Shown here: positions 1 to 64,000 of the stretch, piece after piece
How positions within the stretch are numbered: the first letter of the stretch is position 1
Layout of the letters: each line of letters opens with the position of its first letter
Assembly: GCA_016198705.1 (NCBI GenBank)
Contig: JACQIA010000002.1
Coordinates: 1,521-65,520 of the forward strand
Origin: Candidatus Aenigmatarchaeota archaeon
GTDB lineage: Archaea > Aenigmatarchaeota > Aenigmatarchaeia > CG10238-14 > SCSR01
Reading direction: 5' to 3'
Length of the DNA stretch: 64,000 nt
Notes under the pieces: generated by a model
Seen by the model: only the letters and a program-made list of their open reading frames with translations
Databases searched by the model: none
Told to the model about the DNA's origin: nothing
Program-made: the position numbers and the translations under genes

Positions 1-1108
1 CTGTCTTGCTCCTTATTGCATCGCCAAATTTCGACTTTATCATGTGAAAGACTGTTTCAGCATTTGACCTCTTGTGGTAGTGTTCTGTGAACTCGCCGTG
101 CTTATACATGAAATAATACCACATCTTATGCCAAGTCGAAGAGCCATTGGCTCTCGGTGTTGTATTCTTTTTGAACGGGATATACGGCATAGCCCCGATT
201 TCTTTTATAGCATCCAAGTTGTTCCTTGAACTGTAACCCATGTCCGCACTCAATTCCTTAATCTGAAAATGCTCTGATGTTTCTATCATCAAAGGCTGTA
301 GGAACTTTGTATCATGTTCGTGTGCTGTTGTTACCTGTAATGCCGTGACTATGTTCGTCTTAACGCCACTCATTACATGAGCCTTCAACCATTTTCTGAT
401 ATTCTTCTCTTTACCGTATTTGTAATCAAACCAACGGTCAAACCTTGATGTTGAAAACCCAGTAGAGTCTACTGTAAAGTCTTGTTCTACCGATTTCAAA
501 GGCAGACTGGATATTGTGATTAATTCCTTTATTACCTGTGTTAACTCTGGATTTTCCATGTAGTATGCGACACTTGAGTAATGCGGGACTTTTCGGATAT
601 ATCCAAATTCTTGTGCGATCTTCATGTCTGATGTGAATCTTCTTAGTGAGAATGTTGTAAATACTTTGAGAGCAGATGAAAATACCATATCTGATAGAAG
701 TAACTTTGGTCTACCGAAAACATACTGCGGTTGCTGTATGGTCTTGCACAAGTCATTCAGTAATTTCAGGAACAACTCCTTTTGTTGGGTTTGCGATTTG
801 TCGTAAGCTACCCAGTCTTGGGAATAAGTCACCTTTTTAGTAACTGTAATATTACCTTGTTCGTCAATTTGCTTCTTTACAATTATTTCCACTGCAAACT
901 GATGTTTGCACTTAATCCGTCTCTTTTCAAAATCGGGGCATGAGCAAGTAGGCATGTCTTTCTCTAATTTCACAGTATAAGAACCGTTGCCTGTTTGGGA
1001 CGGCACAAGCCACTTGTCGCCCAAATAAGTAAGCTTTGAAGATTTGACAATCTCTTTACCTCTTAATTTTCTATCTTCAAGCAGTTGGTTATAGTCCATT
1101 TCAATCAT
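1..1108 (-). CDS. DDE transposase, IS4/IS5 family, N-terminal SWIM zinc finger; 3' end (C-terminus) cut by the window
   Basis: Own translation of the minus strand gives MIEMDYNQLLEDRKLRGKEIVKSSKLTYLGDKWLVPSQTGNGSYTVKLEKDMPTCSCPDFEKRRIKCKHQFAV ... SADMGYSSRNNLDAIKEIGAMPYIPFKK ... HYHKRSNAETVFHMIKSKFGD, which carries the YREK motif. Confidence 0.7.
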   Translation of the reverse strand, partial: MIEMDYNQLLEDRKLRGKEIVKSSKLTYLGDKWLVPSQTGNGSYTVKLEKDMPTCSCPDFEKRRIKCKHQFAVEIIVKKQIDEQGNITVTKKVTYSQDWVAYDKSQTQQKELFLKLLNDLCKTIQQPQYVFGRPKLLLSDMVFSSALKVFTTFSLRRFTSDMKIAQEFGYIRKVPHYSSVAYYMENPELTQVIKELITISSLPLKSVEQDFTVDSTGFSTSRFDRWFDYKYGKEKNIRKWLKAHVMSGVKTNIVTALQVTTAHEHDTKFLQPLMIETSEHFQIKELSADMGYSSRNNLDAIKEIGAMPYIPFKKNTTPRANGSSTWHKMWYYFMYKHGEFTEHYHKRSNAETVFHMIKSKFGDAIRSKT

Positions 1109-1120
1109 CACTACCTATAC

Positions 1121-1140
1121 TATATACCTTTAGGTATATA
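1121..1140. promoter_or_regulatory. Perfect 8-bp inverted repeat (TATATACC-TTTA-GGTATATA) in the divergent region between the transposase and the Zn-ribbon ORF; TATA-box-like
   Basis: Read directly from the sequence; it lies 13 nt upstream of the transposase ATG. Confidence 0.3.
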
Positions 1141-1229
1141 TACTTAACAGTAGTTCACTTCCGATGGCATTAGGCTTATAAGCATCGTATACCATATTTA
1201 TATTACTCAAGTGATTGAGGTAAAGTATC

Positions 1230-1397
1230 ATGATAGAATGCCCTAAGTGCCACCATAAATGGGATAACCGCCTCGAATGCAAGAGGTGCGGTCACAAGTG
1301 GTATCAAAAAACATCTGAATTGCCAGAAGTATGTCCCAATCCAGAATGTAAAAGCCCATACTGGAACAAACCAAGGAAAAAGAAGGGGAAGGCATGA
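1230..1397 (+). CDS. Small zinc-ribbon protein (55 aa, CPKC...CKRCGH...CPNPEC)
   Basis: ATG at 1230 and TGA at 1395-1397, overlapping the methyltransferase ATG at 1394. Translation is MIECPKCHHKWDNRLECKRCGHKWYQKTSELPEVCPNPECKSPYWNKPRKKKGKA. It falls below the 60-aa cut-off of the ORF track. Confidence 0.4.
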   Translation: MIECPKCHHKWDNRLECKRCGHKWYQKTSELPEVCPNPECKSPYWNKPRKKKGKA

Positions 1398-2302
1398 AAG
1401 CCGAAGTGGGATTGCAAGGGTTTAAAACTACGAGAGAGATTATTCTAAATGATTACATGCAGATAAGACTAGACGGAAAAGTAAACGGCACAAGAATACC
1501 ACAGCCATTCTTAAAATGGGCTGGTGGCAAAAGGAATCTCATCAATGAAATTCTTGGCAAACTGCCTGAAAAATTCAACAATTATCACGAGCCTTTTATC
1601 GGCGGGGGAGCGGTTTTCTTTGCGGTTGGAAACAAGGCAAATCATTCTACAATTTCGGACAGCAATCTCGAGCTAATCATGACTTTCAAGGTAATACAGA
1701 AGAACCCAAAAGCACTCATCGAGAAACTGAAAATACACGCATCGAAGCACTCTGAAAAATATTTTAGTGAGATAAGGGGACAAGAACCTGCAGATCCAAT
1801 AGACATAGCCTCACGCATGATATACCTGAACAAGACCTGCTACAACGGGTTATATCGGACAAATAAGAATGGCAAATTCAATGTCCCTTTCGGGAAAAAC
1901 AACAGCCCCAACATTGTGCAAGAAGAAAATATTTTATCATGCCACGAGTTTCTGAAAGATACTAAAATATTATTCGGGGATTTTGAGACAATAAATCCGC
2001 AGAAGGGCGATTTTGTGTATTTAGATCCGCCCTACCACCCCACGGGCGAAATGTCCTTTACAAAATACACGAAGGAAAACTTCACGGAAAGAGACCAGTT
2101 GAGATTAAGGGACTTCATAGCAAGGCTGACAAAGAATGGCGTTTTTGTCATGCTGTCAAACTCTAATACAAAGTTCATAAATGATTTGTATGGCGACAAG
2201 AAGTTCAAGAAAGACATAGTGCTGTCGCCCAGATTCATAAACTGCAAACCGAACGAAAGAAACGAAGTGGAAGAACTTTTAATTACAAATTACCAATTGT
2301 AG
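1394..2302 (+). CDS. N6-adenine DNA methyltransferase, Dam/D12 class (alpha group)
   Basis: Motif I FLKWAGGKRNLI and motif IV DPPY (YLDPPYHPT) in Dam-like order; 302 aa. Confidence 0.85.
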   Translation: MKAEVGLQGFKTTREIILNDYMQIRLDGKVNGTRIPQPFLKWAGGKRNLINEILGKLPEKFNNYHEPFIGGGAVFFAVGNKANHSTISDSNLELIMTFKVIQKNPKALIEKLKIHASKHSEKYFSEIRGQEPADPIDIASRMIYLNKTCYNGLYRTNKNGKFNVPFGKNNSPNIVQEENILSCHEFLKDTKILFGDFETINPQKGDFVYLDPPYHPTGEMSFTKYTKENFTERDQLRLRDFIARLTKNGVFVMLSNSNTKFINDLYGDKKFKKDIVLSPRFINCKPNERNEVEELLITNYQL

Positions 2303-2305
2303 CTT

Positions 2306-2764
2306 ATGAAACAAGGGACATACGCAAACTATACAGGAGATAAACTTCAAAAATTTATTTTCAACAATCTTGTTGAGAAAGGATATACCTTAATAGACAG
2401 GAAGAAATTCGACTCTTCGAAATACCTTGAACAGCCTATATTTGCAACTGAGTATACCGTTGGGAAAAGCATATACGAGACTAAGATTGATTGTGATTTT
2501 ATAATATTTCACCCTAAAAAATTCCCGAATTGCCTGATTATAGAGTCCAAATGGCAAGAATCTACTGGCTCAGTTGACGAAAAGTTTCCTTATCTTGTTT
2601 ACAATATCAAGAAATGCTACCCATGTGCTACAATTGTTGTCTTGGACGGCGGGGGCTACAAAAAGGAAGCTGAGCAGTGGCTGAGAAAACAAGTTGGCGG
2701 TAAGCTCGTCAAGGTGCTAAACATGAGGGAATTTCAGAAGTGGTCTAACAGCGAAGAATTATGA
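2306..2764 (+). CDS. Predicted PD-(D/E)xK nuclease, candidate cognate restriction endonuclease of the Dam-like methyltransferase
   Basis: 152 aa with E...IDCDFIIF...LIIESKWQ fitting the (P)D...ExK catalytic pattern. It starts 4 nt after the methyltransferase stop, so the two are probably co-transcribed. Confidence 0.4.
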   Translation: MKQGTYANYTGDKLQKFIFNNLVEKGYTLIDRKKFDSSKYLEQPIFATEYTVGKSIYETKIDCDFIIFHPKKFPNCLIIESKWQESTGSVDEKFPYLVYNIKKCYPCATIVVLDGGGYKKEAEQWLRKQVGGKLVKVLNMREFQKWSNSEEL

Positions 2765-3544
2765 GTTCAACAAATCTTGTTTTAAAGCTTCTAAAAAGGC
2801 TTTTATATCAATCAGAAGTTTTTCTTGCAATGCCAAAAATTCACTTGAGTTCAGTCCTATAACACTACTTTTACCCGCATATTTCAAACAGCTCTGAGCA
2901 ACGAGTCTTTTTGTCTTTTCTGGATCATCTACCAAGTCTAGATCATGCACGGGAAATGTTCTTAGGTGTTTGATATGAAATATAATAAAATCATCTATGC
3001 TTTTAGATTCACCGTTTTCAATAATTGTATAGAACTTTTTTGGTATTCGAAGATGACGCTCTTCTGATGCACCTTCATAAAATATCTTATATAATGCCAC
3101 AATAAATTTTTGAAAGTGTTCTTGAGTTTTAACTGGTATACGAATTTGACTAAAACTTGCCAGTGAAGTATGTGTCACTCTAAAAATGACTCCAGTTTCC
3201 TTTGATTCGGAGAGATTATTACAATCGGAAATTAAAATTCCTAACTCATCAGATAACTTTCCAAATAATTGAGCTTTTCCATGATGAACAGAACCAATAA
3301 GCCTGTATTCAGACGATTCACTAAAAATGAATTTAGGTATTTTATCATTCTCAATTTCGTTGTTTATTTTCTGTAATAAAGCAGTCCTAACAAGGGGCAA
3401 ATTTTTTTCTAATATGCTTGAAACTTCTAATTCCTCGCTAACGCCAGTTGCTCGGATAATTTCCGATATTTCACTCTCTAAATCAATAGTTTTAGTATCG
3501 GGTAGGTTCCATATAGTAGTTACAATATCTTCATAAGATATCAT
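2759..3544 (-). CDS. Hypothetical protein (261 aa), downstream partner of the ParB-like gene with a 4-nt overlap
   Basis: Complete ORF overlapping the upstream gene by ATGA; no motif recognised. Confidence 0.4.
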   Translation of the reverse strand: MISYEDIVTTIWNLPDTKTIDLESEISEIIRATGVSEELEVSSILEKNLPLVRTALLQKINNEIENDKIPKFIFSESSEYRLIGSVHHGKAQLFGKLSDELGILISDCNNLSESKETGVIFRVTHTSLASFSQIRIPVKTQEHFQKFIVALYKIFYEGASEERHLRIPKKFYTIIENGESKSIDDFIIFHIKHLRTFPVHDLDLVDDPEKTKRLVAQSCLKYAGKSSVIGLNSSEFLALQEKLLIDIKAFLEALKQDLLNS

Positions 3545-4650
3545 TTTATTCCCAATGCTTTTAAATGAGCTTCTACAATTTTTTTCAAATCGTTAAGCAA
3601 ATCCACAAACTTCTCAGAACCATTCGATAGTTTTATTTTAACATCAGGTAGATTCTCTATCTGGGAATTTAATTCTTTTAATTTCCTTAGCCACTCCTCA
3701 AGTTCTTTCGGCTCTTCTTCCAAATTCCATATTTCATATTTAAGGCGGTTTATATGCATATCAACACTCGATTCAAACTTCTTGAAAAGACTTGGATAAT
3801 TAACCATGGCTTTTGCCACAAAATCTCGAACATCATTAGATCGTTCAATCCTTGGCGGATTACCTTCAACACTGACTATCCAAGATAGATATTTTCTAAG
3901 ATTCTCGATGTTTTTGAAATGTTTCTCCTTTTCATCCCATTCAAGCCATTGTTGTATAGGGGTGTTTATTGCTGTGAAAATGGCTTCTTGAAAGAAGCTG
4001 AAATCGTCTTCCTTCAGATATTCACCAAATTCTTCATCTTGAGTGCTTTGTTCATACGCATAATAAGAACGCATCAATCTTGCTGACTTTATAGAACCTA
4101 TACCAACTGCTTTTCCAGCGTCTTCTATTTTAATCTTCCTCTCTTTAACAAGTTTTATTAATAATTTTGCCTGTTGATACGGTTTCCAATTTTTAATGCC
4201 AGATATGTGCCTTATACCTTGAATTATCCAAGCTATATCAGGTTCCTTACCTTTGTAGACATAGACGGTAAATCGCAAAATGCTGTTCAGAACAGCATCA
4301 GATAGTTCTATCTCCCCACTCTCATGCTCTATCTTCAATTGTTTTATTGCCGTTATTCTTCTGTTACCTTCTACTACTACATATTTTTTTGAGTCTGCAA
4401 TACGTCTTACTACAATTTTATCTATTGGTAAAAAACCAACTCGTTTGATATTTTCTTTCAATTCTTCTATACCAAAATCGTGCATTTTTTCAAAACATGT
4501 TCTTTGTATACTTTCTTCGATTATTCTGCTATCCGATACAAGCTTTTCTTTTCCAGAGAATCTTGGATTGTTCGGATCTAAAAATACATCTTCTAAGTTT
4601 ACTTGTCTTTCTTCAAAATCGTTTAAATCAATTATTTCGTTACCATTCAT
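3541..4650 (-). CDS. ParB/sulfiredoxin-fold (ParB-like nuclease / DUF262-like) domain protein, 369 aa
   Basis: The N-terminal segment LPIDKIVVRRIADSKKYVVVEGNRRITAIKQL matches the ParB N-domain / DUF262 core (hydrophobic-x-DG-QQR/ERR-x-TA). The long C-terminal part is helical with no recognised domain. Confidence 0.55.
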   Translation of the reverse strand: MNGNEIIDLNDFEERQVNLEDVFLDPNNPRFSGKEKLVSDSRIIEESIQRTCFEKMHDFGIEELKENIKRVGFLPIDKIVVRRIADSKKYVVVEGNRRITAIKQLKIEHESGEIELSDAVLNSILRFTVYVYKGKEPDIAWIIQGIRHISGIKNWKPYQQAKLLIKLVKERKIKIEDAGKAVGIGSIKSARLMRSYYAYEQSTQDEEFGEYLKEDDFSFFQEAIFTAINTPIQQWLEWDEKEKHFKNIENLRKYLSWIVSVEGNPPRIERSNDVRDFVAKAMVNYPSLFKKFESSVDMHINRLKYEIWNLEEEPKELEEWLRKLKELNSQIENLPDVKIKLSNGSEKFVDLLNDLKKIVEAHLKALGIK

Positions 4651-4701
4651 AGTGAAACCCTTTTAATAATCTAATAAATAGAATTAAATCTTAAGAGTTT
4701 T

Positions 4702-4932
4702 ATGGCTGGTCAATATGAGCAGTTAAGCTGTCCCTTCTGCGACAAAGGCAAGATCCAATGTTTGTATTTTCCAAGTGCATGGAGTGTGAAAGCCAAAAGA
4801 ACAAAGACCTTGCCTGGGAGCGGTTCTGTTAGCAAAAGTGCTGAGGTGTGGATAATTAAAACTGGCTGTTCTGCATGTGGTAAATCCCAAGAAGAAGTTG
4901 AAAAGGAATTTAGGGATAAGGGAATTATTTAG
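4702..4932 (+). CDS. Small zinc-ribbon protein (CPFC...CSAC), 76 aa
   Basis: MAGQYEQLSCPFCDKGK...IKTGCSACGKSQ; divergent from the ParB-like operon. Confidence 0.35.
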   Translation: MAGQYEQLSCPFCDKGKIQCLYFPSAWSVKAKRTKTLPGSGSVSKSAEVWIIKTGCSACGKSQEEVEKEFRDKGII

Positions 4933-5167
4933 ACTTTTTCAACAGAATTTCGACTAAATCAACAGAAGCTACTTATTCAACAAAGCTTGTAGCAGACTAT
5001 TTTCGTGTACGAAAAATATCAGTTTTCAGACGGAATTTGTATTCAGAGTGGCTGATGGTGTTTGGAATTGAAAGGGGGAAATAGGGCGTTGTTTGGCTGA
5101 ATAAGGTTGTTTTTGGCTGATTAGAGGAACGGCAGTGATTGAAGGATGATGGAGATGGGATGGCATG

Positions 5168-6877
5168 TCAATTGCCTTCAAGCTTGGCTATTCTAGCTTT
5201 CAGCGCATCATTCTCAGCTTTCAAATCTTTGAGTGCCTGGAGCATGAGATAGGGAAGCTCCTCATTATGAATTTGCTTAATCCCATCCTTTTCTGTCACC
5301 AGTTCAGGAAGATATTGCTCTACCTGTTGGGCAATTAATCCGATCTGTGTTTCATTGCCCATGTGCATTTCAGGATATTCGTCTGAACGCCATTGGAAGT
5401 ATACTGGTTGTAATTGTGTTACTTTATCCAATACTGATGGTAATGGGGCAATATTTTTCTTGAGTTTTATATCTGAAGAACATGTGCCTGCTAGTATAGT
5501 TCCATCAGCATCTTTAACGCATCCTGTAGTTCCGGTGCCGACACGGATGTCGCCACTAACGTCTAGTTTATCTAGTGGCGCTGTTTTTCCGATGCCGACG
5601 TTGCCGGTGCTTGCAATTATTCCCAACAGTACATTTGCATTTGAATCTTGGAAAGAAAAATCTGATGCACTGCCAGCTGATTTGAAGTGAATTCCTCTAC
5701 TGGCTACAGCGGTGGTATATAAGCCTCTTTTGTTGAGAGGGCTGGTAGCACTACTATCATCGGTGGACATTGTGCCGCGTAACCCCTCGCTGGAGTGGAC
5801 ACCAATAGTGCCAAGCACACTTAACTTTTCGCTTGGAGATGCCGTCCCGATGCCGACGTTGCCCGACGTATCAATATCAATCCTGCTGAGACCATTGGTT
5901 CGTAAGCTAAGTGGGTGATTGGTTAAAGTACCTATGAGAGCATCCGTATCTCTCGATCTTAAAAATATAGTACTCCCCCCAGTCGTGCTCACTTTGATAG
6001 TTGGTTCTGTTGTTCCACCGCCACTGACTTCAAGCTTGCTACTTGGCGTCGTCGTCCCAATTCCGACGTTGCCTGATGGCGTTATAACCATCCGACTCTG
6101 TGCACCGCCAGTGCCTCCAGTTCTAAACTCAAGGTCCCCAACACCACTAGTTCCTGTTGGAGTGCCGCTTCCTATCGCGGCAGAAAAGCTTGTTGCAGTA
6201 TCACCAAAGAGAATTAGATTGTACGAACTAGATGGAGAAAGAAATTGAAGAGTTGGAACTGCGCTGTCTTCAATAAGAACATCTGTGCCTGAAGAGGAGC
6301 TTAACCCGGAAGCGCCACCAAACACGTGTAATTTTTTTGCCGGACTCGTAGTCCCGATGCCGACGCTGCCATCATCCTTGATGACCGCCAAATCACTTCC
6401 AGCGGAGCTTTGGAAATAAATGCCGTCTGGTCCTGCCGCAACAACACTTGGTACAAATAATATTGCTGGAGAGGAAATTATCTTCATAATCTGTCCTAGT
6501 ACAGTTATTATTGCTGTACTGCACATGCTGGATGTACACAATCTTAGAGTATGTTTGCCTTCTGGCAGGGATGATAGTGCTTGTATTGTTGCTGTTTGTC
6601 CTGGGGGAATTGGGAATGGGGAGATTAATAGATCAACAGGATTGCCAGCTTCAGTGGCTTTGATTTCTTTTATCGCATCTGTGCCGCTATTTATGACAGT
6701 AATGGTGTCTTTGAATGCATCAACCACTGAGAATGCTGTTGAAGTTTTGCTGGTAAAAACGCCGGAAATAAATGAATAACTAAATCCAACCAAACCAATT
6801 GTAATTATTAGTATCAATAAGGTGCCTATTATCGAGGATATTGCTTTGGCCTCTTTTTTGATTTTCATACCCATCAC
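5168..6877 (-). CDS. Surface fibre protein: class III (type IV pilin-like) signal peptide + GNVGIGTTxPxxKL tail-fibre-like repeats + C-terminal peptidase S74 intramolecular chaperone domain
   Basis: The N-terminus MKIKKEAKAISSIIGTLLILIITIGLVGFSY is a pilin-type signal. There are at least four repeats of the form GNVGIGTT(S/T/A)PxxKLxV. The C-terminus SSDIKLKKNIAPL...QIGLIAQQVEQYLPELV...LPYLMLQALKDLKAENDALKARIAKLE matches the endosialidase/tail-spike auto-cleaving chaperone domain (SDxRxKxNI ... GLIAQEVEEVLPELV). Confidence 0.8.
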   Translation of the reverse strand: MMGMKIKKEAKAISSIIGTLLILIITIGLVGFSYSFISGVFTSKTSTAFSVVDAFKDTITVINSGTDAIKEIKATEAGNPVDLLISPFPIPPGQTATIQALSSLPEGKHTLRLCTSSMCSTAIITVLGQIMKIISSPAILFVPSVVAAGPDGIYFQSSAGSDLAVIKDDGSVGIGTTSPAKKLHVFGGASGLSSSSGTDVLIEDSAVPTLQFLSPSSSYNLILFGDTATSFSAAIGSGTPTGTSGVGDLEFRTGGTGGAQSRMVITPSGNVGIGTTTPSSKLEVSGGGTTEPTIKVSTTGGSTIFLRSRDTDALIGTLTNHPLSLRTNGLSRIDIDTSGNVGIGTASPSEKLSVLGTIGVHSSEGLRGTMSTDDSSATSPLNKRGLYTTAVASRGIHFKSAGSASDFSFQDSNANVLLGIIASTGNVGIGKTAPLDKLDVSGDIRVGTGTTGCVKDADGTILAGTCSSDIKLKKNIAPLPSVLDKVTQLQPVYFQWRSDEYPEMHMGNETQIGLIAQQVEQYLPELVTEKDGIKQIHNEELPYLMLQALKDLKAENDALKARIAKLEGN

Positions 6878-7223
6878 TTTTTCAAAAGATCCCGGAAAAA
6901 ATCATCCCAAGTATATCTCCTTTTTGCATTCTTTGAGCCGAGAATCAGCTTTTCTTTCCTGAGAACTTCAAAAGTGTCGTCTCTTACGCTTATTATAGCT
7001 CGTGACATTTTATCATTTCATGGAATTTTATTATTTAATTAATTTAATGCATATCATGATTTTTATTCATTTATATGATTTCATGTATATAATGGATTTG
7101 ATAAAAAAGCATAAATACAGTTCACTAGATATTATGCCCCATTTGACTGGTTGCCAAACTGCAGAATGGATGACCGAATTTGGGCTTTTTTAATAGTTTA
7201 CCTTCCAATTAACATTAGATTCT

Positions 7224-7643
7224 ATGAACGAGAAGGAATTGCAGGAAAAGATATTCGCTTACAGGCTTTTCGAGTCTAGATTAGACGCTTTGTTAAAGCA
7301 AAGGGACATGCTTATAAATAAACTTATGGAGTTGCAATCAACGATAAATAGCATCGAAGATTTGCACAAATCCGAAGGCGAGATTATCTTCCCCATAGGT
7401 AGCGGGGCGTACAAGGTAGCCAAAACAATCGATAAAGATAATGTGATAGTAGAAATTGGTGCTAATGTCGCCTTAGAGAAAACTGCTGAAGAAGGCAAAG
7501 CTACACTCAATAAAAGAAAGAGTGGGCTTGAAAATTCTATCAACCAGCTGCAGCAGGAGATTTTAAAGGTTTCCAATGCAGTTAATCAACTCGGTCCAGA
7601 GCTACAGGATTTGGCTAAAGAATTTCAGCAACAGGCTGGTTAA
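7224..7643 (+). CDS. pfdA: Prefoldin alpha subunit
   Basis: 139 aa with coiled-coil N- and C-termini and a central beta region. It lies immediately upstream of ftsY, overlapping as TAAATG, which is the conserved archaeal pfdA-ftsY arrangement. Confidence 0.6.
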   Translation: MNEKELQEKIFAYRLFESRLDALLKQRDMLINKLMELQSTINSIEDLHKSEGEIIFPIGSGAYKVAKTIDKDNVIVEIGANVALEKTAEEGKATLNKRKSGLENSINQLQQEILKVSNAVNQLGPELQDLAKEFQQQAG

Positions 7644-8777
7644 ATGTTCGGTCTTTTAAAAAAGAAATTATCAAAAGTAGTCGAATCCATTTCTGATAAA
7701 TTAAAAAAGAAGGATGCGGCTGCAGAAAAAATCGAAGAAGTAATTGAGCAAGCAGAAGATAAAAAGCCGGAAGAAATTTTAGAGCAAATCGAACCAGTAA
7801 AAGAAGAAATACCAGAAATAATTGAAGAAATAAAATCAGGTTTGGCAGAAAGCAAGAAAAAACCAGAAGAAACCAAATCTATTTTCAAAAAAATAAAAGA
7901 AAAAATAAAGAAAACATTGGTTGAAAAGACATTAACAGAGAAAGATTTGTTGCCTATTCTAGATGCTTTGGAGGTTGATTTGATAGAAGCAGATGTTGCA
8001 GTTGAAGTTGTGGTAAAAATAAAGCAAAGTTTGATAGAATCATTGGCTGGGAAAGAAATTAAGAAAGGCAAAGACAAGGAAATTGTTGCTAGCGCATTAA
8101 GGGAAAGTTTGTTGAAAATACTAGACGTTAAAGAGCTGGATTTAGAGGAGTTAATAAGACAAAAAAAGCCTTTAGTTTTGCTGTTCTTGGGCTTCAATGG
8201 CTCAGGTAAGACAACTTCATTGGCAAAATTTGGTAAAATGCTTAAGGATAAGGGCTATACTTGTGTCTTTGCCGCTTGCGATACATTTCGTGCAGCATCT
8301 ATCGAGCAGTTGGAAGAGCATGCGGGAAAAATAGGAGTTAAAATAATCAAGCACAAATATGGCGCTGACCCCGCCGCTGTATTATTTGATGCAATTGCTC
8401 ATGCCAAAGCAAATAACGTTGATGTGGTGTTGGCTGATACAGCCGGACGGGCCCATACAAACAGAAATTTGATGGAGCAGATGCAAAAAATCGTCAGAGT
8501 TAATAAGCCAGATTTGAAAATTCTTGTCATAGACTCTTTAACAGGGAACGATGCAATTACGCAGGCTAGAATTTTTAATGAGGCGGGTGTTGACGCATCA
8601 ATATTCACGAAAGTTGATGTGAACGAGAAGGGCGGGGCAATCCTGTCAGTCACTTATGAATTAAGCAAGCCCATTTTATTCTTAGGCTTGGGGCAGGAAT
8701 ACAATGATTTGGAGAAGTTTGACAAGGAAAAATTCGTCAGTAGTTTACTTGGGGAAAATCTTAAAAGTTCCAGTTAA
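7644..8777 (+). CDS. ftsY: Signal recognition particle receptor FtsY
   Basis: NG-domain motifs GFNGSGKTTS, DTAGR, TKVD..GGAIL; the N-terminus is acidic. Confidence 0.9.
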   Translation: MFGLLKKKLSKVVESISDKLKKKDAAAEKIEEVIEQAEDKKPEEILEQIEPVKEEIPEIIEEIKSGLAESKKKPEETKSIFKKIKEKIKKTLVEKTLTEKDLLPILDALEVDLIEADVAVEVVVKIKQSLIESLAGKEIKKGKDKEIVASALRESLLKILDVKELDLEELIRQKKPLVLLFLGFNGSGKTTSLAKFGKMLKDKGYTCVFAACDTFRAASIEQLEEHAGKIGVKIIKHKYGADPAAVLFDAIAHAKANNVDVVLADTAGRAHTNRNLMEQMQKIVRVNKPDLKILVIDSLTGNDAITQARIFNEAGVDASIFTKVDVNEKGGAILSVTYELSKPILFLGLGQEYNDLEKFDKEKFVSSLLGENLKSSS

Positions 8778-8790
8778 TTAGTTTTTAATT

Positions 8791-10116
8791 ATGTTGAATA
8801 GCCTAAGCAAAGGACTGGGAAACCTAATAAGGAAATTAATTACAGGCACAACTATCGATAAGGTCGCAGTAGAAGAAACCCTCCGCGATATGGAAACAAT
8901 ATTATTGCAATCCGATGTTGACGTAAATCTAACAGGAGAACTTTTGGCAAATATAAGGAAAAAATGTTTGGACGAAAAGATTCCTCCAGGTTTAACTCTA
9001 AGGGAACATGTTTTGAAGGTAATTTACGAAGAGCTAATAAGACTTTTGGGTGAAAAACCCGTAGGTTTATTGGGCAAAAGAAAAATAATGCTCGTGGGTT
9101 TGTTTGGGTCAGGTAAAACTACTACGGCCGGTAAACTCGGCAAGTATTTCTTGAAACAGGGATTGAAGCCAGTTTTTATAGGATTGGACTACCACCGCCC
9201 CGCTGCGGCAGATCAAATAATGCAGATAGGTAAACAAATTGGTATACCTGCATACGTCGAAGATAACAAGGATCCCTATTCAACTGCAAAAAATGCATTA
9301 GAAAAATTCGCTAAAAACGATGTTTTAATTTTCGATACAGCTGGCAGGAATGCTTTGGATATAGAATTGGCTGATGAACTGAAGAAATTAGGCGAAATAA
9401 TAAAACCTGATGAAGTGGTTTTAGTAATCCCTGCCGATTTGGGAAAAGTTGCTAAGCAGCAATCAGAAGAATTTCACAAATTGGTTGGGATAACCGGTGT
9501 GATAATAACCAAGATGGATGGAACTGCCAAGGCTGGCGGGGCGCTTGCAGCTACTTCAACAACAGGCGCTAAGGTAAAGTTCATTGGTGTTGGAGAGAAG
9601 ATAGAAGATTTGGAATTGTACGATCCAACTAGATTTGTTTCAAGGTTGCTTGGACTGGGTGATTTGCAGACATTGCTTGAAAAGGCAAAAGAAGTGGAGA
9701 TTAAGAAAGAATCTGTGGAGAAAATCGCAGAAGGAAAATTTACGCTGCAAGACTTTTACGAGCAGATAGAAGCCATGGGAAAGATGGGGCCATTGAGCCA
9801 GATTGCGAATATGATTCCTGGTATGGGGATGATGAAATTGCCGGAGGGTATGCTGGAAAAGCAGGAGGGAAAATTGAAGTCATTCAAAATTATAATCCAG
9901 AGCATGACAAAAGAAGAACGCGAGTATCCTGAAATTATCAATAATAAAAGAATTGCTAGAATAGCCAAGGGTTCTGGCAGAAGTGAAGCTGATGTAAGGG
10001 AACTGCTGACCCAATACAACCAGATGAAGAAGCTGTTCAAGTCTATGGGTGGAATGAAGGGTTTGCAAAGAGGGGCACTCAAAAATATATCAAAACAGTT
10101 TGGGTTTAAATTCTAA
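8791..10116 (+). CDS. srp54: Signal recognition particle protein SRP54
   Basis: GLFGSGKTTT, DTAGR, TKMDGTAKAGGAL, and a Met-rich M-domain (GMGMMKLPEGM). Confidence 0.9.
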   Translation: MLNSLSKGLGNLIRKLITGTTIDKVAVEETLRDMETILLQSDVDVNLTGELLANIRKKCLDEKIPPGLTLREHVLKVIYEELIRLLGEKPVGLLGKRKIMLVGLFGSGKTTTAGKLGKYFLKQGLKPVFIGLDYHRPAAADQIMQIGKQIGIPAYVEDNKDPYSTAKNALEKFAKNDVLIFDTAGRNALDIELADELKKLGEIIKPDEVVLVIPADLGKVAKQQSEEFHKLVGITGVIITKMDGTAKAGGALAATSTTGAKVKFIGVGEKIEDLELYDPTRFVSRLLGLGDLQTLLEKAKEVEIKKESVEKIAEGKFTLQDFYEQIEAMGKMGPLSQIANMIPGMGMMKLPEGMLEKQEGKLKSFKIIIQSMTKEEREYPEIINNKRIARIAKGSGRSEADVRELLTQYNQMKKLFKSMGGMKGLQRGALKNISKQFGFKF

Positions 10117-10133
10117 TTTCATGAAATCAATTT

Positions 10134-11369
10134 ATGAAATTTCCTGTGGAAGTTCTTGAACAGGCAAAAAATCGAGAAAAACTGCTCGAAATCCTGATAA
10201 ATGGACTGTGTTTAAACTGTTTGGGGCGCCAATTCGGGATGCTGGGGCATGGCTTGACTAATGCCGAGCGGGGGAAAATTTTAAGGGAATTTGCAAATAA
10301 ATTAAATAAATCCGAATTTAAAGAGCCAGACGTTTGCAATATGTGCAACAATTTCTTTAAAAACCGCATAGGCAAAATTGCCAATTCTATTGCCAAAAAA
10401 CTAGGCGATATAGAATTCAACACTTTTTTAATAGGGTCTATAATCTCAAGAGAAGTCGCTAGAAGGCAAGAGGAATTATGGGAGCGAATAGGAATCGAAG
10501 ATGTGGAGCCGATTAAATCTGAAATAAATAGGGAACTTGGGAAAATATTAGAAAAATTAACTGGAAAAAAGTTTGATTTGAAAAATCCCGATATAACGAT
10601 AGTAGTTGATTTGGATACTGATAACATAAGGCTGCAGATAAGGAATTTGTTTGTCTACGGCAAATATCAAAAATTAGTTAGGGGTATACCGCAAACCAAA
10701 TGGATATGCAGCAGGTGCAGTGGCAAAGGATGCACTTTCTGCAAGGGTGAAGGCAAGCTGTATCCTACCTCTGTCCAAGAGATTGTAGAGAAGCCTTTGA
10801 TAAAGGCGACTAACAGCAAAAGTTCTGCTTTCCATGGTGCCGGTAGGGCAGACATAGATGCTAGGGAGTTAGACTACAGGCCGTTTGTGCTAGAATTGAT
10901 AAGGCCAACCATAAGGAAGCTGGATTTAAAAAAGATGGAAAAGCAAATAAACAAATCTAAAAAGGCCAAAGTTACAAGTTTGAAATTAATCAAAGAAGGC
11001 AAATATATTATACGAAAATTGAAGACTGACAGGATTGACAAGACATATCTCGCAGAGGTTGAGTTTAAGCAAGACATAGACAAGAAGAAGTTGAAGTTGG
11101 TTAAAGGAATCATCAAAGAGCCTATCATCCAAAAAACTCCCCTCCGTGTTGTCCACAGAAGGGCTGATAAGTTCAGAAAGCGTTTAGTCAAAGCAATTTC
11201 CTATAAACAATTGGCCAATCGTAGACTGCAATTGAAGATAAGGGCTGAAGCTGGGCTGTACATCAAAGAATTGATAAGCGGGGACGATGGCAGAACTAAG
11301 CCCAACATTTCGGAGATACTTGGCAATAATGTTAAAAAGATAAAGTTAGATGTTATAAAGATTGGATGA
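10134..11369 (+). CDS. pus10: tRNA pseudouridine synthase Pus10 (psi54/55)
   Basis: N-terminal Zn-binding CLNC / CNMCNNFF; catalytic region HGAGRADIDARELDYRPFVLELI resembles the Pus10 GREDVDVR-GRPF core; 411 aa. Confidence 0.6.
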   Translation: MKFPVEVLEQAKNREKLLEILINGLCLNCLGRQFGMLGHGLTNAERGKILREFANKLNKSEFKEPDVCNMCNNFFKNRIGKIANSIAKKLGDIEFNTFLIGSIISREVARRQEELWERIGIEDVEPIKSEINRELGKILEKLTGKKFDLKNPDITIVVDLDTDNIRLQIRNLFVYGKYQKLVRGIPQTKWICSRCSGKGCTFCKGEGKLYPTSVQEIVEKPLIKATNSKSSAFHGAGRADIDARELDYRPFVLELIRPTIRKLDLKKMEKQINKSKKAKVTSLKLIKEGKYIIRKLKTDRIDKTYLAEVEFKQDIDKKKLKLVKGIIKEPIIQKTPLRVVHRRADKFRKRLVKAISYKQLANRRLQLKIRAEAGLYIKELISGDDGRTKPNISEILGNNVKKIKLDVIKIG

Positions 11370-11454
11370 TGTATAGATTACTTACACAGCTTTATTGAAT
11401 TTCTGATGATTTAAAGATTTAAATAGTTAATAACCGTAATTTTTGGTGATATAA

Positions 11455-12207
11455 ATGGTAATGTACTTTCAAACCGCCTTCGAAAGACGACCTCAACCTC
11501 CTGATTGGAATGTTATCACAAGAGATCAGCGTCAACAAGAACTTCTAAGTGTTGGGCAAAGAGTTGCTCAAGAGTTAAATGTAAAAGAAGTTAGATATCA
11601 AGATTATCATAAGTCATACGTGGGTATCACCTTTTATATTAGTCCTGTAAAAGGTCAGTGTAATTATGCTTCCGACGACGATGGGCATTATTATACGATA
11701 CCCGTTGATGATTTCGATCCTTTAAACTTAGACATAATGAAAGCAAAGTTAAAATGGAATCCTCCTTACGAGGTTGATGTAGGCGGCGTAAGTCATAACC
11801 TTGAAACAGGAGTAATGCATCTACGCGTTAGTGTTGCTGTTGGTGAAGAGGAAACATTGGTTTATCGAGGTAGAGGTACGTATGAAGAATTAAAAGAGCA
11901 GGGCTTGGTAAGAAAAGTAGGAGAATCTTATGCACCACTTCCTAATATTGTGTTATCCAAGCATAGAGAAAGAACTACAAAGACTAGAGGATTCTTAGGA
12001 TTTGGCCAGCGAGAAAGACAAGAAACAATTTACGAAGCTAAAGAGAGAACAATTGAACCTGTAAAAGCACATATTGGTGTTTCAGCTGATGGAAGTGTAT
12101 CTGTAGATGGAAGATTTTTACAAAATGAAAATGTGCAAAGAGCATTAGATATTATTGTCGAAGAGTTATTTGGGCTGGATATAAAAACTAAAACCCCTGT
12201 TTCATGA
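11455..12207 (+). CDS. Hypothetical protein, 250 aa, compositionally atypical (Arg/Gln/Glu-rich, Lys-poor)
   Basis: Complete ORF with no recognised motif; it sits between pus10 and rpl21e, and its protein composition differs from its neighbours. Confidence 0.4.
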   Translation: MVMYFQTAFERRPQPPDWNVITRDQRQQELLSVGQRVAQELNVKEVRYQDYHKSYVGITFYISPVKGQCNYASDDDGHYYTIPVDDFDPLNLDIMKAKLKWNPPYEVDVGGVSHNLETGVMHLRVSVAVGEEETLVYRGRGTYEELKEQGLVRKVGESYAPLPNIVLSKHRERTTKTRGFLGFGQRERQETIYEAKERTIEPVKAHIGVSADGSVSVDGRFLQNENVQRALDIIVEELFGLDIKTKTPVS

Positions 12208-12331
12208 AATCCAGTATAAGCTTCTTGTTCCCTTCCGGTATTTTCACCGATTCCCTCAATCTTTTTAAGTCTGTCCGCAGATGTAATTTATAGTAGTTGG
12301 GTCTTTCATAGAATACATACAAAGTGAGTTT

Positions 12332-12616
12332 ATGACTAATAAATCCAGAGGCTTTAGGCAATCAACCAGGAAAAAATTGCGCCAAAAACCCTCATTTAGG
12401 CCTCCGATTACGAAATTTCTACGAGAATTCAATGAAGGGCAAAATGTGGTTATCGAACTAGAGCCTTCTAGTCAGAAAGGAATGCCATTTCCAAGATTCA
12501 AGGGCAAAATAGGGAAGGTTATTGGTAAAAACGGCAGGAGCTATATAGTTGAGCTGTTTGACGGCAGGAAGATGAAAAAGATTACCTCAAGACCAGAACA
12601 CCTGAAAGCCATCTGA
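12332..12616 (+). CDS. rpl21e: Ribosomal protein L21e
   Basis: SSQKGMPFPRFKGKIGKVIG compared with L21e QKGMPHKxYHGKTGRV; 94 aa. Confidence 0.8.
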   Translation: MTNKSRGFRQSTRKKLRQKPSFRPPITKFLREFNEGQNVVIELEPSSQKGMPFPRFKGKIGKVIGKNGRSYIVELFDGRKMKKITSRPEHLKAI

Positions 12617-12650
12617 TTTATATGCTATAACTGTAAATAAGAAATGTGAT

Positions 12651-12977
12651 ATGATGGAGATAGTAAGCGAGCAAATCGTAACCGATTCAGAGGCCAAAGA
12701 ATTGCTAGAAAAGAATGCAGATGGGGAGTTGAAGTATGAGCAGAAGAATGCAATCGAGATTTTAAGGAAGTTCATTGCTGTGCCAACGGATAAAATCAAG
12801 GCCTTGATGGAGGACTTGAATAAAATAGAAAAATTAAGGGACAGGCACATAATTTCTATTGTTAATTTTTTACCTGAAGATAAAGAAGACTTGAGGGTAA
12901 TTTTGCATAAGGAATACGCAACATTTACAGAAGACGAACTAAATCTAATCCTTGAAACTGTGAAAAAAACTGTTTAA
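12651..12977 (+). CDS. rpoF: RNA polymerase subunit Rpo4/F (probable)
   Basis: 108-aa acidic helical protein lying between rpl21e and DUF655, the conserved archaeal L21e-RpoF-DUF655 cluster. The call rests on context and size. Confidence 0.5.
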   Translation: MMEIVSEQIVTDSEAKELLEKNADGELKYEQKNAIEILRKFIAVPTDKIKALMEDLNKIEKLRDRHIISIVNFLPEDKEDLRVILHKEYATFTEDELNLILETVKKTV

Positions 12978-12982
12978 AGCAT

Positions 12983-13546
12983 TTGGTGAAACAAATGATA
13001 GCAAAAGACGATTACGTGATAGTTTTAGATTTTTTGCAGCATGGCAAACCATCTGATAGGCGTGCAGAGCCAGTGGCTCAATGCGTTGGCGATAAGTTTT
13101 TCAACTTGCTGGAGGTTGCTATAAAAGATGATGTTGCTGTCAAGACAAAAGACAGGCTTTACATCGGCGAAAGCAAGCGGGATCAGGTGAAATACATACG
13201 TGGTAGGATTAATTACAGTGAATTGACGTCGTATGCCAAAGACAGCATACAGGAGGTTGTGGTTGAGTTGGTTCAAAATGATGAGAAAAGATTTGTGGAA
13301 TTTTTCAATAAATCTAGTTCCCTAACTACACGAATGCATTCATTAGAACTGTTGCCTGGGATAGGAAAATCCCATCTATGGGATATCTTAAATGAACGAA
13401 AGAAGAAGCCATTCGAAACTTTCAAGGATGTCCAAGATAGGGTGTCTATGCTGCCTGACCCTAAGAAGATGATAATAAAGAGAATTTTCAATGAATTTGA
13501 AGGAAAGGACAGGCATAGGTTGTTTGTTGCTAGCACTATGTTATAA
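12983..13546 (+). CDS. DUF655-family RNA-binding protein (HhH)
   Basis: The N-terminus DDYVIVLDFLQHGKP compares with DUF655 YAYVLDYLPxG; it is the third gene of the conserved trio. Confidence 0.6.
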   Translation: MVKQMIAKDDYVIVLDFLQHGKPSDRRAEPVAQCVGDKFFNLLEVAIKDDVAVKTKDRLYIGESKRDQVKYIRGRINYSELTSYAKDSIQEVVVELVQNDEKRFVEFFNKSSSLTTRMHSLELLPGIGKSHLWDILNERKKKPFETFKDVQDRVSMLPDPKKMIIKRIFNEFEGKDRHRLFVASTML

Positions 13547-13560
13547 GCTATATTGATTGT

Positions 13561-14571
13561 ATGCCAATAGAAGCAATAAAAAAATATTCGGAAATGATTT
13601 TGGACGCATGGGATATAACAAATAAATCTCAATTGCCGGCTTACGAATTTGACAAGATTTTGATTTGCGGCATTGGCGGTTCTGGCATTGGGGGATTGTT
13701 GCTAAAGGATTTGTTGAGGGATAAACTAGAATATCCGGTAGAGGTTTTTAGCGATTACACGCTGCCTTATTATGCCGATGACAAGACCCTGGTTTTTTGC
13801 GTTAGCTATTCCGGCAATACAGAAGAAACACTAAGCCAATTCGTCGAAGCATTTCGAAGAGGGAGTAAGATAATATGCATATCGTCTAACGGGAAGTTGC
13901 AGGAATGGTGCGGGAAATTAAAACTGCCATTTGTTAAGTTGCCTGGAGGCCATTTGCCTAGGGAGGCTCTGCCTTATTTGTTCATGCCAATGGTCGCTTA
14001 CCTGCAGAAGATACAAGCGATAGATTTGAAGAAAGATGTGCAGGAGGCTGTTAAATTGCTTAGGGAGTTGAACTTGAATCACTACTATAAGATGGCTGGT
14101 AGTTTTAGAAATGCCATTCCTTTGATTTATACTTCAAATAAATTTACTGCAGTAGCTAAAAGGATGCAGAATCAATTCAATGAAAACAGCAAAGTGCCTG
14201 CGAAGCATGAAATATTGCCTGAGTTGAATCATAACGAGATTAATGCGTTTCAGGATAAGGCATTGAACAAGAATTTCTCTATGCTGCTTTTGAGAGATGA
14301 GAGTGATAGTGAGCAGATTAAAGCAAGATTTGATTTGACGAGAAAACTGGCTGAAAATAGAGTGAAGAATGTGAATGAGATTTTTGCGAAAGGGCAATCG
14401 CTATTGGCGAGGATGATGAATTTAATTGCCATAGGCGATTATTTGAGTTACAAGTTGGCTGAGGCAAATAATGTTGATTCTGTTGAAGTGAAGAATAATG
14501 ATATATTGAAGTCTGAGTTGAAGAAGAAGTTTGATTTAGTTAAGAAATTGGAAAGGGAATTAGTGCTTTGA
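13561..14571 (+). CDS. SIS-domain sugar isomerase, probably bifunctional phosphoglucose/phosphomannose isomerase
   Basis: ICGIGGSGIGGLLL and SYSGNTEET SIS motifs; 336 aa. Confidence 0.55.
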   Translation: MPIEAIKKYSEMILDAWDITNKSQLPAYEFDKILICGIGGSGIGGLLLKDLLRDKLEYPVEVFSDYTLPYYADDKTLVFCVSYSGNTEETLSQFVEAFRRGSKIICISSNGKLQEWCGKLKLPFVKLPGGHLPREALPYLFMPMVAYLQKIQAIDLKKDVQEAVKLLRELNLNHYYKMAGSFRNAIPLIYTSNKFTAVAKRMQNQFNENSKVPAKHEILPELNHNEINAFQDKALNKNFSMLLLRDESDSEQIKARFDLTRKLAENRVKNVNEIFAKGQSLLARMMNLIAIGDYLSYKLAEANNVDSVEVKNNDILKSELKKKFDLVKKLERELVL

Positions 14572-14772
14572 ACCCCTTGCTGCTATAGCTACGGATATCC
14601 ATAGCAAGCCTCCAATCAAAAATAGCATTATCGAAATGACTAGAGCCAGAATAAATCCCATCTCGTCAACTCCCGGTGAAATATCCAACCTCCCAGATAT
14701 CATCGATCCTAATAAAATCGATATTGAGCCGAAAATCCATAGAATAGCAGTCTTCCAGCTTCTTAGAGGCAT
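14560..14772 (-). CDS. Small two-helix membrane protein (hypothetical)
   Basis: 70-aa hydrophobic ORF; weak support. Confidence 0.25.
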   Translation of the reverse strand: MPLRSWKTAILWIFGSISILLGSMISGRLDISPGVDEMGFILALVISIMLFLIGGLLWISVAIAARGSKH

Positions 14773-14814
14773 AAATTAAGTTTGCTTTGTCAGAATAAAA
14801 ACTTCTCACTCATT

Positions 14815-15072
14815 CTAGATTGTCCTAGTAACTTCCACTACTTCAATTTCCCCAACATCGTCCACAGATTTTAACTTATTCTCTATTGCATCCACCTGCC
14901 CTTCAGAATCTTCAACCAGCTTTGAAACTCTTAAAGCAACCAATCCAAAAGCAATAGGTTCTCTGACTATTCTATCCGGCTTTATTAATGATTTGATTTT
15001 ACCTTCCAACTTATCCAAATCTATACCAGCCTCTTTAGGCATGACTTTTAAAGTAACAAGAACTTGAGACAT
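14815..15072 (-). CDS. ef1b: Translation elongation factor aEF-1 beta
   Basis: MSQVLVTLKVMPKEAGIDLDKLEGKIK compares with the aEF-1beta start MSDVxxxxKVMPESxDVDLExL; 85 aa. Confidence 0.8.
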   Translation of the reverse strand: MSQVLVTLKVMPKEAGIDLDKLEGKIKSLIKPDRIVREPIAFGLVALRVSKLVEDSEGQVDAIENKLKSVDDVGEIEVVEVTRTI

Positions 15073-15073
15073 T

Positions 15074-15232
15074 TCAAGGACCTAGGAACTTGCATTTACT
15101 GCAGCTATATTTAGAACTTAAATTCTTGCAATTCGCACATCTGACAATTTCCGCTTGGCCGCAATCAGGACAGTTGAAGCGGATGAAATTAGTTTTTACC
15201 AAAGTATTTACATTGCACGTACTGCATCTCAT
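15074..15232 (-). CDS. Zn-ribbon protein of the COG2888 type, co-operonic with aEF-1beta
   Basis: Own translation: MRCSTCNVNTLVKTNFIRFNCPDCGQAEIVRCANCKNLSSKYSCSKCKFLGP (52 aa, four CxxC pairs). ATG at 15230-15232 and TGA at 15074-15076, 1 nt upstream of the ef1b start; below the ORF-track size cut-off. Confidence 0.6.
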   Translation of the reverse strand: MRCSTCNVNTLVKTNFIRFNCPDCGQAEIVRCANCKNLSSKYSCSKCKFLGP

Positions 15233-15286
15233 TACATCACTTGGTTTAATTAAGTTAAAATCGTTAATTTTAATAGATTACTAAAG

Positions 15287-15372
15287 CCCCTGTCGTCTAA
15301 CCTGGACCAGGACACAAAACCTGTGTAACCCTGCGGAGGTTGGAATCCGAGTTCAAATCTCGGCGGGGGCAT
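15287..15372 (+). tRNA. tRNA, 86 nt (no encoded CCA), intron-containing. Best-fitting model is tRNA-Arg(GCG) with an 11-nt non-canonical intron between positions 29/30 (15319-15329)
   Basis: Acceptor GCCCCTG/CGGGGGC, one G-U pair; discriminator A. T-arm CCGAG-TTCAAAT-CTCGG; D-arm GTCT/GGAC with GG in an 11-nt D-loop. Removing AACCTGTGTAA yields anticodon stem CAACC/GGTTG and loop CTGCGGA (U33, GCG, A38), mature length 75 nt. A Tyr(GTA) alternative with a 7-nt canonical intron fits worse (3 extra nt, G1-C72). Confidence 0.6.
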
Positions 15373-16286
15373 CAATTCTTCAACTTAACCTTCATAAAAT
15401 CGTATGCAACTTTAGAATTAGGAAATACAACTTTAGCTTCATCCTCCAATGGCTTTGTATCAGTATATCTTCTGCTGACATGTGTTATAATCAACTGCTT
15501 GACATCAGCTTTTTTAGCCACCTCCGCCGCTTCTTTAGCTGTAGCATGATACTTCCCCCTCTCCTTATCTTCATCCAAGAATGTAGCATCATGTATCAGC
15601 AAATCCCCCTCTTTAGCAATTTTTACAACATTCTTACACACTTTGGTGTCACCTGTATAGACAACCTTTAATCCAGATTTAGAATTAGCAACTTCTGTTA
15701 TCGTGATGATCTTATTTTTATATTCAGCCTTGCCCTCCTTCTTCAATTTCTTCAACCAATATCCCCTCTTCAACCCCAATTCCTTCAATTTAGCAACATC
15801 AATATTCCATTTGTCCTTCTCTTTAAAGCAGTAAGCGGCAGAAGGAACCGTATGCAACGTTGGTATTGACAACACCTCATATTCGCTTGAGTCTAAAATT
15901 TTAGTTATCTCCTCCCCTTCAAATGGGACATTCACCGCTTCTATAGGAAACCTAAGACCGAAATACCCTAAATCAACTATATCCGCAACAAACCTTTCTG
16001 CCTCTGGCGCAAAAATCTTCAATTCCTTCTTTCTCTTTTCTAAATTCATGGTTTGAATCAAAGGAATTAGCCCAGCAAAATGGTCAGCATGCCAATGGCT
16101 GATAAAAATCTTATCTATATCCATAAAATTAATCCCAGCCAGCAACAATTGCTTCTGCGTCCCCTCGCCACAGTCAAAAAGCAATGTATCCTTTTCCTCG
16201 CCATAGTATTCCAAAATTATAGCTGAGTGATTCCTGTCTTTGCTCGGTATGCCAGATACAGTGCCCAAAAACGTGATTTCAATCAT
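15372..16286 (-). CDS. rnz: Ribonuclease Z (tRNA 3' endonuclease), short form
   Basis: Metallo-beta-lactamase motif ISHWHADH; 304 aa; directly abuts the tRNA. Confidence 0.8.
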   Translation of the reverse strand: MIEITFLGTVSGIPSKDRNHSAIILEYYGEEKDTLLFDCGEGTQKQLLLAGINFMDIDKIFISHWHADHFAGLIPLIQTMNLEKRKKELKIFAPEAERFVADIVDLGYFGLRFPIEAVNVPFEGEEITKILDSSEYEVLSIPTLHTVPSAAYCFKEKDKWNIDVAKLKELGLKRGYWLKKLKKEGKAEYKNKIITITEVANSKSGLKVVYTGDTKVCKNVVKIAKEGDLLIHDATFLDEDKERGKYHATAKEAAEVAKKADVKQLIITHVSRRYTDTKPLEDEAKVVFPNSKVAYDFMKVKLKN

Positions 16287-16362
16287 ATTATTATTTCACT
16301 CCTAAAATTAAAGAAATACAGCTAATGAAAGATATAAGTTGAGTTAAAATAAATCAATTAAC

Positions 16363-16563
16363 ATGGGCTATGCTCTACCGATGTTGTTGCTTGCTATAGT
16401 AATTTTCATTAACGCCTATTTTTTCTTCTTCTCCGGCGATGCCTACCTGAGTAGTTTGATATCTGGTGCGAAGGACCAAACTTTGCTAATTTTTGTAGTA
16501 ATTTTTGCAGTAATAATTTTCATAATATTGATTATGGCTTTTGCCATACCACGCCGTTACTGA
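16363..16563 (+). CDS. Small membrane protein (hypothetical)
   Basis: 66-aa hydrophobic ORF. Confidence 0.25.
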   Translation: MGYALPMLLLAIVIFINAYFFFFSGDAYLSSLISGAKDQTLLIFVVIFAVIIFIILIMAFAIPRRY

Positions 16564-16565
16564 GG

Positions 16566-18023
16566 TTAGCTTAATTTTTCCCTCTCAAAATACTTCCTAA
16601 GGAAAACCCCGAAATCAGTGTTCCTTTGAACGACTTGCATTATCCTCTCAGTCTCAGAAAAGACCTCAAACCCGTTTGCAATCCTTTCGGCGATATGGTT
16701 TGGTATGCCTTTCGCCTTCAAAATGTCCAAAGGCTTAGTTAAGCTGTCTACAAGCTTGTCCCTAGCCGTCAAAAAGTCTCTATTAACTTCAGCAACCCAA
16801 AAGCCATCTTCCGGATAAATGCCTATAGCCTGTTCCTTATACTTGTTCAAGAAATTCTCAGCATCCTTCAAATCAAAAATGCTCGGCCCAACTTTCTTCT
16901 GCATAGCAGGCAGTTTCGATACCTCCATCTCCAAAATAGCTGTAGCGATAAACCTCTCGTCAGTAAACACATCCTTATTCAAAACTTTAAACTCATACTT
17001 GGTTTCTTCCAGTATGCTCTGCAGTCTGTCAGCAAACCTCCTTAGCTGCGGCCATAAGATATCTGGAACAACTTTAGGCGGTATGAATTTCACCACCACC
17101 AATTCGGTCCTTCTTTTCATCTGCAATTCTATCAGTTCACTCTCACCTAGAGGCTGCGTGTCTTTGCCTATCATCAACTCCAATGAAGGACTATCTAAAA
17201 ACATCTGCGCATACTTCTTGAATTTAAAAAAATTGAATGCGGATAAAGCCGCAGCTGTATTTCTTGTTTTATCCGTAGGATCTAAAAGAATCAAGGCCTG
17301 CCCTTTGAACATCTCCACAAGCTTTTGGTAATCTTGTTTGGCATAGAATTTTTCCATATCAATAATCTCCCCAGCCGTCCATTTTACAGACGCTTTCAAC
17401 ACATTCAGAAAGCTTCTATAAGCTATAATCAATAACTCGCACACATAGCCGGAATAGCCAAGCACTTTAGTATCGGCACCATACATTCCATTCGAAACTA
17501 GAAATTTCTTTAAAAGCCTGACCTCATCTGATAACCCCAACGGCAGTTTTTTTTCTATATATCGAACATGAAAGGGAGTTCTGTCAACTGCAGACTTCAA
17601 ATGTTCCGTAGAAGTGACTTCATAGCAAGGGACTATGTCGATGCTAATATCATTAATTTTTCCAGAAACATACGGATGCTCAGCATATGCTATCTCATAT
17701 TCACCCTTCAGCTTGGTAATGACAACCTTCCCAACCTGCAATCCTGTAGTCTCCAGTTGCTTTTTCGTCAGCTTTTCAGGAAATAGAGCAAAAACATCAA
17801 ACTCATTCTTGTTTGGCAGCCAAGTGTCTCGGGTAATGCTGCCGGCAAGCATGGCTTTCGCTTTATATCTCTTAGCCACCTTTTTGGTTAAGGAGAGAGT
17901 TTTGTTGGCCAAACTTTCAAGCTTCCTTCGTTGCTCCTTTGTCGGCCTTACTTGTTTCAAGGCTTCTTTGGAAATTTTATCATAATTTGTCATTTTTAAA
18001 CACTTTCCACTAGTTAAAGACAT
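16566..18023 (-). CDS. cca: CCA-adding enzyme (archaeal class I tRNA nucleotidyltransferase)
   Basis: GSITRDTWLPNKNEFDVFALF compares with class I GSxxRGTxL...DiDiF; 485 aa. Confidence 0.8.
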   Translation of the reverse strand: MSLTSGKCLKMTNYDKISKEALKQVRPTKEQRRKLESLANKTLSLTKKVAKRYKAKAMLAGSITRDTWLPNKNEFDVFALFPEKLTKKQLETTGLQVGKVVITKLKGEYEIAYAEHPYVSGKINDISIDIVPCYEVTSTEHLKSAVDRTPFHVRYIEKKLPLGLSDEVRLLKKFLVSNGMYGADTKVLGYSGYVCELLIIAYRSFLNVLKASVKWTAGEIIDMEKFYAKQDYQKLVEMFKGQALILLDPTDKTRNTAAALSAFNFFKFKKYAQMFLDSPSLELMIGKDTQPLGESELIELQMKRRTELVVVKFIPPKVVPDILWPQLRRFADRLQSILEETKYEFKVLNKDVFTDERFIATAILEMEVSKLPAMQKKVGPSIFDLKDAENFLNKYKEQAIGIYPEDGFWVAEVNRDFLTARDKLVDSLTKPLDILKAKGIPNHIAERIANGFEVFSETERIMQVVQRNTDFGVFLRKYFEREKLS

Positions 18024-18220
18024 TTTCTACCTTATAATTATATAAGACAGTCTTGATTATCTTAGAAAGAAACAAAAAAGACAAAAAAGTCTTCATTTGC
18101 CTGAAATAAGCTAATTTAGACCCTATTTCACCACGGTAAAACATTATACCGATGTATATAATGGAGGATATACTTTATTAGTTTTTGCCTACAATAGAAA
18201 TTTAAAGCGGGTAGAACACT

Positions 18221-18877
18221 ATGCCAGAAGTAAAAGCATGCATTTTTGACGGAAGCGGTGTGTTGCTGGATGATGTAAATGCTATTTTTAACATTTCCAA
18301 CAGAATTCTTGAAGAAATGAAATTAGAGCCGGTAACATTTGAAGATTTCCAAGGCAGAACTAAAATACCATTTTGGGAATACTACAAATCTTTTGGTTTA
18401 TCTGAATTCGATAGCAAAGCCACTGATTTTTACTTCAAAAAATTTTATCCTTTATTTTTCGATGACGTTAAGCTATATCCAGAAGTAAATACTGTGTTGC
18501 AGCAATTGAAATCCAGAGGCATAAAATTAGGAATCGTCACTCATCTTCCAAAAGAAGTAGTTTCAAGGCATTTGCAATCTTTTGGAATCCAAAACTACTT
18601 TGATGCAATTATAACTTTCGACGATACAGATGAACATAAACCATCGCCCAAACCTTTACTTATCGCATTATCGAAAATTGGTGTTGACATCACAGATGCA
18701 GTATTCATTGGTGATATGGTTGAAGACATATTGACAGGAAAAAGGGCGGGTGTTAAGACTGTTGCTGTGTTGAGAAATGAAAATCCATATCAAACAAGAG
18801 ATAAGGTAATTGAACAAAATCCCGATTATCTTATATCGAACTTGGCAGAAATATTTTCCAATGGAATTATCAGATGA
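18221..18877 (+). CDS. HAD-superfamily phosphatase
   Basis: Motif I FDGSGVL (DxDx[TV]-like), K ... GDMVED; 218 aa. Confidence 0.6.
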   Translation: MPEVKACIFDGSGVLLDDVNAIFNISNRILEEMKLEPVTFEDFQGRTKIPFWEYYKSFGLSEFDSKATDFYFKKFYPLFFDDVKLYPEVNTVLQQLKSRGIKLGIVTHLPKEVVSRHLQSFGIQNYFDAIITFDDTDEHKPSPKPLLIALSKIGVDITDAVFIGDMVEDILTGKRAGVKTVAVLRNENPYQTRDKVIEQNPDYLISNLAEIFSNGIIR

Positions 18878-18883
18878 TTAAGT

Positions 18884-19204
18884 ATGAGAACTAAGGCACC
18901 CTATCAATTTACTCAAGAAGGTCACTATGGTAGATTTTTACGAGGACCTATTGATTTGAACGGGCATCCTATTTTTATTGATCCAAATGGACCTATGAGA
19001 AAAATAGTAGCAGAATTAGCAGAAAGACAACGCATTATATATGGAAATAATTTTGATGGGGTAACTATGTATTATGATGGTAGGTTAGTCTATGTAGATA
19101 GGAGAAAGCATAGAGGCGGAAGATCTGTGAGTAACAAACTATCAGTAGCCGACTCTTATTCAATGACAGAACTGACTGCACTTGTTGAAAAGGTTTTATC
19201 TTAA
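18884..19204 (+). CDS. Hypothetical protein, 106 aa, Arg/Gly-rich
   Basis: Complete ORF; no motif recognised; composition atypical for this genome. Confidence 0.35.
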   Translation: MRTKAPYQFTQEGHYGRFLRGPIDLNGHPIFIDPNGPMRKIVAELAERQRIIYGNNFDGVTMYYDGRLVYVDRRKHRGGRSVSNKLSVADSYSMTELTALVEKVLS

Positions 19205-20478
19205 GTCTTATTTAGGAAACTTACAAGTTCATGTAATTTCACTTCACTTTCCTTACCTTTTATCATGTCTTTTACCTTAACAAGATTTCTCCCCAATTCT
19301 TTCTTGCCAACAATTACAACGAAAGGTATTTCTAATGAATTAGCATATTCCAATTGATTTGATAATTTCCTGTCCATAATGTTAATATCAGCTCGAATGG
19401 AATTTCTTCTTAGACTTTGAACAATTTCGAATGCTTTGTCCTTTACACTATCGTCAACAATCGCAACATACACATCAACAGGGCAATATTTTTCAGCATC
19501 TACTACAACTTCCATCAATCTATCCACCCCAATTCCAAATCCAGTCGCAGGTAAATCCTGGCCGCCATATAAGCCAACCAAAGTATCATATCTTCCACCA
19601 GAGGCGACAGAACCGAAATCTTCTTCCCCCTCTACAAAAGTTTCAAAAACAAATCCAGTATAGTAATCAATTCCCCGTACTATGCTGAAATCTATTTTAA
19701 TGTTCTCAACACCCATCTTCTCTGCAAGCGATTTTATTCCTTTCAAGTCCTTTACTTCATCCGGTTTACCAGATTTTACAAGTTCTAAGAATTTGTCGAT
19801 GGAGTTGCTAGCAATTTTGTATTTTCCCAATTCACTCCTTACACCCTTCTCTCCTATTTTGCCTAACTTGTCTATTACTCTAAATACATCGAACTTTTTA
19901 CTTTCAGGAATTCCAGACTGCTTGATTAAACTCTCAACGATTTTTCTTGAGTTGATTTTAAAATAAAACTTTTTGATGCCAACAGACTTGAGCACATCAT
20001 AAACTACAGATAAAATTTCTGCATCGGCTTCAGGCTTGTTTGAGCCAATTAGTTCCACTCCAGCCTGCCAGAATTCACGCCAACGCCCTTTCCCTGGCTG
20101 GTCATATCTCCACATGTTTGTGATATAGCAGAATTTAATTGGTTTTGGCAATGAAGTATCAGATGCGACGATTCTGCATATAGACACTGTGGGGTCAAAC
20201 CTCAATCCCAGTTTTCTACCGGCTTTGTCTGTGAATACATAAATCTCATTTTCTATGTCAGGACCAGATTTTTTTGATAACAATTCGAAATCTTCAAATG
20301 CAGGCGTCCATACTTCGCCATATCCGTAGCCTTCAAACACTTTTCTTATCTTTTCAAAAACCTTTCTGCGTTTAGCCATCTCTTCTGGCAGGAAATCTCT
20401 TGTTCCCTTAGGAGGCTGGAATTTCATATTAGATATTTTTACTCTGTTGTTATTATCTTTAGAATAAGCACTAGCCAA
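19201..20478 (-). CDS. hisS: Histidyl-tRNA synthetase
   Basis: MKFQPPKGTRDFLPEE and class II motifs. The true start is probably the internal Met at about 20427 (MKFQPP...). Confidence 0.85.
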   Translation of the reverse strand: MASAYSKDNNNRVKISNMKFQPPKGTRDFLPEEMAKRRKVFEKIRKVFEGYGYGEVWTPAFEDFELLSKKSGPDIENEIYVFTDKAGRKLGLRFDPTVSICRIVASDTSLPKPIKFCYITNMWRYDQPGKGRWREFWQAGVELIGSNKPEADAEILSVVYDVLKSVGIKKFYFKINSRKIVESLIKQSGIPESKKFDVFRVIDKLGKIGEKGVRSELGKYKIASNSIDKFLELVKSGKPDEVKDLKGIKSLAEKMGVENIKIDFSIVRGIDYYTGFVFETFVEGEEDFGSVASGGRYDTLVGLYGGQDLPATGFGIGVDRLMEVVVDAEKYCPVDVYVAIVDDSVKDKAFEIVQSLRRNSIRADINIMDRKLSNQLEYANSLEIPFVVIVGKKELGRNLVKVKDMIKGKESEVKLHELVSFLNKT

Positions 20479-20650
20479 AGTGAACTAAACCACTTCTATT
20501 TTCACCCTTCATTCTTTACACCTTTCAATTACAGTATCTTAGCAGGTTTAAATAGCTTGAGGTGGGAATTATACTTAAGTGAGCCTAATGAGTGGTTGCC
20601 GGATCGTCTAATTCTAAACTTTATTTAAAACTATCACCAAAAGTGATTTC

Positions 20651-23521
20651 ATGAATACTAAAGAGATAGAAGAGCAAATTTTCCAATTTTGGACAAGGAA
20701 TAAAATTTACGAAAAAGTTAAGACTCTAAGGAAAAATGCAAAGAAATTCTACTTCCTCGATGGACCGCCATATGCAACCGGCAGCATACATATGGGTACT
20801 GCAATGAACAAGATAATCAAAGATTTCTACATACGCTTTTTCAGGATGTTTGGATTTAATGTTTGGGACCAACCTGGATACGATACACATGGCGTCCCAA
20901 TAGAAAATAAAATAGAGCAGAAATTCGGCTTCAAGACAAAAAAAGACATAGAGAAATTCGGTGTAGATAAATTTGTTAACGAATGCAAGAACTTTGCCAC
21001 ACAATACATAGACGTTCAAAACAAGCAATTCGCCAATCTTGGTGTTTGGATGGATTGGAACAATCCTTACATGACGTTGGATAACGATTATATAGAAGGC
21101 GCTTGGTTTACATTCAAGCAGGCATTTGAAAAGGGGTTCTTGTACAAGGGCGTTTATTCTGTCCATGTCTGCCCGCATTGCGAGACTGCTGTTGCTTATA
21201 ACGAGATTGAATACGAAAAAGTTACAGATCCTTCTATCTATGTAAAGTTTCAGATAAAGAATAAACCTAATGAATATTTACTGATCATGACTACCACTCC
21301 ATGGACGATTCCTTCTAACATGGGTATTATGGCTAAACCAAACGCAGAATATGTGAAAGTGAAAGTAAACAATGAAATTTTGGTTGTAGCTAAAGATTTG
21401 CTGGAGACTTTGATGAGCAAATTCAATATAACTAACTATAAGGTAATTGATTCACTAAAAGGCAAACAACTGGAAGGCATAGAATACAACCACCCACTTT
21501 CAGACTTACTTCCATTCCACAAAGTTTTGAAGAATATACATAGAGTTGTTTTATCAGACCAGTATGTAAGTTTGGAAGAAGGAACCGGTTTAGTCCATAC
21601 AGCGCCAGGGCATGGCAAGGAAGATTATGAAGTCGGAATGAAAAATAATCTGCCGGCAATCAGTCCTTTAAAACTAGATGGGACATTTGATGAAAATTCA
21701 GGGAAATACGCAGGCATGTATGCGAAAGATGCAGATAAAATAATTATTGAAGATTTGAGGAACAGAAACGCATTATTGTTTGAAGAAAAGGTTACTCATG
21801 ATTACCCATTATGTTGGCGATGCAATTATCCATTGCTGCAGATGGCTGTTCCGCAGTGGTTCTTCAAAGTGACCCAAATACGCGACAAACTTCTAAAGGA
21901 AAATGAAAAAATAAATTGGGTTCCTTCTTGGGCTGGCCAGAGATTTAAAAATTGGTTAGAGAGTTTGAGTGATTGGCCTATATCTAGGCAGCGATACTGG
22001 GGAATACCGCTGCCAATTTGGATTTGTGATGCATGCCAGAATGTTAAAGTAATTGGCTCGCGTGACGAATTGCCTAAGATACCGAAAGACTTTCACAAGC
22101 CGTACATAGACGAAGTGCAGTGGACATGCAAAAAATGCGGAAAGGGAACTATGAAAAGGGTTCCAGATGTCCTGGATGTTTGGTTCGATTCTGGTGTTGC
22201 TCCTTGGGCTTCTCTGGGATATCCTAGAAACAAAACTCTGTTCACCAAGATGTGGCCTGCCGATTTTATCTTGGAAGGGCCTGACCAGATAAGAGGCTGG
22301 TGGAACTCATTAATGATCACTAGCATCATAACTTTCAACAGGAGGTCATTTGATAATGTTCTATTTCACGGTTTTGTTCTAGATTCCCATGGAATCAAGA
22401 TGAGTAAAAGCAAAGGCAATGCTGTCGAACCTGAAAAATTAATAGAAAAGCACGGAAGAGACGTGTCACGATTTTACTTTTTATCTGGGGCACCATGGGA
22501 AGACTATTACTTCAAATGGGAGGATCTGGATGAAGTTGCAAAATCTTTTGTCATCATAAGAAACACATTCAACTTCATCAAAACCTACGTTACTAATGCT
22601 GGTAAACCAAAAAATCTAAAATTGGAAGACAGATGGCTTTTATCAAAATTAAATTCTTTAGTTGCGAATTGCACAGACTATTGCAAAACTTTCAACTCGC
22701 AGAAAGCGGCTAGTGAAATCAGCAGCTTCATCCTAAACGATTTTTCGAGATGGTATGTGAAGCTGGTAAGAGACAGGGTTTGGGTTACATACAAAGGCAA
22801 AGACAGGCAATCGGCATTTTACACACTTCTATACACAACAGAAACTTTGCTTAAACTGCTCGCGCCGTTTACACCAATGCTGGCAGAGCATGTTTATCAA
22901 ACAGTTATAAAACCCTTGAAGAAAGGCAAAGAATCCATCCACATGTACGATTGGCCTAAGGGTGACAAAAAATTCATAGACAAAAAACTGGAGGAGAGCA
23001 TGTCTATAGTAAAGCAATTGGTTGAAGCATCATCAGCAGCAAGAAATCAGGCAAGCTTGAAATTAAGATGGCCGGTAAAAGAGGTTCTAGTTTTTTCGGC
23101 TGATAGAAAAGTAAATTCGGCAGTAAGGCAATTAAAAAATATTTTGTTATCGGCTTGTAATTCAAAAGGAATAAAAACTGTTAAGAAGAAACCCACAGGA
23201 CAATTCTCTTCAATCAAGCTACCCTTTGGAGAGGTAATGGTTAACAAAGTTCTTGACAAGCAACTGTTAGAAGAAGCAATGGTGAAAGAATTGATAAGAT
23301 CAATACAGGATTCCAGAAAAAGAAACGGCTTTGATGTCAAAGAGTTGATAAATTTAAGCTTGAAGTCCGATGATAAAACCAATGCTGTATTGAAGAACTA
23401 CAATGAATTTTTGATGAAGGAAGTGGGTGCGAAAAAGGTGGTCATAGGCAGGTTAGAAGGAGAATTCAAAGATAAGTTGGAATTTCAAGGGCGGCAAATA
23501 GAAATTATGTTTTTTAAGTGA
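20651..23521 (+). CDS. ileS: Isoleucyl-tRNA synthetase
   Basis: LDGPPYATGSIHMGTAMNKIIKD (HIGH region), KMSKSKGN, and a CP1 editing region with CWRC; 956 aa, short for an IleRS. Confidence 0.85.
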   Translation: MNTKEIEEQIFQFWTRNKIYEKVKTLRKNAKKFYFLDGPPYATGSIHMGTAMNKIIKDFYIRFFRMFGFNVWDQPGYDTHGVPIENKIEQKFGFKTKKDIEKFGVDKFVNECKNFATQYIDVQNKQFANLGVWMDWNNPYMTLDNDYIEGAWFTFKQAFEKGFLYKGVYSVHVCPHCETAVAYNEIEYEKVTDPSIYVKFQIKNKPNEYLLIMTTTPWTIPSNMGIMAKPNAEYVKVKVNNEILVVAKDLLETLMSKFNITNYKVIDSLKGKQLEGIEYNHPLSDLLPFHKVLKNIHRVVLSDQYVSLEEGTGLVHTAPGHGKEDYEVGMKNNLPAISPLKLDGTFDENSGKYAGMYAKDADKIIIEDLRNRNALLFEEKVTHDYPLCWRCNYPLLQMAVPQWFFKVTQIRDKLLKENEKINWVPSWAGQRFKNWLESLSDWPISRQRYWGIPLPIWICDACQNVKVIGSRDELPKIPKDFHKPYIDEVQWTCKKCGKGTMKRVPDVLDVWFDSGVAPWASLGYPRNKTLFTKMWPADFILEGPDQIRGWWNSLMITSIITFNRRSFDNVLFHGFVLDSHGIKMSKSKGNAVEPEKLIEKHGRDVSRFYFLSGAPWEDYYFKWEDLDEVAKSFVIIRNTFNFIKTYVTNAGKPKNLKLEDRWLLSKLNSLVANCTDYCKTFNSQKAASEISSFILNDFSRWYVKLVRDRVWVTYKGKDRQSAFYTLLYTTETLLKLLAPFTPMLAEHVYQTVIKPLKKGKESIHMYDWPKGDKKFIDKKLEESMSIVKQLVEASSAARNQASLKLRWPVKEVLVFSADRKVNSAVRQLKNILLSACNSKGIKTVKKKPTGQFSSIKLPFGEVMVNKVLDKQLLEEAMVKELIRSIQDSRKRNGFDVKELINLSLKSDDKTNAVLKNYNEFLMKEVGAKKVVIGRLEGEFKDKLEFQGRQIEIMFFK

Positions 23522-23525
23522 TCTG

Positions 23526-24053
23526 ATGAAAGAAACATTGATTTTGGTAGATGACAAAGACAATCCCATAGGGTTTGCGAGCAGAGAAGAATGCCATCAA
23601 GGCAATGGCAAAAGACATAGGGCATTTGTAGTATTTCTATTCGATGATGAGGGCAGAGTATTGCTGCAGTTCAGATCCAAGGATAAACTAGGCGGCCAGA
23701 GATGGGATGTCACTGCTACAAGCCACGTTAGAAAAGATGAGACATACGATACTGCAGCTGAAAGATGTTTGAAGCACGAACTCGGCATCTCGGTTCCTTT
23801 GCAGAAGAGTGGCTCATTTACTTATACAGAGGCTTATGAAGAGTATTCTGAAAACGAATATTGCGCAGTCTTGATTGGGAAATTTAATGGGAAAGTGATT
23901 CCGAACAAAGAGGAGATGGATAGAGTCAATTATTCGGCATTGGATGAAATCAAAAAGGATGTAGCAGAAAATCCAGAGGCTTACACAAAATGGTTCAGGG
24001 GGGCATTTCCAATATTCTGCGATTTTATCAAAAAATCTGGATACACCAGATGA
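23526..24053 (+). CDS. NUDIX-family hydrolase, IDI-type-1-like fold but lacking the catalytic Cys
   Basis: HRAFVVFLFDDEGRVLLQFRSKDK and ERCLKHELGI Nudix-like box. The segment WDVTATSHV sits where IDI-1 has WTNSCCSHP. Confidence 0.5.
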   Translation: MKETLILVDDKDNPIGFASREECHQGNGKRHRAFVVFLFDDEGRVLLQFRSKDKLGGQRWDVTATSHVRKDETYDTAAERCLKHELGISVPLQKSGSFTYTEAYEEYSENEYCAVLIGKFNGKVIPNKEEMDRVNYSALDEIKKDVAENPEAYTKWFRGAFPIFCDFIKKSGYTR

Positions 24054-24057
24054 TCAA

Positions 24058-24459
24058 ATGAAACTTGCTAAAGACCACATATTGCTTATATCACTAGCAT
24101 CATCTGTCATAGGCTTGGCATTGATTTACATAGCAACAATCCAAATAGAGCCAAAAAGCATACTTATTAGCGATATAACAGCCGATATGGAAGGGCGTAA
24201 AATTCTTGTTGAAGGCCATCTAGCCGAAAAAAGGAAGCATGAAGATGGACATCTGTTCCTTACAGTTTCGGACAACAATTCAAAAATACAGGTGCCGTTG
24301 TTTTCAGATTTCATGAAAGAGCTTGCTCAAATAGGAATTACGGAAAATGACTTCCACGTAGGTGATAAAATTGCCGTCAAAGGCATTGTAGAAAATTACA
24401 AAGGAAGTCTGCAAATTATACCAAAAAATTTAAACGATGTAAAAATTTTAGGTGAATAA
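24058..24459 (+). CDS. Membrane-anchored OB-fold nucleic-acid-binding-like protein
   Basis: N-terminal TM helix followed by an OB-like segment (ILVEGHL...GDKIAVKGIVENYKGSLQI); 133 aa. Confidence 0.35.
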   Translation: MKLAKDHILLISLASSVIGLALIYIATIQIEPKSILISDITADMEGRKILVEGHLAEKRKHEDGHLFLTVSDNNSKIQVPLFSDFMKELAQIGITENDFHVGDKIAVKGIVENYKGSLQIIPKNLNDVKILGE

Positions 24460-25703
24460 TGTTTATTGAAATATTCTTTTTCAGTTTGTTAGGAATTGTT
24501 GTTGGTGTTATCCTTGGATTGCTCCCGGGTCTCCACATCAATAACCTATTACCCTTGTTTATTTCACTTGCAGTTTTAATCCCCAATCCATACTATCTTG
24601 TAGTTTTTATAATCTCAATAGCTATTGCACAAGTGTTTACAAGCTTTATACCTTCAATATTTCTTGGATCTCCTGACGGCGAAAATAACGCATTGTCCAT
24701 CTTGCCAGGCCATAGATTGCTGTTGGAGGGAAGAGGATACGAAGCTATTCTATTAACAACCATCGGAGGATTTGGTGCATTGATAATAAGCATAATTACT
24801 GTTTTATTTTTCGGAAATTATTTTACTATCCTCTATGACATCATCCGACCTTACATAGCATACCCACTTATTGTAGTAATACTCTTCATGATTCTTTCGG
24901 AGAGGCGAGTGAAGAAAATATTGTATGCAGGTTTAATCGTACTTCTTTCAGGAGTCTTGGGAATTCTAGTTCTGAATTCATCTATCGTTGCACAGCAGAA
25001 TGCTTTGTTTCCTACTTTTGCAGGATTATTCGCTATCAGCACTTTAATGGCATCAATAACAGAAAGGGCAAAAATTCCAAGACAGGAAATTGATGCGACG
25101 CTGAAAATGTCTAAATTAAACATAGCTAAGTCAATAGTTCTGGGCGTTATCGCGGGAGTGTTAGTAGGCTTACTCCCGGCAGTTGGAGTGTCGCAAGCGG
25201 CTACATTCATGCAATACATCGGTGGCTTAGGAGAAGCTAGGGCATTTCTTACAACACTCGCCAGCATCAATACTGCTAATGAAGTTATTTCACTCAATTC
25301 CCTTTATTTGATCTCAAATCCCCGTTCAGGAGCATCTGTGGCTATAGAGCGAATATTGCCAGAAATAAATTTTAATGACATGCTTCTTTTTCTAGGCGTG
25401 ATACTTCTTTCAGCTGGTATTGTAGTTCCTATAACTCTGCATTTAGGAAGAGTGATACCACATATTTTGGTTAAATTCAATTATACTTCCCTATCGTTAG
25501 CCATCATTGGCTTTTTATTTCTCATGATAGCACTCGTGACAGGTGTTTACGGTTTATTGATTGGATTGACATCAACTGCTATAGGTCTGTCATGCACATA
25601 CTTGGGTGTCAGAAGAAGCAGTTGCATGGGAGTTCTGCTGTTACCGAGCATTACTTTTTTCGCTGGAATAAATCCATTAATTTTAACTATACTAAACATT
25701 TAA
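24459..25703 (+). CDS. TctA-family (DUF112) integral membrane transporter-like protein
   Basis: Polytopic; GVILGLLPGLHIN and GVIAGVLVGLLPAVGVS repeats are typical of DUF112; 414 aa. Confidence 0.5.
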   Translation: MFIEIFFFSLLGIVVGVILGLLPGLHINNLLPLFISLAVLIPNPYYLVVFIISIAIAQVFTSFIPSIFLGSPDGENNALSILPGHRLLLEGRGYEAILLTTIGGFGALIISIITVLFFGNYFTILYDIIRPYIAYPLIVVILFMILSERRVKKILYAGLIVLLSGVLGILVLNSSIVAQQNALFPTFAGLFAISTLMASITERAKIPRQEIDATLKMSKLNIAKSIVLGVIAGVLVGLLPAVGVSQAATFMQYIGGLGEARAFLTTLASINTANEVISLNSLYLISNPRSGASVAIERILPEINFNDMLLFLGVILLSAGIVVPITLHLGRVIPHILVKFNYTSLSLAIIGFLFLMIALVTGVYGLLIGLTSTAIGLSCTYLGVRRSSCMGVLLLPSITFFAGINPLILTILNI

Positions 25704-25710
25704 GTAGAAG

Positions 25711-28038
25711 ATGATGATAACAAAACAAGAGATTCTTAAAACGTTTCAAAAAGAGTCGGAGAAACATTGGAAGGTAAAAATTTTTGAAGATGAAGGATTT
25801 GTAAGAAAGAACTGTAATTCTTGTAAAAAGGGATTCTGGACTCTTGATTTGGGAAGAAAACATTGCCCTGATCCGGCATGCGGCGAGGAATATAATTTCA
25901 TTGAAAACCCGATAACAAAAAAATCCTGGGACTACATGGAAACATGGAAACTTTTTGAAAAGTTCTTTGTAAGAAACAATCATTCTTCAATTTCCAGATA
26001 TCCTGTAGTATCTAGATGGCGGAATGATTTATTTTTCAACATAGCTTCTATTGTCGACTTTCAGCGATTTGATAATGGAGTGATGAGTTTTGATTATCCC
26101 GCTAACCCTCTGATAGTTCCACAGATGTGCCTAAGGTTTTCAGATATTCAGAATGTGGGAATTACAGGTAGGCACCACACATGTTTCATGATGCCTGGGC
26201 AGCACGCTTTTAACCCACCAAAGGAGGGTTATTGGAAGGATGAATGTATACAGCTTAATTTTGATTTTTTGACTAAAGAGATGGGAATACCTAGGGAGGA
26301 TTTGATTTATGTGGAAGATTTATGGACAATGCCGGATTTTTCCGCATTAGGACCTTATATAGAGACATTTTCTCGTGGATTGGAGTTAGTTAATTCTGGT
26401 TTCATGCAATTTGGAATTTCAAATAATTCAATAAAAGAATTGCCAATGAAATCCATAGATGTAGGGTGGGGACTTGACCGTTTGGTTTGGTTTTCAAATG
26501 GTACACCAACTGGTTACGAAGCGGTTTTTGGCTCAGTTTTAGATAAAGTTAAAAAAATCTGCGAGATTGATTATGATAGAGAATTCTTTTTCAAATATGC
26601 AAAAATTGCCGGTTCACTGAACATTGAAGAGACTCCTGATCTTAAAATCGCACGCGAAAAGGTTGCACGACAATTGAACGTGGATGTCGATAAGTTGGAA
26701 AGGAACATAGCCCCTCTCGAAGCAGTCTATTCTATATGCGATCACTCGCGTGCATTAGCATTTGCTATTTCCGACGCTGCACTTCCGTCCAATGTAGGTG
26801 GAGGTTATAACTTACGAGTTATCTTAAGGCGCGCTTTAAGTTTTATCAAAAAATTCGATTGGTCTTTGAAATTAGAAGATGTAGCTATTTGGCATGCAGA
26901 CTACCTAAAAAAACTGTTTCCAGAACTGAAGAAACATGAAGATGACATAGTGAAAATTTTACAGGTCGAAGAAAAACGATACAACCAGATGCGCGAAAGG
27001 AGTAGAAAAATAATCGATGATCATGCTGGAAGAAAGATACCTGAAGAAGAGCTGATGAAACTGTATGAGTCCGAGGGAATTACACCCGAACAGCTGAGTA
27101 CAGAAACGCCACCAAACTTTTACCAAAAAATCACGGAAAAGCATATGGGACACAAAGCTGCTGAAGAGAAATTCCCATTTGATGTTGGCAATTTGCCAGC
27201 AACTAATATTTTGTATTATGAGAAACCTCCTGTATTTGAGTTTAAAGCAAAAGTGTTGAAAGCATTTGATGGTTTTGTTGTTCTTGATCAAACTGCATTT
27301 TATCCAACGCAGGGTGGACAAATGCATGACACAGGGTATATCGACGATGCAAGGGTAATGGATGTGATCAAAATTGGGAATGTTATAATTCACAAAATTG
27401 AAGGAAATGCGAAAGAAAAGCAAAATATTATTGGTAAAATTGATAAAACAAGGCGGGACAAGTTAAGAAGGCATCATGATTCTATCCACATTATCAATGG
27501 CGTTGTACATAAAATGATAGGCCCATGGTGCCATCAATACGGGACTGAAAAAGATGTGGATAAAGCCAGGATTGACATAACTCATTACGAAGCATTAACT
27601 GACGAGCAGGTGGAGGAAATAGAGAAGATGGCCAATGAAATTATTCAAAAGAACTTGCCAATAACAAAAACTTTGATGGATAGAAGTGAGGCTGAGAATA
27701 AATATGGGTTTGAAATATACACCGGCGGCTATGTCCCTTCCAAACAGATAAGGGTAGTTAGCATTGGAAATTTTGATACAGAGGCATGTGCAGGGACACA
27801 TAGTGACAGTACTGGGGATATAGGGCATATAGCTGTTGTAAAGACAAAAAGAATTGCTGATGGGTTGGTTAGGATTGAAATAAAAGCCGGTGACGTGGCT
27901 TTAGAATATTTGAAGGATAAGGAAAGAGTGCTGCAGGAGGTTGCAAAAAAATTGAACGTGAATGAAGAGGATGTGCCCAAAGCTGTTGAAAGACTTTTTG
28001 AAACATGGAAAAAGAAAAGGAAACAGCTTAAGAAGTGA
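25711..28038 (+). CDS. alaS: Alanyl-tRNA synthetase (archaeal type), C-terminally short
   Basis: N-terminus GFVRKNCNSCKKGFWT...RYPVVSRWRNDLFFNIASIVDFQ matches archaeal AlaRS. The editing-domain motif HxxxH...CAGTHSDSTGDIG is present. At 775 aa it has no C-Ala domain. Confidence 0.85.
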   Translation: MMITKQEILKTFQKESEKHWKVKIFEDEGFVRKNCNSCKKGFWTLDLGRKHCPDPACGEEYNFIENPITKKSWDYMETWKLFEKFFVRNNHSSISRYPVVSRWRNDLFFNIASIVDFQRFDNGVMSFDYPANPLIVPQMCLRFSDIQNVGITGRHHTCFMMPGQHAFNPPKEGYWKDECIQLNFDFLTKEMGIPREDLIYVEDLWTMPDFSALGPYIETFSRGLELVNSGFMQFGISNNSIKELPMKSIDVGWGLDRLVWFSNGTPTGYEAVFGSVLDKVKKICEIDYDREFFFKYAKIAGSLNIEETPDLKIAREKVARQLNVDVDKLERNIAPLEAVYSICDHSRALAFAISDAALPSNVGGGYNLRVILRRALSFIKKFDWSLKLEDVAIWHADYLKKLFPELKKHEDDIVKILQVEEKRYNQMRERSRKIIDDHAGRKIPEEELMKLYESEGITPEQLSTETPPNFYQKITEKHMGHKAAEEKFPFDVGNLPATNILYYEKPPVFEFKAKVLKAFDGFVVLDQTAFYPTQGGQMHDTGYIDDARVMDVIKIGNVIIHKIEGNAKEKQNIIGKIDKTRRDKLRRHHDSIHIINGVVHKMIGPWCHQYGTEKDVDKARIDITHYEALTDEQVEEIEKMANEIIQKNLPITKTLMDRSEAENKYGFEIYTGGYVPSKQIRVVSIGNFDTEACAGTHSDSTGDIGHIAVVKTKRIADGLVRIEIKAGDVALEYLKDKERVLQEVAKKLNVNEEDVPKAVERLFETWKKKRKQLKK

Positions 28039-28552
28039 TTACTTTTTTACCCTTTTTTGCCTTCCTGTCTTTTCCCAGCCTTTTAATCCTTACCTCTATC
28101 TCTGCCAATTGCTCTACCAAGTTAGTATAAAGCTTTCTTAAGTCATCTTCGGATATCTCTTTTTTATAGTACTGCTCTTTCAGAAACTGCATGATATCTT
28201 TAATCTCCATCTGCCTCTTCCTCAGAATAGATATTTCAAGCTGCCTTTCTGTCATGATGGCGGCAAAGCCTACAATTAATGCAATACTTCCAATCGTATT
28301 GAATATGTACCATAAAACCGGGCGAGGTATGATGTAGTTGTTGCTTACAAGTCCTATAATTTCTATGAAGAGGTTTAAAGAACTAAACAGAAAACCTATT
28401 GATAGTATAATCCATGGTAGTGTAATCTTCCTTTGGATATTCATATATTTGCCTATATACAGCAAAAATCCAGCCATTACCAAGTAAGAAAAGAAAATGA
28501 ACAGATCTACAAAAAGGGCTAGTGTAGAAGGTGGCGGTAATAGTAACGACAT
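28028..28552 (-). CDS. Membrane protein with C-terminal coiled coil (hypothetical)
   Basis: 174 aa: four TM helices followed by a charged helical tail. Confidence 0.35.
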   Translation of the reverse strand: MSLLLPPPSTLALFVDLFIFFSYLVMAGFLLYIGKYMNIQRKITLPWIILSIGFLFSSLNLFIEIIGLVSNNYIIPRPVLWYIFNTIGSIALIVGFAAIMTERQLEISILRKRQMEIKDIMQFLKEQYYKKEISEDDLRKLYTNLVEQLAEIEVRIKRLGKDRKAKKGKKVITS

Positions 28553-28596
28553 AAAATTAATTGGTTTTTTAACCTTATTTTATTATATCTTTATGT

Positions 28597-28752
28597 ATGG
28601 CGTCAACTGGGGAGTTCTTAAATTTAAAGAAGAAGGAAAAATTGCTTAAAAAGGCCGCTGAGATATTAAGCGTAAATGATGTTGATTTGCCGAGGGTTGT
28701 GGAGAGATTCCTTAAAGATATAGAAGAGATGAATAAAAAGCTTAATCTTTAA
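28597..28752 (+). CDS. Micro-ORF (51 aa) homologous to the last ~45 residues of the upstream AlaRS
   Basis: Own translation MASTGEFLNLKKKEKLLKKAAEILSVNDVDLPRVVERFLKDIEEMNKKLNL aligns with the AlaRS C-terminus ALEYLKDKERVLQEVAKKLNVNEEDVPKAVERLFETWKKKRKQL, about one-third identical. Confidence 0.3.
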   Translation: MASTGEFLNLKKKEKLLKKAAEILSVNDVDLPRVVERFLKDIEEMNKKLNL

Positions 28753-28780
28753 CTAAGACAAAATTTACTTATGGGATTTT

Positions 28781-29458
28781 ATGCAAAATACTGGTTTAGA
28801 CTTGCCTCTTATAGAAGATAGAACATTGAAATTGGCGCGAGAAGCTGCACAGCATGAGGTAAAAGGCTTTGTCCTACATGATGAAAAAGACTATATTAAA
28901 GGTGCTATCCACTTTGGATTGGCCTATAAGATAATCAACAGCCACCGTATAAATCCTGTAAGTGACGAAGATGCACTGCTAGCTGGTGTACATAAAATGG
29001 GTGTATTGCGGGCATATGATATCATCGTAGACGACCCAGAAATTACATTAAGTTACATAGATCCAACTATACAAACCAATCCTGGGTTTAAGAGTATGCT
29101 ATATCATGCACTAGAAGAATGTCGCCTATTCGGATTACCTGAAAATTATGGTAGAAATAAAGTAGAATGGTACATGCAACATGCAGAATGGGTAAAATTA
29201 CTGCCAAATAAGTTCTCACAAAATCTCGTTTTTTTAGATAAGTTGAAAGAGGCCGAAAAGACATTTGTCCATACTATAAGCGGTGAGAGTCAATTATTTG
29301 AGCGTGCATGGCCTCTTTATCTTGTGTGCGTACTTTTGCATGATATACCTAGAATAAATGGGTTGCTTAAGCACGATGAAGCAAACATATCAGACATGAT
29401 AGAAGCTTATACCACTTACTTAAGTATTTTATTTCGTCACAAATTAAATAATAAGTAG
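28781..29458 (+). CDS. Hypothetical protein, 225 aa
   Basis: Complete ORF; no confident motif. The HD pair in LLHDIPR is not in canonical HD-domain order. Confidence 0.35.
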   Translation: MQNTGLDLPLIEDRTLKLAREAAQHEVKGFVLHDEKDYIKGAIHFGLAYKIINSHRINPVSDEDALLAGVHKMGVLRAYDIIVDDPEITLSYIDPTIQTNPGFKSMLYHALEECRLFGLPENYGRNKVEWYMQHAEWVKLLPNKFSQNLVFLDKLKEAEKTFVHTISGESQLFERAWPLYLVCVLLHDIPRINGLLKHDEANISDMIEAYTTYLSILFRHKLNNK

Positions 29459-29465
29459 ATTTGCA

Positions 29466-30032
29466 ATGTTACCATTTGTCGCTAAATTGCTAATGGGCGG
29501 ACAGCTTAGCTTTGAAAAAGGCAACTTATCTATCTTTGGGGAAAGAGTTTTAATTATACCTCTCGAACTGATACTTATTTTGGTTAGAGAATCATTAAAA
29601 GATAAAAAGCTGGCTAAATATGTTTATGAAAGTTCAAAACAATCTGTAATCGGGTTTTGTACAGATATACAAAAAAGATTGAAAGTCACCCAAAAGGAGA
29701 CATTGGATATTTTAATTAATCTAACAGAAATGAACGGCTACGGTGAAATCACCCCTATAAAGGTTGACTACAAAAATAAGGTTGCCATTTATCATTTGAA
29801 AGGTCTCCCTTCGAAGGCATTTTTCGGTAAAATGAAAGTAAAGAAAAATACAACAGTAGACGTCTACTGGTGCGGATTAGTGGCTGGTGGCATGTCATTT
29901 GTCTTTTCAGAAGATATAGATTGCATAGAAACTAGATGTATCATAACTGGTAAAGATTCTTGTGAAATTGTAGCTGCAAGAAAAGAATTTTTGAAAAAAA
30001 TTTATCCGAAAGCTAAAAAATATTTTGCTTAA
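29466..30032 (+). CDS. V4R (4-vinyl reductase) domain protein
   Basis: C-terminal Cys pattern WCGLVAGGMSFVFSEDIDCIETRCIITGKDSCEIV typical of V4R; 188 aa. Confidence 0.5.
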   Translation: MLPFVAKLLMGGQLSFEKGNLSIFGERVLIIPLELILILVRESLKDKKLAKYVYESSKQSVIGFCTDIQKRLKVTQKETLDILINLTEMNGYGEITPIKVDYKNKVAIYHLKGLPSKAFFGKMKVKKNTTVDVYWCGLVAGGMSFVFSEDIDCIETRCIITGKDSCEIVAARKEFLKKIYPKAKKYFA

Positions 30033-30034
30033 TT

Positions 30035-30733
30035 TCATTTCTTAATTGCCAATCCATTCTTCCCAATTTCTATAGGATAAATATCAGTCCCATGAGACGT
30101 CCTTCTCATCTTCCTTATAATTAGACTTCTTGGAGTTCCACCCGCTGCATACTCCAAATAATGCAAAACTATAACACTATCAGCGATAAATTCCTCAAAA
30201 CCAAATCTGCTTAAAGCCTTAACCTCAGCCTCCGGTATTTCTGTAATCAACAAAGATGTTATTCCTATGTTCTTCAATGCCTTCATATAACTCATGACTT
30301 CGCTTCTCACCTTTCCCATATCCAATGAAGAAACTTTCCATCCCATCGTAGCAATCGACAAACTATCCAGAACAAACCTTTTGGCATTTATTTTTTTAGC
30401 ATAATTAATCGTAGAAAATTGCAAAGTTTTTATATCCGTAGGCTCCTCTGCAATCAAAACAAACTTTCCTTGCTCTTTAGCTTTCTTAAATTCGACATCC
30501 CAGCCAAATTTTGCAACATCAGTCATGATATCCTCTTCGCTCTGCTCAAGCGTTATGTATATCCCACTCTCCCCCTTTCTTAATCCATGAAGTAAATATT
30601 GCATGCCAAATACAGTCTTTCCGGTACCAGTTTGTCCAGCCAATAAGTTCACAGAATTTTTGACAAGCCCTCCTTCAATTAACTTATCCAATCCTGGCAC
30701 ACCAGTTTCTAGGCGTTCAACGGCAGATGCCAT
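30035..30733 (-). CDS. KaiC-like RecA-superfamily ATPase (COG0467 type)
   Basis: GVPGLDKLIEGGLVKNSVNLLAGQTGTGKTVFGMQYL Walker A, 232 aa, single-domain KaiC/RadB-like architecture. Confidence 0.7.
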   Translation of the reverse strand: MASAVERLETGVPGLDKLIEGGLVKNSVNLLAGQTGTGKTVFGMQYLLHGLRKGESGIYITLEQSEEDIMTDVAKFGWDVEFKKAKEQGKFVLIAEEPTDIKTLQFSTINYAKKINAKRFVLDSLSIATMGWKVSSLDMGKVRSEVMSYMKALKNIGITSLLITEIPEAEVKALSRFGFEEFIADSVIVLHYLEYAAGGTPRSLIIRKMRRTSHGTDIYPIEIGKNGLAIKK

Positions 30734-30801
30734 AATGAATCTTAATTTCCCGCCAATATAATCCTTTGCATTATATAATATCTGGTGTGTAAATTTAATT
30801 T

Positions 30802-31194
30802 ATGAAAGGCCAAGCTGCTACTGAATTGCTAACACTCATCGGAATAAGCCTTCTAATAATTATCCCTCTTTTTTACTTTACTTTGCTCCATTCGTCGCAA
30901 TCCACTTCACAACTTCTCGCTACCGATGCAGTGAACACTATAGCCAATAATGCAGATTATTTGTATTCTCTAGGCAATCAATCAGCTACAACTGTAAATG
31001 TAAGGCTACCCGAAAATCTTGTTTCTGCTTCAGTCAAGGGCAAGGCTATAATTTTAAAACTAAGCACAAGTGCCGGAGTTACGGATGTTTTTGCAGTCAC
31101 AAAAGCCAATTTAACAGGGTCTTTGCCTGCTGCAAGCGGTAGCTATCTGATTAAATTGCAAAACATAAACAGCATGATAAACATATCCCGGTGA
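30802..31194 (+). CDS. Minor pilin-like protein 1 (class III signal peptide, KG|QAATE...)
   Basis: MKGQAATELLTLIGISLLIIIPLF: Lys-Gly, then Q at +1, E at +5 and a hydrophobic stretch, the archaeal EppA/Tad-type prepilin signature. Confidence 0.6.
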   Translation: MKGQAATELLTLIGISLLIIIPLFYFTLLHSSQSTSQLLATDAVNTIANNADYLYSLGNQSATTVNVRLPENLVSASVKGKAIILKLSTSAGVTDVFAVTKANLTGSLPAASGSYLIKLQNINSMINISR

Positions 31195-31198
31195 ATGG

Positions 31199-31612
31199 AT
31201 GAAGGGACAGAGTTCTTTTGAAATGATTATGATGACAGCAATAGTATTGGGAGTTTTCCTGTTTGCTTTGGTTTGGTATTTTACCAACAATGCAGATATT
31301 AGCAAATCATCTAAAATCTTGAAAGCAAGAGGCTTGTGCTCAGAAATAACGGATATCATAAATAGCGTGTCATCCGCAGGCAATAATGCCAAAGCAAGTT
31401 TTACTCTGCCCTCAAGTTTAGAGTCTTCGAAATACAACTTGACAATCTTTGCACAAACAAAAGTGGTATACACTTCAGTAAACAATGTAAGCATCTACTG
31501 TTCGATATTAACGCCAAATGTAACTAACGGCACACATTCTAATTTTAGCTTGAAAGCAGGCGATTATAACGCCAAAAATATCTTTGGGGTGGTGAACATT
31601 AATGCGAAATAG
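31199..31612 (+). CDS. Minor pilin-like protein 2 (KG|QSSFE...)
   Basis: MKGQSSFEMIMMTAIVLGVFLFALV. Confidence 0.6.
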   Translation: MKGQSSFEMIMMTAIVLGVFLFALVWYFTNNADISKSSKILKARGLCSEITDIINSVSSAGNNAKASFTLPSSLESSKYNLTIFAQTKVVYTSVNNVSIYCSILTPNVTNGTHSNFSLKAGDYNAKNIFGVVNINAK

Positions 31613-32108
31613 CGGACAGGTAATAACCATCGATTTTTTCGTTGCTGTAACAGCAATTACAATACTTATTGCTTTTGTTGTCCTAAGCTGGAACCAAGCT
31701 GTGGAAGAATTTAGGTCAAGAGAGATGCGCACAGAGATGACAGTATCAACAATAAATCTGGCTGATAGTTTGGTTAAATCTCAAGGAGATCCTAGTAGTT
31801 GGGAAAATATAAGTGAAATAAATAATATTAATTCTCTAGGCTTAGTTGTAGAAGACCATATACTTGATTCTAGCAAGCTCATAGCTTTTGTAGGCTTGGG
31901 GGAAAGCAATTTGAAGAAAATTTTAGGTATACAAAATTATAATTTTTACTTTAAAGTTTCTGATGGTAAAAAGACTGTCAATTTGGCTGATATAAAACTA
32001 GAAAATGGTTCTTATCCCAATTCATCCGCTTCAGCTGTAATAAATTCCCAAAGGATTGCACTTTTGAAAAATACACCAGTTTATTTGGATTTCGTACTTT
32101 GGCGATAA
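31602..32108 (+). CDS. Minor pilin-like protein 3
   Basis: MRNSGQVITIDFFVAVTAITILIAFVVL; overlaps the neighbouring pilin gene. Confidence 0.5.
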   Translation: MRNSGQVITIDFFVAVTAITILIAFVVLSWNQAVEEFRSREMRTEMTVSTINLADSLVKSQGDPSSWENISEINNINSLGLVVEDHILDSSKLIAFVGLGESNLKKILGIQNYNFYFKVSDGKKTVNLADIKLENGSYPNSSASAVINSQRIALLKNTPVYLDFVLWR

Positions 32109-32542
32109 TTATGAAGGGGATTATATTTACCACCGATGCATTGCTAGCAACATTGGCATTTTTCATAATTTTAACTGCATCTTTTTACATCAAATCGCAA
32201 ACACAGGCTGACAATTTTGGAAATTTGCACCTTTCGAAGGCTGTAAATGACATATTGACTGTTTTAAATAAAAACAGGACATTGGAGACTGTTGACAAGA
32301 CTGTGATATCTGATATTTTAATCCAAGTTCTGCCTCCAAGCATGAACGCCTCTCTACGAGTACAATATTTCAAATGTTCGAATCAGCAATGCGACAGTTT
32401 TTCTTTAGACAAAGAATTCCTGATTAATAATTGCATAGGAAAATCATTTGAACCATCACTAGCAAAAACATCTTTCCTAACATTCGAAAGCAATCGTGTC
32501 AGTTATTTTGGATTAGCTGAATTAGGGGTTTGTTTATTATGA
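32099..32542 (+). CDS. Minor pilin-like protein 4
   Basis: MAIIMKGIIFTTDALLATLAFFIILTASF. Confidence 0.5.
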   Translation: MAIIMKGIIFTTDALLATLAFFIILTASFYIKSQTQADNFGNLHLSKAVNDILTVLNKNRTLETVDKTVISDILIQVLPPSMNASLRVQYFKCSNQQCDSFSLDKEFLINNCIGKSFEPSLAKTSFLTFESNRVSYFGLAELGVCLL

Positions 32543-33474
32543 AAGGATTGGTATTTACGATCACACTTATGTTTTTCGCAATTACATTGTTAACTTTTAC
32601 TTTTCTATATAAACAAAGTCTATCAGAATTTAACGGGCAAATCATCAAAAATTCTTTGATCGATAGAGTTTACTACAAATATCAATCCATACAAAATGAC
32701 CTTAGGCGTTTGCTTGGAGGAACAGTGAACGTCGGTGGAGTTAACGTTACGGTAGAGGAAAATAATAATTTAACTGTTGTAAATTTCACCGAAGTATTGC
32801 CCAGAAGGCCTGGCACTTCTGATTTTTCCAAAGATTTAGACAATTACGAAAAATTCGCAGAAGCAAAACTAAATGAGACAAATTTACTTATAGATTTGAA
32901 TGTTATAGATCTAAAATGTCTTCCTTTTATCATAGAACCTTATAACATTAGAATTATCCATATACCTGATACAGATTGTACACACGCATCTGCCCAAACC
33001 GAAGTTATAATAAACGCCTCTTCCAGTTGGCAGTACTTGAAAAACTACACCTTTATCTTTAGGCCAGATGGAAATATTGCGGGGGCAGATATAACAGGCT
33101 GGAGTGGTGGCGGTTGCAACAAACCTGGCTTGGGACTTAATATAATTTTCATCGGCAAGGACACAATCCGTGGACCATTCTCCACCACCACCAGCTATGA
33201 TAAAATTTGTAAATTTAACATGGACGAGATTGCGTGTCCTGGTGCCAGTAATAAAGGATACGTACATGTAGTCCACAACCAAAACTCTCAAGATGCTGAC
33301 AAAGGTATTATTGATATACAGGTCCATCCTAATTGTAATATAACATCAACAGTTTCGTTAAACCTAACAGACATTCCAGGTACGACTAGCGTAAGCCTGC
33401 CCACACAAATAATCAAAATTAAAGAGACCCTATACGAAATCGAAAAGAATGATACAATCTATATAAATAAATAG
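32530..33474 (+). CDS. Large pilin-like / pilus-associated protein 5 (314 aa)
   Basis: MFIMKGLVFTITLMFFAITLLTF N-terminus followed by a Cys-containing extracellular domain. Confidence 0.5.
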   Translation: MFIMKGLVFTITLMFFAITLLTFTFLYKQSLSEFNGQIIKNSLIDRVYYKYQSIQNDLRRLLGGTVNVGGVNVTVEENNNLTVVNFTEVLPRRPGTSDFSKDLDNYEKFAEAKLNETNLLIDLNVIDLKCLPFIIEPYNIRIIHIPDTDCTHASAQTEVIINASSSWQYLKNYTFIFRPDGNIAGADITGWSGGGCNKPGLGLNIIFIGKDTIRGPFSTTTSYDKICKFNMDEIACPGASNKGYVHVVHNQNSQDADKGIIDIQVHPNCNITSTVSLNLTDIPGTTSVSLPTQIIKIKETLYEIEKNDTIYINK

Positions 33475-33483
33475 GTAATTATC

Positions 33484-34200
33484 TTGAAAAAGAAGTTAAA
33501 AGCCAAAAAATCCCGCACGATTAAAGTAAAGGGAAAATCGCCAAAAACTAGGCATAGAAAAGTGAAATACAGGCGAAAGCAGCTAAAAATCATTAACATA
33601 ATGACTAAAAAAATTATAGTAGGAAACGACACGTCCAATCTTGCTGAGGTTGCACAAATTTTTATCGACAAGCACATATCTCATTTGCCAATAATGAAAG
33701 AAAATAAATTGGCAGGAATCATTAGTGTAGCAGATGTGCTTAAAGCCGCAAATGTTGCTGATTTATCAGAATTAGATGAGAATAAAATCAAACAATTGTC
33801 TGCAGTGAATACTTCAGATGTGATGAAAAAGCCCATCTGTGTTTACATCAACGCGCCGTTAATTAGAGCAAGGAAACTGATGAAAAAATACAATATAGGC
33901 AGCATACCAGTTCTAGATAAGGAGAAAAATTTGGTAGGGATAATCACAAAAACAGATTTGGTGCGAACCCTTTCCAAAATATTTATCGGTCGGCATATCC
34001 AAACCACTGTTGACGAACTGCTTAAAACTTTGGAAACTTTTGGTTCTATGCCTATAGACAAACTTGCTAGCATGCTTGGTGTAAAACCTGATTTGATAGA
34101 AGGATGGGGGAAAATTTTGGAAGAGCATAATATGGTAACAGTTGTTTACCCGACTTTTGGGAAACCTTACTTAAAAATAAATAAGAAGGAGCCGTCCTGA
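33484..34200 (+). CDS. CBS-pair protein with C-terminal winged-helix-like module shared with the next gene
   Basis: Two CBS motifs (HLPIMKENKLAGIISVADV; GSIPVLDKEKNLVGIITKTDL). The C-terminus LASMLGVKPDLIEGWGKILEEHNMV parallels the MinD-like gene's C-terminus. The true start may be the Met at about 33601. Confidence 0.55.
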   Translation: MKKKLKAKKSRTIKVKGKSPKTRHRKVKYRRKQLKIINIMTKKIIVGNDTSNLAEVAQIFIDKHISHLPIMKENKLAGIISVADVLKAANVADLSELDENKIKQLSAVNTSDVMKKPICVYINAPLIRARKLMKKYNIGSIPVLDKEKNLVGIITKTDLVRTLSKIFIGRHIQTTVDELLKTLETFGSMPIDKLASMLGVKPDLIEGWGKILEEHNMVTVVYPTFGKPYLKINKKEPS

Positions 34201-35207
34201 TGGCTAGATTTATCGGTGTGGTTTCAGGCAAGGGTGGTGTGGGCAAGACGACTGTCGTCTCCAATTTATCTTATGCCTTAAACGAGCTAGGACAAAGAGT
34301 CATAGCCGTTGACTGCAATGTCACCACGCCCCATCTTTCCAATTATATGCCAAACTTCAGCTGGCGTACCACTCTGAATGATGTGATGAAAAAGAAAGCC
34401 GATATCTTTTCAGCTCTGCATTACGCCAATGGCGTTTATGTCGTTCCAGCTTCTTTGAATTTAGCCGACTTGGTCGATGTTGATATAACCACTCTGCGAG
34501 AAACAGTGCAACCATTAGCAAATATAAACAGTTTAGTGCTCTTAGACTCGGCACCAGGCTTGGGTAAAGAGGCGCTATCAGTTTTGCATAGTTGCGAAGA
34601 AATTCTATTCGTTACAATACCACAAAAATCAGCGGTAAATGATATTTTACGTTGTGCGGAAGTTGCAGAAGAGATTGGTCTGAAGCGTCTGGGATTAGTT
34701 CTAAATATGTACAGAAAGAAAAAATACAATCTAGCACAGGAGGAGATTGAGGAAATTACAGGATTGAAGGTAATAGGAAATATATCCTTCGATGAAAAAG
34801 TCATCCAAGCTATTTCATCGAGATCACCGCTTGTAAAATCTTGGCCTGAGTCTAAGGTAAGTCAAGAATTCATGAAATTAGCAGCCAACCTAATAAACAT
34901 ACCATACAAAAGACAAGGGAAAATAAGTCGGATGATAAATAGATTGTTTCGACGAAATCAAGAATTAACAAGCCGCAATTACCCCATCCTGCATACTACA
35001 AACAAAGATTTAACAACAGCTGGCGATAAAATTCTTGATTTGCTTGCAGCCAATAAGAAAATGAAAATAAGTGAAGTCGCAGAAAAAGTTAACTTAAGTG
35101 AAGAAGAAATTTATAAATGGGGGAAAATTTTGGAGGAACAAAGGCTACTAAGTATGCAGCCATCAATTTTCGGAATTAAAAAATCTAAGTTGGTTTGGAA
35201 TGATTGA
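34200..35207 (+). CDS. MinD/ParA-family ATPase (CpaE/TadZ-like position in a pilus locus) with C-terminal wHTH-like module
   Basis: Deviant Walker A GKGGVGKTT; C-terminus ISEVAEKVNLSEEEIYKWGKILEEQRLL. Confidence 0.7.
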   Translation: MARFIGVVSGKGGVGKTTVVSNLSYALNELGQRVIAVDCNVTTPHLSNYMPNFSWRTTLNDVMKKKADIFSALHYANGVYVVPASLNLADLVDVDITTLRETVQPLANINSLVLLDSAPGLGKEALSVLHSCEEILFVTIPQKSAVNDILRCAEVAEEIGLKRLGLVLNMYRKKKYNLAQEEIEEITGLKVIGNISFDEKVIQAISSRSPLVKSWPESKVSQEFMKLAANLINIPYKRQGKISRMINRLFRRNQELTSRNYPILHTTNKDLTTAGDKILDLLAANKKMKISEVAEKVNLSEEEIYKWGKILEEQRLLSMQPSIFGIKKSKLVWND

Positions 35208-36726
35208 AAAAATATTGGCAAAATACACAATTGTTGTCGATAATGTAGCAGGCAGTATAGAGATAACAAAAAAAGGCGATGAACTTGTTCCTGTATATGA
35301 GCTTAAACTGCCCACCTTGGAAAAAGGCACTTTAGCACTTTTGGATAAGGTTAGAGAAATCTTGGTTGCGCATATACCTATAAAGGCTACTGAATTGCTC
35401 GATATAGCAACAGCAGAAAGCGTCAAAGAAAAAATTTACGCCAATGGACTTGAAATAATAAAGTCAGAACTGCCGACAGTAGACGAACAGATACAGAAGT
35501 ATCTAATAGGTTTGCTTATTCATGAAATGCTCGGTTTGGGGAAGTTGGAGATTCCATTAGGCGATGGCGAATTGGAGGAAATAGTAATCAACAGTGCAAA
35601 GGAACCGATTTGGGTATATCACAAAAAATTTGGCTGGCTTAAAACAAACATAGTAATTTCTTCTGAGGCAGAGATTGTAAATTACGCTGTAGCCATTGGT
35701 AGAAAAGTAGGTAGGCAGATCACAGTTCTAAATCCTTTGATGGATGCGCATCTTACCACTGGAGACAGGGTTAATGCAACTTTATTCCCAGTTTCTACTA
35801 GAGGAAATACACTAACCATAAGAAAATTTCGTCGTTCACCATGGACAATCACTGATTTTATAGAAAACAAGACTATTACTCCAGATGTAGCAGCTTTGCT
35901 TTGGCTTAGTATGCAGTATGAGATGAACATGATTGTCGCAGGTGGTACTGCCTCTGGCAAGACAAGCTTTCTAAATGTACTAACGCCGTTCATACCCCCT
36001 AACCACAGGATAATTACTATAGAAGATACACGCGAATTAACATTGCCTTCATTCTTACATTGGATACCGCTTACCACAAGAGAGCCGAACCCCGAAGGCA
36101 AAGGAGAGGTGACGATGTTGGATTTGCTAGTGAACAGTTTGCGCATGAGGCCGGATAGAATAATTTTGGGTGAAATAAGGAGATCAAGAGAAGCTGAAGT
36201 ATTATTTGAAGCAATGCACACCGGTCATTCAGTCTATGCTACCATCCATGCATATACAGCCGACCAGACTTACCGTAGGCTAGTTAACCCTCCTATAAAC
36301 GTGCCAGAAACCATGCTGGAGGCTTTGCATCTCATAACTGTCTGTTTCCGTGATAGAAGGCTGGGCATAAGAAGAGTTTTCCAGGTTGCTGAATTAGTCC
36401 CATCCGGAAGAGGTACTGGCGTATCAATGAATGTAATTTTCAGATGGAAGGCTGACAAGGATATTATCGAACAGCATGCCGAAAGTTACCGGTTGTTCGA
36501 AGAATTGCATATGCATACAGGCATGACTAATGCAGAAATTACCGATGACTTGAAGGACAAGGTCAAAATACTTGAGTGGCTGGTTAAAAATAAAGTGAAT
36601 ACAGTCGATTCAATAGGTAGAATAGTATCACAATATTATTCCGAGCCAGAAATTATTTTGGAATTGGTAAACAAGAAGAAAAAGCCTGGGCTTGGAGGAA
36701 AAAGCGCTAAAGGAATAGAAGCATGA
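35200..36726 (+). CDS. Type IV pilus assembly ATPase (TadA/FlaI/VirB11 family)
   Basis: Walker A GGTASGKTSFLN, TIEDTRE, Walker B/His box; 508 aa. Confidence 0.8.
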   Translation: MIEKILAKYTIVVDNVAGSIEITKKGDELVPVYELKLPTLEKGTLALLDKVREILVAHIPIKATELLDIATAESVKEKIYANGLEIIKSELPTVDEQIQKYLIGLLIHEMLGLGKLEIPLGDGELEEIVINSAKEPIWVYHKKFGWLKTNIVISSEAEIVNYAVAIGRKVGRQITVLNPLMDAHLTTGDRVNATLFPVSTRGNTLTIRKFRRSPWTITDFIENKTITPDVAALLWLSMQYEMNMIVAGGTASGKTSFLNVLTPFIPPNHRIITIEDTRELTLPSFLHWIPLTTREPNPEGKGEVTMLDLLVNSLRMRPDRIILGEIRRSREAEVLFEAMHTGHSVYATIHAYTADQTYRRLVNPPINVPETMLEALHLITVCFRDRRLGIRRVFQVAELVPSGRGTGVSMNVIFRWKADKDIIEQHAESYRLFEELHMHTGMTNAEITDDLKDKVKILEWLVKNKVNTVDSIGRIVSQYYSEPEIILELVNKKKKPGLGGKSAKGIEA

Positions 36727-37604
36727 TACCTTTTGTACCATTGCCTTTGGATAAAGCTGTAAAAGTTTCCCGTCCATTTATAGGTTTGTCAAATAAACTG
36801 CATGTTTTATTTCCCTATCTAGATACAAAACTTTCTCAGGCCAATATACCTGTAAAGGGTAAGGAATATCTTTCTGTGATTATTTTTTCAACATTCTTTT
36901 GGTTTGCTTTAACCGCAGGACTTCTGCTGACGTTGGGTCTATTTCTGAAAAATTTACCCCCCAACTTTACTGCCATAGCCCTTTTGGGGTCATCTGCAAT
37001 TTCTTTTATAGCATTCTTTTACATCAATTTTTATCCAAATGCTATAGTCATCCAGAAAACTAAGGATATAGACAAAAATTTACTTTTTGCACTGAGGCAT
37101 CTACTGATTCAAGTTAAGTCTGGAGTCCCTCTTTTTGAGTCTCTAGTATCTGTAGCCAAGGGAAATTACGGCTTGATTTCTGTCGAGTTTACCAAATCAA
37201 CAAAGAACATCGCCACTGGCATGTCCCAATCTGTGGCATTGGAAGAAATTGCCTATAAAAATCCTAGTCTCTACTTCCGTAGAACAATATGGCAATTAGT
37301 AAATTCTCTTAAAGCGGGGGCAGATATAGGAAACACACTAGAAGTTCTGGTGCAAAGCTTATCAAACGAGCAGAGGGTAGCTATTAGAAAGTACGGCTCT
37401 CAGTTGGGTCCTTTGGCATTGATGTACATGATGGTTGCTGTCATTATGCCGGCATTGGGTATTACATTTTTAATAATTTTTTCTTCTATATCTAGCCTAC
37501 AGGTTTCCGAAATAGTTTTCTATATGATTCTTGGATTTTTGGTTATTTTTCAACTCGCCTACTCGGGACTGATTAAAAACAATCGACCATCGGTGGAATT
37601 ATGA
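36723..37604 (+). CDS. TadB/TadC-like pilus platform membrane protein (first half)
   Basis: Polytopic membrane protein in the FlaJ/TadC position, overlapping the ATPase by 4 nt. Confidence 0.55.
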   Translation: MIPFVPLPLDKAVKVSRPFIGLSNKLHVLFPYLDTKLSQANIPVKGKEYLSVIIFSTFFWFALTAGLLLTLGLFLKNLPPNFTAIALLGSSAISFIAFFYINFYPNAIVIQKTKDIDKNLLFALRHLLIQVKSGVPLFESLVSVAKGNYGLISVEFTKSTKNIATGMSQSVALEEIAYKNPSLYFRRTIWQLVNSLKAGADIGNTLEVLVQSLSNEQRVAIRKYGSQLGPLALMYMMVAVIMPALGITFLIIFSSISSLQVSEIVFYMILGFLVIFQLAYSGLIKNNRPSVEL

Positions 37605-38581
37605 GAATATCATTTAGAATAGTAAGCCAATTGGCCCCTCAAAGCTACAAGAAATGGGTAGAAGAAAATTTGCGATATGCAGGCTTTTCTATAAGCCCTT
37701 GGAAATTCGTAGGTCTGATGGTTTTATACGGTTTCTCAGTAGCTCTGGCATTGGCAACGATTTTGTATGTTTTTGACTACCATTTAATATGGGTTCTTGC
37801 AGGATGGATAGCAGGTTTTATATCAATTTTCGCCATTTTTAACAGTATCCTTATCATAGTCGTCGACAATCGTGCTAGATTTGTAGAAGATATGTTGCCA
37901 GATGTGTTGCAACTTATGGCTGCCAACATGCGTTCTGGCTTTGCACCTGAACGTGCCTTGCTTTTATCGGCACGGCCAGAATTCGGTTTCCTGGAGACAG
38001 AAATCAAGAATGCATCAAAAGAATTATTTTCCGGCGCAAATATAGAAGATGCTTTGGGAGGAATTGCACGCAAAATTAATTCCAAGATACTGTCCACTAC
38101 AGTAAAACTTATTGTCGAAGGCATCAAAAAAGGAGGGGAACTTACTAAATTGCTGGAGCAAACTGCAGAAGATGTGAGAAATACAAGGATACTTAAAAAA
38201 GAAATCACAGCGCAAGTAACAGTATACGCCATTTTCATCTTTTTTGCCACTTCAATAGGTGCGCCATTTCTATATGGCATTTCCACTTTTTTGGCAGAAA
38301 CTATGGCTCATATAGGTAAGCAGATAGACATCGGAGACGCAGCATTGCCACAAACATCATTTATAAGTTTGAATAAGGTAAGCATAGACCCAGTCTTTCT
38401 AAGCAACTATTCATTGGCCGCGCTTGCAATAACGTCGATATTCGGAGGGATAATCATTGGTTTAATTCTAGAAGGTTCTGAAAAGGTTGGGATAAAGTAT
38501 ATCCCCGTTATGCTAGTGATAAGCATGCTGATATTCTTTGCAGCCAGATCAGTAATATCCCAAGTTATTATCATCTTTTAA
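37601..38581 (+). CDS. TadC/FlaJ-like pilus platform membrane protein (second half)
   Basis: Polytopic; together with the preceding gene it resembles a FlaJ split into two genes, as in bacterial TadB and TadC. Confidence 0.55.
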   Translation: MRISFRIVSQLAPQSYKKWVEENLRYAGFSISPWKFVGLMVLYGFSVALALATILYVFDYHLIWVLAGWIAGFISIFAIFNSILIIVVDNRARFVEDMLPDVLQLMAANMRSGFAPERALLLSARPEFGFLETEIKNASKELFSGANIEDALGGIARKINSKILSTTVKLIVEGIKKGGELTKLLEQTAEDVRNTRILKKEITAQVTVYAIFIFFATSIGAPFLYGISTFLAETMAHIGKQIDIGDAALPQTSFISLNKVSIDPVFLSNYSLAALAITSIFGGIIIGLILEGSEKVGIKYIPVMLVISMLIFFAARSVISQVIIIF

Positions 38582-38614
38582 TAGGAAAGCTTTTTAAAGT
38601 GGAAATTAAATATA

Positions 38615-39025
38615 ATGAATAGGAGAAATTTAATGAAGATGAAAAAAGCACAATCGGCAATGGAATACCTGATGACTTACGGCTGGGCTATATTGATAGT
38701 CATCGTGGTAGTTGCAGCTTTGTATGCTTTAGGTGTTTTCCAAGTTGGTGGGCAAGGAGTGACATGCAGTCCATGTTTCAGCAATTTTGCTTACGTTGAC
38801 TATTCTGCAGGGACTCTGTTGATTCGTAACGGTCCTCAGGACATTAGCAGCGTATCAGTTGCATCTGTCCCTGTTGGGGCAACAACAGCAGCAACATCAG
38901 CGACACCTGGTCAAGATATAACAATCACAGCTGTACCAACAACTGGAAATCCTGTGGTAACTGTTACTTATACAGTAACTGCCTCAGGTTTATCGCATAC
39001 AGACACAGCAACAATGCATAACTAG
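38615..39025 (+). CDS. Major type IV pilin candidate (archaeal DUF361-type class III signal)
   Basis: KKAQSAMEYLMTYGWAILIVIVVVAAL is the classic QxxxEYLxxYGWAI archaeal pilin motif. The mature part is Thr/Val/Ala-rich, and a strong hairpin follows the gene. Confidence 0.75.
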   Translation: MNRRNLMKMKKAQSAMEYLMTYGWAILIVIVVVAALYALGVFQVGGQGVTCSPCFSNFAYVDYSAGTLLIRNGPQDISSVSVASVPVGATTAATSATPGQDITITAVPTTGNPVVTVTYTVTASGLSHTDTATMHN

Positions 39026-39059
39026 AAATCGCGAAATTTTCATTTTTTTTGATTTCTAG
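39022..39059 (+). terminator. Stem-loop (9-bp stem CTAGAAATC/GATTTCTAG, T-rich loop) overlapping the pilin stop codon
   Basis: Read directly from the sequence; it is followed by further T-runs. Confidence 0.35.
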
Positions 39060-39172
39060 TGATTATTGCTTCTAATTTTTAGAAGATTTTTGGTAAATTA
39101 GTATACCTTCTTCCTTCTTTCCCACAGCCAAACAATTATGTCAAAATAACCCTTGCCTGCTAAACAACAATT

Positions 39173-39661
39173 TCATACATTTCTCAGCGCACACTCTACC
39201 GGTGGCTGCAGCATTAACCCACATAAGGAATTTATTATTTCAGTCTCCGTAACATTCATCCCCTGCAAAGTCTTTTCTCCAACTCTTATTTGATTACTAT
39301 CTGTAACAAACCCTATAATGTTCACTTTAGGTAAATTCGAAGAAGTTGATTTTATCTCCTCCACAAAAATTTGATTCTCGAACTGCTTTAGATTTACAAG
39401 CTGCCCTAATATATTTTGTGTTTCCAAACACTTCTCGCAAGTCAAATTATATTCGAATCTTATGATAACCTTGCCCTGTTGCAATATAGCATTTTCTTGT
39501 TGCGGCGTCAGCTCACCATCTACTACTTTACTATCAGGTACTTCTGTTTTTTGCGGGATTGAAGGATTATAAAAAGCTGCCTGCAGTACATAAGGGACTA
39601 TAGAAAAGCCACCTACAAGCATGAACAATACCAATATAAGCAGTGCAGATTTGACCTTCAT
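39173..39661 (-). CDS. Exported thioredoxin-fold protein (CxxC)
   Basis: N-terminal signal/TM; CEKC motif with downstream pattern resembling small thioredoxin_3-like redox proteins; 162 aa. Confidence 0.35.
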   Translation of the reverse strand: MKVKSALLILVLFMLVGGFSIVPYVLQAAFYNPSIPQKTEVPDSKVVDGELTPQQENAILQQGKVIIRFEYNLTCEKCLETQNILGQLVNLKQFENQIFVEEIKSTSSNLPKVNIIGFVTDSNQIRVGEKTLQGMNVTETEIINSLCGLMLQPPVECALRNV

Positions 39662-39701
39662 TTAAATCAGTAATATATCTTTTTACTTATAATTTATTCT
39701 A

Positions 39702-40499
39702 ATGGTATTAGAGAGATTAATTTCTATAAGCGACGCATTGAAGCATCCGGGGTGGATGTATATTATTGGCGGTGCTGTATCAGTACTGTGCCTTTTTATA
39801 TCATTTTTGATTTTCCCGCAATCAGTAGGATTGTTTACAACGTTTCTTATAACAATTGCGATGACACCCTTCATGGTAAGACTGATTACTTATGAGGAAG
39901 CTAGTACAGAGAAAGAAATTGAGGGCCATATAGAAGGGAATTTCTTTCAGAGGTACAGCAATGTTCTTTCAATATATTCAGCATTTTTTGCAGGCATGAT
40001 TACATTTCTCTCTATAGCTTTCTTGATTTTGCCAGACGTAACGGTTCAAAAACTATTTGAAGATCAGATAAAGGAAATAAATTTAATAAGGGGAAGTGTG
40101 ATTTTTGCCAGCACTTTTGAGAGAATAGTGGTTAATAACATAGGTGTCTTAATACTTTCTGTGATTCTTTCTTTCTTGTTTGGAGCAGGCGCTATATTCA
40201 TTCTGGCTTGGAATGCGTCTATATTATCTACTGCAATAGGCTTGACAGCAAAAAGTATAGGTGGCATCCACAGCTTGCCTATAGCAGTTTTGGTATATTT
40301 CCCCCACGGGAGTTTGGAAATTTTAGCCTATTTCATCGGGGCTATCGCCGGCGGTTTGGTTTCCGCAGCATTTACAAGAAAAGAGACGAGAATGTTCTGG
40401 CCAGTAGTAAAAGACGGCCTGATGCTTGTAGGAATAGCAATCGTCATTTTAATGGTTGCTGGGGTAATTGAAACGACCTCTATCGCCATATCAGGGTAG
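39702..40499 (+). CDS. SpoIIM-like (DUF95) membrane protein
   Basis: Polytopic; GAGAIFILAWNASIL and PHGSLEILAYFIGAIAGG are typical of DUF95. Confidence 0.5.
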   Translation: MVLERLISISDALKHPGWMYIIGGAVSVLCLFISFLIFPQSVGLFTTFLITIAMTPFMVRLITYEEASTEKEIEGHIEGNFFQRYSNVLSIYSAFFAGMITFLSIAFLILPDVTVQKLFEDQIKEINLIRGSVIFASTFERIVVNNIGVLILSVILSFLFGAGAIFILAWNASILSTAIGLTAKSIGGIHSLPIAVLVYFPHGSLEILAYFIGAIAGGLVSAAFTRKETRMFWPVVKDGLMLVGIAIVILMVAGVIETTSIAISG

Positions 40500-42989
40500 C
40501 TATTCTAAATATATTGCTGGCTTGCCGTACTTGGCTCTGGACACTTTATTTTCTGGATCGTATTTGTTTTTGTCAGAAGCTTTGAACAATTCTATTTTTT
40601 TGAACTTGAACAAATTTTTCAAATAGTTTGTTGCCTCTTTGAAATATTCGTATTCTTTATCGGTTACAAAATATAGGTAAGCATTTTTCTTTGTTCCAGT
40701 TAATCTCAAAACATGATTTAAATCTTCCTGTGTTTTTTTGAAAATATTCTCAAGTTCTATGGCAGTCTTGTCAATTTTCTTTGCATCCGCTTTTGGCCAA
40801 TATTCTAAAGAAACAAATTTCTTATTCCCCAACTCATGCCAAAGTTCTTCAGACGCATGAGGTATAATAGGTGAGAATAAAAGCACCAATAGCCCAAGAA
40901 TTTCTTTCAACGTCCTTTCGCTTATGGAGTTTCTATAAGTTTCAATCTCCCCCACAATTTCTTTCAACTCATTTATAACCGAAGGAAAGTTGAATTCACT
41001 AAAATCTTTTTCTATATTGCCTATAGCACTGTGCACTCTGCTTAGAATGTATTTGTCTCTAGAGTTATTTTCTGGATTATGTTTCTTAAATTGATTGGCG
41101 AATTTATTCAAAGTTCTATGGTAGGATGTCAATCCTTTGTCACTCCATTCAAATTCTTTAGCAGGCAAAGCTAGGCCCAACATAAACAAGCGAACAGAAT
41201 CTGCACTAAATTTCTTTATCATTTCTTCCGGATCCACAACATTCCCACGTGATTTTGACATGGCAAAGCCGCCTTTTAGTACCATACCCTGAGTTAAGAG
41301 ACGGTTGAAAGGTTCGTCCATTTCATGGAGGCCTATATCTCTTAATGCCTTTGTGAAAAACCTTGCATACAAGAGGTGCATTATTGCATGTTCTATCCCG
41401 CCGATATACTGGTCAACAGGCATCCAATAGCTTACAATCTTCTTGTCAAAAGGCAATTCATCATAATCAGGTGAGCAGTATCTGAAGAAGTACCAAGACG
41501 AATCAACGAAGGTATCCATAGTATCAGTTTCTCTTCGAGCATTTTTCTTACATTTCGGACATTTAGTAGCAACAAATTTCTTAGACGTTTCTAGAGGATT
41601 GCCTTTTCCAGTGAATTTGACATCAGTTGGTAATTTGACAGGCAAATATTCATAAGGCACAGGAACAATACCGCAATCGTTGCAATAAATAACTGGTATA
41701 GGTGTCCCCCAATATCTTTGTCTTGATATTAACCAATCACGGAGCTTGTAGTTTGTTATACGTTTTGCATTGTTATTGCTCACAAGCCATTCTGCTATCT
41801 TTGGCAGAGCTTCTACATTTTTAAGACCGTTGAACTGGTTGGAATTAATCATTGTTCCATTTTCTGTATACGCCTCTGTCAGCTGATCAACATCAAAATC
41901 AAGTTTGTCGGCAGGTCTTATTACAACTTTTAATGGCAAGCCGTATTTCTTTGCAAACTTGAAATCTCTTTTATCGTGCGCGTCGCACATAACCGCACCA
42001 GTTCCGTATTCCATAACTGCAAAGTTGGCCACCCATATAGGTATTTTTTCTTTGGATGCAGGATTGACTGCATATTTACCTATGAATACACCTTTCTTCT
42101 CCTTTTCCTCATTGAGTCTATCGATTGTACTTTCACCTATAGCTTTTAGTACAAATTCCTGCACTTCTTTATGGTACTTTGTCCCCTTAATTAATCTTTC
42201 AACTAATGGGTGTTCGGGTGCTAAAACAAGGAAAGTTACAGAAAATATAGTATCTGGTCGTGTTGTAAAAGTCGGTATTCTAACATCCATGCCCTCAACG
42301 GGAAAGAATATCTCAACACCTTCACTTTTCCCAATCCAATTCCTCTGCATAGTCTTAACATTTTCAGACCAATCCAATCGTTCCATATCTTCAAGCAGTT
42401 GATCAGCGTATTCTGTTATTTTGAAGAACCATTGTTCTAGTTCCTTCATTTCAACGCTAGAATGGCATCTCCAGCATTGTCCTTTATCAACCTGTTCATT
42501 TGCTAATACAGTTTTGCAGCTAGGGCACCAATTTACAGGAGCTTTTTTCTTGTAAGCCAACCCCCTTTCCAGAAATTTCAAAAATATCCATTGGTTCCAT
42601 TTGAAGTAGTTTGGATTGAACGACGCTATTTCCCTAGTCCAATCATAGCTTAATCCCAGCATCTTTTGTTGCTGTTTCATAGCCTTGATAGATTCTATAG
42701 TCCATTTTTCCGGACGAGTCTTGTATTTTATCGCTGCATTTTCAGCAGGCAGGCCAAATGCATCATAGCCCATAGGATATAATACATTGAATCCCATCAT
42801 TCGTTTGAATCTCGCATAAGCATCACCGATGACATAATTTCTCACATGTCCCATGTGTAGCTTGCCTGACGGATAAGGATACATTTCTAGATTGTAGAAT
42901 TTTTTCTTTTTTGGATTTACATTGGCTTCGAAGATTTTAGCCTTTTCCCATTTCTTCTGCCATTTCTGCTCTATTTTTTTGAAATCCAT
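40500..42989 (-). CDS. leuS: Leucyl-tRNA synthetase
   Basis: YPYPSGKLHMGHVRNYVIGD (HIGH region), MSKSRGN, CP1 editing region; 829 aa. Confidence 0.85.
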   Translation of the reverse strand: MDFKKIEQKWQKKWEKAKIFEANVNPKKKKFYNLEMYPYPSGKLHMGHVRNYVIGDAYARFKRMMGFNVLYPMGYDAFGLPAENAAIKYKTRPEKWTIESIKAMKQQQKMLGLSYDWTREIASFNPNYFKWNQWIFLKFLERGLAYKKKAPVNWCPSCKTVLANEQVDKGQCWRCHSSVEMKELEQWFFKITEYADQLLEDMERLDWSENVKTMQRNWIGKSEGVEIFFPVEGMDVRIPTFTTRPDTIFSVTFLVLAPEHPLVERLIKGTKYHKEVQEFVLKAIGESTIDRLNEEKEKKGVFIGKYAVNPASKEKIPIWVANFAVMEYGTGAVMCDAHDKRDFKFAKKYGLPLKVVIRPADKLDFDVDQLTEAYTENGTMINSNQFNGLKNVEALPKIAEWLVSNNNAKRITNYKLRDWLISRQRYWGTPIPVIYCNDCGIVPVPYEYLPVKLPTDVKFTGKGNPLETSKKFVATKCPKCKKNARRETDTMDTFVDSSWYFFRYCSPDYDELPFDKKIVSYWMPVDQYIGGIEHAIMHLLYARFFTKALRDIGLHEMDEPFNRLLTQGMVLKGGFAMSKSRGNVVDPEEMIKKFSADSVRLFMLGLALPAKEFEWSDKGLTSYHRTLNKFANQFKKHNPENNSRDKYILSRVHSAIGNIEKDFSEFNFPSVINELKEIVGEIETYRNSISERTLKEILGLLVLLFSPIIPHASEELWHELGNKKFVSLEYWPKADAKKIDKTAIELENIFKKTQEDLNHVLRLTGTKKNAYLYFVTDKEYEYFKEATNYLKNLFKFKKIELFKASDKNKYDPENKVSRAKYGKPAIYLE

Positions 42990-43191
42990 AGTTATCTTAA
43001 TTTTAATTATCCTATAATATTATTTATTCGAATCTATACTAATTATAAAATTATTGCAGATCTTTCCTCTGGGTTCCTCTGCCATAGCATCTTTTCATCC
43101 ATTAAAAGGAACAGTTCTAGGATCTCCACATGCATCCTCTTCTAAAACTTGTAAATGTTTTTCACATCAATCATTTAAAGATTTACAAAAA

Positions 43192-44490
43192 TCATCTATT
43201 GAAAAATTCTCTATGAAGAGATTCAACCGCTTGCCGTTCGTATCTTGGGTCTAGCATTATACCTATTGACGTTGAATGAGATTCGCCGGCATTAGGATCA
43301 TGAGTTCTTTGTATGTTTATACCTCTTAATGCACTATAAGCACGTTTAGCAATTCCTTTCGCATCACTCATGCCAGAACCCACAACACCTATGTACGAAA
43401 CTCTTTCTTGGTAAGTTATTTGAATTTCTTTTCTATCTACAGCATGATTTACAATAGCCTTAGCGAGCTCTCTTCCTCTTTCAGAAACACCAATTCCTAA
43501 CCCTCCTGGTATTCCTCCATAAGTAAACCAATCAATTGTTGGATTTCTATAAAGTTCACTAATAACACCTCTCCACTCTCCACGTATACCGTATGTATCT
43601 ACATCTCTAGACGCTATGAATCTCACAGTCTGCTTTTTGGCACCGGGATTAATCCTTGTTTTCCTTTGTCCATTCATTCCAGCTATGTAAACTTGTGAAT
43701 TGGGATGAGTTTCTAAAAATGTCTTAAGAGGTTCTACAGAGCTAGGAGTTCTCAAACTCGCACCGAAAAAGCCTGCAGCCCATGCTTCGTCCAAATCTAT
43801 TTCATCTACTACACGAGCACGGCCATACGGAGCAGTTGTTAATGCGTCTTCAGCAATAACCCATACAACATCTGCACCAAACGCATAAGCAGCTATAAAT
43901 GATGCGGTATCGCCCCCGCCTCTCCCAAGTGTCCTGGCAAGACCATCATTGAATACAGTATATCCTGGAACTACAATTACACCATCTCTCATAGGTATTC
44001 TTTCAGCAGCTTCTTTAGAACCTTCTAAATCTATTACAGCTTTTCTACGTTCTTCTTTTTGTCTTATGGGAAAATTTTGATGTTTATGATCTACAAGTGT
44101 GGAATTTATGCCCGACTGTACTAGGTAACTATTCAATACTTGTGCAGTTAGTTCGTATCCTGATGCAACTAATATCTCATCTATGTTATGACTCCTCCCT
44201 CCAAGAAGCATATTATCAAACTGTCTACATGCACTTTCAAAATTTGTAGTTAATCGGTTGTCATCTAGTTGTTGTATAAGAGCTTCATATGCTCCAAAAA
44301 CTTGACGCCCCTTCCTACCATTCCCTGCATCCAAAGTTTCTACTAATCTATCTGTAGTATCGCGTAAAGGAACAGTAACAATAACTATTCTGCCATTGTT
44401 ACCTTCCATTGCTTTAATCTGTCTAGAGATTCTTTCTAGATCAGCTGGTTCTTGAATAGTCTGGGGACCATATTTAATTATTGCTGTCAT
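43192..44490 (-). CDS. Aspartate kinase (amino-acid kinase domain + two ACT domains), compositionally foreign
   Basis: IIKYGPQT...VVPGYTVFNDGLARTLGRGGGDTASFIAAYAFGADVVWVIAEDALTTAPYGRARVVDEIDLDEAWAAGFFGASLRTPSSVEP matches aspartokinase signatures (GRGGSD, V-TD-GVYTADPR-V). C-terminal ACT domains IGVVGSGM and SIGIMLD. GC about 45% against about 33% nearby; Arg-rich and Lys-poor. Confidence 0.75.
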   Translation of the reverse strand: MTAIIKYGPQTIQEPADLERISRQIKAMEGNNGRIVIVTVPLRDTTDRLVETLDAGNGRKGRQVFGAYEALIQQLDDNRLTTNFESACRQFDNMLLGGRSHNIDEILVASGYELTAQVLNSYLVQSGINSTLVDHKHQNFPIRQKEERRKAVIDLEGSKEAAERIPMRDGVIVVPGYTVFNDGLARTLGRGGGDTASFIAAYAFGADVVWVIAEDALTTAPYGRARVVDEIDLDEAWAAGFFGASLRTPSSVEPLKTFLETHPNSQVYIAGMNGQRKTRINPGAKKQTVRFIASRDVDTYGIRGEWRGVISELYRNPTIDWFTYGGIPGGLGIGVSERGRELAKAIVNHAVDRKEIQITYQERVSYIGVVGSGMSDAKGIAKRAYSALRGINIQRTHDPNAGESHSTSIGIMLDPRYERQAVESLHREFFNR

Positions 44491-44807
44491 TTCCGATCAC
44501 TCAAGTAGAAAATTACTTTATTTAAGTTTCTTTTATGCAACCAGGTCCTCTGCTGCCTTGCAGAATCCTCCCCTATTGCCCCTTTGAATTAATCTTAAGA
44601 GCAGCTAGGGTAGAAAACATCCTATAGATATGAGTGGTAAAGTTACTTGCTAACGAATTTTTAGTACTTATTCCCCAACTCATTTAAAACACAAAATTTA
44701 TTTCTGTTATTATATTAAAAAAATATACTTTAAATAGTTTGCTGGGATTTTACTATTAACTATTTCATACAAAAGCTTCTATTAATTAATTGTTATAGTA
44801 GGTAAAT

Positions 44808-44911
44808 GCCTTCGTAGCTCAGCTTGGATAGAGCAGCTCACATGATTGGCTGAACCTTCTATCTGTCTGGGAGCAAGGAGAAGGTCGAGGGTTCAAATCC
44901 CTCCGAGGGCA
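44808..44911 (+). tRNA. tRNA, 104 nt, intron-containing; identity unresolved
   Basis: Acceptor GCCTTCG/CGAGGGC (one G-U); discriminator A; T-arm GAGGG-TTCAAAT-CCCTC; variable loop AGGTC; D-arm GCTC-AGCTTGGATA-GAGC. About 29 extra nt lie between position 26 and the variable loop, including a 6-bp helix CCTTCT/AGAAGG. No single canonical 37/38 intron gives a clean anticodon arm. Confidence 0.65.
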
Positions 44912-45871
44912 CTATTCTAAAATTGAAGAATCGAAAGCTACTGCTAAAGCTCCATATAGGACAACATCTTCACCCAATTGAGTTATTGCTACTTTAGGAA
45001 TTCTGTTCAGTGAATGTTTTGATAAATTTTTTATAATTGGATTTAAAATAAAATTCTCGTTTTTTAGGGCAACACTTCCACCTATTGTAATTAAAGAAAC
45101 ATCATACGCAGCATTGATATTGGAAATTCCAATAGCATTTACTTCTCCAATCTTTTCTAAAATTTCTAGACTCAATTCATCTTTTAATTTCACAGCTTCA
45201 AAAAACTTTTCAGAAGTCAAATTTGCAATATTGCCATTGCACAATTTTAAAATTAAACTATTCTTCAAGCGAGTATCATTTTTACCCAGCAACCTAACAA
45301 AATTAGGAATAGTTCTTCCAGAGCAATATGCTTCCCAATGTCCATATCCACCGCAACCGCATTTTAATTTACTGTTCAAATCAATTGTTAGATGGCCTAC
45401 TTCTGTTGCATTCCCGTCTTTGCCCAGAATCAATTTCCCATTTAAAACCACACCACAGCCTATACCGGTGCTTATTGTTAGATAAGCTAAATTCTCCTCT
45501 TTCTTTCCCAAGCCAAAACTTTTCTCGCCAATCACCCCAGCATCGCAATCGTTCACAAGGTATGTAGGAACATCGAACACGCCTTTTAATTGCTTAACTA
45601 TAGGAATGTTTTTGAAAGGTATGTGAACAGGATTCGACAATTCTCCTTTCTTTAAATCCAGCAATCCTATCGAACCTATACCAATTGCTGAGAAATCACT
45701 TTTTAAAGAATTAATCATTCTTACAATTTGTTTAGTAACAGAATTTTTGTCTTCAACGTCCAATTTTTCAGAAAGTTTATCTTTAACATTGCCATTCTCA
45801 TCTCCTAAACATACTCTAACGTTGGTGCCTCCAATATCGACTCCAACTGCGTATTTTGTCATCTCCATCAA
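44912..45871 (-). CDS. ROK-family sugar kinase (glucokinase-like)
   Basis: VGVDIGGTNVRV N-terminus and ROK zinc motif CGCGGYGHWEAYCSG; 319 aa. Confidence 0.75.
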   Translation of the reverse strand: MMEMTKYAVGVDIGGTNVRVCLGDENGNVKDKLSEKLDVEDKNSVTKQIVRMINSLKSDFSAIGIGSIGLLDLKKGELSNPVHIPFKNIPIVKQLKGVFDVPTYLVNDCDAGVIGEKSFGLGKKEENLAYLTISTGIGCGVVLNGKLILGKDGNATEVGHLTIDLNSKLKCGCGGYGHWEAYCSGRTIPNFVRLLGKNDTRLKNSLILKLCNGNIANLTSEKFFEAVKLKDELSLEILEKIGEVNAIGISNINAAYDVSLITIGGSVALKNENFILNPIIKNLSKHSLNRIPKVAITQLGEDVVLYGALAVAFDSSILE

Positions 45872-45890
45872 AATTAAACACGCATCTTGT

Positions 45891-47540
45891 TTAATTTATC
45901 CTCAATACAGCTGTATTGCATGTGCTAGTTGTGCACATCTTTAAAGTATGAGTGCCTTTTGATAATTGATTGTATATCTTCATTGTTGCTATTTCGCCTG
46001 GGTTTATTTGGGAGCCTGTGTCGTAATTGGCTTTAATTTCTTGTGCTGTCAGCGCCCGATTGTAAATCCTCACTTCATCTAGTTGTCCATTAAATTTGTT
46101 GAAGCCCGCAGTAACCGACCCCATAGCAAGAGGAACCCCTACATCGGACTGACCAACTCCTGTTGGAGTGAGTACCTCATCGAGGGGGAGCACTACTCCG
46201 TTCTTATAGAGTATGGGATCATTACCAACCGAATCTTGGTTATAAACTACGGTATAGAATGCTGGCGTACCAACCTCAACCGGTTGATTAACTGTTATCC
46301 ATTGACCGGTTCCTGTAGTGAAGAGTTTGACAAGGGCTAGATCCCTAGCAGTACCCGCGAAAGCAGATGAAAAATAGATTCTCCATCCTACACCATCATC
46401 CTTTCCAAGGATATCCATGTTATTGGCTGGCGGTGCAGTAGCAGATGCCCAAAATTCTACTGTTCCTCCTCCAACGAAAATATTTTGGATACTAGAATGA
46501 TCCGTGACAGAAACTATATCATTCACTCCGTCAAAAGCTTTAGCAGCCCCGTATTTCCCCTTTACAATATTATGCCTATCATTAGCGTCATTATTAAAAT
46601 TATACCACGCTACACTTCTGCTAACAGGATATGTATAATTCATATCTTCTTGGATTTCTGATTGTGACAATGCTCTGTTGTAAATGCGCACTTCGTCGAT
46701 GGTGCCGTTAAAATAGCTGCCTGCGTTTCCACCGTCATCCCTTTTTCCTATGGTAGCTGTTGTGGCTATTGTATTGATGGCTACGCTGAAAGTTCCGCTC
46801 GCGGCTGAAACGCCATTCAGATAATAGTTCCAAGCGCTTCCCGAAAGGGTGAATGCGACGTGATTCCAACTGCCGTTAGTTGGAAGCTGTGAGCCAGAAA
46901 TAATTATGTTGTTTGCGCCATTTATTCCGTCAGTAAAGACATAAATATTTCCCCCCACAGTAGCGAATTGAAATATGAAGCTTTGAGCAGCGGCGGCAAC
47001 GTTATTGAGGGCGAACACTGTTCCACCGGGATTCAATTTGTTGGGCATAATCCACGCCTCGATAGTCCTGCTGGAAGCGCCTATCGGAAGGTCAGTTATG
47101 CTGCTTACGTTGACATAATCATCCACACCGTCAAACTGCAATGCATTCCCATACTGCCCGCTAGCAAATCCAGCCCCATTTATCGTCCCGTCATTAAAAG
47201 TCTCCCCATTGAATGTTCCTGTGTTTCCTTTACCAGAAGAATCTGTAGCAGTTATCCTATCCAATTCATCCATCTTCCAATACCCAACCGAAGAATTATC
47301 CTGCTTAGACATACGATAAACAGCATCACTCCCGTCTATCTTCACACTTCTAAAAGCAGTTATCGGCGCAGTCCCGTCATTGCTTATGGTAACAGTATCG
47401 CTGAACGCATCAACCACATAAAACACTTCAGCAGTCTTTGTAGTAAACACACCAGAAATATAAGTATAGCTGAATCCAAACAAGCCAATTGTGATTATCA
47501 GCACTAGTAAAGTAGCTATAATTGAGGAAATGCCTTTCAT
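45891..47540 (-). CDS. Pilin-signal surface protein with two LamG/ConA-like lectin domains (putative adhesin)
   Basis: N-terminus MKGISSIIATLLVLIITIGLFGFSY is a class III signal. The two LamG signatures are GNALQFDGVDDYVNV...IEAWI...NHVAFT...GTIDEVRIYNRALSQSEI and later GQLDEVRIYNRALTAQEI. Confidence 0.7.
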   Translation of the reverse strand: MKGISSIIATLLVLIITIGLFGFSYTYISGVFTTKTAEVFYVVDAFSDTVTISNDGTAPITAFRSVKIDGSDAVYRMSKQDNSSVGYWKMDELDRITATDSSGKGNTGTFNGETFNDGTINGAGFASGQYGNALQFDGVDDYVNVSSITDLPIGASSRTIEAWIMPNKLNPGGTVFALNNVAAAAQSFIFQFATVGGNIYVFTDGINGANNIIISGSQLPTNGSWNHVAFTLSGSAWNYYLNGVSAASGTFSVAINTIATTATIGKRDDGGNAGSYFNGTIDEVRIYNRALSQSEIQEDMNYTYPVSRSVAWYNFNNDANDRHNIVKGKYGAAKAFDGVNDIVSVTDHSSIQNIFVGGGTVEFWASATAPPANNMDILGKDDGVGWRIYFSSAFAGTARDLALVKLFTTGTGQWITVNQPVEVGTPAFYTVVYNQDSVGNDPILYKNGVVLPLDEVLTPTGVGQSDVGVPLAMGSVTAGFNKFNGQLDEVRIYNRALTAQEIKANYDTGSQINPGEIATMKIYNQLSKGTHTLKMCTTSTCNTAVLRIN

Positions 47541-47668
47541 AATCCATTATTGTTTTTTAAATTAAAATGGGGTTGCCGAGTTTAGTATGATTTGCAATAA
47601 GCGCAATTAATGTTGAAAATTGGAAATAGCATAAACCTTTTTACTTCCAAAACCAAATCTAATCTATA

Positions 47669-48436
47669 ATGTCACGAACAATAGGTATTCTCGCTGGAAA
47701 AGGTGGCGTCGGAAAGACTACTCTAACAGCCAACTTAGGATATGCTTTAACTGAACTAGGCAATAAAGTAACACTTGTCGATGCAAATCTTACAACACCG
47801 CATCTGGGGTTTCATCTAGGCATGCATTTAGTTCCAAAAACTTTGCATGACGTATTGCGCGGATATACTTCTGTAAGAAATGCAACTTATGTTCATCCTT
47901 TGGGGTTTAAAGTAATTCCAGGCAGCATTTCTGTCAAGGATTTGGTTAATGTAGACATAGCAAAACTTTCAAATGTGACATCCCATCTTTCAGACAAGTC
48001 AGATTTTATTTTACTGGATTGTGCACCATCTTTGGGCAGGGAAGCTATTACAGCGCTGCAAGCTACAGATGAAGTGCTTATAGTGACAAATCCAGACTTG
48101 CCATCGGTTGCAGACGCTTTGAAGACATTGAAATTTGCACAAAAAACTGGAAAAATATTTTCAGGTGCTGTTTTGAACAGAGTTAAATGGGGCTCTGGTG
48201 AATTGAAGAAATCAGAAGTAGAGGAAATTCTTGGCTCGCGTATCATAGCAGAAATACCAGAAGATAAAAATGTACCAAAATCTATCGCAGCTAAAACTCC
48301 TGTCTTAGACTTTTCCACAAATTCTCCAGCCTCAACTGAGATTAGAAGATTAGCGCATCATTTAGTTGGCAAAGAATACAATATAAGAACAAACTATGGT
48401 TTTCTTGACTGGCTAGTTGGGTGGATGACTAAATAG
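47669..48436 (+). CDS. minD: MinD/ParA-family ATPase
   Basis: AGKGGVGKTTLTANLG deviant Walker A; 255 aa. Confidence 0.7.
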   Translation: MSRTIGILAGKGGVGKTTLTANLGYALTELGNKVTLVDANLTTPHLGFHLGMHLVPKTLHDVLRGYTSVRNATYVHPLGFKVIPGSISVKDLVNVDIAKLSNVTSHLSDKSDFILLDCAPSLGREAITALQATDEVLIVTNPDLPSVADALKTLKFAQKTGKIFSGAVLNRVKWGSGELKKSEVEEILGSRIIAEIPEDKNVPKSIAAKTPVLDFSTNSPASTEIRRLAHHLVGKEYNIRTNYGFLDWLVGWMTK

Positions 48437-50081
48437 AGTCTAAATTCACTTCAAAAGCAGCAACTGGTATTTCTAAATTCCAATTTTCCAATACAACAGG
48501 ATTTATTTCTCCAATAACACCTATTTGCTTTCCTTCAACCAAAACACTAGCAACTCTGCCATTGAGGAATGAGTTATGTTCAACAGCTTTCAATTTATAC
48601 TTAACGCCGGCATTCGAGAGAAACGCATCCAACATAGAAGAAATTTCTTGATAGCCGGCATTGCTGTCAGCGATTGCACATGCCAACTTTCTAACATCCC
48701 TAGTTTTAGTTTCTTTACTCTCATCAATAAGTACAGCATCGCCAATTTCAAAAATCTTCTGCGGATATTCCACGTGTTTGTTTGCCGAAAGGAATTCTAA
48801 TAAACTTGGCAATAGCCAATTTCTAAAAACATTCCAATTGTCCGACACAGCATTTTCTATACCCACAATTCTTTCTTCCTTTAAATTCATTTTATCAAAA
48901 AGATTTTTGCTATTTGTCAAAGTATAGGATAAGACTTCTTGCAGCCCCAATCCAACCATTATTTCCGCAATCTTGCCCGATAATTTTTCTATTTCACTTT
49001 CACTCCCAACTGTAGGAAGTTTAGGAGTTACAGGCTCAATTTTGTTATACCCAAAAGAAATTATCACATCCTCAACAACATCCCTTTGATGCATTATATC
49101 TTGTCTATAAGCTGGGTACACAACTTCTATTTTACTTCCTTTTATTTTTGCATCATACCTGGCTTGCCCCAGCAAATTAGTTATTTGTTTCTCATTCAAA
49201 TGCAACCCAGAAATTTTATTCAAATATTCTATATCTACAGATGATTTTCTGGGTGTTAAATCTGGTGGTACGATTGTTTTATCCGGATAAGCAACTTTGA
49301 CTGTCTCTATTCTTGCCCCTCTATCAGCTAAAGCGCAAGCCATTACATTCAAAGCCGGGAGCAAAAACTTCAGGTTAAAACCAGAACATTCCAAAAATAT
49401 ATTTTTAGTTTTCTCAGTAATTTGGCCTGAATTATTGGAATTAATTATTGGCGGTATTGAAAGAACTTCACCTTTTGCATCTATGAAAATCGGATACTCT
49501 TTATATCCAGCTAACAAATGTCCAAATTCTTTACCTTTTGGATGTTTTTCTAAAATTTCCTTAGGTGTTAATTCTTCTCGGAATTCTAGCGGTACAAATT
49601 TTATGCCGTCAGGCTTTACCGTAGTGAAATTTATGGGGGATTTTATTTTATCTAAATCGTAATATCCTGATGAAAACTCCCTCCTATTTCTGCCGAACGT
49701 TTGGTCGACTTTTACTTGTAATTGGATTAGTTGCGACAACGCTTCCTTATTTAATTTTAAATTTCTAGCGACCACACAAACTGTGTATGGCCTAACACTT
49801 TTCATCTTCTTATCCACTTTGATAACGACATTAGAATTTCCAACAGAATATTTAGGACAGCCAACATTTTTCGTGTATCTGCCTTGAATTTCTCTTGCTA
49901 TTCCTTCAGCAGACCACAAATCTGGCCGGTTGGTGTCTTTTACATCAATTTTCAATAGATCTCCATCTACTGCATCGATCTCTCCCTTCGCAAATAATAT
50001 AGCATCTTTCAGTTCCTCTACAGAAAGCTTTCTTCCTACCAAATTACACAAATCTTTGTAAGAAACTTCTATTTTCGGCAT
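48429..50081 (-). CDS. pheT: Phenylalanyl-tRNA synthetase beta subunit (archaeal type)
   Basis: 550 aa; N-terminus MPKIEVSYKDLCNLVGRKLS, B3/4 and B5 domain architecture; adjacent to pheS. Confidence 0.8.
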   Translation of the reverse strand: MPKIEVSYKDLCNLVGRKLSVEELKDAILFAKGEIDAVDGDLLKIDVKDTNRPDLWSAEGIAREIQGRYTKNVGCPKYSVGNSNVVIKVDKKMKSVRPYTVCVVARNLKLNKEALSQLIQLQVKVDQTFGRNRREFSSGYYDLDKIKSPINFTTVKPDGIKFVPLEFREELTPKEILEKHPKGKEFGHLLAGYKEYPIFIDAKGEVLSIPPIINSNNSGQITEKTKNIFLECSGFNLKFLLPALNVMACALADRGARIETVKVAYPDKTIVPPDLTPRKSSVDIEYLNKISGLHLNEKQITNLLGQARYDAKIKGSKIEVVYPAYRQDIMHQRDVVEDVIISFGYNKIEPVTPKLPTVGSESEIEKLSGKIAEIMVGLGLQEVLSYTLTNSKNLFDKMNLKEERIVGIENAVSDNWNVFRNWLLPSLLEFLSANKHVEYPQKIFEIGDAVLIDESKETKTRDVRKLACAIADSNAGYQEISSMLDAFLSNAGVKYKLKAVEHNSFLNGRVASVLVEGKQIGVIGEINPVVLENWNLEIPVAAFEVNLDSI

Positions 50082-51338
50082 TCACATCACTTTTTGATTT
50101 CTTAACCACTCTAAATTTTGGCTAAATAAATGGCGTATATCCTGCAAATTTAGTTTGAACATCGCTAACCTGTCAATACCAATACCCCATGCTAAAACTG
50201 GCACATCTACACCTAGAGGATTAGTTAATTCTTCCCTAAAGATTCCAGAACCACCAAATTCAATCCACCCTAGATTAGGATGCAATGCTGACAGTTGGCA
50301 TGAAATTTCCGTGAATGGATAGTAATCTGGTAAAAATTTTACTTTTTCAGCTCCAGCAATTTCAATCGCAAACATCTTTAAAATCCCGAGCAAATGTTTG
50401 AAATTCAAGCTCTCATCAAGCACTATACCTTCAGTTTGATTAAATTCAACTCCGTGCGTAGCATCTATGATATCCGGTCTAAAACACCTAACCATTGCAA
50501 AATACTTCCCTGGAATTTTCGGTTTGTCTGCTAACGTCCTCGCTGATAGTGCAGTACCATGTGCCCTAGGCATTAATTGCATAGCTTTTCTAGGATCCCA
50601 TCTATATCCCCAACCACTGCTGCCAGCTATGCCCTTTTCATGTGCTTTCTTGACATTCTCAGCGATTTTTTTATTTATACTTCCAAACTTTGGATATTTT
50701 AATTGATATGTCTGCGTCCAATCTCTTGCAGGATGGTTTTGCGGCTGATAAAGACTATCAAAATTCCAAAACTCAGTTTCAATCAGCGGACCAGCCATTT
50801 CTTCAAAGCCCAATTCAACCAACTTCTGTCTTACTTGCTTTAAAAATTGATTGTAAGGTTGTCTTTTGCCTGTATAGATTTTCTTTCCCGTGATTTCTAC
50901 ATTATAGGACTTGAATTTAACTTGTTTCCAAATTCCAGTTTTCAATAATTCAGATGTAAGGTTTGTTATCTCTTTGCCAATCAGTTTGTCCACATCGCCA
51001 ATTACAGCCTTCTCAACTAATTTTCTTTGGAGCAATGTTTCCAACAATTTGTCGTCTACACTTTCATTTTTAGCTATTCTTTCTAGAGCTTTTTGTTCAT
51101 GTATATCTACAGGCATCTTAACAAGAAAAATTTCATCATGATCTCTATCAATCCAGCCTTTATCCATCGCCCACTTTAAACCAATAGAAAAATTCTTTAC
51201 ATGTGCAATTGCTTTCTCTATCTTGATGGATTTCTTGGGGTTGTTATTCAGAAATTCTACTAGAGTTTTTTCTGGCAGACCTTTTTCTAAATAGTCTTTA
51301 CCTTCTTGTGTCAACCTGTAGTAGATTTCTTTAGACAT
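50082..51338 (-). CDS. pheS: Phenylalanyl-tRNA synthetase alpha subunit
   Basis: Class II motifs; C-terminus GIGIDRLAMFKLNLQDIR; 418 aa. Confidence 0.8.
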   Translation of the reverse strand: MSKEIYYRLTQEGKDYLEKGLPEKTLVEFLNNNPKKSIKIEKAIAHVKNFSIGLKWAMDKGWIDRDHDEIFLVKMPVDIHEQKALERIAKNESVDDKLLETLLQRKLVEKAVIGDVDKLIGKEITNLTSELLKTGIWKQVKFKSYNVEITGKKIYTGKRQPYNQFLKQVRQKLVELGFEEMAGPLIETEFWNFDSLYQPQNHPARDWTQTYQLKYPKFGSINKKIAENVKKAHEKGIAGSSGWGYRWDPRKAMQLMPRAHGTALSARTLADKPKIPGKYFAMVRCFRPDIIDATHGVEFNQTEGIVLDESLNFKHLLGILKMFAIEIAGAEKVKFLPDYYPFTEISCQLSALHPNLGWIEFGGSGIFREELTNPLGVDVPVLAWGIGIDRLAMFKLNLQDIRHLFSQNLEWLRNQKVM

Positions 51339-51339
51339 A

Positions 51340-52458
51340 TTAATCTCTCAACATGAACTTCTCTATATGATCTTTAGCCTTATCTTTTTTCTTTCGGTGT
51401 TCCTTCAAAAATTTGTTTATTACTTCAATCGTTAATTCCTTTAGTTCGCCAGTCAACATTTTTCCCGATTTGTAATCCTCATAAATTTGTTTTAGTTTTT
51501 TGTCATCTTCAAGATAGTATGTTAAATATTGATATGATACATCAACATCCGGCATACCACCCTTTTTCCTATGATCTTCTACAGTATCCCTGCCTCCCGA
51601 GAATGCATATCTTAAAATTTTATTTTTAACTTGCTCAGGCTTGTCATTAGTGAAAATTGCTGTATTTTCTATCGATGTAGACATTTTCCCTCCTTCTGCT
51701 AAGCTTGGCAAAAACCTGCAAAGTATTGTTGCTGGTTTAGAATATCCAATCTTTGGTGCTATATCTCTTGTCAATCGGAAATGAACATCTTGATCTATGG
51801 CGCATGGAATTAAGCATTGTGTAGTTTTACCTTCGATTACAGTTGGCAAGAATGCTGGTACTGACTGCATGGTTGTGTAAAATAATTCGCCCAGATTGTT
51901 GGAATCTGTAAATCCAAATAATGCTTTAGCAGTAGACAATGTAGTTTTCTTTGCTGCTAAGCACGCATATTTGTACATATGGCCTGCGTATTCTGTATCT
52001 AAAAATATTTTTGTTTTCTTTGGATCAAAACCTACTGCAACAATATCGAGTATGTTCTCATAAGCCCATTTTTTCGTATCCTCTAAAGTCAAGCCTTCCT
52101 TGAAGAAAAACTTTTCTTCGTCTGGTATTTGGAATAGCAAAGGGACGTCTAAATTCTCCTGCAGCCATTTGCAGAATATCCATGGAATTAGATGACCTAA
52201 GTGAACCGGTCCAGAAGGTGCTCTGCCTGTGTAAAGATAGAATTTCTTTTTCTTTTCCACATCATCTAAAATAGAATCAAAATACATGTGTGCAAAGAAT
52301 ATCTTCCTCTTGAGAAAATAATGCAGTTTACCAGCAAGTTTTTCCAATCTCTTCAAAATAACCTCGTCAAGAGGTTTGACACCGAACTGTTTTATCAACC
52401 TATCATAATCTATGTCACCCTTTACTTCCCATGGTGTCACTACAAATTCTTTTGCCAT
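51340..52458 (-). CDS. trpS: Tryptophanyl-tRNA synthetase (archaeal/eukaryotic type)
   Basis: HLGHLIPW (HIGH-like), GGKMSTSIENTAIF (KMSxS); 372 aa. TyrRS is less likely on size and the KMSTS form. Confidence 0.65.
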   Translation of the reverse strand: MAKEFVVTPWEVKGDIDYDRLIKQFGVKPLDEVILKRLEKLAGKLHYFLKRKIFFAHMYFDSILDDVEKKKKFYLYTGRAPSGPVHLGHLIPWIFCKWLQENLDVPLLFQIPDEEKFFFKEGLTLEDTKKWAYENILDIVAVGFDPKKTKIFLDTEYAGHMYKYACLAAKKTTLSTAKALFGFTDSNNLGELFYTTMQSVPAFLPTVIEGKTTQCLIPCAIDQDVHFRLTRDIAPKIGYSKPATILCRFLPSLAEGGKMSTSIENTAIFTNDKPEQVKNKILRYAFSGGRDTVEDHRKKGGMPDVDVSYQYLTYYLEDDKKLKQIYEDYKSGKMLTGELKELTIEVINKFLKEHRKKKDKAKDHIEKFMLRD

Positions 52459-52601
52459 ACGTATCCAATTAAAATTAAATTTTATAATGCAAATCCTTAT
52501 AGTTTATATGTTCCCAACATTCCCAAGATTAAGTTGCTTTTGGACAAAAATTCTGGCCATTGACAAACCTTAAATAACTATTACACCCAAATACAGAAAA
52601 T

Positions 52602-53192
52602 ATGGCAGCTTTTAAATTTGTAATTTCCGAACCTTCTACTAAAAAATCATTCCAGAAGGAAGTAGACCAGGCCAAAGCTATTTCTTTGGTCAACAAAAAA
52701 ATCGGTGACGAATTCCCAGGCGATATCCTCGATTTACACGGTTATAGTTTACAGATTACTGGCGGGACTGATAAAGATGGATTTCCAATGCACCCGTCAG
52801 TCAAAGGCTCTGTCAAGAAAAGGGTTTTGCTTAATAGCCCCCCTGGGTTTCATCCAAAAATAAAGGGGCAGAGAAAAAGAAAGACCGTGCGAGGCGATTC
52901 TGTATCCACAGACATAACACAGATAAATGTCAAAGTGACCAAAAAAGGAGAAAAATCTTTGGAAGAGTTAGTGCCGATGAAACTTAAAGAGAAGAAGGAT
53001 GAGACAAAGCAGGAGAAACTTGCAGAGAAAAAAGAAGAAAAGCATGCTGAAGCTAAAAAAGAGCCTGAGGCAAAGCCTGCAACCAAGAGTGAAGCCAAAG
53101 AAGAAAAACCTGCCGAACAGAAAGAAGCGAAAGAAGTTGCAGAAAAACCAAAAGAGCAGAAAATTGAACAGCCGAAAGAGGCTAAAGCTTAA
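52602..53192 (+). CDS. rps6e: Ribosomal protein S6e with Lys/Glu-rich C-terminal extension
   Basis: MAAFKFVISEPSTKKSFQKEV compares with the S6e N-terminus; the low-complexity tail is KEEKHAEAKKEPEAKPATKSEAKEEKP. Confidence 0.8.
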   Translation: MAAFKFVISEPSTKKSFQKEVDQAKAISLVNKKIGDEFPGDILDLHGYSLQITGGTDKDGFPMHPSVKGSVKKRVLLNSPPGFHPKIKGQRKRKTVRGDSVSTDITQINVKVTKKGEKSLEELVPMKLKEKKDETKQEKLAEKKEEKHAEAKKEPEAKPATKSEAKEEKPAEQKEAKEVAEKPKEQKIEQPKEAKA

Positions 53193-53227
53193 ACTCTTTC
53201 TTTACTATTCTAAATTTTAACATTGGG

Positions 53228-54436
53228 GTGGACAAATTAAAAGAAATCAATCCAAAAATGGTACCAGAATGTAACATAGGTACTTTGGGACATGTAAGCC
53301 ATGGTAAAACAAGCTTAGTTGCGGCACTTACTGGTAAAATAACATTAACCCATTCAGAAGAATTGAAGCGTGGAATAACCATTCGCCTAGGTTATGCTGA
53401 TGCAACCATCTACCGATGTATAAAATGCAATAGGTATTCTACTACTAACAAATGCCCTTATTGTTTTTCTGATTCTGAAATAATTAGGACGATAAGTTTC
53501 GTAGATGCACCAGGGCATGAGACATTGATGGCAACAGTGCTGACAGGAGCAAGTTTGATGGATGGTGTATTATTCGTAATTGCAGCCAACGAAAAATGTC
53601 CCCAACTGCAGACAAAAGAGCATTTAGCTGTTTTAGAAATAGCAGAAATCAAAAATGCTATAATTATACAAAATAAGATTGATACGGTTTCAGAAGAAAG
53701 GGCTTTGAAAAGCTACGAAGAAATAAAAGATTTTGTAAGAGGAAGTATATTGGAAGAAGCGCCAATTATTCCTGTATCCGCCCAATACAAAACAAACATA
53801 GATGTGGTTTTGGAAGCAATGGAAAAATTTATTCCCACTCCCAATAGAGGAGAATCAAACGAGCCTAAAATGCTTGTTGCTAGAAGTTTTGACATAAACA
53901 AGCCAGGGGCAAAACCTGAAAAATTGGTCGGTGGAATACTTGGAGGGGCAATATTATCTAGTAAGTTTTCTGTAGGCGAAAAAGTAGAAATAAGACCGGG
54001 TGTGAAGATCGGGAATAAGTATCAACCGTTATTTGCAAAGATAGTTGGTTTGAAGAAGGCTGGAATAAATCTTGATGTTGCTGGCGCAGGTGGTCTTTTG
54101 GGCTTGATGACGACATTAGACCCGTCTTTAACAAAATCTGATTCTTTAGTTGGCAATGTCGTGGGTTTGCCAAATAAGATGCCAGAATCAAAAGAAACCA
54201 TCTCGCTTAAAATAACCTTTCTAAATAGGGCTGATGCGTCGAATGTTAAGGTAAATGAAATAATTTTAATTAATGTGGGGACTGCAAGGTCGGTTGGAAC
54301 TGTATCCAGTGTTAAGAAAGAAACTATAGAAATGAAGTTGAAAATACCGGTTTGCGTGGAAGAAAAAGAAAAGGTAGCAATATCCAGGCAGATAGATGGA
54401 AGATGGAGACTAGTAGGTTATGCTATTACAGCTTAA
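53228..54436 (+). CDS. eif2g: Translation initiation factor aIF-2 gamma
   Basis: GHVSHGKTSLVAALTG G1 motif and a Zn-knuckle (CIKCNRYSTTNKCPYC); 402 aa. Confidence 0.85.
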   Translation: MDKLKEINPKMVPECNIGTLGHVSHGKTSLVAALTGKITLTHSEELKRGITIRLGYADATIYRCIKCNRYSTTNKCPYCFSDSEIIRTISFVDAPGHETLMATVLTGASLMDGVLFVIAANEKCPQLQTKEHLAVLEIAEIKNAIIIQNKIDTVSEERALKSYEEIKDFVRGSILEEAPIIPVSAQYKTNIDVVLEAMEKFIPTPNRGESNEPKMLVARSFDINKPGAKPEKLVGGILGGAILSSKFSVGEKVEIRPGVKIGNKYQPLFAKIVGLKKAGINLDVAGAGGLLGLMTTLDPSLTKSDSLVGNVVGLPNKMPESKETISLKITFLNRADASNVKVNEIILINVGTARSVGTVSSVKKETIEMKLKIPVCVEEKEKVAISRQIDGRWRLVGYAITA

Positions 54437-54891
54437 GCAGCAACACCAGCAGTAGAACAAAATGCACTTCCAGTCACTGGTGAAGCCCCAGTTGCAGATG
54501 CTCTTAATCTATAGGTTCCAATTGTAGCAGCGTTTGGTCTATCTAAACCAACTGTAGTATCGGTATCAGCATCGTCAGGACAAGCTCCTGAAGTCCCAGG
54601 AGCTATGCTAGTTATGGAACAACTTCCTGCAGCAACACCAGCAGAATCTGTGGCACTTACTGTGACAGTACCACTTGGAGATGTACCTTCATTCCTAACA
54701 GTAATATCTATATCATCTCCAGCACACGTTGCATCAAGAATATCTAAAACCACACCAGTTCTCGAACTTACAACACCGCTAAGATAAGTATAAGCAAAAC
54801 CAGCCAAAGCTATAGTTATCACAAGCATCAAAAGAGTCGCTATTACGGTTGATATACCTTTTTTCATATTATCACTTTTTAAGTACTGCAA
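54433..54891 (-). CDS. Secreted pilin-like protein (archaeal class III signal, Gly/Ala/Thr/Ser-rich)
   Basis: KKGISTVIATLLMLVITIALAGFAYTY; the mature part is GATS-rich with Cys pairs. Confidence 0.6.
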   Translation of the reverse strand: MQYLKSDNMKKGISTVIATLLMLVITIALAGFAYTYLSGVVSSRTGVVLDILDATCAGDDIDITVRNEGTSPSGTVTVSATDSAGVAAGSCSITSIAPGTSGACPDDADTDTTVGLDRPNAATIGTYRLRASATGASPVTGSAFCSTAGVAA

Positions 54892-54894
54892 TCT

Positions 54895-55299
54895 TTATAC
54901 GCCTGCAGTCGAGCAAAATACTGTTCCACTAGCTGGCGCTGCTCCAGCTGCACTTACGCTTAATGAGTTAGTTCCTGTCCCTCCAATGGCTCGATTGGCC
55001 GTGCATTCACCAGAAAGTCCGGGATTTACAGATGCAATTGTACAAGAACCGGCAGCAGTAGTTCCATCAGGCTGTGTAGCCGATACAGTTATATCTCCAC
55101 TAGGTGCAGTTCCTTCATTCCTGACACCAACAGTTATTGAATCACCAACACAGCTTGATTTAATAAGACCCAAAACTACACCAGTTCTGGCAGTTGTAGT
55201 TCCTGTAATGTATGTATAAGCAAAACCTACCAATGCTATAGTTATCACAAGCATCAAAAGAGTCGCTATTACTGTAGAAACACCCTTTTTCATAAGCAT
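54895..55299 (-). CDS. Secreted pilin-like protein, tandem paralogue of the previous gene
   Basis: MKKGVSTVIATLLMLVITIALVGFAYTY; the signal peptide is near-identical to the neighbouring gene's. Confidence 0.6.
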   Translation of the reverse strand: MLMKKGVSTVIATLLMLVITIALVGFAYTYITGTTTARTGVVLGLIKSSCVGDSITVGVRNEGTAPSGDITVSATQPDGTTAAGSCTIASVNPGLSGECTANRAIGGTGTNSLSVSAAGAAPASGTVFCSTAGV

Positions 55300-55398
55300 C
55301 TTTAAAAATATTATATGTTCCCCTTTATAAATGTTTATCTATTCGCTTTATAAGTGCTCCAGTCACATTCAATTAAACATAGCAATAAATAATAACTT

Positions 55399-55761
55399 AT
55401 GAAAATTTTGCTGGACACCAATTTCATTATGGACTTATGCAAGTTTCGAATAGACCTGGCAGATGTGCAGGATTTAGTTTCCGAGCCTGTAGAATTGTGT
55501 ATTTTGAACAAAACACTGAACGAGCTTGAATTTTTATCCAAAAAAGCGAAACATGGGAAATACGCAAAATTGTCATTGCTGTTAATTACAGCCAACAAGA
55601 TAAAGATTTTAGATGTTGTTGGTGATGTAGATAAAAATTTACTAGCATTAGCTGGCAACTTTCTAATTGCAACCAATGATGGAAAATTACGGCAAAAATT
55701 GAAGCAAAAAGGAATGAAAACTATATATTTAAGGGCAAGAAAACATTTAGCTATAGGTTGA
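55399..55761 (+). CDS. PIN-domain ribonuclease (Fcf1/Utp24-like)
   Basis: ILLDTNFIMDL ... LIATNDGKLRQKL acidic-residue pattern of Fcf1-type PIN; 120 aa; a conserved neighbour of eif2g and rpoE. Confidence 0.55.
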   Translation: MKILLDTNFIMDLCKFRIDLADVQDLVSEPVELCILNKTLNELEFLSKKAKHGKYAKLSLLLITANKIKILDVVGDVDKNLLALAGNFLIATNDGKLRQKLKQKGMKTIYLRARKHLAIG

Positions 55762-55767
55762 GGCTTA

Positions 55768-57720
55768 ATGTTAGAACTCGCAATTTTAGCTGGTCTGTTG
55801 GCGGTTTTCTTTTCTGTTGTATTGGCACAAGATATAATGAGGCAGGATGCTGGAACAGAAAAGATGAAAGAAATATCCAAGGCAATCCAACAAGGTTCTA
55901 ATGCATATTTGAAGAGGCAATACAAAACATTGATCCCTGTAGTGCTGATACTTTCTGCAGCGCTCTATTTCATAGGGGTTGAGGCTATGCTGTCTTTTAT
56001 TTTTGGTGTTATCATGTCTGCACTCGCTGGTTGGATGGGAATGAATATTTCTGTTAAAACCAATTCAAGAGTTGCTCATGCTGCAAGTAAAGGTTTGAAA
56101 GAAGCTTTATCGCTTGCGTTTAAAGGCGGTGCAGTAACAGGCATGATGGTTGTTGGACTGGGTTTGTTAGGCGTGAGTGCTTTATTTATTTTGTTTGGTA
56201 AACCTGAGCTTATAATCGGATTTGGGTTTGGCGCTAGTTTAATAAGCTTGTTCATGAGAGTTGGCGGTGGCATTTATACCAAGGCTGCAGATGTGGGTGC
56301 TGATTTGGTTGGTAAGGTTGAGAAGGGAATACCAGAAGACGATCCAAGAAACCCAGCTGTTATTGCTGATAATGTCGGGGATAATGTCGGGGATTGTGCA
56401 GGCATGGCTGCAGACGTGTTCGAGTCTTATGCGGTTGCGTTGATTGCTTCAATGCTTTTGGGTGTAGCCATAACTAACGGTGTAATCTTTCCTTTAGTCA
56501 TAGGTGCGACGGCAATTTTTGCATCAATCATAGGAACATTCTTCGTTAGACTTGGAAAAAATAACGACATATGGGCGGCCTTGAACAAAGGTTTGATAAG
56601 CACTACAATAATTTCCGCAATTTTATTCTACCTTACCACAGTATATTTCTTCAATAGCATAAATCTATTTTTCGCAGCATTAACAGGTTTGATAGCTACA
56701 GTGTTGATTAGCATGATCACTGAATACTACACTTCTAGAGAACGCAAGCCAGTAAGAGAAGTTGCAAAATCTGCTACAACAGGAGCAGCGACAAACATTA
56801 TATCAGGATTAGCTCTTGGACTCCAAAGTACAGCACCTTCCATCTTGGTCATTGTTGCAGCAATTTTGGCATCCTATTATTTCGGTGGTGTTTATGGCAT
56901 TGCTATAGCTGCTTTAGGCATGCTTTCAGTAACAGGTATGATTGTGGCTATTGATGCCTATGGACCGATAACGGATAATGCTGGAGGAATTGCAGAGATG
57001 TCTAAATTGCCAGTGAGAGTTAGAAAGATCACAGACGCACTGGACGCCGTAGGCAATACAACTAAAGCTGTGACCAAGGGATTCGCAATCGGCTCAGCCG
57101 CACTAGCCGCATTATCTTTATTCGCTGCATATTCAGAAGCTGTGAATTTACAAACAATCAACATTCTCTCTGACAAAGTCGTAGCAGGTTTATTCATCGG
57201 CGGCGCTATACCATTTCTATTTTCTTCATTTTTGATGAAAGCTGTTGGAAATGCGGCAATGCTTGTGGTCGAAGAAGTCAGAAGACAATTTAAAACTATA
57301 AAAGGATTGATGGAAGGTAAAGCCAAACCCGACTATGGAAAGGCTGTTGACATAAGTACTCAAGCGGCTTTACGGGAGTTGACACTGCCAGGTATGCTGG
57401 CAGTTTTATCGCCAATAGTTGTTGGATTTATTTTGGGTACAGAAGCATTAGGCGGGATGCTAGCTGGTAGTATAGTTACAGGATTGCTATTGGCATTAAC
57501 ATTCAGTAATGCAGGTGCTGCGTGGGATAATGCCAAAAAGTACATTGAAACAGGAGCATTTGGTGGCAAAGGTTCTGATGCACATAAAGCTGCTGTTGTA
57601 GGTGATACTGTAGGCGATCCAAGCAAGGACACCGCCGGTCCAAGTTTGAACCCATTGATAAAGGTTTTAAATACAATTTCACTAATTTTTGCTACACTCT
57701 TTGTTAGTTTTGCTATATAG
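55768..57720 (+). CDS. hppA: Membrane-bound proton-translocating inorganic pyrophosphatase
   Basis: [20 protein letters not shown] and [21 protein letters not shown] signature motifs; 650 aa, polytopic. Confidence 0.9.
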
Positions 57721-57722
57721 AG

Positions 57723-58274
57723 TTGAAAATTATGTATCGCATAACAACCGTATCAGACAGAATTAGAGTTCCGCCAGAGAAATTTACATCCAACCTCAAA
57801 GAATCTGTAAAGCAATCAATAAAGGAAAAACTGGTGGGTATCTTAGACCCAAGAGTAGGCATTATCCTTTCGGTAATCGATATAGAAAAAGTAGGCGAGG
57901 GTAAAATAATGGCTAATGATCCTGGTGTGTACTACATGGCAACTTTCAAACTATTGACATACAAGCCAGAACTGCACGAACTTGTGCATGGCGAGGTAGT
58001 TGATAATGCAGAATACGGTTCTTTTGTAAGAATCGGCCCTATGGACGGGTTAATACATATCTCCCAATTGATGGATGATTTTGTGAGCTATGACAATAAG
58101 AACTCTGTGTTTCTTGGAAAAGAAACAAAAAGAACTTTGAAAGAAGGGGATAAGGTAAAGGCGAGAATAATCTCCGTTTCATTCACCGAACAAAACAAAG
58201 TTGGTTTGACTATGCGCCAAACCGGGTTAGGCTCTGTCGCGTGGATAGAAGCTGAGAAAAAGAAAAAGAAGTGA
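57723..58274 (+). CDS. rpoE: RNA polymerase subunit E' (Rpo7)
   Basis: S1-domain protein of 183 aa immediately upstream of spt4. Confidence 0.75.
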   Translation: MKIMYRITTVSDRIRVPPEKFTSNLKESVKQSIKEKLVGILDPRVGIILSVIDIEKVGEGKIMANDPGVYYMATFKLLTYKPELHELVHGEVVDNAEYGSFVRIGPMDGLIHISQLMDDFVSYDNKNSVFLGKETKRTLKEGDKVKARIISVSFTEQNKVGLTMRQTGLGSVAWIEAEKKKKK

Positions 58275-58278
58275 TAGA

Positions 58279-58467
58279 ATGGCAAAGAAGAAACAGGTTT
58301 GCAGAAATTGCAGAAGATTCACAACAGAAAAAGTATGCCCAGTGTGCAAATCAACAAATTTGTCAACAAGCTGGAAAGGCTTAGCGATAGTCATTGATAC
58401 GAACTCTGAAATAGCAAAATTGCTGAATATCTTAGAGCCTGGTAGTTACGCATTATATGTTGGTTAA
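58279..58467 (+). CDS. spt4: Spt4 / RNA polymerase subunit E''
   Basis: Zn ribbon CRNCRRF...CPVCKS; 62 aa. Confidence 0.7.
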   Translation: MAKKKQVCRNCRRFTTEKVCPVCKSTNLSTSWKGLAIVIDTNSEIAKLLNILEPGSYALYVG

Positions 58468-58759
58468 TATGGAATTATCTATTGTGAAAGAGAAAGACAA
58501 TCCCTTTTTAAAAAGGAAAGAAATATCTTTGGTAATAAACCATCCTAAAGCGCCCACTCCGACAAAGGCAGAAATTATAAAGACTGTTGCAGGCAGCAAT
58601 TCTGTTGAAGAAAGCCAAGTAGTGATAGATTATATTTTTACCAAAAAAGGCATTTCTGAATCCTTGATAAAATTAAAGATATTGAAAGAAAAGCCAAGAA
58701 TTGAAATTAAAGCGAAAGAAGGTGAACATGTTGAAGCACAAACCAGTAAAGCAGCATGA
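58457..58759 (+). CDS. rps24e: Ribosomal protein S24e
   Basis: 100 aa; KDNPFLKRKEISLVINHPKAPTPTKAEI compares with the S24e core. Confidence 0.75.
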   Translation: MLVNMELSIVKEKDNPFLKRKEISLVINHPKAPTPTKAEIIKTVAGSNSVEESQVVIDYIFTKKGISESLIKLKILKEKPRIEIKAKEGEHVEAQTSKAA

Positions 58760-58901
58760 ATATTTCAAGGTTGACGGTAATTTAACAAGAGCTAATAAAA
58801 ATTGCCCTAGATGTAGCGACACTTTTCTTGCTCAGCATAAGCAGACCGATGGAAAAATAAGATTCTACTGCGGTAAATGCCATTTGAGCAGTTGGGAATG
58901 A
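58728..58901 (+). CDS. rps27ae: Ribosomal protein S27ae
   Basis: Zn ribbon CPRCSD...CGKCHL. ATG at 58728 is preferred over the TTG-initiated ORF start at 58701; it overlaps the 3' end of rps24e. Confidence 0.7.
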   Translation: MLKHKPVKQHEYFKVDGNLTRANKNCPRCSDTFLAQHKQTDGKIRFYCGKCHLSSWE

Positions 58902-58919
58902 ATAGTGAATAAAAGTTAT

Positions 58920-59165
58920 TTAGCTCATGATATCCGCAGTCACCAATTTATCTGTTGTGGTTATCTTAACTCTCACCTTGGTTGGCGGATTTTTAATCCC
59001 AAATTTCCATATAAATTCGTTTAAGCCTTTGCTGATTTTTACTTTCTCGGCTTTAGTTTTTTTCCTTAGAATTTCCTTTAAAATTTTAGTTGCAGCATCG
59101 CTTCTATCCCATTTAGGTGTTTTCACCAATTGCTTTCTCAAGTTTATAGTTAGAATAGTTTCCAT
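58920..59165 (-). CDS. rpl31e: Ribosomal protein L31e
   Basis: VKISKGLNEFIWKFGIKNPPTKVRVKI compares with L31e VKIDQSLNEAIWARGIRNPPRKVRV. Internal Met start (METILTINLRK) is preferred. Confidence 0.7.
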   Translation of the reverse strand: METILTINLRKQLVKTPKWDRSDAATKILKEILRKKTKAEKVKISKGLNEFIWKFGIKNPPTKVRVKITTTDKLVTADIMS

Positions 59166-59227
59166 GTCTTTAAGTTTATGCCCGGAGATATTTAAGCTAA
59201 ATCCCACAAACTTTATAAAGAGAGTAC

Positions 59228-59683
59228 ATGAAAGCTATCTCCCCATTAATAGCTGTAGTTTTGTTAGTAGGCTTTACAGTGGCTTTAGGCGGGATAGTAA
59301 TAACATGGCTATCCACCTTAGCATCAACACAGACAACTATAGTGAGCAGCGGAACTGAAAAGCAGGTGAAATGTGCAGCCTCATCGCTTGCTGTCATCGA
59401 AGTTCGATATCCCTCCGGCGCCGGGAATGGTTTTGTAAATGTGACAGTAAGATATGAGAGTGGTACAGAAATTTTATCTAACATTACAGCAGAAGTAGGT
59501 GCAAGGGGTTCACTTCAAGCCAATACTTCTACAGGAACCGTCAGTCCCGGAGAAACTAGAGTTATCCAAGTTTCGCCAGCCAATTACCCTCCCGAGTTAG
59601 TTTCTGCAAGAGGATTCTGTCAAAGCTCGGTTTCAGTGATTGGTGAATGTAAGTCAGGCCAGCCCTGCATGAAAGGCAGTTAA
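59228..59683 (+). CDS. Secreted pilin-like protein (class III signal), 151 aa
   Basis: MKAISPLIAVVLLVGFTVALGGIVITWL; C-terminal Cys pair. Confidence 0.55.
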   Translation: MKAISPLIAVVLLVGFTVALGGIVITWLSTLASTQTTIVSSGTEKQVKCAASSLAVIEVRYPSGAGNGFVNVTVRYESGTEILSNITAEVGARGSLQANTSTGTVSPGETRVIQVSPANYPPELVSARGFCQSSVSVIGECKSGQPCMKGS

Positions 59684-59726
59684 GCCAATCGCTTAGTTTA
59701 TTTATTAAAAATACAAATGAATAATT

Positions 59727-60182
59727 ATGAAAGGACTTTCTCCAATAGTAGCAGTAGTGCTTTTAATAGGGTTTACTGTGTCAATAGCTGGTATAGTATC
59801 TGTTTGGATAACTTCGACTACTAGAACACAAACAGAAATTATTGGCGAACAAGCTAGTTTACAGGCACAGTGTGTTGGTTCGACATTGGTTGTAAAGGAG
59901 GTTAGACGCAGTTCTGGACAGGTGAATATTACGTATGCATTGGAAACCGGTACTGAAGGTTTAACCAATATAAGTATAGAGGCAATTGCTCTGGGTAATA
60001 CAACAAGAGCGGGACCATTTTACGTAAACACAACAATAAAACCAGGTGAAGGGAATGCTTCTACACTTAACATACAGCCAGTTGGCCCGCTGGATTTAGT
60101 TAGAGTATTTGGGCTTTGCCAAAATAAATATCCTATTTCAACAGAATGCAAATCTGGCAAGCCATGCATGGTTTCAAACTAG
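59727..60182 (+). CDS. Secreted pilin-like protein, tandem paralogue, 151 aa
   Basis: MKGLSPIVAVVLLIGFTVSIAGIVSVWI; the C-terminus ECKSGKPCM parallels the neighbour's ECKSGQPCM. Confidence 0.55.
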   Translation: MKGLSPIVAVVLLIGFTVSIAGIVSVWITSTTRTQTEIIGEQASLQAQCVGSTLVVKEVRRSSGQVNITYALETGTEGLTNISIEAIALGNTTRAGPFYVNTTIKPGEGNASTLNIQPVGPLDLVRVFGLCQNKYPISTECKSGKPCMVSN

Positions 60183-60346
60183 ATCCTTAACCTGATTCTT
60201 CTCCATCTCTTAACTTTGTCAACAGTTAGTCTTCTGCTTCTCGCTCTCTTCAAACCGAATTTTCTTATATCCGCCCATCTCGGAGCAGTTCTAATTTTAC
60301 CTATCTTCGACAATTTTATCTTTTTTGTAAGAAATTTTATGGACAT
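60179..60346 (-). CDS. rpl39e: Small basic ribosomal protein, L39e-like (55 aa)
   Basis: Own translation MSIKFLTKKIKLSKIGKIRTAPRWADIRKFGLKRARSRRLTVDKVKRWRRIRLRI, with KRWRRIRL compared to the L39e RRHWRRTKL end. Its ATG overlaps the rrp42 stop (TGATG). L39e-L31e adjacency is conserved in archaea. Confidence 0.45.
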   Translation of the reverse strand: MSIKFLTKKIKLSKIGKIRTAPRWADIRKFGLKRARSRRLTVDKVKRWRRIRLRI

Positions 60347-61104
60347 CAAACCAGTTTCCTCAATTCTTTACTTTTTTCAATAGCAGTATCCAACATTCTC
60401 TCAATATCTTCAAATTTAATTTCATTTACGCCCTGTTTTTGCAAAGCACATATCTTATCGTCGTCTCTAACTGATATGCTGAGTTTTGAATCCAAAATTT
60501 TCTCCTCGTCATAGTTTGGATCCAATATAAAATTATCTCCCACTTTGGAAACTGTTATATTTATTGGAGTAAATGCAACAGGCAATGGTTTGTCATATTC
60601 ACCTCTAACTATTTTATCGTTTTCCAATTTTGGCAATCTTGCATTTCGAAGTGCAGCTATGCTTGCTAAGGATGCAGCATCCTGTAAATTTCCATGATGG
60701 TTGATTATATGTATATCTACAAAAGTAGAGAACACATTCTCTCCCTCCACCAGGCATAATTTATCAAGTTCTATAGCATCCGATTCTCTAATGCCCCTAT
60801 CAACTATTCTCGACAATTCTACAGCATTCTCACTAGGGGGACCCGCTTCAAATTCCGGCGACGCCATCGGAGTAAATTCTGTATTCACTATAAGTATGCC
60901 TCTATCTGGTGTGTCTGGAAATGGCTTTCCTGTACCAATTTTCACGCCAGCTATGACTTCCGTCTCACCAAATTTTACTTTTGCAGAACCTTCTGCAGTA
61001 CTAATGATATTTGTAGAAATTTCTATAGCTCTGAATTCATCAAACTTCCTTCCGTCTATTCTCTTGCCTTTATGTATGAGTTCTAGTGCGTACAGTTCTT
61101 CCAT
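60346..61104 (-). CDS. rrp42: Exosome subunit Rrp42 (RNase PH-like, non-catalytic)
   Basis: RIDGRKFDEFRAIEI N-terminus with RNase PH fold; third gene of the rrp4-rrp41-rrp42 order. Confidence 0.8.
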   Translation of the reverse strand: MEELYALELIHKGKRIDGRKFDEFRAIEISTNIISTAEGSAKVKFGETEVIAGVKIGTGKPFPDTPDRGILIVNTEFTPMASPEFEAGPPSENAVELSRIVDRGIRESDAIELDKLCLVEGENVFSTFVDIHIINHHGNLQDAASLASIAALRNARLPKLENDKIVRGEYDKPLPVAFTPINITVSKVGDNFILDPNYDEEKILDSKLSISVRDDDKICALQKQGVNEIKFEDIERMLDTAIEKSKELRKLV

Positions 61105-61839
61105 CTATTCACCCTTGTAAAAATCCTTCAAAACCTTAATCTGCATTTCATAAATTTTCATGCATGACTCTTTTGCCGACTGTAAAAGTTTCAATACTTC
61201 CTTCTTTGTTAAAGCTCCGTCCATCTGCAGCAAACTTATAACTCCTTTATTTGGCAGCATAGCAAAGGCCATGTCCGCCTCAGAATTGTTATCCTCTTTG
61301 CCGTTTAAATCCACAACCAGCGTGCCATCAATTTTTCCAACAGAACATGATGCAACCAGATCTTCCATCGGTATGCCGGCAGCAGCTAAAGCCAACGAAA
61401 GCGCATTAATCGCAGTTACTCTTGTACTTCCATCAGCTTCTATAATTTCAGCAAAACCATCTATAGTAATTTTTGGAAAATCTTCCAAGAAAATTGTAGG
61501 TCCTAATGCCAACCTTATAACTTTCGATATTTCTGTGCTCCTTCTATCTGGGCCAGGAGATTTTCTGTCATTTACAGAAAAAGGCGCCATGTTATACCTA
61601 ATTCTCAAGATTCCAGTGCCAGATTCTTGCAAATATCTAGGAAACAAAGCTCTCGGTCCATGTACAGATGCAATCGCAGTAGTCTTCCCAAATTTTACTT
61701 CCGCAGAACCATTTGCTCTTGTCACTACATTTAATTTCATTTTTATATCTCGCAATTGCTCCGGAAGCCTACCATCAATTCTCTTGCCATCAACCATCAA
61801 TTTTTCTTCTTTCATTTCAAACACCCAACAGACTTTCAA
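61105..61839 (-). CDS. rrp41: Exosome subunit Rrp41 (RNase PH catalytic subunit)
   Basis: VDGKRIDGRLPEQLRDIKM, phosphate-binding GSTRVT-type region. The true start is probably the Met at 61815 (MKEEKL). Confidence 0.85.
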   Translation of the reverse strand: MKVCWVFEMKEEKLMVDGKRIDGRLPEQLRDIKMKLNVVTRANGSAEVKFGKTTAIASVHGPRALFPRYLQESGTGILRIRYNMAPFSVNDRKSPGPDRRSTEISKVIRLALGPTIFLEDFPKITIDGFAEIIEADGSTRVTAINALSLALAAAGIPMEDLVASCSVGKIDGTLVVDLNGKEDNNSEADMAFAMLPNKGVISLLQMDGALTKKEVLKLLQSAKESCMKIYEMQIKVLKDFYKGE

Positions 61840-62479
61840 TCCTTTCTGTCAACCCCATAGTATGGGATTCCTTTTCTATCGTCAATATGGCTTCTATTGC
61901 TTTAGCTTTATCTTCTCCTCTTATCCAAATAACGCCATTTTGGCCTGTATAGATGTCGCATTTGGTCTTGTTTTTTATCAAACTTATCATACTTCCAGCT
62001 TTGCCAATTATCCTTGGAATCTTGGTTGGGGTGACTTTAATTATTATCCCGCCATACAGCTTCCTTGCCGAAGGATCCCTCATACTCACTTGTACAGTTT
62101 TATTTTTTGTAACTTTTGACAATCTGCAAAAAACAATATCGCCAACATCAAAGTATCTGCTTATGTCGGTTCTAGCCATATCCACAAACTCATCCACAGC
62201 CTCAGCAATAGGCAAGAATGCGGCATAAGGGGAATTAATATCAACTAACCAGCCAGAAATCTCAACTCCTTCCACTATTCCGATTACCTTATCACCCATG
62301 TTTGGCAGATAAACTCCTGATAGAGGTATGACAGAAATTTCATTTTCATCAATCCTTGGCACCCCTACAAATTTTGAAAAAATAATCTCCCCCTCCTGAT
62401 AAACGCCATTACCCAATTTCCTGCCTTTCCTGCCATCAATTTTTTCGCCTGGTATAACTACATCCCTATATTCAGCCAT
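61817..62479 (-). CDS. rrp4: Exosome cap subunit Rrp4 (S1 + KH)
   Basis: S1 segment GDKVIGIVEGV; KH segment IIGKAGSMISLIKNKTKCDI. Confidence 0.8.
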   Translation of the reverse strand: MAEYRDVVIPGEKIDGRKGRKLGNGVYQEGEIIFSKFVGVPRIDENEISVIPLSGVYLPNMGDKVIGIVEGVEISGWLVDINSPYAAFLPIAEAVDEFVDMARTDISRYFDVGDIVFCRLSKVTKNKTVQVSMRDPSARKLYGGIIIKVTPTKIPRIIGKAGSMISLIKNKTKCDIYTGQNGVIWIRGEDKAKAIEAILTIEKESHTMGLTERIESLLGV

Positions 62480-63189
62480 CAGATAGCCTCCTTCTTTATA
62501 ATCTTAGATTCAAAACTACCATGTGTGATGCCGGAAATTTTTTGAAATATCTCTTCCTGCATGCCAGCTAACATTTCTATATTCACCTGCAGGCTTCCAT
62601 CATTCAGCCACTGCTCTTGTTGTACATTGCCAGCCGTCTTTAAAATTGGATATACTTTTCCAGAAAATTGCGGGGGTATTTTTATTTGCAATACAACTTT
62701 CTCAAACTTTATAGGCAAAATCAGTTTAATCGCTTTTATAATTTTGTCTATCTGAAGTTCTGCATCTATCAAAGGATCTATATTTACACCAGCTTGGTCC
62801 ATTGCATTTAGAACTCTTTGAGGAGGATGCGGTGTATTTGTCTGAGGGTTTATTCCCCTTTTAGATATTAATGTTGCTATTTGAGTTTTCTTTTGTTCAA
62901 CCATCTGCCTTCTTTGTTCTGTGGTTAACTGCAATTCTCCCTCCTTGATTATTTTTGCTGCAATTTTAAAAACATCAGTAGTGCCAAAAGTTTTTTGCAG
63001 ATCCTTCTCAGGAACCATATCAGTAGTTCTTACATCCCTATATATCGCGGGATAGGCTAAAATTTCACTCATGTCTATATTAGCTCCCTTCTTAAACTCT
63101 AAAGCTTTGTTTGGATCAACCAAGATTTCAAATTTCTGGCCAGAAACTGTGAGTCTACTAGTAACGGCCTTATCTAAACTAACCGACAA
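62479..63189 (-). CDS. sdo1: SBDS-family ribosome maturation protein (Sdo1)
   Basis: 236 aa, with the conserved position between psmA and rrp4 in the exosome superoperon, and an N-terminal FYSH-like segment. Confidence 0.7.
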   Translation of the reverse strand: MSVSLDKAVTSRLTVSGQKFEILVDPNKALEFKKGANIDMSEILAYPAIYRDVRTTDMVPEKDLQKTFGTTDVFKIAAKIIKEGELQLTTEQRRQMVEQKKTQIATLISKRGINPQTNTPHPPQRVLNAMDQAGVNIDPLIDAELQIDKIIKAIKLILPIKFEKVVLQIKIPPQFSGKVYPILKTAGNVQQEQWLNDGSLQVNIEMLAGMQEEIFQKISGITHGSFESKIIKKEAI

Positions 63190-63249
63190 GACATCACTTA
63201 ATTTCTCTCTATCTCCAAATATACTACTAAAGAAGCATTTAAATAGTTA

Positions 63250-63945
63250 TTATTTTGCCAGCTTTTTATTCTCATCTTCAGCTATTTTTTTGAACTTACC
63301 GTCTTTTTTTACAACTGCCAAATCAATAGAACCTTCTTTTTTGTCCTTTTCCGTTTTAGCAATAACATCAACAGCCAATTCTAATGCATCCTTTTCCTGC
63401 AAATCCTTCTTCCATCTTTGCTTCAATATCTTGTTTGCCAACACAGCACCTCTGCCTATTGCATAGGCATTCCATTCAAACAGCATGCCAGAAGGGTCAG
63501 ATTCTATAAGATGCATCCCGGTCTTATCCACGCCACCTACTAACAAAGTAACACCAAAAGGGCGGAGACCTGCATATAAAGTGGATATCTGCATCCTGTC
63601 GCCAAACAATCTAGCTATGCCCCATATATCAATCGGCTCTTCATATGTGATTTTATTTACTTGAGCCCTAACTCTAGCTTGGTTTACCAGCACACGGGCA
63701 TCTGCAAGAAGACCAGCAGCAACCACGCCTATATGTTCGTCTACTTGGAAAATTTTTTCTGATGAAGAAGAAACCATTAATGAAGTGTTAGGCTTAATGC
63801 TGGCCAAAACTATTCCATCTTTAAACGTTACACCTACACATGTTGTTCCTCTCTTGACCGCTTCTTTCGCGTACTCGACCTGGAAAAGCCGCCCATCTGG
63901 ACTAAAAACTGCTATTGTTCTATCATATCCCATGTACTCTGGCAT
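63250..63945 (-). CDS. psmA: Proteasome alpha subunit
   Basis: MPEYMGYDRTIAVFSPDGRLFQVEYAKEAVKRGTT, the canonical alpha-subunit N-terminus. Confidence 0.85.
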   Translation of the reverse strand: MPEYMGYDRTIAVFSPDGRLFQVEYAKEAVKRGTTCVGVTFKDGIVLASIKPNTSLMVSSSSEKIFQVDEHIGVVAAGLLADARVLVNQARVRAQVNKITYEEPIDIWGIARLFGDRMQISTLYAGLRPFGVTLLVGGVDKTGMHLIESDPSGMLFEWNAYAIGRGAVLANKILKQRWKKDLQEKDALELAVDVIAKTEKDKKEGSIDLAVVKKDGKFKKIAEDENKKLAK

Positions 63946-64000
63946 GATTTCTGGAATTTGTAATCACCTTGAAATAAATTAACTTCTTCTATTTAAATTA

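Follow-up and report, generated by a model that had tools for sequence, protein, structure and literature searches.

The window (the whole stretch of 64,000 nucleotides that was analysed) belongs to a Candidatus Aenigmarchaeota MAG. The genes considered here lie at its left edge, in positions 1 to 4950 and at the end of the contig, and are separated from pfdA by three further ORFs (4702 to 7008). An ORF check confirmed the coordinates of every ORF listed for this island. The features are:

1108 to 2 (listed as 2 to 1108), minus strand: IS5-like DDE transposase with an N-terminal SWIM zinc finger (Pfam, NCBIfam, YREK motif)
1109 to 1229, no strand: divergent intergenic region between the transposase and the Zn-ribbon/methyltransferase operon, with an AT-rich palindrome at 1125 to 1152
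1230 to 1397, plus strand: 55-aa Zn-ribbon ORF with four CxxC-type pairs and a basic tail (NCBI: hypothetical protein HY361_00035)
1394 to 2302, plus strand: Dam/DpnM-like N6-adenine DNA methyltransferase, predicted target GATC (Pfam, NCBIfam, PADLOC)
2306 to 2764, plus strand: 152-aa PD-(D/E)xK nuclease of family PF20472, predicted minimal restriction enzyme
1394 to 2764, plus strand: module 1, restriction-modification
2759 to 3544, minus strand: 261-aa partner of the ParB-like protein
3541 to 4650, minus strand: 369-aa ParB/Srx-like protein, first gene of its operon, overlapping the partner gene by 4 nt
2759 to 4650, minus strand: module 2, candidate defence operon of the ParB-like protein and its partner
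4702 to 4932, plus strand: 76-aa CxxC...CxxC ORF, divergent from the ParB-like gene (NCBI: hypothetical HY361_00060)

The transposase is visible over 369 aa, the rest lying beyond the left edge of the window. Pfam gave matches to DDE_Tnp_1 (1.2e-19) and SWIM (1.4e-07), the top NCBIfam match was IS5_2 (3e-34, under the cut-off for a partial sequence) and the YREK signature (Y-x2-R-x3-E-x6-K) can be read directly in HYHKRSNAETVFHMIK. An earlier note on this DNA had described a truncated IS4/IS5 transposase with a SWIM finger and a YREK motif; the enzyme is IS5-like and both motifs are present, but it is cut by the window edge and not biologically. As its C-terminus extends past the window, the ends of the IS are out of view. 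The same note had placed the Zn-ribbon ORF downstream of the transposase, which is on the minus strand, and the two are in fact divergent. Related transposases (41-46% identity) likewise flank the homologues of the island in loci L084 and L168.

The sole Pfam match of the 55-aa ORF was a sub-threshold one to Zn_ribbon_4 (0.0038), and a comparable Zn-ribbon ORF 5' of the methyltransferase was absent from 70 other loci. This ORF is lineage-specific and no conserved component of the restriction-modification cassette. Its reported overlap with the methyltransferase gene takes the form of an ATGA if the latter starts at 1394, but is lost with the NCBI annotation, which starts at Met22 (position 1457) and gives 281 aa. 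Homology to other Dam enzymes begins only near residue 35, so the start is not fixed. The 76-aa ORF at the other end gave no match in the family libraries and is not kept beside the ParB homologues in L083, L086 and L168; its membership of the island is uncertain.

The assignment of a D12-class adenine methyltransferase was confirmed by matches to Pfam D12 (3.8e-58), TIGR00571 dam (1.3e-80) and PADLOC MTase_II (3.3e-88), and the closest solved structure is that of M.DpnII DpnM (2dpm, 6.5e-62). Residues K9, Y119, N120, L122, R124 and P134 of EcoDam are kept in the alignment; two contact residues differ (R137K and Y138N), which leaves some doubt about specificity for GATC. Among the 256 tetranucleotides, none is as strongly depleted in the window as GATC (86 occurrences against 219 expected, z = -11); at other host loci its depletion is only moderate (median observed/expected 0.84). 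Another GATC system elsewhere in the genome could be an alternative source of the depletion in the window.

The 152-aa gene follows after a spacer of 3 nt, rather than the 4 nt first given. Its product had been proposed as a putative PD-(D/E)xK enzyme, either a minimal restriction enzyme or another nuclease, a proposal against which the lack of a nuclease fold or of linkage to methyltransferases, or an orphan methyltransferase, was to count. Fold and linkage were both found, and the methyltransferase is no orphan. The protein matches Pfam PF20472 PDDEXK_11 (5.3e-37) and gives a confident PD-(D/E)xK structure model, its nearest solved structures being type II restriction enzymes, and a Dam-like methyltransferase gene lies directly 5' on the same strand in 70 of 80 homologous nuclease loci (in genomes from many phyla). 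PF04556 (DpnII) does not detect the window protein itself; some homologues do reach this model (6 of 34, 3 of them above the gathering score), all six aligning to profile positions 141-274 of 278, the C-terminal half. The N-terminal domain of DpnII/MboI has been described as a separable module (PMC3710099). The profile matches of its homologues show that the 152-aa nuclease corresponds to the catalytic C-terminal half of DpnII/MboI enzymes and has no counterpart of this separable domain; together with the methyltransferase it most likely constitutes a minimal DpnII-like restriction-modification system.

In 58 of the 70 paired loci the alignments of the two genes are at most 111 nt apart, and the two genes diverge from the window copies in a correlated way (r = 0.69, n = 66). 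The mobility of the pair is demonstrated: in 24 of these loci an IS1595 transposase lies 5' and the pair is carried as cargo by the IS1595 element, which has inverted repeats of 22 bp and target duplications of 8 bp. A 2.3-kb unit is present twice in each of two genomes (the copies being 100% identical in one and 99.8% in the other), with 22-bp terminal inverted repeats and target duplications of 8 bp that differ between copies. Most loci of the pair carry no transposase, and neither an IS1595 transposase nor an IS1595-type inverted repeat was found in the window.

The "ParB-like pair" of the earlier note proved half right, as the 369-aa protein is ParB-like and the 261-aa protein is not. For the former, ParB_N was matched under the gathering score (8.1e-05) and PADLOC gave PDC-M38A (1.5e-45, profile positions 8-258 of 715) and PD-Lambda-5_A (about 1e-12); its family has invariant DPNNPR and EGNRR motifs. 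A same-family partner gene follows the ParB-like gene in 58 of the 60 metagenome loci that have a downstream ORF, the two being fused in L139, and Mrr_cat is present in all ten partner proteins tested. The 261-aa partner in the window is without Mrr_cat and matches nothing in the family libraries, PADLOC included. Its N-terminal domain of ~95 aa is common to the Mrr-nuclease partners of relatives. Its C-terminal domain is helical, carries an R195-x4-H200 motif (R195, H200 and D201 are near-invariant) and recurs on GmrSD-like, NACHT and AAA proteins. This comparison shows a swap, in the window lineage, of the Mrr-type nuclease for a helical domain. The AlphaFold model of the 261-aa protein has a pLDDT of 86; the protein gave no significant fold match and no HEPN family match, with AbiV at E about 0.7-1. 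The motif resembles that of HEPN, and the C-terminal domain is a HEPN-like candidate effector. The 261-aa gene accompanies the ParB-like gene on four other contigs, and the neighbourhoods of ParB operons contain DndB, restriction-modification and other defence genes.

It is probable, in our estimation, that the left edge of the contig is a composite mobile defence island made up of the transposase, the restriction-modification cassette and the ParB-like operon, and that the last two are independent cassettes, together here and in one related contig. The mobile defence island of the earlier note is thus supported, the nuclease fold, the linkage to methyltransferases and the mobility of the pair having all been found. 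Islands of this type are well known, but two of the protein families in this one are uncharacterised. The Dam/DpnM-like enzyme would methylate adenine in the DNA of the host, with GATC as the most likely site, and the 152-aa protein, presumably as a homodimer, would cut the same site if unmethylated in incoming DNA. The ParB/Srx-fold protein is likely to resemble those of GmrSD-type enzymes and PD-lambda-5 in acting as a subunit for NTP-dependent DNA binding or sensing, with the partner delivering a putative Mrr-type DNA nuclease in most relatives and a possibly active helical HEPN-like domain here.

Alternatively, all four genes could be one PD-lambda-5-type 'RM+Abi' system, in which the methyltransferase marks self DNA and the ParB-like protein and its HEPN-like partner form an abortive-infection arm dependent on, or controlled by, the same methylation. 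PD-lambda-5 has been described as a compacted RM+Abi system (PMC9519451), and there are HEPN families whose operons also encode a ParB nuclease and a DNA methylase (PMC3710099). Many PD-Lambda-5_A models match the ParB-like protein, but only in its N-terminal part, and PD-Lambda-5_B matches the methyltransferase (6e-12), though far less well than ordinary type II models do (3e-88). The four-gene block recurs in the same convergent order in L084 (66% nucleotide identity), L168 has a D12 methyltransferase remnant directly 5' of the ParB gene and L086 has Vsr and a C5 methyltransferase upstream. In the narrow subfamily of the 261-aa protein (p261) a DNA methyltransferase is adjacent on 4 of 5 contigs, which hints at functional coupling and speaks against independence. 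On the other hand, the ParB pair is absent from all 80 nuclease loci, including the 70 with a Dam-nuclease pair, the ParB operon is found in about 55 loci of which few carry a D12 methyltransferase, and the two operons are convergent and not co-transcribed. A single system is unlikely.

We consider it still less probable that the 152-aa protein is a methyl-directed or structure-specific nuclease beside a regulatory Dam, serving repair (MutH/Vsr-like) or transposon movement (TnsA-like). Some family members count against the restriction-modification reading and would suit such a role: a 170-aa Chloroflexi subfamily and many viral copies of PF20472 are without an adjacent Dam-like methyltransferase, and several Chloroflexi MAGs have an intact nuclease gene beside a methyltransferase gene with a frameshift at a poly-G tract. 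GATC also lies inside both terminal inverted repeats of some IS1595 units, but it is missing from the repeats of several elements, and most loci of the pair are without a transposase. The homology is to DpnII itself and no link to MutS/MutL was seen. Moreover, the exchange of the tight pair between Archaea and many phyla of bacteria, at 45-68% identity, follows the pattern seen with selfish restriction-modification cassettes and argues against a non-restriction role. A ParB-type partition or plasmid-maintenance pair from an integrated plasmid is a very improbable origin for the minus-strand genes. ParB box-like motifs are present and there are weak matches to ParB_N, parB_part, Noc and RepB, but the partition-family scores are all far under the cut-offs and the top matches are defence models; no ParA gene is nearby, the neighbours are defence genes, and what is conserved as the partner is an effector protein of nuclease type, not ParA.

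Two independent cassettes remain the preferred reading, and each resembles known systems. The restriction-modification pair is most like DpnII/MboI (GATC; methylase DpnM, nuclease DpnB): the order is methylase then nuclease on one strand, DpnM is the best solved relative of the methyltransferase, homologues of the nuclease fit the C-terminal half of DpnII, and the window strongly avoids GATC, the predicted target. It differs in the size of the nuclease (152 aa vs about 280 aa, without the N-terminal domain) and in being without a second methylase like DpnA. PvuII has 157 aa. It and other very small homodimeric PD-(D/E)xK type IIP enzymes share the similar size, single core and one methyltransferase, and show that 152 aa suffices for a functional restriction enzyme. 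Elements of the IS1595 family carry passenger genes, and the 24 related loci with methylase-nuclease cargo are of this type, whereas the pair in the window adjoins an IS5-like SWIM-DDE transposase with its ends off the window. A passage of PMC2853133 cites Siguier et al. 2009 among reports of IS-flanked restriction-modification or solitary methylase genes.

The 369-aa protein shares its N-terminal ParB/Srx-like region, and the adjacent D12 methyltransferase, with PD-lambda-5/PDC-M38, but that part alone matches, the 261-aa partner matches no PADLOC model and, unlike in PD-lambda-5, the methyltransferase belongs, together with a nuclease of its own, to a separate convergent operon. PD-lambda-5 is an experimentally validated defence system of E. 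coli prophages. GmrSD, BrxU and SspE (ParB-like DUF262 NTPase plus nuclease) likewise combine a ParB/Srx fold with a nuclease effector, the partner in relatives of the window operon being Mrr-type, and the C-terminal domain of the window partner is elsewhere fused to GmrSD_N with HNH or GmrSD_C. Here, however, the system consists of two separate genes, no GmrSD_N match is seen for the ParB-like protein and the effector is not a recognisable nuclease. HEPN effectors of the MAE_28990 family and the Swt1-like clade share operons with ParB nucleases and with DNA methylases (Anantharaman et al. 2013, PMC3710099). The window domain differs from these in having neither a Pfam HEPN match nor a significant structural match, but like them it is helical, has the R-x4-H motif and is encoded in an operon whose ParB-like gene lies beside a methylase, and the domains to which it is fused (DUF262 with HNH, STAND, TPR) correspond to those described for HEPN.

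The left edge of the window carries a group of genes corresponding to locus tags HY361_00035 to HY361_00060 of a Candidatus Aenigmarchaeota MAG (exact-sequence match; 65,586-bp contig, of which about 1.6 kb lies outside the window). Their positions were taken from the ORF map, supplemented for the transposase by translating bases 1-1300 in six frames:

1108..2, - strand, transposase, 369 aa visible, running off the window edge
1230..1397, + strand, Zn-ribbon ORF, 55 aa
1394..2302, + strand, methyltransferase, 302 aa
2306..2764, + strand, 152-aa protein (PF20472)
2759..3544, - strand, 261-aa protein
3541..4650, - strand, 369-aa protein (ParB-like)
4702..4932, + strand, CxxC ORF, 76 aa

Beyond the CxxC ORF lie the gene of a surface protein (569 aa), an ORF of 44 aa, pfdA and ftsY, in that order. 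The surface protein (5168-6877, - strand) combines an N-terminus of the archaeal class III signal/pilin type (UpsA-like, 2.3e-08) with tail-fibre-like repeats, and its C-terminal domain is a Peptidase_S74 intramolecular chaperone. Pilin N-termini paralogous to its own are encoded near 47340-47537, 54682-54882 and 55129-55287.

The transposase has DDE_Tnp_1 and SWIM domains (Pfam), its best NCBIfam match is IS5_2 and the YREK signature can be read in its translation, so that the IS4/IS5-type transposase with SWIM and YREK motifs which the earlier note had placed at this edge is indeed there. No second copy of it was found within the 64-kb window, a search for repeats delimiting the island gave only short matches at chance level, and the window holds no tRNA genes. 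The source MAG is not a member of the representative-genome set, and the other contigs carrying the island genes were all short Logan assemblies that end inside the transposase, so that neither the IS ends nor a target duplication was found in them. The Zn-ribbon ORF was considered as a conserved controller of the cassette and rejected, since the methylase has no such ORF upstream in any of 70 further loci. Its overlap with the methyltransferase gene depends on the start codon chosen, because NCBI starts the methyltransferase at Met22.

The methyltransferase belongs to the Dam family: it matched Pfam D12 (3.8e-58), PADLOC MTase_II (3.3e-88) and TIGR00571 dam (1.3e-80, 271 bits, cut-off 115). 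Among solved structures M.DpnII (DpnM, 2dpm, 6.5e-62) is the nearest relative and E. coli Dam the next; FxGxG and DPPY motifs can be seen when the protein is aligned with DpnM. The D12-class adenine methyltransferase named in the earlier note is thereby confirmed. In EcoDam-DNA structures the residues contacting GATC are K9, Y119, N120, L122, R124, P134, R137 and Y138. Alignment with EcoDam showed that the first six are kept in the window protein and that R137 is replaced by K and Y138 by N. From the kinship with Dam and DpnM and the mostly kept contact residues GATC is the likely target; the replacements at R137 and Y138 leave this short of certain.

A side observation comes from Chloroflexi MAGs, in many of which (L033, L035, L040, L044, L046, L048, L049, L054, L056, L057, L058 and L069, at about position 9300 of the 20-kb loci) the gene of the Dam-like methylase contains a poly-G tract, 8-17 nt long, at one shared codon immediately past motif I. 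Depending on the genome, the tract keeps or breaks the reading frame, which resembles a phase-variation switch; for long-read assemblies, the frame differences may instead be homopolymer assembly errors.

The 152-aa protein matched PF20472 (PDDEXK_11) over residues 7-149 (5.3e-37, 127 bits, cut-off 23.7), as did all 34 of its aligned homologues, and had no matches in NCBIfam, PADLOC, PHROGs or the PDB sequences. Homologues of equal size (45-68% identity) number more than 120, in hosts that include Patescibacteria, Methanosarcinales, Dehalococcoidia, Bacteroidota and other groups. D64, K82-W83-Q84 and D91-E92-K93 are invariant in the family and E80 is nearly so; D64, E80 and K82 make up a canonical D...ExK site. 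The protein thus has a restriction-type catalytic fold with intact active-site residues, on a polypeptide separate from the methyltransferase.

A relationship with DpnII emerged from the homologues. PF04556 (DpnII) gave no match to the window protein at E <= 1, and matched six of the 34 homologues, three of them above the gathering score. Because these matches all fall within positions 141-274 of the 278-position profile, the PF20472 family is the catalytic C-terminal half of DpnII/MboI, and the N-terminal domain of these enzymes is absent from the 152-aa protein and its homologues. In a published domain analysis (PMC3710099), roughly the first 100 residues of DpnII and MboI are described as a domain that is separable and is found on other defence proteins as well. 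No report of PF20472/PDDEXK_11 itself was found in the literature. The PF20472 match, the D...ExK site and the reach of the homologues into the DpnII model favour the first of the two options in the earlier note, a minimal restriction enzyme rather than a different nuclease, and PvuII, at 157 aa, is a precedent for its size. Together, the methylase would methylate GATC and a dimer of the 152-aa protein would cleave GATC that is unmethylated.

The genomic context of the nuclease was surveyed in 80 PF20472 loci from representative genomes. A Dam-like methyltransferase was present upstream on the same strand in 70, and in 58 of these the aligned matches to the two proteins were at most 111 nt apart. 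The other ten comprised gene remnants or contig edges, one convergent methylase, and a Chloroflexi subfamily of 170 aa that has no methylase next to it. The identity of the methyltransferase gene to its window copy correlates with that of the nuclease gene (r = 0.69, n = 66). The linkage of methyltransferase and nuclease, on which the pairing proposed in the earlier note turned, therefore extends to homologues across unrelated hosts. The 170-aa subfamily (L052, L062, L072, L074 and L076, in Chloroflexaceae and Roseiflexaceae) carries an insertion, adjoins ABC-transporter-like genes and may be a domesticated or solitary form. A different arrangement was seen in the viral contig L254 (1917-3456; similar copies in L252-L259), in which a 363-aa ORF overlaps the following PF20472 nuclease gene by 8 nt. 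This ORF has a ParB-like N-terminus (DGHHR) and, in its C-terminal half, DPCS...NPPYG motifs typical of adenine methylases; the methylase domain had no informative match in PDB or phage searches. Judged from these motifs, the viral nuclease would be paired with a methylase of a different type.

In 24 loci an IS1595-family transposase lies directly upstream of the pair. Transposase, methylase and nuclease form a unit of 2.3 kb, which occurs in two copies in each of two genomes, from Dehalococcoidia and Nitrosomonadaceae (copies 100% and 99.8% identical):

8158-10468 of L064, IS1595-family unit
8158-10468 of L067, IS1595-family unit
8153-10479 of L078, IS1595-family unit
8155-10479 of L080, IS1595-family unit

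Inverted repeats of 22 bp, perfect in sequence (GGGAATTATATACTTGACGATC), bound the units; the repeat can be recognised in at least 14 loci, and the 8-bp target duplication differs at each insertion. This proves that the methylase-nuclease cassette is transposon cargo outside the window, and provides clean sequence-level proof of its movement between phyla. In the window, neither an IS1595 transposase nor inverted repeats of the GGGAATTATATAC... type flank the pair. When the repeats of ten loci (L053, L060, L063, L064, L066, L067, L071, L077, L078 and L080) were examined, a subset of the elements was seen to have GATC at the inner end of both terminal repeats (...TTGACGATC), others reading ...GACAGAC. 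Dam controls the transposition of IS10 and IS50, and an element with GATC in its ends and a Dam-like methylase of its own recalls that control.

Of all 256 tetranucleotides GATC is the most under-represented in the 64-kb window, with 86 occurrences where a Markov model predicts 219 (z = -11). In the flanks of the closest relatives the ratio of observed to expected was 0.32 (Methanosarcinales) and 0.42 (Bathyarchaeia), and in those of some bacterial loci it was 0.05-0.27. Across all these host loci depletion is moderate (median 0.84), with GATC among the three lowest palindromes in 17 of 59, so that avoidance in other hosts supports the predicted specificity weakly. The window itself avoids GATC; this fits restriction at that site and is indirect evidence for it. 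Next in depletion comes GGCC (71 occurrences, 137 expected, z = -7.2), a hint that some part of the genome may encode a GGCC-specific restriction system.

The 369-aa protein on the opposite strand belongs to a large family in which DPNNPR and EGNRR, corresponding to the ParB box motifs (PNxxPR-like and GxRR), are invariant. Its Pfam ParB_N score is 23.0 bits, under the cut-off of 26.3, and there were profile hits to Noc and to a ParB-like nuclease in the PDB (0.002). The box motifs place the protein, on sequence grounds, in the ParB/Srx superfamily. The N-terminal 258 of 715 positions of the PADLOC candidate PDC-M38A were matched (1.5e-45), as were many PD-Lambda-5_A models, over the N-terminal 90-215 residues only. 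A ParABS partition system was rejected, there being no ParA-like ORF in 1..8000 of the window and the scores with NCBIfam partition models lying far under their cut-offs.

The ParB-like gene and its downstream neighbour form a conserved operon. Among 83 loci (80 metagenome loci, together with L083, L084 and L086), 60 have an ORF immediately downstream, and in 58 of these an iterated profile assigned it to the family of the 261-aa protein (250-310 aa). Its neighbours are genes characteristic of defence islands, among them DndB, several DNA methylases, subunits of type I and III restriction systems and AAA_23. In L139 (5938-7833) a single 631-aa protein is a natural fusion of the ParB-like protein with an Mrr-type partner, which supports a physical partnership between the two. 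The possibility that the 261-aa protein is the C-terminal half of a split PDC-M38A was rejected, since this fusion matches only positions 11-364 of PDC-M38A and the partner proteins match other models instead.

The 261-aa protein had no match in PADLOC, PHROGs or NCBIfam and only seven detectable homologues, all of which, on contigs that are long enough, adjoin close relatives of the 369-aa protein. It shares its N-terminal ~95 residues with the partners in other loci. All ten distant partners tested have Mrr_cat (PF04471) at the C-terminus; it is absent from the window protein and its close relatives, in which the catalytic D and QxK positions are not conserved. Comparison of the partners demonstrates that the C-terminal domain, the putative effector, has been swapped in the window lineage. 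The new domain is helical in the model (pLDDT 86), and a search of 1.8 billion representative proteins located it at the C-terminus of many larger proteins, including GmrSD_N with HNH, GmrSD_N with GmrSD_C, NACHT-HEAT, AAA and TPR architectures. Across ~150 sequences, R195 (150/151), H200 (151/151) and D201 (144/150) fit the Rx4-6H pattern of HEPN domains. Since neither HEPN family models nor structural searches gave a significant match, the domain is best regarded as a candidate HEPN. The ParB-like protein would sense DNA in an NTP-dependent manner, and its partner would act as a nuclease, possibly an RNase.

The two operons meet at 2759-2764, where the 3' ends of the convergent nuclease and 261-aa genes share 6 nt, which leaves no intergenic region for a terminator. 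The G+C content of the ParB operon (2759-4650) is 32.7%, that of the restriction-modification genes (1230-2764) 39.7% and that of the whole window 37.8%, a difference consistent with separate origins of the two cassettes.

The question is then whether the methylase and the ParB module also function together, as they would in a system like PD-lambda-5, a compacted RM+Abi system (PMC9519451). This is a minority view, albeit a live one. A DNA methylase is adjacent in four of the five contigs of the narrow 261-aa subfamily: the same convergent order of methylase, nuclease, partner and ParB-like genes recurs in one other contig, L084 (66% nucleotide identity to window 1580-4660, with a homologous transposase, 41% identical, on the methylase side), L168 has remnants of a transposase and a D12 methylase directly upstream of the ParB pair, and L086 has Vsr and a C5 methylase in that position. 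The broad families, however, are clearly independent, and the ParB-like pair, the Zn-ribbon ORF and the SWIM transposase occur in none of the 80 nuclease loci. A member of PD-lambda-5 would be expected to match protein A over its full length and to have a methyltransferase B in the same operon; the window 369-aa protein matches A N-terminally only and the window methyltransferase lies in the convergent operon with a nuclease of its own. Membership of PD-lambda-5 was rejected on these two points. We conclude that the island is two cassettes travelling together.

Taken as a whole, the results allow a broader reading, which we consider possible though rather doubtful. In it a ParB/Srx sensor or NTPase and a partner with an exchangeable effector would constitute an undescribed, widespread two-gene defence family, in which Mrr has given way to a new HEPN-like domain in the window lineage, and PF20472 would be a family of half-size DpnII-type restriction enzymes missed by current defence-finding models. 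The swapped domain, possibly an RNase and also a module of GmrSD-like and STAND proteins, may by analogy with PD-lambda-5 be an abortive-infection arm coupled to the neighbouring methylase. 

The ParB module offers a natural experiment in effector swapping and is a candidate defence system. Should the PF20472 proteins prove to be active restriction enzymes, they would rank among the smallest known and the DpnII fold would function without its N-terminal domain; many Dam-like methylases of uncultured archaea and bacteria would then be parts of restriction-modification systems, not orphans. As PADLOC misses the 152-aa nuclease, a search dependent on it would list the window methylase without its partner.

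A type II restriction-modification system beside a transposase is ordinary. Relative to the libraries searched, what is new is PF20472 as the nuclease partner of Dam-like methylases, its identity as DpnII minus the N-terminal domain, and the carriage of the cassette on IS1595 elements; the ParB-plus-effector operon with its swapped domain is covered only in part by existing defence models. HEPN domains fused to ParB(DUF262)-HNH and STAND/TPR proteins have been described (PMC3710099), as has a HEPN family whose operons also encode a ParB nuclease and a DNA methylase, and the C-domain of the window protein is found in comparable settings, on GmrSD_N-HNH, NACHT and TPR proteins. The findings extend known kinds of system and do not overturn current understanding.

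Follow-up and report, generated by a model that had tools for sequence, protein, structure and literature searches.

Gene organization of the locus

The window analysed in this study is a stretch of 64,000 nucleotides from a Candidatus Aenigmarchaeota contig. The two-gene operon claimed by the first-pass annotation was confirmed exactly as described: gene A (3541..4650, minus strand) encodes a protein of 369 aa and overlaps by ATGA with gene B (2759..3544, minus strand; 261 aa), which is translationally coupled to gene A through this overlap. The AT-rich intergenic region of 51 bp upstream of gene A (4651..4701) is the likely promoter.

A Dam-family (D12) N6-adenine DNA methyltransferase (1394..2302, plus strand; PF02086 4e-58, TIGR00571 1e-80) was mapped beside the pair, and its start is overlapped by ATGA by a 55-aa Zn-ribbon ORF (1230..1397, plus strand), which shows CxxC pairs and weak Zn_ribbon matches and, more speculatively, could act as a controller. 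Lying convergent with gene B, with 3' ends overlapping by 6 nt, is a PDDEXK_11 mini-nuclease (2306..2764, plus strand; PF20472 5e-37) that probably partners the methyltransferase in type II restriction; the same methyltransferase and nuclease pair recurs in another locus (L001), with which synteny ends at 4660 in the intergenic region upstream of gene A. Additionally, a degraded DDE_Tnp_1 (IS4/IS5-type) transposase remnant (5..886, minus strand), identified by tblastx matches in several frames to the transposases of L001 and L091 and holding no intact ORF, marks the edge of a mobile block. Besides this IS remnant, differing genomic contexts and a dip in GC content are signs of the mobility of the block.

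Gene A encodes a ParB-CTPase type protein

Alignment of 57 sequences identified invariant columns in the ParB/Srx N-domain of gene A (residues ~12–135; 4246..4617, minus strand), namely DPNNPR (26–30), D77 and EGNRR (94–98; nt 4357–4371), the last of which aligns with the GERR/GFRR of Noc, ParB and PadC. All nucleotide-binding motifs are present, and gene A combines the ParB/Srx fold with the GxxRR nucleotide-binding motif. A third nucleotide-binding motif (QGIRHISG..W.PYQQA, residues 144–160) and an HTH-like DNA-binding region of KorB/ParB type (residues ~139–236) occupy 3943..4236 on the minus strand, followed by a helical tail assigned from AF2 secondary structure (residues ~248–365; 3556..3909, minus strand). 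This C-terminal helical domain is kept in the long PDC-M38A forms, where it lies ahead of an ATPase, and is proposed to serve as a dimerisation or partner-docking region. The DNA-binding HTH together with the ParB-type clamp motifs suggests that gene A senses DNA. The family comprises more than 420 clusters from bacteria, archaea and P2-like prophages.

Gene A had initially been described as carrying a ParB N-domain / DUF262 signature, of which the ParB/Srx N-domain was upheld and the DUF262/GmrS-like assignment was not: GmrSD_N (DUF262) gave no match in gene A at E<=1, the motif reads EGNRR and not DGQQR, and an HTH is present. Gene A belongs with the ParB-CTPase proteins, not with DUF262. 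The DndB model PF14072 also had no match to gene A, and membership of either DUF262/GmrS or DndB was rejected on the lack of family matches and the EGNRR motif. True DndB genes occur as separate neighbours in some gene A loci. Profile searches found no DUF1524 HNH nuclease domain in gene A or gene B.

A partition role was the alternative raised by the first-pass annotation. Scores of gene A against ParB families were below threshold (TIGR00180, 24 bits versus a cut-off of 58.45; ParB_N, 23 versus 26.3) with no full-length ParB match, no ParA was found among the ORFs neighbouring the pair, no recurring parS-like palindromes were present within 900–5300, and the family is virtually absent from plasmids; a chromosomal or plasmid ParB was rejected on these grounds. 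In comparison to the CTP-dependent clamps ParB, KorB, Noc and PadC, gene A has a different C-terminal domain and an obligatory nuclease-type partner, and lacks ParA/parS. A relative of 473 aa (P0071), considered as a ParB/HEPN fusion, proved to be gene A with an insertion.

Operon conservation and effector replacement

Operon mapping showed a co-directional partner immediately downstream of gene A in 78 of 81 homologues from genome loci and in about 77 viral loci; the gene A-partner operon is kept across about 150 loci. The usual partner consists of an N-terminal winged-helix-like adaptor and an Mrr-type nuclease; all tested main-family partners (51/51) matched Mrr_cat with invariant D, Q and K residues. 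Eight close homologues of gene B were found, each downstream of a gene A homologue. Gene B has only its N-terminal ~90 aa in common with the Mrr_cat partner family (hhalign 96–96.6%, columns 2–91), corresponding to the winged-helix-like adaptor (residues 1–91; 3272..3544, minus strand), and phage gp96-like partners possess the same N-terminal region as the Mrr_cat family (hhalign 89%). The Mrr-type PD-(D/E)xK catalytic domain (D...QxK) is absent from gene B, which gave no Mrr_cat match and no alignment past column 91. A divergent Mrr_cat nuclease was rejected, as the alignment stops at that column and the region with D..QxK-like spacing is helical in the AF2 model (pLDDT 86).

The remainder of gene B (residues 95–261; 2762..3262, minus strand) forms an unannotated domain, here termed X. 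Gene A proteins with X-type partners, nine in all, form one monophyletic group inside the Mrr_cat-type radiation, showing that the effector was replaced once, from an Mrr-type DNase to the X domain, in a DPANN-archaeal clade.

The X domain family includes 472 cluster representatives (50% identity), always C-terminal and all labelled 'hypothetical protein'. Its signature, R195-x4-H200-D201 (nt 2942–2962), has invariant R and H with D at 97%, and R195-x4-H200 was invariant in sets of 40 and 127 diverse sequences; the HEPN motif Rx4-6H is present in this domain, and the R, H and D residues look catalytic. Fusions were identified with GmrSD_N, HNH, GmrSD_C and NucS_C in the architectures DUF262+X, DUF262+HNH+X, GmrSD+X and NucS_C+X, and X co-occurs with complete nucleases in three proteins (P0143, P0138 and P0154). 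In gene B and in DUF262+X proteins the domain sits exactly at the nuclease-domain position and, judging from these architectures, X replaces or accompanies nuclease domains. Pfam holds no model for X, and comparison with Pfam returned 32 scattered weak matches, three of them from HEPN-clan models; beyond these weak matches, X was recognised by no HEPN model of Pfam. AbiV was among the top Foldseek matches; a profile search of PDB sequences with X found nothing. The domain is a candidate HEPN-like nuclease.

Association with DNA methyltransferases and defence genes

A DNA methyltransferase adjoins the pair in all nine independent gene B-type loci (9/9), drawn from four families (D12, N6_N4, C5 and γ-N6A). 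In one locus (L089) the methyltransferase overlaps the gene A start, and in another (L095) a D12 methyltransferase abuts A-B alone, on the gene B side, with no REase and no PDDEXK_11 nuclease. Methyltransferases were also found in 39 of 54 distinct prophage short-form loci (72%), including Wφ, where the reading frames overlap or abut, while methyltransferase, Dnd, Pbe or rSAM genes were present at 29 of 77 genome loci.

The first-pass annotation had treated the methyltransferase as part of the setting of a defence island. Its adjacency to the pair holds, but it is probably a component of the system and not mere scenery because every gene B-type locus carries one, and the Dam-like enzyme of the window is the probable self-marking component. 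Gene neighbourhoods of homologues, which had been put forward as a check, showed gene A-partner pairs beside methyltransferases, Dnd/Pbe, BREX, MADS and pAgo genes. With an operon kept at about 150 loci, exchanged effectors and such neighbours, the original proposal of a defence module is well supported.

Comparison with known systems

The pair had been thought to fit no named system; relations were found here to three. The first is PD-λ-5, a protective 'ParB/HEPN, methyltransferase' system described as 'compacted RM+Abi' from a P2-like prophage of E. coli ECOR7 and tested in E. coli (Vassallo et al. 2022). PD-λ-5 and the window both pair a D12-class methyltransferase with a ParB-type N-domain and a HEPN domain, the latter a HEPN-like candidate in the window, and 22 PD-Lambda-5_A HMMs of PADLOC matched the N-terminal 90–215 residues of gene A (best 5.8e-13). 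The two differ in several ways. PD-λ-5 joins ParB and HEPN in one polypeptide of about 490 aa (~440–500 aa), whereas the window has two genes, the second carrying a separate winged-helix adaptor; an HTH and a helical tail, outside the coverage of the PD-Lambda-5_A models, are additional in gene A; the host is archaeal; and the window methyltransferase matches PD-Lambda-5_B (6e-12) but scores far better with the generic PADLOC MTase_II (3e-88) and is convergent, not co-directional. Gene B matched none of the PADLOC families (0). No homology could be detected between the X domain and the C-terminal half of L182, a PD-λ-5-like protein (hhalign 0.1%), and tblastn gave no match to X in phages or plasmids, so the identity of X with the HEPN of PD-λ-5_A was not supported.

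The second is the PADLOC candidate PDC-M38, which has a two-gene operon layout and the gene A module in common with the window: gene A matched the PDC-M38A model PDLC04607 at E=1.5e-45 (best-scoring stretch, residues 13–264 versus profile positions 8–258 of 715), and long PDC-M38A-type proteins align to the gene A family profile over the whole module, out to about position 360. PDC-M38A carries an extra C-terminal AbiLi/AriA/GajA-like ABC ATPase (residues ~385–720), whereas gene A ends at 369 aa without it, and PDC-M38B is unrelated to gene B (no PADLOC match; hhalign 0.2%). Genes A and B as a split PDC-M38A were rejected because the C-terminal half of PDC-M38A is this ABC ATPase. A literature search for 'PDC-M38' found nothing.

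The third is a group of operons joining HEPN, ParB and DNA methylase that Anantharaman et al. (2013) predicted, given there as bacterial only and without experiments (MAE_28990 family; Swt1-like HEPN fused to ParB/DUF262+HNH). These resemble the window in combining a domain with the HEPN-type motif Rx4-6H, a ParB-superfamily protein and a DNA methylase. Their DUF262+HNH+HEPN fusions mirror the X-domain architectures, and their N-terminal modules of ~100 aa and ~240 aa match the size classes of X proteins.

More distant likenesses were noted. The GmrSD/SspE/DndI/BrxU group (DUF262 + DUF1524), to members of which X is appended, also couples a ParB/Srx-superfamily NTPase domain to a nuclease, and modification of the DNA modulates that NTPase in SspE and DndI; gene A differs from it in that a ParB-type HTH replaces the ParBDB helical domain and the motif is EGNRR instead of DGQQR, and in the window the nuclease is on a separate protein with no HNH/DUF1524. 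Menshen (NsnABC) similarly has a ParB-superfamily DNA sensor with polymorphic nuclease effectors but, unlike the window, employs DUF262 with inPIN effectors and requires NsnB as a separate ABC ATPase. Assignment of the pair to PbeB/C/D or another named Dnd/Pbe component was rejected, as loci hold full pbeABCD besides A-B. The P2 ParB/methylase trio is not mentioned by Rousset et al. (2022).

Proposed function and alternatives

Our favoured interpretation, to which we give somewhat better than even chances, is that gene A does the sensing and gene B the killing in a methylation-linked defence system, with the adjacent methyltransferase as its third part. The methyltransferase, here Dam-like, would mark host DNA; gene A would bind DNA through its HTH, with the nucleotide-binding N-domain acting as a switch or clamp; and gene B would dock on gene A through its winged-helix-like adaptor and deliver its C-terminal effector domain. 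In most relatives this effector is an Mrr-type DNase, and in the DPANN-archaeal clade it is the R-x4-H-D domain, most likely a HEPN-like nuclease. On this reading RNA would be cut and the cell driven into dormancy or abortive infection ('R-M plus Abi'), an outcome also put forward for PD-λ-5. The domain composition, the kept operon, the common adaptor, the one effector replacement and the methyltransferase linkage are observed; NTP binding by A, contact between A and B, methylation read-out, and the catalytic activity and substrate of X are inferred. The pair is most readily seen as an archaeal version, in split form, of a type of defence system that is already known.

A wider and much more tentative generalization is that gene A is a nucleotide-gated ParB-type clamp that would load onto DNA, slide on it, survey its modification and license adaptor-plugged effectors (Mrr DNase, REase-like gp96 or R-x4-H-D). 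Such 'clamp-and-adaptor' restriction would be generic, distinct from type I–IV R-M and spread from DPANN archaea to P2 prophages, with X as a novel family of nucleases with which GmrSD-type enzymes are armed as well.

Alternatively, A-B may check that the neighbouring methyltransferase or R-M system is intact and not read methylation, its inhibition by a virus unleashing a HEPN-like RNase for dormancy or suicide. The model for this is PrrC (PrrC-EcoprrI), a HEPN RNase restrained by an R-M system, although PrrC uses an ABC ATPase and not ParB. Guarding would explain how one sensor family is paired with unrelated methyltransferase families; R-M-linked HEPN proteins have been proposed to work in this way (PMC3710099), and the idea agrees with the 'compacted RM+Abi' description of PD-λ-5. 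We consider it unlikely, as most family members carry a DNase (Mrr_cat) and not an RNase, many family loci have no nearby methyltransferase, and the HTH and clamp motifs of gene A point to DNA.

Quite unlikely, in our judgement, is a stand-alone type IV-like pair in which gene A would detect modification on foreign DNA, the role of DUF262 in GmrSD, SspE and DndI, gene B would supply the nuclease and methyltransferases would be only island neighbours. The usual Mrr_cat partner domain is typical of methyl-directed enzymes and mREase_IV gave weak matches, X is fused to GmrSD-like type IV enzymes and many loci have no methyltransferase at all; against this stands the methyltransferase linkage of the X-type and prophage loci, with frames that overlap or abut (L089, L095 and Wφ), and a methyl-directed nuclease beside an active methyltransferase would be self-toxic unless their specificities differ.

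Reversed roles, with gene A as the effector (a ParB/Srx nuclease or NTP-depleting enzyme, compare Osa and ToxB) and X as a sensor or regulatory module, are improbable. The literature describes ParB/Srx proteins that act as nucleases or toxic NTPases, and the presence of X beside complete nucleases is compatible with an accessory role, but X takes the exact position of a nuclease domain, its invariant residues look catalytic, and a conserved A with a variable B is the usual polarity of sensor and effector. Least probable of all is a function outside defence, as a ParB/KorB/DndB-like regulator, an island partition protein or a toxin-antitoxin addiction module stabilising the R-M/IS cassette: the ParB+HTH layout resembles the KorB and VirB regulators, DndB is reported as a regulator and the block is mobile, yet the missing ParA and parS-like repeats, the ParB score far below the family cut-off, the near absence from plasmids and an obligatory nuclease-type partner with effector swapping, atypical for regulators, all speak against it.

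Implications for archaeal defence

Chromosome segregation and regulation by KorB, Noc and VirB are the settings in which the ParB-CTPase switch is known. If the proposed methylation-linked system is correct, this switch would also be the conserved sensor of a very widespread and largely uncatalogued defence family, the design of which is clearly displayed in the window since each of sensor, adaptor-effector and methyltransferase has a gene to itself. The short ParB-like and adaptor-Mrr_cat pair, the P2 gp98/gp96/mth trio and the X-domain variant could be added to defence-system finders, and X, as an unannotated family capping GmrSD-like restriction enzymes, merits a profile model of its own. 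In summary, the archaeal pair looks like a split, previously unannotated relative of PD-λ-5 that would form the 'restriction' half of an anti-virus system linked to methylation. Little is known of the immune repertoire of DPANN archaea, which gains a candidate R-M-plus-Abi system here.

The gene A–gene B locus and its genomic island

The window belongs to a MAG contig of Candidatus Aenigmarchaeota, judging from the source names attached to identical proteins P0001 and P0121. The two-gene operon proposed in the first-pass annotation was confirmed on the reverse strand, with gene A (3541–4650, 369 aa) coding for a ParB-type protein and gene B (2759–3544, 261 aa) for its downstream partner, the two overlapping by ATGA. 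The pair is convergent with a D12 methyltransferase (1394–2302; PF02086 4e-58; TIGR00571 1e-80) and a PDDEXK_11 nuclease (2306–2764; 5e-37), matching the Dam-like methyltransferase and mini PD-(D/E)xK nuclease described there. Both Zn-ribbon micro-ORFs of that description were also present: a 76-aa CxxC ORF divergent from gene A, and a 55-aa ORF with a double CxxC (1230–1397, forward strand) that overlaps the methyltransferase start codon by ATGA and may be the controller protein of the R-M pair. The latter had no conserved counterpart in gene A homologue loci L001 or L095. The suggested IS4/IS5 transposase survives only as a frameshifted DDE_Tnp_1 remnant (5–886, reverse strand). Its homologues next to this cassette in L001 and L091 are intact, and the remnant marks the cassette as mobile. 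G+C content was 0.33–0.34 across 3001–5000 in comparison to approximately 0.38 in the remainder of the window.

Directly adjoining the island is a 569-aa protein (5168–6877, reverse strand) with a Peptidase_S74 intramolecular-chaperone domain (1e-15), a domain characteristic of phage tail-fibre or endosialidase proteins, and an N-terminus weakly resembling archaeal type IV pilins. Between this gene and the 76-aa ORF, 20-nt units are duplicated in tandem at two separate sites (4927–4966 and 5080–5119).

Domain assignment of gene A

Gene A matched ParB_N alone in Pfam, below threshold (8e-5), and its scores against NCBIfam ParB models were far under the cut-offs, which led us to reject a ParABS ParB. 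PADLOC comparisons aligned residues 13–264 to positions 8–258 of the 715-position PDC-M38A profile (1.5e-45) and matched the N-terminus to about 20 PD-Lambda-5_A models (best 6e-13). Invariant residues in a 57-sequence alignment were P26-N-N-P-R30, D77, E94-G-x-R-R98, W141, G145, R147, H148, W155 and W238, and family-profile alignment placed EGNRR on the GERR/GFRR of Noc, ParB and PadC. On this basis, gene A consists of a ParB-CTPase-type N-domain followed by an HTH and a helical C-terminal domain. The initial description of a ParB N-domain/DUF262 protein with a helical, otherwise featureless remainder is thus retained for the ParB-type N-domain and the helical C-terminus, but the HTH had been overlooked and DUF262 is discounted, as neither a GmrSD_N match nor a DGQQR motif was found. 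Gene A is neither GmrSD nor DndB.

The gene A family and its partners

A word-indexed search recovered 423 clusters of gene A homologues of approximately 370 aa from archaea and many bacterial phyla. ORFs were called in 88 loci from genomes and metagenomes, and a co-directional gene of 240–310 aa immediately followed 78 of the 81 full-length homologues (gap about -50 to +17 nt). The main partner family accounted for 55–62 of these downstream genes and all 51 members tested matched Pfam Mrr_cat with an invariant D...QxK; these partners share with gene B its winged-helix-like N-terminal adaptor (residues 1–91). Thirteen loci had a long form of about 720 aa that matched PDC-M38A over its full length (8.8e-271); in it, an AbiLi/AriA/GajA-like ABC ATPase is joined to the gene A module, and the partner is PDC-M38B. 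A third version occupies a P2-like phage/prophage hotspot, where Wφ gp98 matched positions 14–360 of the gene A family profile (6e-40) and is followed by gp96, an adaptor plus REase-like protein with 'GDGGLDI..QCG', and a convergent C5 methylase. This trio, with either a C5 or D12 methylase, adjoins the portal gene in L098 (Escherichia phage Wphi 28708–32684), L099 and many IMG/VR loci within L122–L181, and no description of it was found in the literature searched.

When 88 gene A proteins were placed in a tree by neighbour joining, the nine whose partners are of gene B type formed a single clade. Its sister is an Mrr_cat-type locus from Nitrososphaerota, and the clade falls inside the Mrr_cat-type radiation. 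This sequence-based topology indicates that the exchange of Mrr_cat for the gene B C-terminal domain (X domain, residues 95–261) happened once.

Linkage to DNA modification

A DNA methyltransferase adjoined the pair in every independent gene B-type locus. The convergent D12 methyltransferase and PDDEXK_11 of the window recur in L001, while other loci had Vsr and a C5 methylase upstream (L092), an N6_N4 methyltransferase overlapping the gene A start (L089), upstream fragments of N6_N4 (L090) or D12 (L091) methyltransferases, a D12 methyltransferase that abuts gene B and lacks an accompanying restriction enzyme (L095), or an upstream ORF judged by eye, from LDPACGSGSF and NPPY motifs, to be a γ-class N6A methyltransferase (L094). 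In L097 (198–3038) an N6_N4 fragment and a separate 286-aa Mrr_cat protein precede gene A, which is followed by an X-type gene B, so that one sensor is flanked by two different effectors. Among prophages, a C5 or D12 methyltransferase lay at most three genes away in 39 of 54 distinct short-form loci, and methyltransferase, Dnd, Pbe or radical-SAM genes were within five genes in 29 of 77 genome loci, mostly Mrr_cat-type.

Immediate flanks included PbeA, DndA/B/E, MADS and PglX, and in four loci the pair sits between pbeABCD and dndBCD. The order PbeA-PbeB-PbeC-PbeD-gene A-Mrr_cat partner was co-directional in L013, L024, L044 and L064, with dndBCD next in some. The gene A–Mrr_cat pair is embedded in these phosphorothioation/Pbe loci yet distinct from their named components.

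A B12-binding/radical-SAM protein (about 370–410 aa, 31–59% identical between loci) also recurs beside the pair (L094:4085–5197; L010:9347–10447; L007:4817–5956; L011:4749–5918; L012:3265–4500) and may be an alternative DNA-modification module; all five loci fall within or beside the gene B-type clade. The Altiarchaeales radical-SAM/gene A/Mrr_cat-partner cassette (L007:4420–9058) is flanked by deoxyhypusine-synthase ORFs of 103 and 309 aa and looks like an insertion that split this gene.

The X domain

An exhaustive profile search identified 472 cluster representatives of the X domain (70 at E<=1e-10), C-terminal in every case, labelled 'hypothetical' in public sources and covered by no model in Pfam, NCBIfam or PADLOC; tblastn returned zero matches in phage and plasmid collections. 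Within its R-x4-H motif R and H were invariant and the following D was 97% conserved (40 and 127 diverse copies), and N, FKxT and YxxxYEGxG were further conserved. Architectures included GmrSD_N+X, GmrSD_N+HNH+X, GmrSD_N+GmrSD_C+X (BrxU/HEC-05-like), NucS_C+X, adaptor+X as in gene B, and a module of unknown type (about 260 aa) fused to X, the largest class with 35 representatives (e.g. Nostoc WP_334808543.1). Search proteins P0143, P0138, P0150 and P0154 carry the R-x4-H-D domain on complete GmrSD/BrxU-like enzymes, DUF262+HNH, DUF262 alone and a NucS-type PD-(D/E)xK nuclease.

The evidence that X is a HEPN-like domain is only suggestive: its motif, the presence of AbiV among the best Foldseek matches (E~1), 32 scattered weak Pfam matches of which three are HEPN-clan models, and architectures that correspond to the HEPN fusions listed in Anantharaman et al. 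2013. No relationship was detectable to the C-terminal half of the PD-λ-5-like ParB fusion L182.

Comparison with known systems and proposed function

The validated PD-λ-5, annotated 'ParB/HEPN, methyltransferase' (Vassallo et al., supplement) and termed a compacted prophage RM+Abi system in the text of that study, shares its module logic with the system in the window, but that system falls outside it because its proteins are split and its candidate HEPN-like domain shows no detectable homology. PDC-M38 is likewise set apart by the ATPase that gene A lacks and by a different partner. The earlier view that the pair fits no named system holds for PD-λ-5, PDC-M38, GmrSD, DndB and ParABS ParB, but is tempered by the PD-λ-5 logic and the PDC-M38A module match. 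The module belongs with the PD-λ-5/PDC-M38/ParB-HEPN-methylase operons, a known but barely characterised kind, as an archaeal variant in which the proteins are split and the effector has been swapped.

The candidate defence module is real and conserved, and almost certainly serves defence. The analysis establishes its domain composition, the conservation of the operon, the shared adaptor, the single effector swap and the methyltransferase linkage. Of the mechanisms considered, a three-component methylation-linked system has the best support, and a PrrC-like guard mechanism is its foremost competitor. Under the methylation-linked model, the methyltransferase would label self DNA, and the ParB-type protein would bind nucleotide and act as a gated DNA sensor or clamp that reads modification status. 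The partner would contact it by adaptor-mediated docking and then carry out the response: Mrr_cat versions would cut DNA, whereas the X version would probably cut RNA and bring on dormancy.

Most puzzling is the pairing of a single sensor with four methyltransferase families and with phosphorothioation. As a side product, the analysis brought out the X domain, whose family lacks annotation and deserves to be described.

Follow-up and report, generated by a model that had tools for sequence, protein, structure and literature searches.

Within the 64-kb stretch of DNA that was analyzed (referred to below as the window), a single gene on the minus strand encodes a protein in which a pilin-like module is followed by a tail-fibre-like shaft and a Peptidase S74 domain. 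Residues are numbered on a 566-aa protein unless stated otherwise. The features of the gene are as follows.

5168 to 6877, minus strand: whole open reading frame, 569 codons from GTG 6877, stop codon at 5168-5170
6842 to 6868, minus strand: class III (prepilin-type) leader MKIKKEAKA, found by motif scan
6500 to 6841, minus strand: pilin carrier module, aa 10-123
6371 to 6499, minus strand: neck or linker between the pilin module and fibre repeat 1, aa 124-166, from alignment A1
5477 to 6370, minus strand: Gly/Ser/Thr-rich fibre shaft with four repeats, aa 167-464, from homology and composition
6323 to 6370, minus strand: repeat 1, GSVGIGTTSPAKKLHV
6026 to 6073, minus strand: repeat 2, GNVGIGTTTPSSKLEV
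5816 to 5863, minus strand: repeat 3, GNVGIGTASPSEKLSV
5558 to 5605, minus strand: repeat 4, GNVGIGKTAPLDKLDV
5477 to 5554, minus strand: conserved tip GDIRVGTGTTGCVKDADGTILAGTCS with two cysteines (C450/C463), up to 83% identical to bacterial proteins
5171 to 5476, minus strand: Peptidase S74 chaperone, aa 465-566, 11.7 kDa, from Pfam, catalytic dyad, and fold

The ATG at 6868, the third in-frame methionine, yields the 566-aa protein and is the start of the NCBI entry; it is likely the real start of the tail-fibre reading frame. The 566-aa product is MBI4009576.1, which bears the NCBI name "tail fiber domain-containing protein" and is 100% identical to P0001. Its source is a Candidatus Aenigmarchaeota (DPANN) MAG. 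The length of 569 aa given in the original prediction is correct when counted from the GTG, but the MKIKKEAK start quoted with it begins at ATG 6868 and belongs to the 566-aa version, so that the two statements are strictly incompatible; the discrepancy is trivial. The attribution to an AT-rich archaeon was sound. The GC content of the window is ~38%, and archaeal proteasome alpha, exosome Rrp41, aIF2-gamma, and prefoldin alpha were identified. Over the fibre, GC reaches 0.48 versus 0.38. Foreign DNA was considered as the cause of this rise and rejected, because amino-acid composition accounts for it.

Class III signals consist of a charged leader ending in [KR][GA] and, directly behind it, a hydrophobic helix 20 or more residues long (FlaFind-type rule). 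In the protein studied here (the target), a short charged leader ending in K-A stands directly before the hydrophobic helix (MKIKKEAKA|ISSIIGTLLILIITIGLVGFSYSFI), and more than 20 hydrophobic residues come after the junction K-A|I-S-S-I-I-G. The motif scan agreed in this respect with the class III signal that had been proposed for the N terminus. Cleavage by prepilin peptidase is predicted after Ala9, before ISSIIG. The K[GA]|[IV]S motif was also present in the relatives P0002, P0005, P0006, and P0052. As read from the sequence, K-A|I-S-S, an archaeal leader, stands where bacterial pilins have G|F..E.

The carrier module has the fold of a long N-terminal helix joined to an Ig-like beta-sandwich ("lollipop"). 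In the model, the helix spans residues 4-41 and is followed by an 8-strand beta-sandwich with a conserved LCTSSMC pair (C111/C116). The target scored 16 with PF07790 Pilin_N (cut-off 25.2), 13.2 with TIGR02537 (cut-off 20), and 34 with the UpsA profile (cut-off 130; E = 2.3e-8). A precomputed PF07790 Pilin_N match exists for P0005, a relative with 66% N-domain identity to the target. The neck behind the carrier is kept in every pilin-fibre relative, even in the distant GW2011_AR5 protein, as evident from A1 and from the P0192 and P0267 sequences.

At least four tail-fibre-like repeats had been claimed for the shaft. There are exactly four, of the form G[NS]VGIG[TK]TxPxxKLxV, at aa 170, 269, 339, and 425 (569-aa numbering). 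PHROGs tail-fibre families aligned to the shaft in up to four stretches (phrog_9942, E = 7.7e-28; phrog_18345, E = 1.5e-25), and matches of this strength imply that the repeats are not due to chance. A phmmer search of the PDB with the shaft retrieved Bd2133 (8ond, E = 3.5e-10) and further 8oml, 8ojn, 8ol4, and 8on4, with the alignments centred on ...GNVGIGT.P..KL.V, and Foldseek matched the model of the target to Bd2133, Bd2439, and Bd3182. The closest solved relatives of the shaft are thus cellular prey-recognition fibres of Bdellovibrio. These belong to the mosaic adhesive trimers (MATs), which comprise an S74 subgroup, e.g. Bd3182, and non-S74 members, e.g. Bd2133 (Caulton et al. 2024, PMC10769870). 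The tip GDIRVGTGTTGCVKDADGTILAGTCS would form the mature C terminus of the target after S74 cleavage.

The C-terminal S74 domain of the original prediction was recovered well above the Pfam threshold. Peptidase_S74 (PF13884, IPR030392) matched over the full profile (1-58) at aa 468-528 (569-aa numbering), scoring 58 bits (gathering cut-off 22; E = 1.2e-15). The sequence SSDIKLK at aa 467 provides S468-D469-x-x-x-K473 (569-aa numbering), which corresponds to S465 and K470 of the 566-aa protein, the predicted nucleophile and base, respectively. A lack of conservation around the Ser-Lys dyad had been named as one refuting outcome; S, D, and K of the SDxxxK motif were instead invariant in an alignment of 28 homologues, and none of the refuting outcomes named in the original prediction was observed. 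In PDB alignments the motif matched the SD..K of 8jov, 6f45, and MyRF. The S74 model had a block-mean pLDDT of 93-98 over the last ~100 residues and ended in a C-terminal helix of coiled-coil character. Foldseek matched it to the MyRF ICA (7dc3, 7.5e-6), the K1F endosialidase chaperone (3gw6, 8e-4), and 3gud (0.05).

Relatives of the carrier module were collected by an exhaustive profile search, which replaced a word-indexed search with the N-domain that gave one fragment only. The family comprises 578 cluster representatives with many passengers, attached C-terminally or inserted, among them LamG, DUF2341 (in the sister protein P0052), and giant modules. The occurrence of one carrier with many passengers is the signature of a presentation module. 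Many stand-alone pilins of ~105-170 aa belong to the family as well. The combination of fibre and S74 on the carrier is rare (2 of the best 150 of the 578 relatives). P0002, encoded on an independent contig of another sample, has the same order of pilin, fibre, and S74, and P0005, P0006, and P0267 have the same anchor and neck with other small tips instead of S74. Scans of GTDB species genomes with A1 and with the single N-domain returned nothing or a spurious Pedobacter match. A metagenome scan yielded P0005 and P0006 again and, in addition, three split-type relatives of one sample only.

The surroundings of the gene in the window contain the following features.

2 to 1114, minus strand: DDE_Tnp_1+SWIM transposase, cut by the end of the window
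1394 to 2302: D12/type II methyltransferase
2306 to 2764: PD-(D/E)XK nuclease
30035 to 39025: type IV filament assembly locus
35200 to 36726: T2SSE/FlaI-like ATPase
36723 to 37604 and 37601 to 38581: two T2SSF platform genes
38615 to 39025: further pilin-like gene of the assembly locus
45891 to 47540, minus strand: LamG paralogue on the same carrier module, with two Laminin_G_3 domains
54433 to 55299, minus strand: two tandem small pilins of 143 and 131-134 aa

The transposase, methyltransferase, and nuclease make up the R-M/IS island that had been described as adjoining the gene, and all three were identified. In the ORF-poor first 1.4 kb, no rRNA or other RNA was found; the transposase reading frame lies there. 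The flank opposite the island holds prefoldin-FtsY-SRP54. Both an assembly ATPase (T2SSE) and platform proteins (the two T2SSF genes) are present in the window. Also encoded in their locus are a KaiC-like ATPase, a MinD-like protein, and several small class III proteins of the KGQ type, a layout that fits the archaeal TFF "system 1" (bioRxiv 10.64898/2026.04.22.720090). None of the window's ORFs that were read was recognisable as a prepilin peptidase (peptidase A24). The LamG paralogue, in which the pilin beta-sandwich accommodates two inserted lectin-like domains, shares 26 of 32 residues of the mature N-terminal helix with the target and is a second modular pilin of the target's set. The tandem small pilins share 17-18 of the 32 residues with the target, and one small pilin in the window passes TIGR02537 (27.3 versus 20). 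The tandem pair are candidates for the major subunits of a filament bearing the target.

We interpret the target as a modular archaeal pilin-like surface protein, whose carrier presents a homotrimeric stalk of the MAT type that is folded by S74 and then freed from it; we assign this reading a probability of roughly 0.72. For the mechanism, the target itself contributes sequence features only, and each step is taken over from the families named. The precursor would enter the membrane by its class III signal and hydrophobic helix, and prepilin peptidase would trim off MKIKKEAKA. Outside the cell and without ATP, three S74 domains would associate and template the folding of the fibre chains from the C terminus. 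Ser465, activated by Lys470, would cut the chain before itself. This cleavage would free the 11.7-kDa chaperone and leave a chain of ~46 kDa with the Cys-bracketed tip ...GCVKDADGTILAGTCS. The fibre would be held at the cell surface by three pilin modules and would bind a ligand presented by a surface or by another cell, either a partner or a host. The ligand-binding step is suggested by the parallel with prey recognition by MATs and with adhesion by bacterial modular pilins, and by this analogy a cell-attachment fibre is a credible role for the tail-fibre pilin. Against the reading stand the sub-threshold Pilin_N and TIGR02537 scores, the failure to recognise an A24 peptidase in the window, the position of the assembly locus beside KGQ-type class III proteins rather than target-like pilins, and the lack of a solved precedent known to us for an obligate homotrimer on three pilin modules. 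So, too, does the strong conservation of the tip across bacteria (up to 83% identity), which one would not expect if the tip bound a host-specific receptor.

Bd3182 cleaves itself at the serine of SDxxxK, its S782A mutant does not, and MAT fibres are surface-exposed (PMC10769870). The target has in common with the MATs the GxVGIGT..P...L repeat and a C-terminal S74 domain with SDxxxK. In both families a constant N-terminal anchor is combined with S74 or non-S74 ends, the proteins are cellular rather than virion proteins, and contact with another cell is proposed. MATs carry a Sec signal and a private beta-rich N-domain of ~130 aa without PDB homologue (PMC10769870), whereas a class III signal and a pilin are found in their place here. 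Thus, the target would work like a MAT but is not a strict member. It is also archaeal (DPANN) and, at 566 aa, much shorter, and few copies were seen here compared with 21 in one Bdellovibrio genome.

The modular pilins of bacteria provide the other comparison. Examples are PilB (pilin plus vWA) and PilC (pilin plus lectin) of S. sanguinis (Raynaud et al. 2021, PMC8179133). Such proteins present adhesive modules, probably at the pilus tip, and pilin-S74 (IPR012902-IPR030392) is among the 15 commonest bacterial modular-pilin architectures (PMC8179133). Here, too, a small pilin bears a grafted module that is not specific to pilus biology, and both passengers seen in the window, S74 and PF13385 Laminin_G_3, are frequent in bacterial architectures (PMC8179133). 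The scaffold differs, being an archaeal helix plus Ig-like sandwich (Pilin_N/archaellin-like) rather than the bacterial N-methyl-Phe type, and the passenger of the LamG paralogue is inserted inside the pilin domain, not appended. Signal and fold are shared with archaeal pilins and other class III proteins (Aap, Ups, and Sso/Pyrobaculum pili; FlaF/FlaG; the bindosome), and the co-occurrence of ATPase and platform genes is a further likeness to the archaeal pilins. DUF2341, found on the carrier of P0052, is the domain of the DUF2341 PilY-like adhesins (PMC4858521).

The target is an archaeal combination of two designs already published in bacteria, pilin-S74 and MAT fibres. Its novelty is therefore limited to the archaeal version; an archaeal pilin joined to a tail-fibre/S74 module was not found described in the literature searched. 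The description of the protein as unusual accordingly holds for archaea, given its rarity among the best relatives, but not for bacteria, in which pilin-S74 proteins have already been catalogued (PMC8179133).

How the fibre is held allows a second answer. The same chemistry might never take place in a pilus, the class III helix serving as a membrane anchor from which the fibre projects through the S-layer, as paralleled by the sugar-binding proteins of the Sulfolobus bindosome and by FlaF/FlaG. We regard this as possible but doubtful. Three transmembrane helices would easily hold a homotrimer, whereas a filament tip demands special geometry. The distance of the gene to the assembly locus is ~23-32 kb, and that to the matching small pilins 47 kb. 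In addition, class III signals are established on archaeal surface proteins that do not form pili (PMC4858521). On the other hand, the identities of the mature helix to the small pilins and to the LamG paralogue form a pattern typical of co-assembling minor and major pilins, the carrier family is rich in stand-alone pilins, and the bacterial precedents for modular pilins are pilus-borne (PMC8179133). We slightly favour a fibre at the end of a type IV filament over simple membrane anchoring. The filament would be made of the two small pilins (54.4-55.3 kb), and three consecutive subunits could cap its end.

A more far-reaching proposal is that DPANN archaea mount Bdellovibrio-type trimeric fibres on filaments for host recognition, with S74 trimerisation producing a three-pilin cap that seeds or ends the filament. 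We consider it unlikely. If true, the cap and its fibre would constitute a novel type of pilus-tip complex, by which an episymbiotic archaeon would primarily recognise its host. Tips would be traded between these archaea and bacteria in the way that phages trade receptor-binding modules.

The chaperone fibres of phages (K1F, 3GW6; GA-1 neck appendage, 3GUD; T5 L-shaped fibre; S16 gp37, 6F45) have the S74 fold and the Ser-Lys dyad in common with the target, together with the homology of a repeat-bearing shaft and the logic of trimer-dependent folding followed by self-cleavage. S74 is classic in phage fibres and spikes, the PHROGs tail-fibre matches are strong, and the gene adjoins a mobile and defence island (IS transposase, R-M system), all of which would suit a structural tail fibre, whether of an archaeal virus, of a provirus, or of an extracellular contractile injection system. 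This explanation is nevertheless very improbable. A class III pilin signal and a pilin fold, which here take the place of a virion-attachment domain, would be senseless on a virion protein. None of the ORFs read across the window was recognisable as a capsid, terminase, portal, sheath, or baseplate gene, the other flank holds the prefoldin-FtsY-SRP54 genes, and the GW2011_AR5 homologue adjoins L21e, Rpb4, and DUF655. The best identities of phage proteins to the target were 24-30%, and those of viral contigs 25%. The claim of a virus-derived fibre is therefore tenable only in a remote sense. Bacterial chromosomal proteins reach 70-83% identity in the tip and S74 module, and the closest structures are those of cellular MATs.

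These bacterial proteins carry Sec signals (e.g. Blastocatellia for the tip) and match the tip and S74 module, whereas the S74 domain of the target is 35% identical to that of its nearest archaeal homologue. On account of this contrast, and with a MAG as source, the possibility was weighed that an archaeal pilin gene had been joined to bacterial fibre DNA in assembly or by accident, giving a chimera or a decaying pseudogene; it was found scarcely credible. The frame is intact across 1.7 kb, the S74 catalytic residues are intact, and GC3 of all four parts of the gene is 0.31-0.40, within the genome range of 0.34 ± 0.08. The closest bacterial gene has 63% nucleotide identity and uses the same codon at 32% of the identical residues, which argues against a recent splice, and synonymous sites are saturated between the target and its bacterial tip/S74 relatives. 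The order of modules is, moreover, repeated on independent contigs, with S74 in P0002 and without it in P0005, P0006, and P0267. A recent transfer from bacteria was rejected on the same nucleotide identity, codon sharing, and host-like GC3.

Hardly any weight attaches to the view that S74 is a working extracellular peptidase shown by the pilus rather than a single-turnover folding chaperone: Raynaud et al. place IPR012902-IPR030392 under "peptidase activity" (PMC8179133), but the characterised S74 domains (K1F, T5, MyRF, Bd3182) act once, in cis, and then leave, and S74 of the target follows the fibre at the extreme C terminus as in those proteins. MyRF, whose ICA (7DC3) matched the S74 model best in structure, is a membrane-anchored protein with trimerisation-dependent self-cleavage; it differs in that cleavage frees a transcription factor into the cytoplasm, and it has neither fibre nor pilin. 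The bacterial pilin-S74 proteins are uncharacterised and have been read as peptidases. Their architecture is more plausibly that of a fibre with its chaperone than that of an enzyme.

To our knowledge, no member of the Aenigmarchaeota has been cultivated, and little is understood of the means by which DPANN archaea locate hosts and attach to them. The target and its relatives are concrete candidate adhesins, comprising the S74 and non-S74 fibre proteins and the LamG, DUF2341, and giant passengers on the same carrier. The grafting of modules onto a pilin, known in bacteria, also operates on an unrelated-looking archaeal scaffold, the insertion form included. The protein poses the structural question of how an obligate trimer would be borne by the subunit of a helical filament. 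With it, the device of MAT/tail fibre plus S74 reaches an archaeal surface protein, beyond phages, predatory bacteria, and a eukaryotic transcription factor.

The target gene encodes a modular type IV pilin as Raynaud et al. use the term, and lies at the following position.

5168..6877 (-): target open reading frame, 569 codons from GTG

NCBI starts the protein at an ATG, the third Met in frame, at position 6868, giving 566 aa (MBI4009576.1, on a 65.6-kb contig). The source phylum is placed in the DPANN kingdom Nanobdellati. A 44-codon ORF, MSRAIISVRDDTFEVLRKEKLILGSKNAKRRYTWDDFFRDLLKK, is found just upstream (6874..7008, -); its TGA stop overlaps the GTG/ATG starts of the target (GTGATG), which suggests translational coupling. 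Its sequence looks ribbon-helix-helix-like, no Pfam or NCBIfam match was obtained, and no counterpart was seen upstream of the genes for the relatives P0002 and P0006.

The original prediction of a class III-type leader was borne out by the sequence, in which MKIKKEAKA is followed by ISSIIGTLLILIITIGLVGFSYSFI. Curated profiles detected this N-terminus weakly and below their cut-offs (Pilin_N, E = 0.023; TIGR02537, E = 0.047; UpsA, E = 2.3e-8), and therefore other tests were run. In an exhaustive search of 1.84 billion cluster representatives, a profile built on the N-terminal ~170 residues of four proteins, the target and three relatives, retrieved a carrier family of 578 proteins at E <= 1e-3 (164 at E <= 1e-10), and a class III motif was present inside the first 60 residues in 117 of the best 150 of these 578. 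One relative, P0005, has a precomputed PF07790 match. An AlphaFold2 model of target residues 1-135, built with 40 family members, had a mean pLDDT of 91.4, with a single helix (4-41) leading into a sandwich of eight strands; the membrane-anchored proteins FlaF and FlaG were among its best structural matches. The family profile, the PF07790 match of P0005, and the model together indicate that the N-terminus is an archaeal pilin-type module rather than an ordinary Sec signal.

The middle of the protein is Gly/Ser/Thr-rich and matched PHROGs tail-fibre families with E = 7.7e-28 and 1.5e-25. At least four tail-fibre-like repeats had been claimed; four of the form G[NS]VGIG[TK]TxPxxKLxV were located at aa 170, 269, 339, and 425. 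When the full target was compared with PDB sequences, the sole matches were five fibre proteins of Bdellovibrio bacteriovorus, and the alignment with Bd2133 (8ond; E = 3.5e-10) fell exactly on the repeat.

The C-terminal S74 domain was likewise confirmed, with a Peptidase_S74 score of 58 bits versus a Pfam gathering score of 22. Its motif is S468-D469-I-K-L-K473 (569-aa numbering). Across 28 aligned homologues, Ser, Asp, and Lys do not vary, and they align with their equivalents in a phage tail fibre (8jov), S16 gp37 (6f45), and MyRF (7dc3). When the last 177 residues were modelled, block-mean pLDDT was 93-98 over the final ~100, S74 part included. Structural matches of this model were the ICA domain of MyRF (E = 7.5e-6), the chaperones of K1F endosialidase (8e-4) and GA-1, and Bdellovibrio fibres. 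Cleavage would free an 11.7-kDa fragment and leave a ~46-kDa chain ending in GDIRVGTGTTGCVKDADGTILAGTCS. The segment preceding the cleavage site (5477..5554, -), GDIRVGTGTTGCVKDADGTxIAGTC with two bracketing Cys, is nearly invariant (~80% identity) in dozens of bacterial S74 fibre proteins; so conserved a mature tip is unexpected in a specificity determinant. No N-x-S/T sequons were found in the mature part of the target.

The whole protein had more than 3,000 fibre matches, and among the best 120 of them a class III N-terminus was present in only five. The others begin with Sec signals of bacterial appearance, and those few for which a source is named are assigned to Blastocatellia, Acidobacteria, Paceibacterota, Bdellovibrionaceae, and similar groups. 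Viewed from the carrier side, two of the best 150 of the 578 relatives possess S74, namely the target and P0002, which is from a different sample and shows the same pilin-fibre-S74 fusion. Four more of these 150 (P0005, P0006, P0192, and the fragment P0254) have fibre repeats without S74. The cluster of P0192 includes a complete 638-aa protein from "archaeon GW2011_AR5" (KHO48223.1), consisting of pilin, neck, a fibre with seven repeats, and a small tip other than S74. Because the neck is conserved even in relatives with a diverged pilin module, the pilin-fibre junction is old.

The modules of the target differ in their closest matches.

Carrier module: best match to archaeal relatives, 59-74% identity
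Tip: best match to bacterial proteins, up to 83% identity
S74: best match to the bacterial protein P0007, 70% identity
S74 versus that of P0002, the nearest archaeal homologue: 35% identity

By these identities (70-83% to bacterial proteins versus 35% to the S74 of P0002), the end modules differ between the two archaeal S74 proteins, the same 'tip swapping' as in mosaic adhesive trimers (MATs). The target and P0007 genes share 63% nucleotide identity and use the same codon at only 32% of conserved residues, which argues that module exchange was not recent. Window GC is ~38%, and the GC bump over the fibre is an effect of amino-acid composition.

The carrier family has many further passengers, with DUF2341 in P0052, a hydrolase-like region together with LamG in P0134, and giant proteins of 1,000-1,700 aa. 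The passenger is inserted within the pilin sandwich in 81 of 131 parseable members, this split form being the commonest architecture. The window itself encodes a paralogue of this kind, together with small pilins and a complete-looking type IV filament locus.

45891..47540 (-): modular-pilin paralogue sharing the carrier, with a pair of Laminin_G_3 (lectin-like) domains inside the pilin beta-sandwich
54433..55299 (-): two tandem small pilins, mature N-termini 17-18/32 identical to the target
59228..60182 (+): second tandem pair of small pilins, of another sequence type, 6-8/32 identical to the target helix
30035..39025: type IV filament locus with T2SSE/FlaI-like ATPase, two T2SSF platform genes, KaiC-like ATPase, class III small proteins, CBS-domain protein, and MinD-like ATPase

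In the paralogue, the insert lies between residues ~67 and ~512, aa 2-67 and 512-548 match the target, and the mature N-terminus is identical to it at 26/32 positions. Five class III ORFs besides the target were counted in the window. Of the two tandem pairs, only that at 54433..55299 resembles the target N-terminal helix; GC3 of the pairs is unusually low (0.15-0.22). Three of the class III small proteins of the filament locus have KGQ-type leaders (MKGQ/KKAQ|S..E), the others being divergent. In layout the locus resembles archaeal TFF 'system 1', recently described and present in methanogens and DPANN (bioRxiv 10.64898/2026.04.22.720090). Neither an A24 prepilin peptidase nor virus structural genes were recognised among the ORFs read in the 64-kb window, the filament locus included. 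The sole Rfam match in the 64 kb was a tRNA (44808..44911, +), which probably contains an intron given its 104-nt span.

The neighbouring R-M/IS island was also confirmed.

2..1114 (-): IS transposase, DDE_Tnp_1 plus SWIM, running off the window end
1224..1394: small zinc-ribbon ORF, in the mobile/defence island 2..4650
After the transposase, in 2..4650: type II D12 methyltransferase and PD-(D/E)XK nuclease (PDDEXK_11)
2759..3544: partner of a convergent pair with 3541..4650, no matches
3541..4650: ParB_N-like protein (PADLOC PDC-M38A, 1.5e-45 / PD-Lambda-5_A)

Fibre genes of relatives likewise lie in variable regions: that of P0002 has as neighbours a second fibre gene and a gene for a PD-(D/E)XK protein, and that of P0006 lies amid toxin-antitoxin genes and adjoins another fibre. 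The GW2011_AR5 gene (L012 10001..11917) is flanked by DUF655 and L21e/Rpb4, with Pus10 near. Judged by eye from the sequences, these housekeeping genes seem to sit at 10134..13546 in the window, at a distance of 3-7 kb from the target, a hint of an ancient position with loose synteny. Just upstream of the GW2011_AR5 gene, a 2223-aa protein is encoded. The fibre upstream of P0002 (L001 7656..9956; 766 aa) has the same GIGT repeats, begins with an N-terminus of Sec-like or transmembrane type, is very rich in N-x-S/T sequons, and ends in the small C-terminal tip of P0005; thus, tandem fibre genes with different anchors are kept in these archaea. Upstream of P0006, a partial fibre gene with a coiled-coil end (L002 2..1954) was found, as was a free-standing 156-aa ORF (L002 2385..2855) like the C-terminal half of S74 (NIGLIAEDFYPVLE...coiled coil) without the Ser-Lys start, perhaps a relic or perhaps a chaperone in its own right.

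A virion or eCIS fibre is practically ruled out by the pilin module, by identities to phage proteins of <=30%, and by the context, a segment of archaeal chromosome encoding proteasome alpha, Rrp41, aIF2-gamma, and prefoldin alpha. An assembly chimera or pseudogene is contradicted by the same module order on independent contigs, by GC3 inside the host range for every part of the target, and by intact catalytic residues. Raynaud et al. interpreted the bacterial pilin-S74 architecture as a peptidase (PMC8179133); such a reading, with a true peptidase acting in trans, is at odds with all that is known of S74.

The analysis shows the order of the modules, an intact dyad, and the pilin fold, along with assembly genes and matching small pilins. 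From the named families we infer that the modular pilin would undergo class III processing after Ala9, that a homotrimeric shaft would fold outside the cell, independently of ATP and with the S74 trimer as template, and that single-turnover cleavage would follow before Ser465 (566-aa numbering). The fibre would then be displayed on three pilin modules and bind a partner cell or a surface. A position at the filament end, capped by the three modules, is slightly favoured over one in the membrane by the helix identity shared with the small pilins and by bacterial precedent, PilB being a modular pilin modelled at the pilus tip (PMC8179133). With membrane-anchored FlaF and FlaG among the best structural matches, this preference is at most a shade better than even.

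MAT fibres comprise 21 surface proteins, 13 with an S74 end plus SDxxxK and eight with other tips, all on a constant N-terminal anchor and with a proposed role in prey recognition; Bd3182 self-cleaves at the motif Ser, and its S782A mutant does not (Caulton et al. 2024; PMC10769870). By its predicted function the target is a MAT-type fibre, but it lacks the combination of Sec signal and private N-domain, one of the features that define MATs, and is therefore not classed as one. Pilin-S74 (IPR012902-IPR030392) and pilin-PF13385 are among the 15 commonest bacterial modular-pilin architectures (PMC8179133). The literature searched, archaeal T4P surveys and DPANN cell-biology papers among it, yielded no account of an archaeal pilin fused to a tail-fibre/S74 module. 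The target thus represents an archaeal, DPANN form of already described bacterial pilin-S74 and MAT-type designs. It is a candidate host-attachment device and poses a structural puzzle, a trimer borne by a filament subunit.

Follow-up and report, generated by a model that had tools for sequence, protein, structure and literature searches.

The interval 15286-15371 of the window (the whole 64-kb stretch of DNA that was analysed) very probably encodes a functional tRNA-Arg(GCG) that is spliced to remove an 11-nt intron of the bulge-helix-loop (BHL) type from position 29/30. Judged by its motif, this intron is predicted to lie in the 5′ strand of the anticodon stem and to belong to the protein-spliced class, which is of bulge-helix-bulge (BHB) type. 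Briefly, by analogy with established archaeal tRNA splicing, the precursor would fold at 15308-15333 into a relaxed BHB motif, EndA would cleave after the second nucleotide of each bulge (15317 and 15328), and an RtcB-type ligase would join the exons. The 3′ end would be trimmed by RNase Z and CCA would be added by the CCA-adding enzyme, both of which are encoded beside the gene, and the end product would be a 75-nt tRNA reading the CGY arginine codons. The parts of the gene are assigned as follows.

15286..15371, + strand: intron-containing tRNA-Arg(GCG) (RF00005, 34.7 bits; arm scanner)
15286..15317, + strand: predicted 5′ exon, positions 1-29 (acceptor 5′ strand, D arm, A26, C27 A28 A29), from the ARAGORN cloverleaf after excision and the BHB cut
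15318..15328, + strand: predicted 11-nt intron AACCUGUGUAA at position 29/30, from the sole BHB-like motif that gives a tRNA
15329..15371, + strand: predicted 3′ exon, positions 30-73 (C30 C31, CUGCGGA, GGUUG, variable loop GAAU, T arm, acceptor 3′ strand, A73)
15333..15335, + strand: anticodon GCG, positions 34-36, with C32 U33 before it and G37 A38 after it

The gene belongs to a member of the Aenigmarchaeota (DPANN), comprises 86 nt on the forward strand corresponding to tRNA positions 1-73, and lacks CCA at its encoded 3′ end. Its acceptor stem has 7 bp (GCCCCUG/CGGGGGC) and is followed by the discriminator A (A73). The D arm consists of GUCU, the loop AACCUGGACCA and GGAC, and the T arm of CCGAG, UUCAAAU and CUCGG. 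The Rfam model RF00005 matched 15286-15371 at 34.7 bits (gathering threshold 29) with model positions 1-71 of 71 aligned, and the E-value was 6.4e-6 in a 261-nt search, or ~1.6e-3 when scaled to the 64-kb window. In this alignment the anticodon arm holds 22 nt, where the model expects 11. The same interval was detected by our own scanner for acceptor, T and D arms; it was missed by an Rfam scan of the whole window with default fast filters, and ARAGORN made no call on it with the intron option either on or off. An identical 86 nt was assembled independently from two runs (assembly L001 from SRR12113383 and assembly L002 from SRR12113384), which rules out an assembly artefact. The G+C content of the window is 37.8%, versus 61% for the spliced tRNA. 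The original prediction had described an 86-nt tRNA gene with canonical acceptor, D and T arms and an anticodon region 11 nt too long; all of this agrees with the sequence and the RF00005 alignment, but its limits of 15287-15372 drop G1 and add a T at the other end.

The local gene order is L21e, Rpb4, DUF655, PGI, a 70-aa ORF, EF-1beta, the tRNA, RNase Z, a 66-aa ORF and the CCA-adding enzyme. A “Candidatus Aenigmarchaeota archaeon” MAG encodes a protein with 100% identity to the RNase Z at 15372-16286 (minus strand), and the stop codon of this convergent gene abuts A73 (15371) with zero spacer. Beyond it lies the gene for the CCA-adding enzyme (16566-18023, minus strand), which places two 3′-end maturation enzymes beside a CCA-less tRNA gene. 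The arrangement of tRNA, RNase Z and CCA-adding enzyme is kept in L001 and in L044-L048. Between EF-1beta and the tRNA there is an apparent Cys-rich, zinc-ribbon-like ORF of less than 60 aa (15090-15235, minus strand), below the 60-aa filter of the ORF list and conserved in L044-L047; the plus-strand ORF at 15090-15284 is probably spurious.

Excision product and splicing motif

The insert AACCTGTGTAA occupies positions 15318-15328 of the window. After its removal in silico, ARAGORN called a 75-nt tRNA-Arg(GCG) with a 7-bp acceptor stem, a 4-bp D stem, a 5-bp anticodon stem and a 5-bp T stem, all free of mismatches. The spliced anticodon arm combines the stem CAACC/GGUUG with the 7-nt loop CUGCGGA (C32 U33 G34 C35 G36 G37 A38), and the predicted junction joins ACACAA to CCCUGCGG. 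The elements A20 and C35 are identity determinants of tRNA-Arg for ArgRS. In the product, an A (A20) follows G18 G19 in the D loop, C35 is present, and GCG occupies positions 34-36 of a 7-nt loop with U33 before it and a purine at 37. In the gene, the loop CUGCGGA runs directly into the 3′ strand GGUUG, which excludes an intron at 37/38; the original prediction, too, had found a standard intron at this site a poor fit. The excision proposed there, 15319-15329, was misplaced by one nucleotide against the actual 15318-15328, but the stem and loop that it was said to yield are those obtained here, and the arginine identity holds in the ARAGORN call on the spliced form and in the same-position genes of relatives, which are Arg(GCG) as well.

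When ARAGORN was tried on every deletion of 0-19 nt, it called Arg(GCG) for dozens of them. The anticodon hairpin is intact in the gene, which makes ARAGORN too permissive to place the intron, and a test of BHB geometry was therefore used. The rule comprises a 4-bp helix, 3-nt bulges on opposite strands and a cut after the second nucleotide of each bulge. With one central mismatch allowed, a scan of the 86 nt returned 54 motifs and 28 tRNA-sized products, and among these motifs only the excision of 15318-15328 leaves a tRNA. The cuts after 15317 and after 15328 correspond to position 29/30. The elements of an EndA-type BHB (a 4-bp helix, two 3-nt bulges and cuts that restore a tRNA) are all present in this unique solution, whose parts were assigned by the BHB scan.

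15308..15311, + strand: outer helix, 5′ strand CAGG (last D-loop nucleotides + G22 G23), pairing with 15330-15333 (outer 4 bp)
15312..15315, + strand: central helix, exon strand ACAC (A24 C25 A26 C27)
15316..15318, + strand: 5′ bulge AAA, predicted cut after 15317; with ACCU at 15319-15322 it makes a 7-nt terminal loop
15323..15326, + strand: central helix, intron strand GUGU
15327..15329, + strand: 3′ bulge AAC, predicted cut after 15328
15330..15333, + strand: outer helix, 3′ strand CCUG (C31 C32 U33 G34)

The 1+4+4+2 layout of the intron comprises one nucleotide from the 5′ bulge, the loop ACCU, GUGU as the helix strand and two nucleotides from the 3′ bulge. The motif falls outside the strict hBHBh′ definition, with an outer helix of 4 bp, an inner helix of 0 bp and a 5′ bulge that merges into the 4-nt loop. 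With no inner helix and a 5′ site within a loop, the motif takes the relaxed BHL form. It engages G22-C25, which requires the D stem to open. On evaluation the two conformers come out nearly equal in energy, at -25.8 kcal/mol for the motif and -25.0 kcal/mol for the cloverleaf-like form; MFE folding without constraints gives a rod unlike a tRNA (-39.1 kcal/mol, z = -3.7), which matches neither conformer and is uninformative. A possible fifth pair, A15316-U15322, could distort the 5′ site. The original prediction had seen a hairpin of ACACA with UGUGU here and likened it to relaxed BHB substrates at 29/30. The independent BHB scan arrives at precisely the excision it proposed, and four of the five hairpin pairs serve as the central helix, but A15316 sits in the 5′ bulge and loop instead of being paired.

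Excisions at 27/28, 28/29 and 29/30 yield the same product, and hence the sequence alone cannot separate them; only the BHB geometry picks 29/30. With the exons fixed, a motif giving the exact excision arose by chance in 0.12-0.17% of shuffled introns and in 0.34-0.37% of random 11-mers, while 0.10% of random 11-mers inserted anywhere in the tRNA formed an exactly excising motif.

The whole-window scan found one other tRNA and no third one. This gene (44808-44911, plus strand, 104 nt, Rfam 44.5 bits) is a tRNA-Arg(UCU) from which the removal of two introns gives a 75-nt product.

44840-44854, + strand: 15-nt intron at 30/31, strict BHB with helix CAGC/GCUG, bulges UCA and AAC, outer helix 3 bp and inner helix 2 bp
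44862-44875, + strand: 14-nt intron at 37/38, helix CUUC/GGAG

The mature stem contains a G27-A43 mismatch, and with its intron option switched on ARAGORN wrongly reports the gene as Asp(GUC). A relaxed enumeration of double introns returned hundreds of spurious solutions, and the case was solved with the strict list and manual reasoning. Because this gene needs an excision at 30/31, the organism must be able to remove introns that interrupt the anticodon stem on its 5′ side.

Intron positions among relatives

Related loci were fetched via RNase Z homologues and supplemented with closer relatives and two metagenome matches (L049 and L050). As the tRNA bodies differ, BLAST of the tRNA on the RNase Z loci gave few relatives; a structural scanner was able to find the relatives. 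In many Aenigmatarchaeota MAGs, tRNA-Arg(GCG) lies downstream of RNase Z and convergent with it. Among the loci examined, 10 genes are intronless, 12 have an intron at 37/38 only, L017 has one at 8/9, L010 has introns at 29/30 and 37/38, and the window has one at 29/30; three distinct insertion sites are seen in a MAFFT alignment. After intron removal the isoacceptor relatives have 74 nt.

As a positive control, the BHB rule recovers introns of 10-14 nt at 37/38 in 12 Aenigmatarchaeota tRNA-Arg(GCG) genes. The central helix of these introns pairs UUGC with GUGA, GCAA or GUAA in 11 of the 12, and in L023 it is CUGC/GAAG with 3/4 pairs. The window intron shares its 1+4+4+2 layout with the 11-nt introns found at 37/38 in L005 and L043. 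Homology between the window intron and the 37/38 introns, considered for their common GUG..AA, was rejected: GUGU is fully set by its pairing with the exon ACAC, which makes the likeness uninformative.

The intron at 29/30 recurs in one further instance, L010, with a change that preserves the structure. The gene at 1539-1634 (minus strand) of L010 is a 96-nt tRNA-Arg(GCG) with two 11-nt introns, at 29/30 and at 37/38. Its 29/30 motif falls on the same exon positions as in the window, with the outer helix UAGG/CCUG and the central helix ACGU/GCGG (3/4 bp, one mismatch). Compared with the window, A26-U of the central helix is replaced by G26-C, a compensatory change, and C27-G by U27-G. The predicted junction sequence ACACAACCCUGCGGAGGUUG is present in intronless genes, and the metagenomic, intronless tRNA-Arg(GCG) genes of L049 and L050 include ACACAACCCTGCGGAGGTTG, in which the predicted junction and anticodon arm are reproduced exactly. 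In L017 (3954-4041, minus strand), the tRNA-Arg(GCG) is interrupted between positions 8 and 9 by the 14-nt intron AACAUCAUGAGGAA, within a BHB-like motif that has the helix CCUC/GAGG and an outer helix of just 2 bp.

The segments L046/L047 2416-2501 (minus strand) and window 15230-15390 represent the same locus, with flanks ~90% alike (by eye) and RNase Z 84% identical. The tRNA of L046/L047 has a 12-nt intron at 37/38, and its D, anticodon and T stems differ from those of the window. This comparison suggests intron relocation or tRNA gene replacement between close relatives, and the fact that close relatives differ in where this one orthologous gene carries its intron hints at intron turnover. 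A rapid turnover of 10-14-nt mini-introns in Aenigmatarchaeota tRNA-Arg(GCG) is a tentative reading that we regard as possible and rather doubtful. If true, it would suggest that introns are actively being gained or moved, or the gene replaced, in a DPANN lineage, a process akin to the transposition of introns that has been put forward for Thermoproteales. It would likewise imply that minimal bulge-helix-loop substrates are routinely processed by the splicing endonuclease. The natural series of genes (no intron, 37/38, 29/30, both, 8/9) could be used for studying tRNA intron movement.

Several further observations were made at these loci. The 29/30 intron of L010, AUAUUGCGGAG, includes UUGCGGA, a copy of the anticodon loop of the phylum's other tRNA-Arg(GCG) type. 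Over-long tRNA candidates in Aenigmatarchaeota and related MAGs (L010 4567-4661, 95 nt; L014 4364-4484, 121 nt; L008 4188-4268, 81 nt; all on the minus strand) presumably carry one or more introns. In L044 2416-2720, where RNase Z is 85% identical, there are ~230 nt extra between RNase Z and tRNA-Arg(GCG), including a perfect hairpin CTGTGGGCTTCAGCCCACAG.

Alternative readings

The gene might be a pseudogene, unused or decaying, in which an 11-nt insertion broke the anticodon stem. Such a gene would fit the missing calls by ARAGORN and by the default Rfam scan, the different build of the closest syntenic relatives (L046/L047 and L045, with the intron at 37/38) and the short AACC repeat that flanks the insert. 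We consider it very unlikely, however, because all arms are intact with zero mismatches after excision and the splicing motif lies in exact register, for which the chance is 0.1-0.4%. Moreover, the architecture recurs at the identical position in L010, the gene fills a conserved tRNA-Arg(GCG) slot beside RNase Z, and the other tRNA of the window likewise needs a non-canonical excision. Removal of the 11 nt at 26/27 (15315-15325, U27-G43), 27/28 or 28/29 instead of 29/30 is highly improbable. Only the cuts between 15317 and 15318 and between 15328 and 15329 lie two nucleotides into the bulges of a motif with a 4-bp helix, and the intronless L049 and L050 carry C27, not U27, even though excising 15316-15326 or 15317-15327 leaves an identical mature sequence and the removal of 15315-15325 gives a stem UAACC/GGUUG that ARAGORN still accepts as Arg(GCG).

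In the gene, UAACC-CUGCGGA-GGUUG is uninterrupted and the sequence upstream of it can form a hairpin of 5 bp; the extra nucleotides might be retained as a hairpin ACACA/UGUGU between the D and anticodon arms, above an anticodon stem UAACC/GGUUG. This arrangement is even less probable: the hairpin takes A24 and C25 away from the D stem, it would leave the exact BHB register to coincidence, the isoacceptor relatives have 74 nt without introns, and we know of no tRNA class with an insertion at 26/27. The lowest probability of all goes to a tRNA of different identity with a canonical 37/38 intron, a candidate that is effectively refuted by the missing BHB motif, the contiguous loop and synteny. 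ARAGORN does give His(GUG), Pro or Gln for some arbitrary deletions, but the His(GUG) product (15325-15335 removed, checked by hand) forms 3/5 anticodon-stem pairs, and no BHB motif supports the His, Pro or Gln excisions. GCGG stands directly before A38 and the 3′ strand with nothing inserted at 37/38, and the syntenic relatives are all Arg(GCG).

Splicing enzymes and known systems

A tRNA-Arg(GCG) spliced at 29/30 would, as judged from the literature, need a broad-specificity endonuclease in this organism. Published work holds that relaxed or BHL motifs and non-canonical positions call for an EndA with a specificity loop, either an (alpha-beta)2 enzyme with a CSL or an epsilon2 enzyme with an ASL (PMC5829648, PMC6379350, PMC12397907), and efficient cutting of the relaxed or BHL form is limited to loop-bearing or (alpha-beta)2/epsilon2 EndA (PMC5829648, PMC12397907). 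Kaneta et al. described several DPANN lineages in which an alpha4 EndA with an “L3” insert accompanies more disrupted tRNA genes, in an analysis that the Aenigmarchaeota lie outside of (PMC5829648). No EndA homologue was found in the 64-kb window by phmmer with the 1a79 sequence or with an HMM of 120 EndAs (positive control L039), nor in the fetched Aenigmatarchaeota loci. The best 120 matches of the M. jannaschii EndA query, which was checked against PDB 1a79, all come from Methanococcales and Methanobacteriales.

With ARAGORN and default-filter Rfam both missing the gene, automatically annotated Aenigmarchaeota MAGs would seem to be without tRNA-Arg(GCG), which would skew inferences about completeness or codon usage. 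The present reading would also extend minimal non-canonical BHL introns to another DPANN phylum and predicts a broad-specificity EndA there. We found no description of tRNA introns of Aenigmarchaeota in the searchable literature. The proposed mechanism is textbook archaeal tRNA splicing, and multi-intron tRNAs and BHL motifs are already well described.

Non-canonical BHB introns are known from Crenarchaeota/Thermoproteales, Nanoarchaeota and ARMAN (Marck & Grosjean 2003; Sugahara 2008; review PMC4090602), and both 29/30 and 30/31 are listed archaeal non-canonical intron sites (PMC4090602). The window intron resembles them in being of the predicted protein-spliced type outside 37/38, in its 4-bp helix with 3-nt bulges and in its listed position 29/30, and, as in those archaea, one tRNA can carry multiple introns, two being present in the neighbouring tRNA of the window. 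It differs from them in its host, an Aenigmarchaeota (DPANN) MAG, and in that the 11-nt intron is without an inner helix. As in relaxed BHB/BHL substrates (PMC5829648, PMC6379350, PMC12397907), the window motif combines an outer helix with one cut site in a 3-nt bulge and a second one in the loop that the 4-bp helix closes.

The 37/38 mini-introns of the orthologues (L005, L007, L043 and L046 among others) share with the window intron the isoacceptor and a similar size (10-14 nt), L046/L047 share the locus as well, and those of L005 and L043 end in AA before the 3′ exon, as the window intron does. In the 37/38 introns, it is loop nucleotides 32-35 (UUGC) that pair with the intron to form the central helix, and the outer helix is provided by the anticodon stem. 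In the window gene, by contrast, the predicted central helix is formed by A24-C27 with the intron, the outer helix pairs D-arm nucleotides with C31-G34, and the D stem would open.
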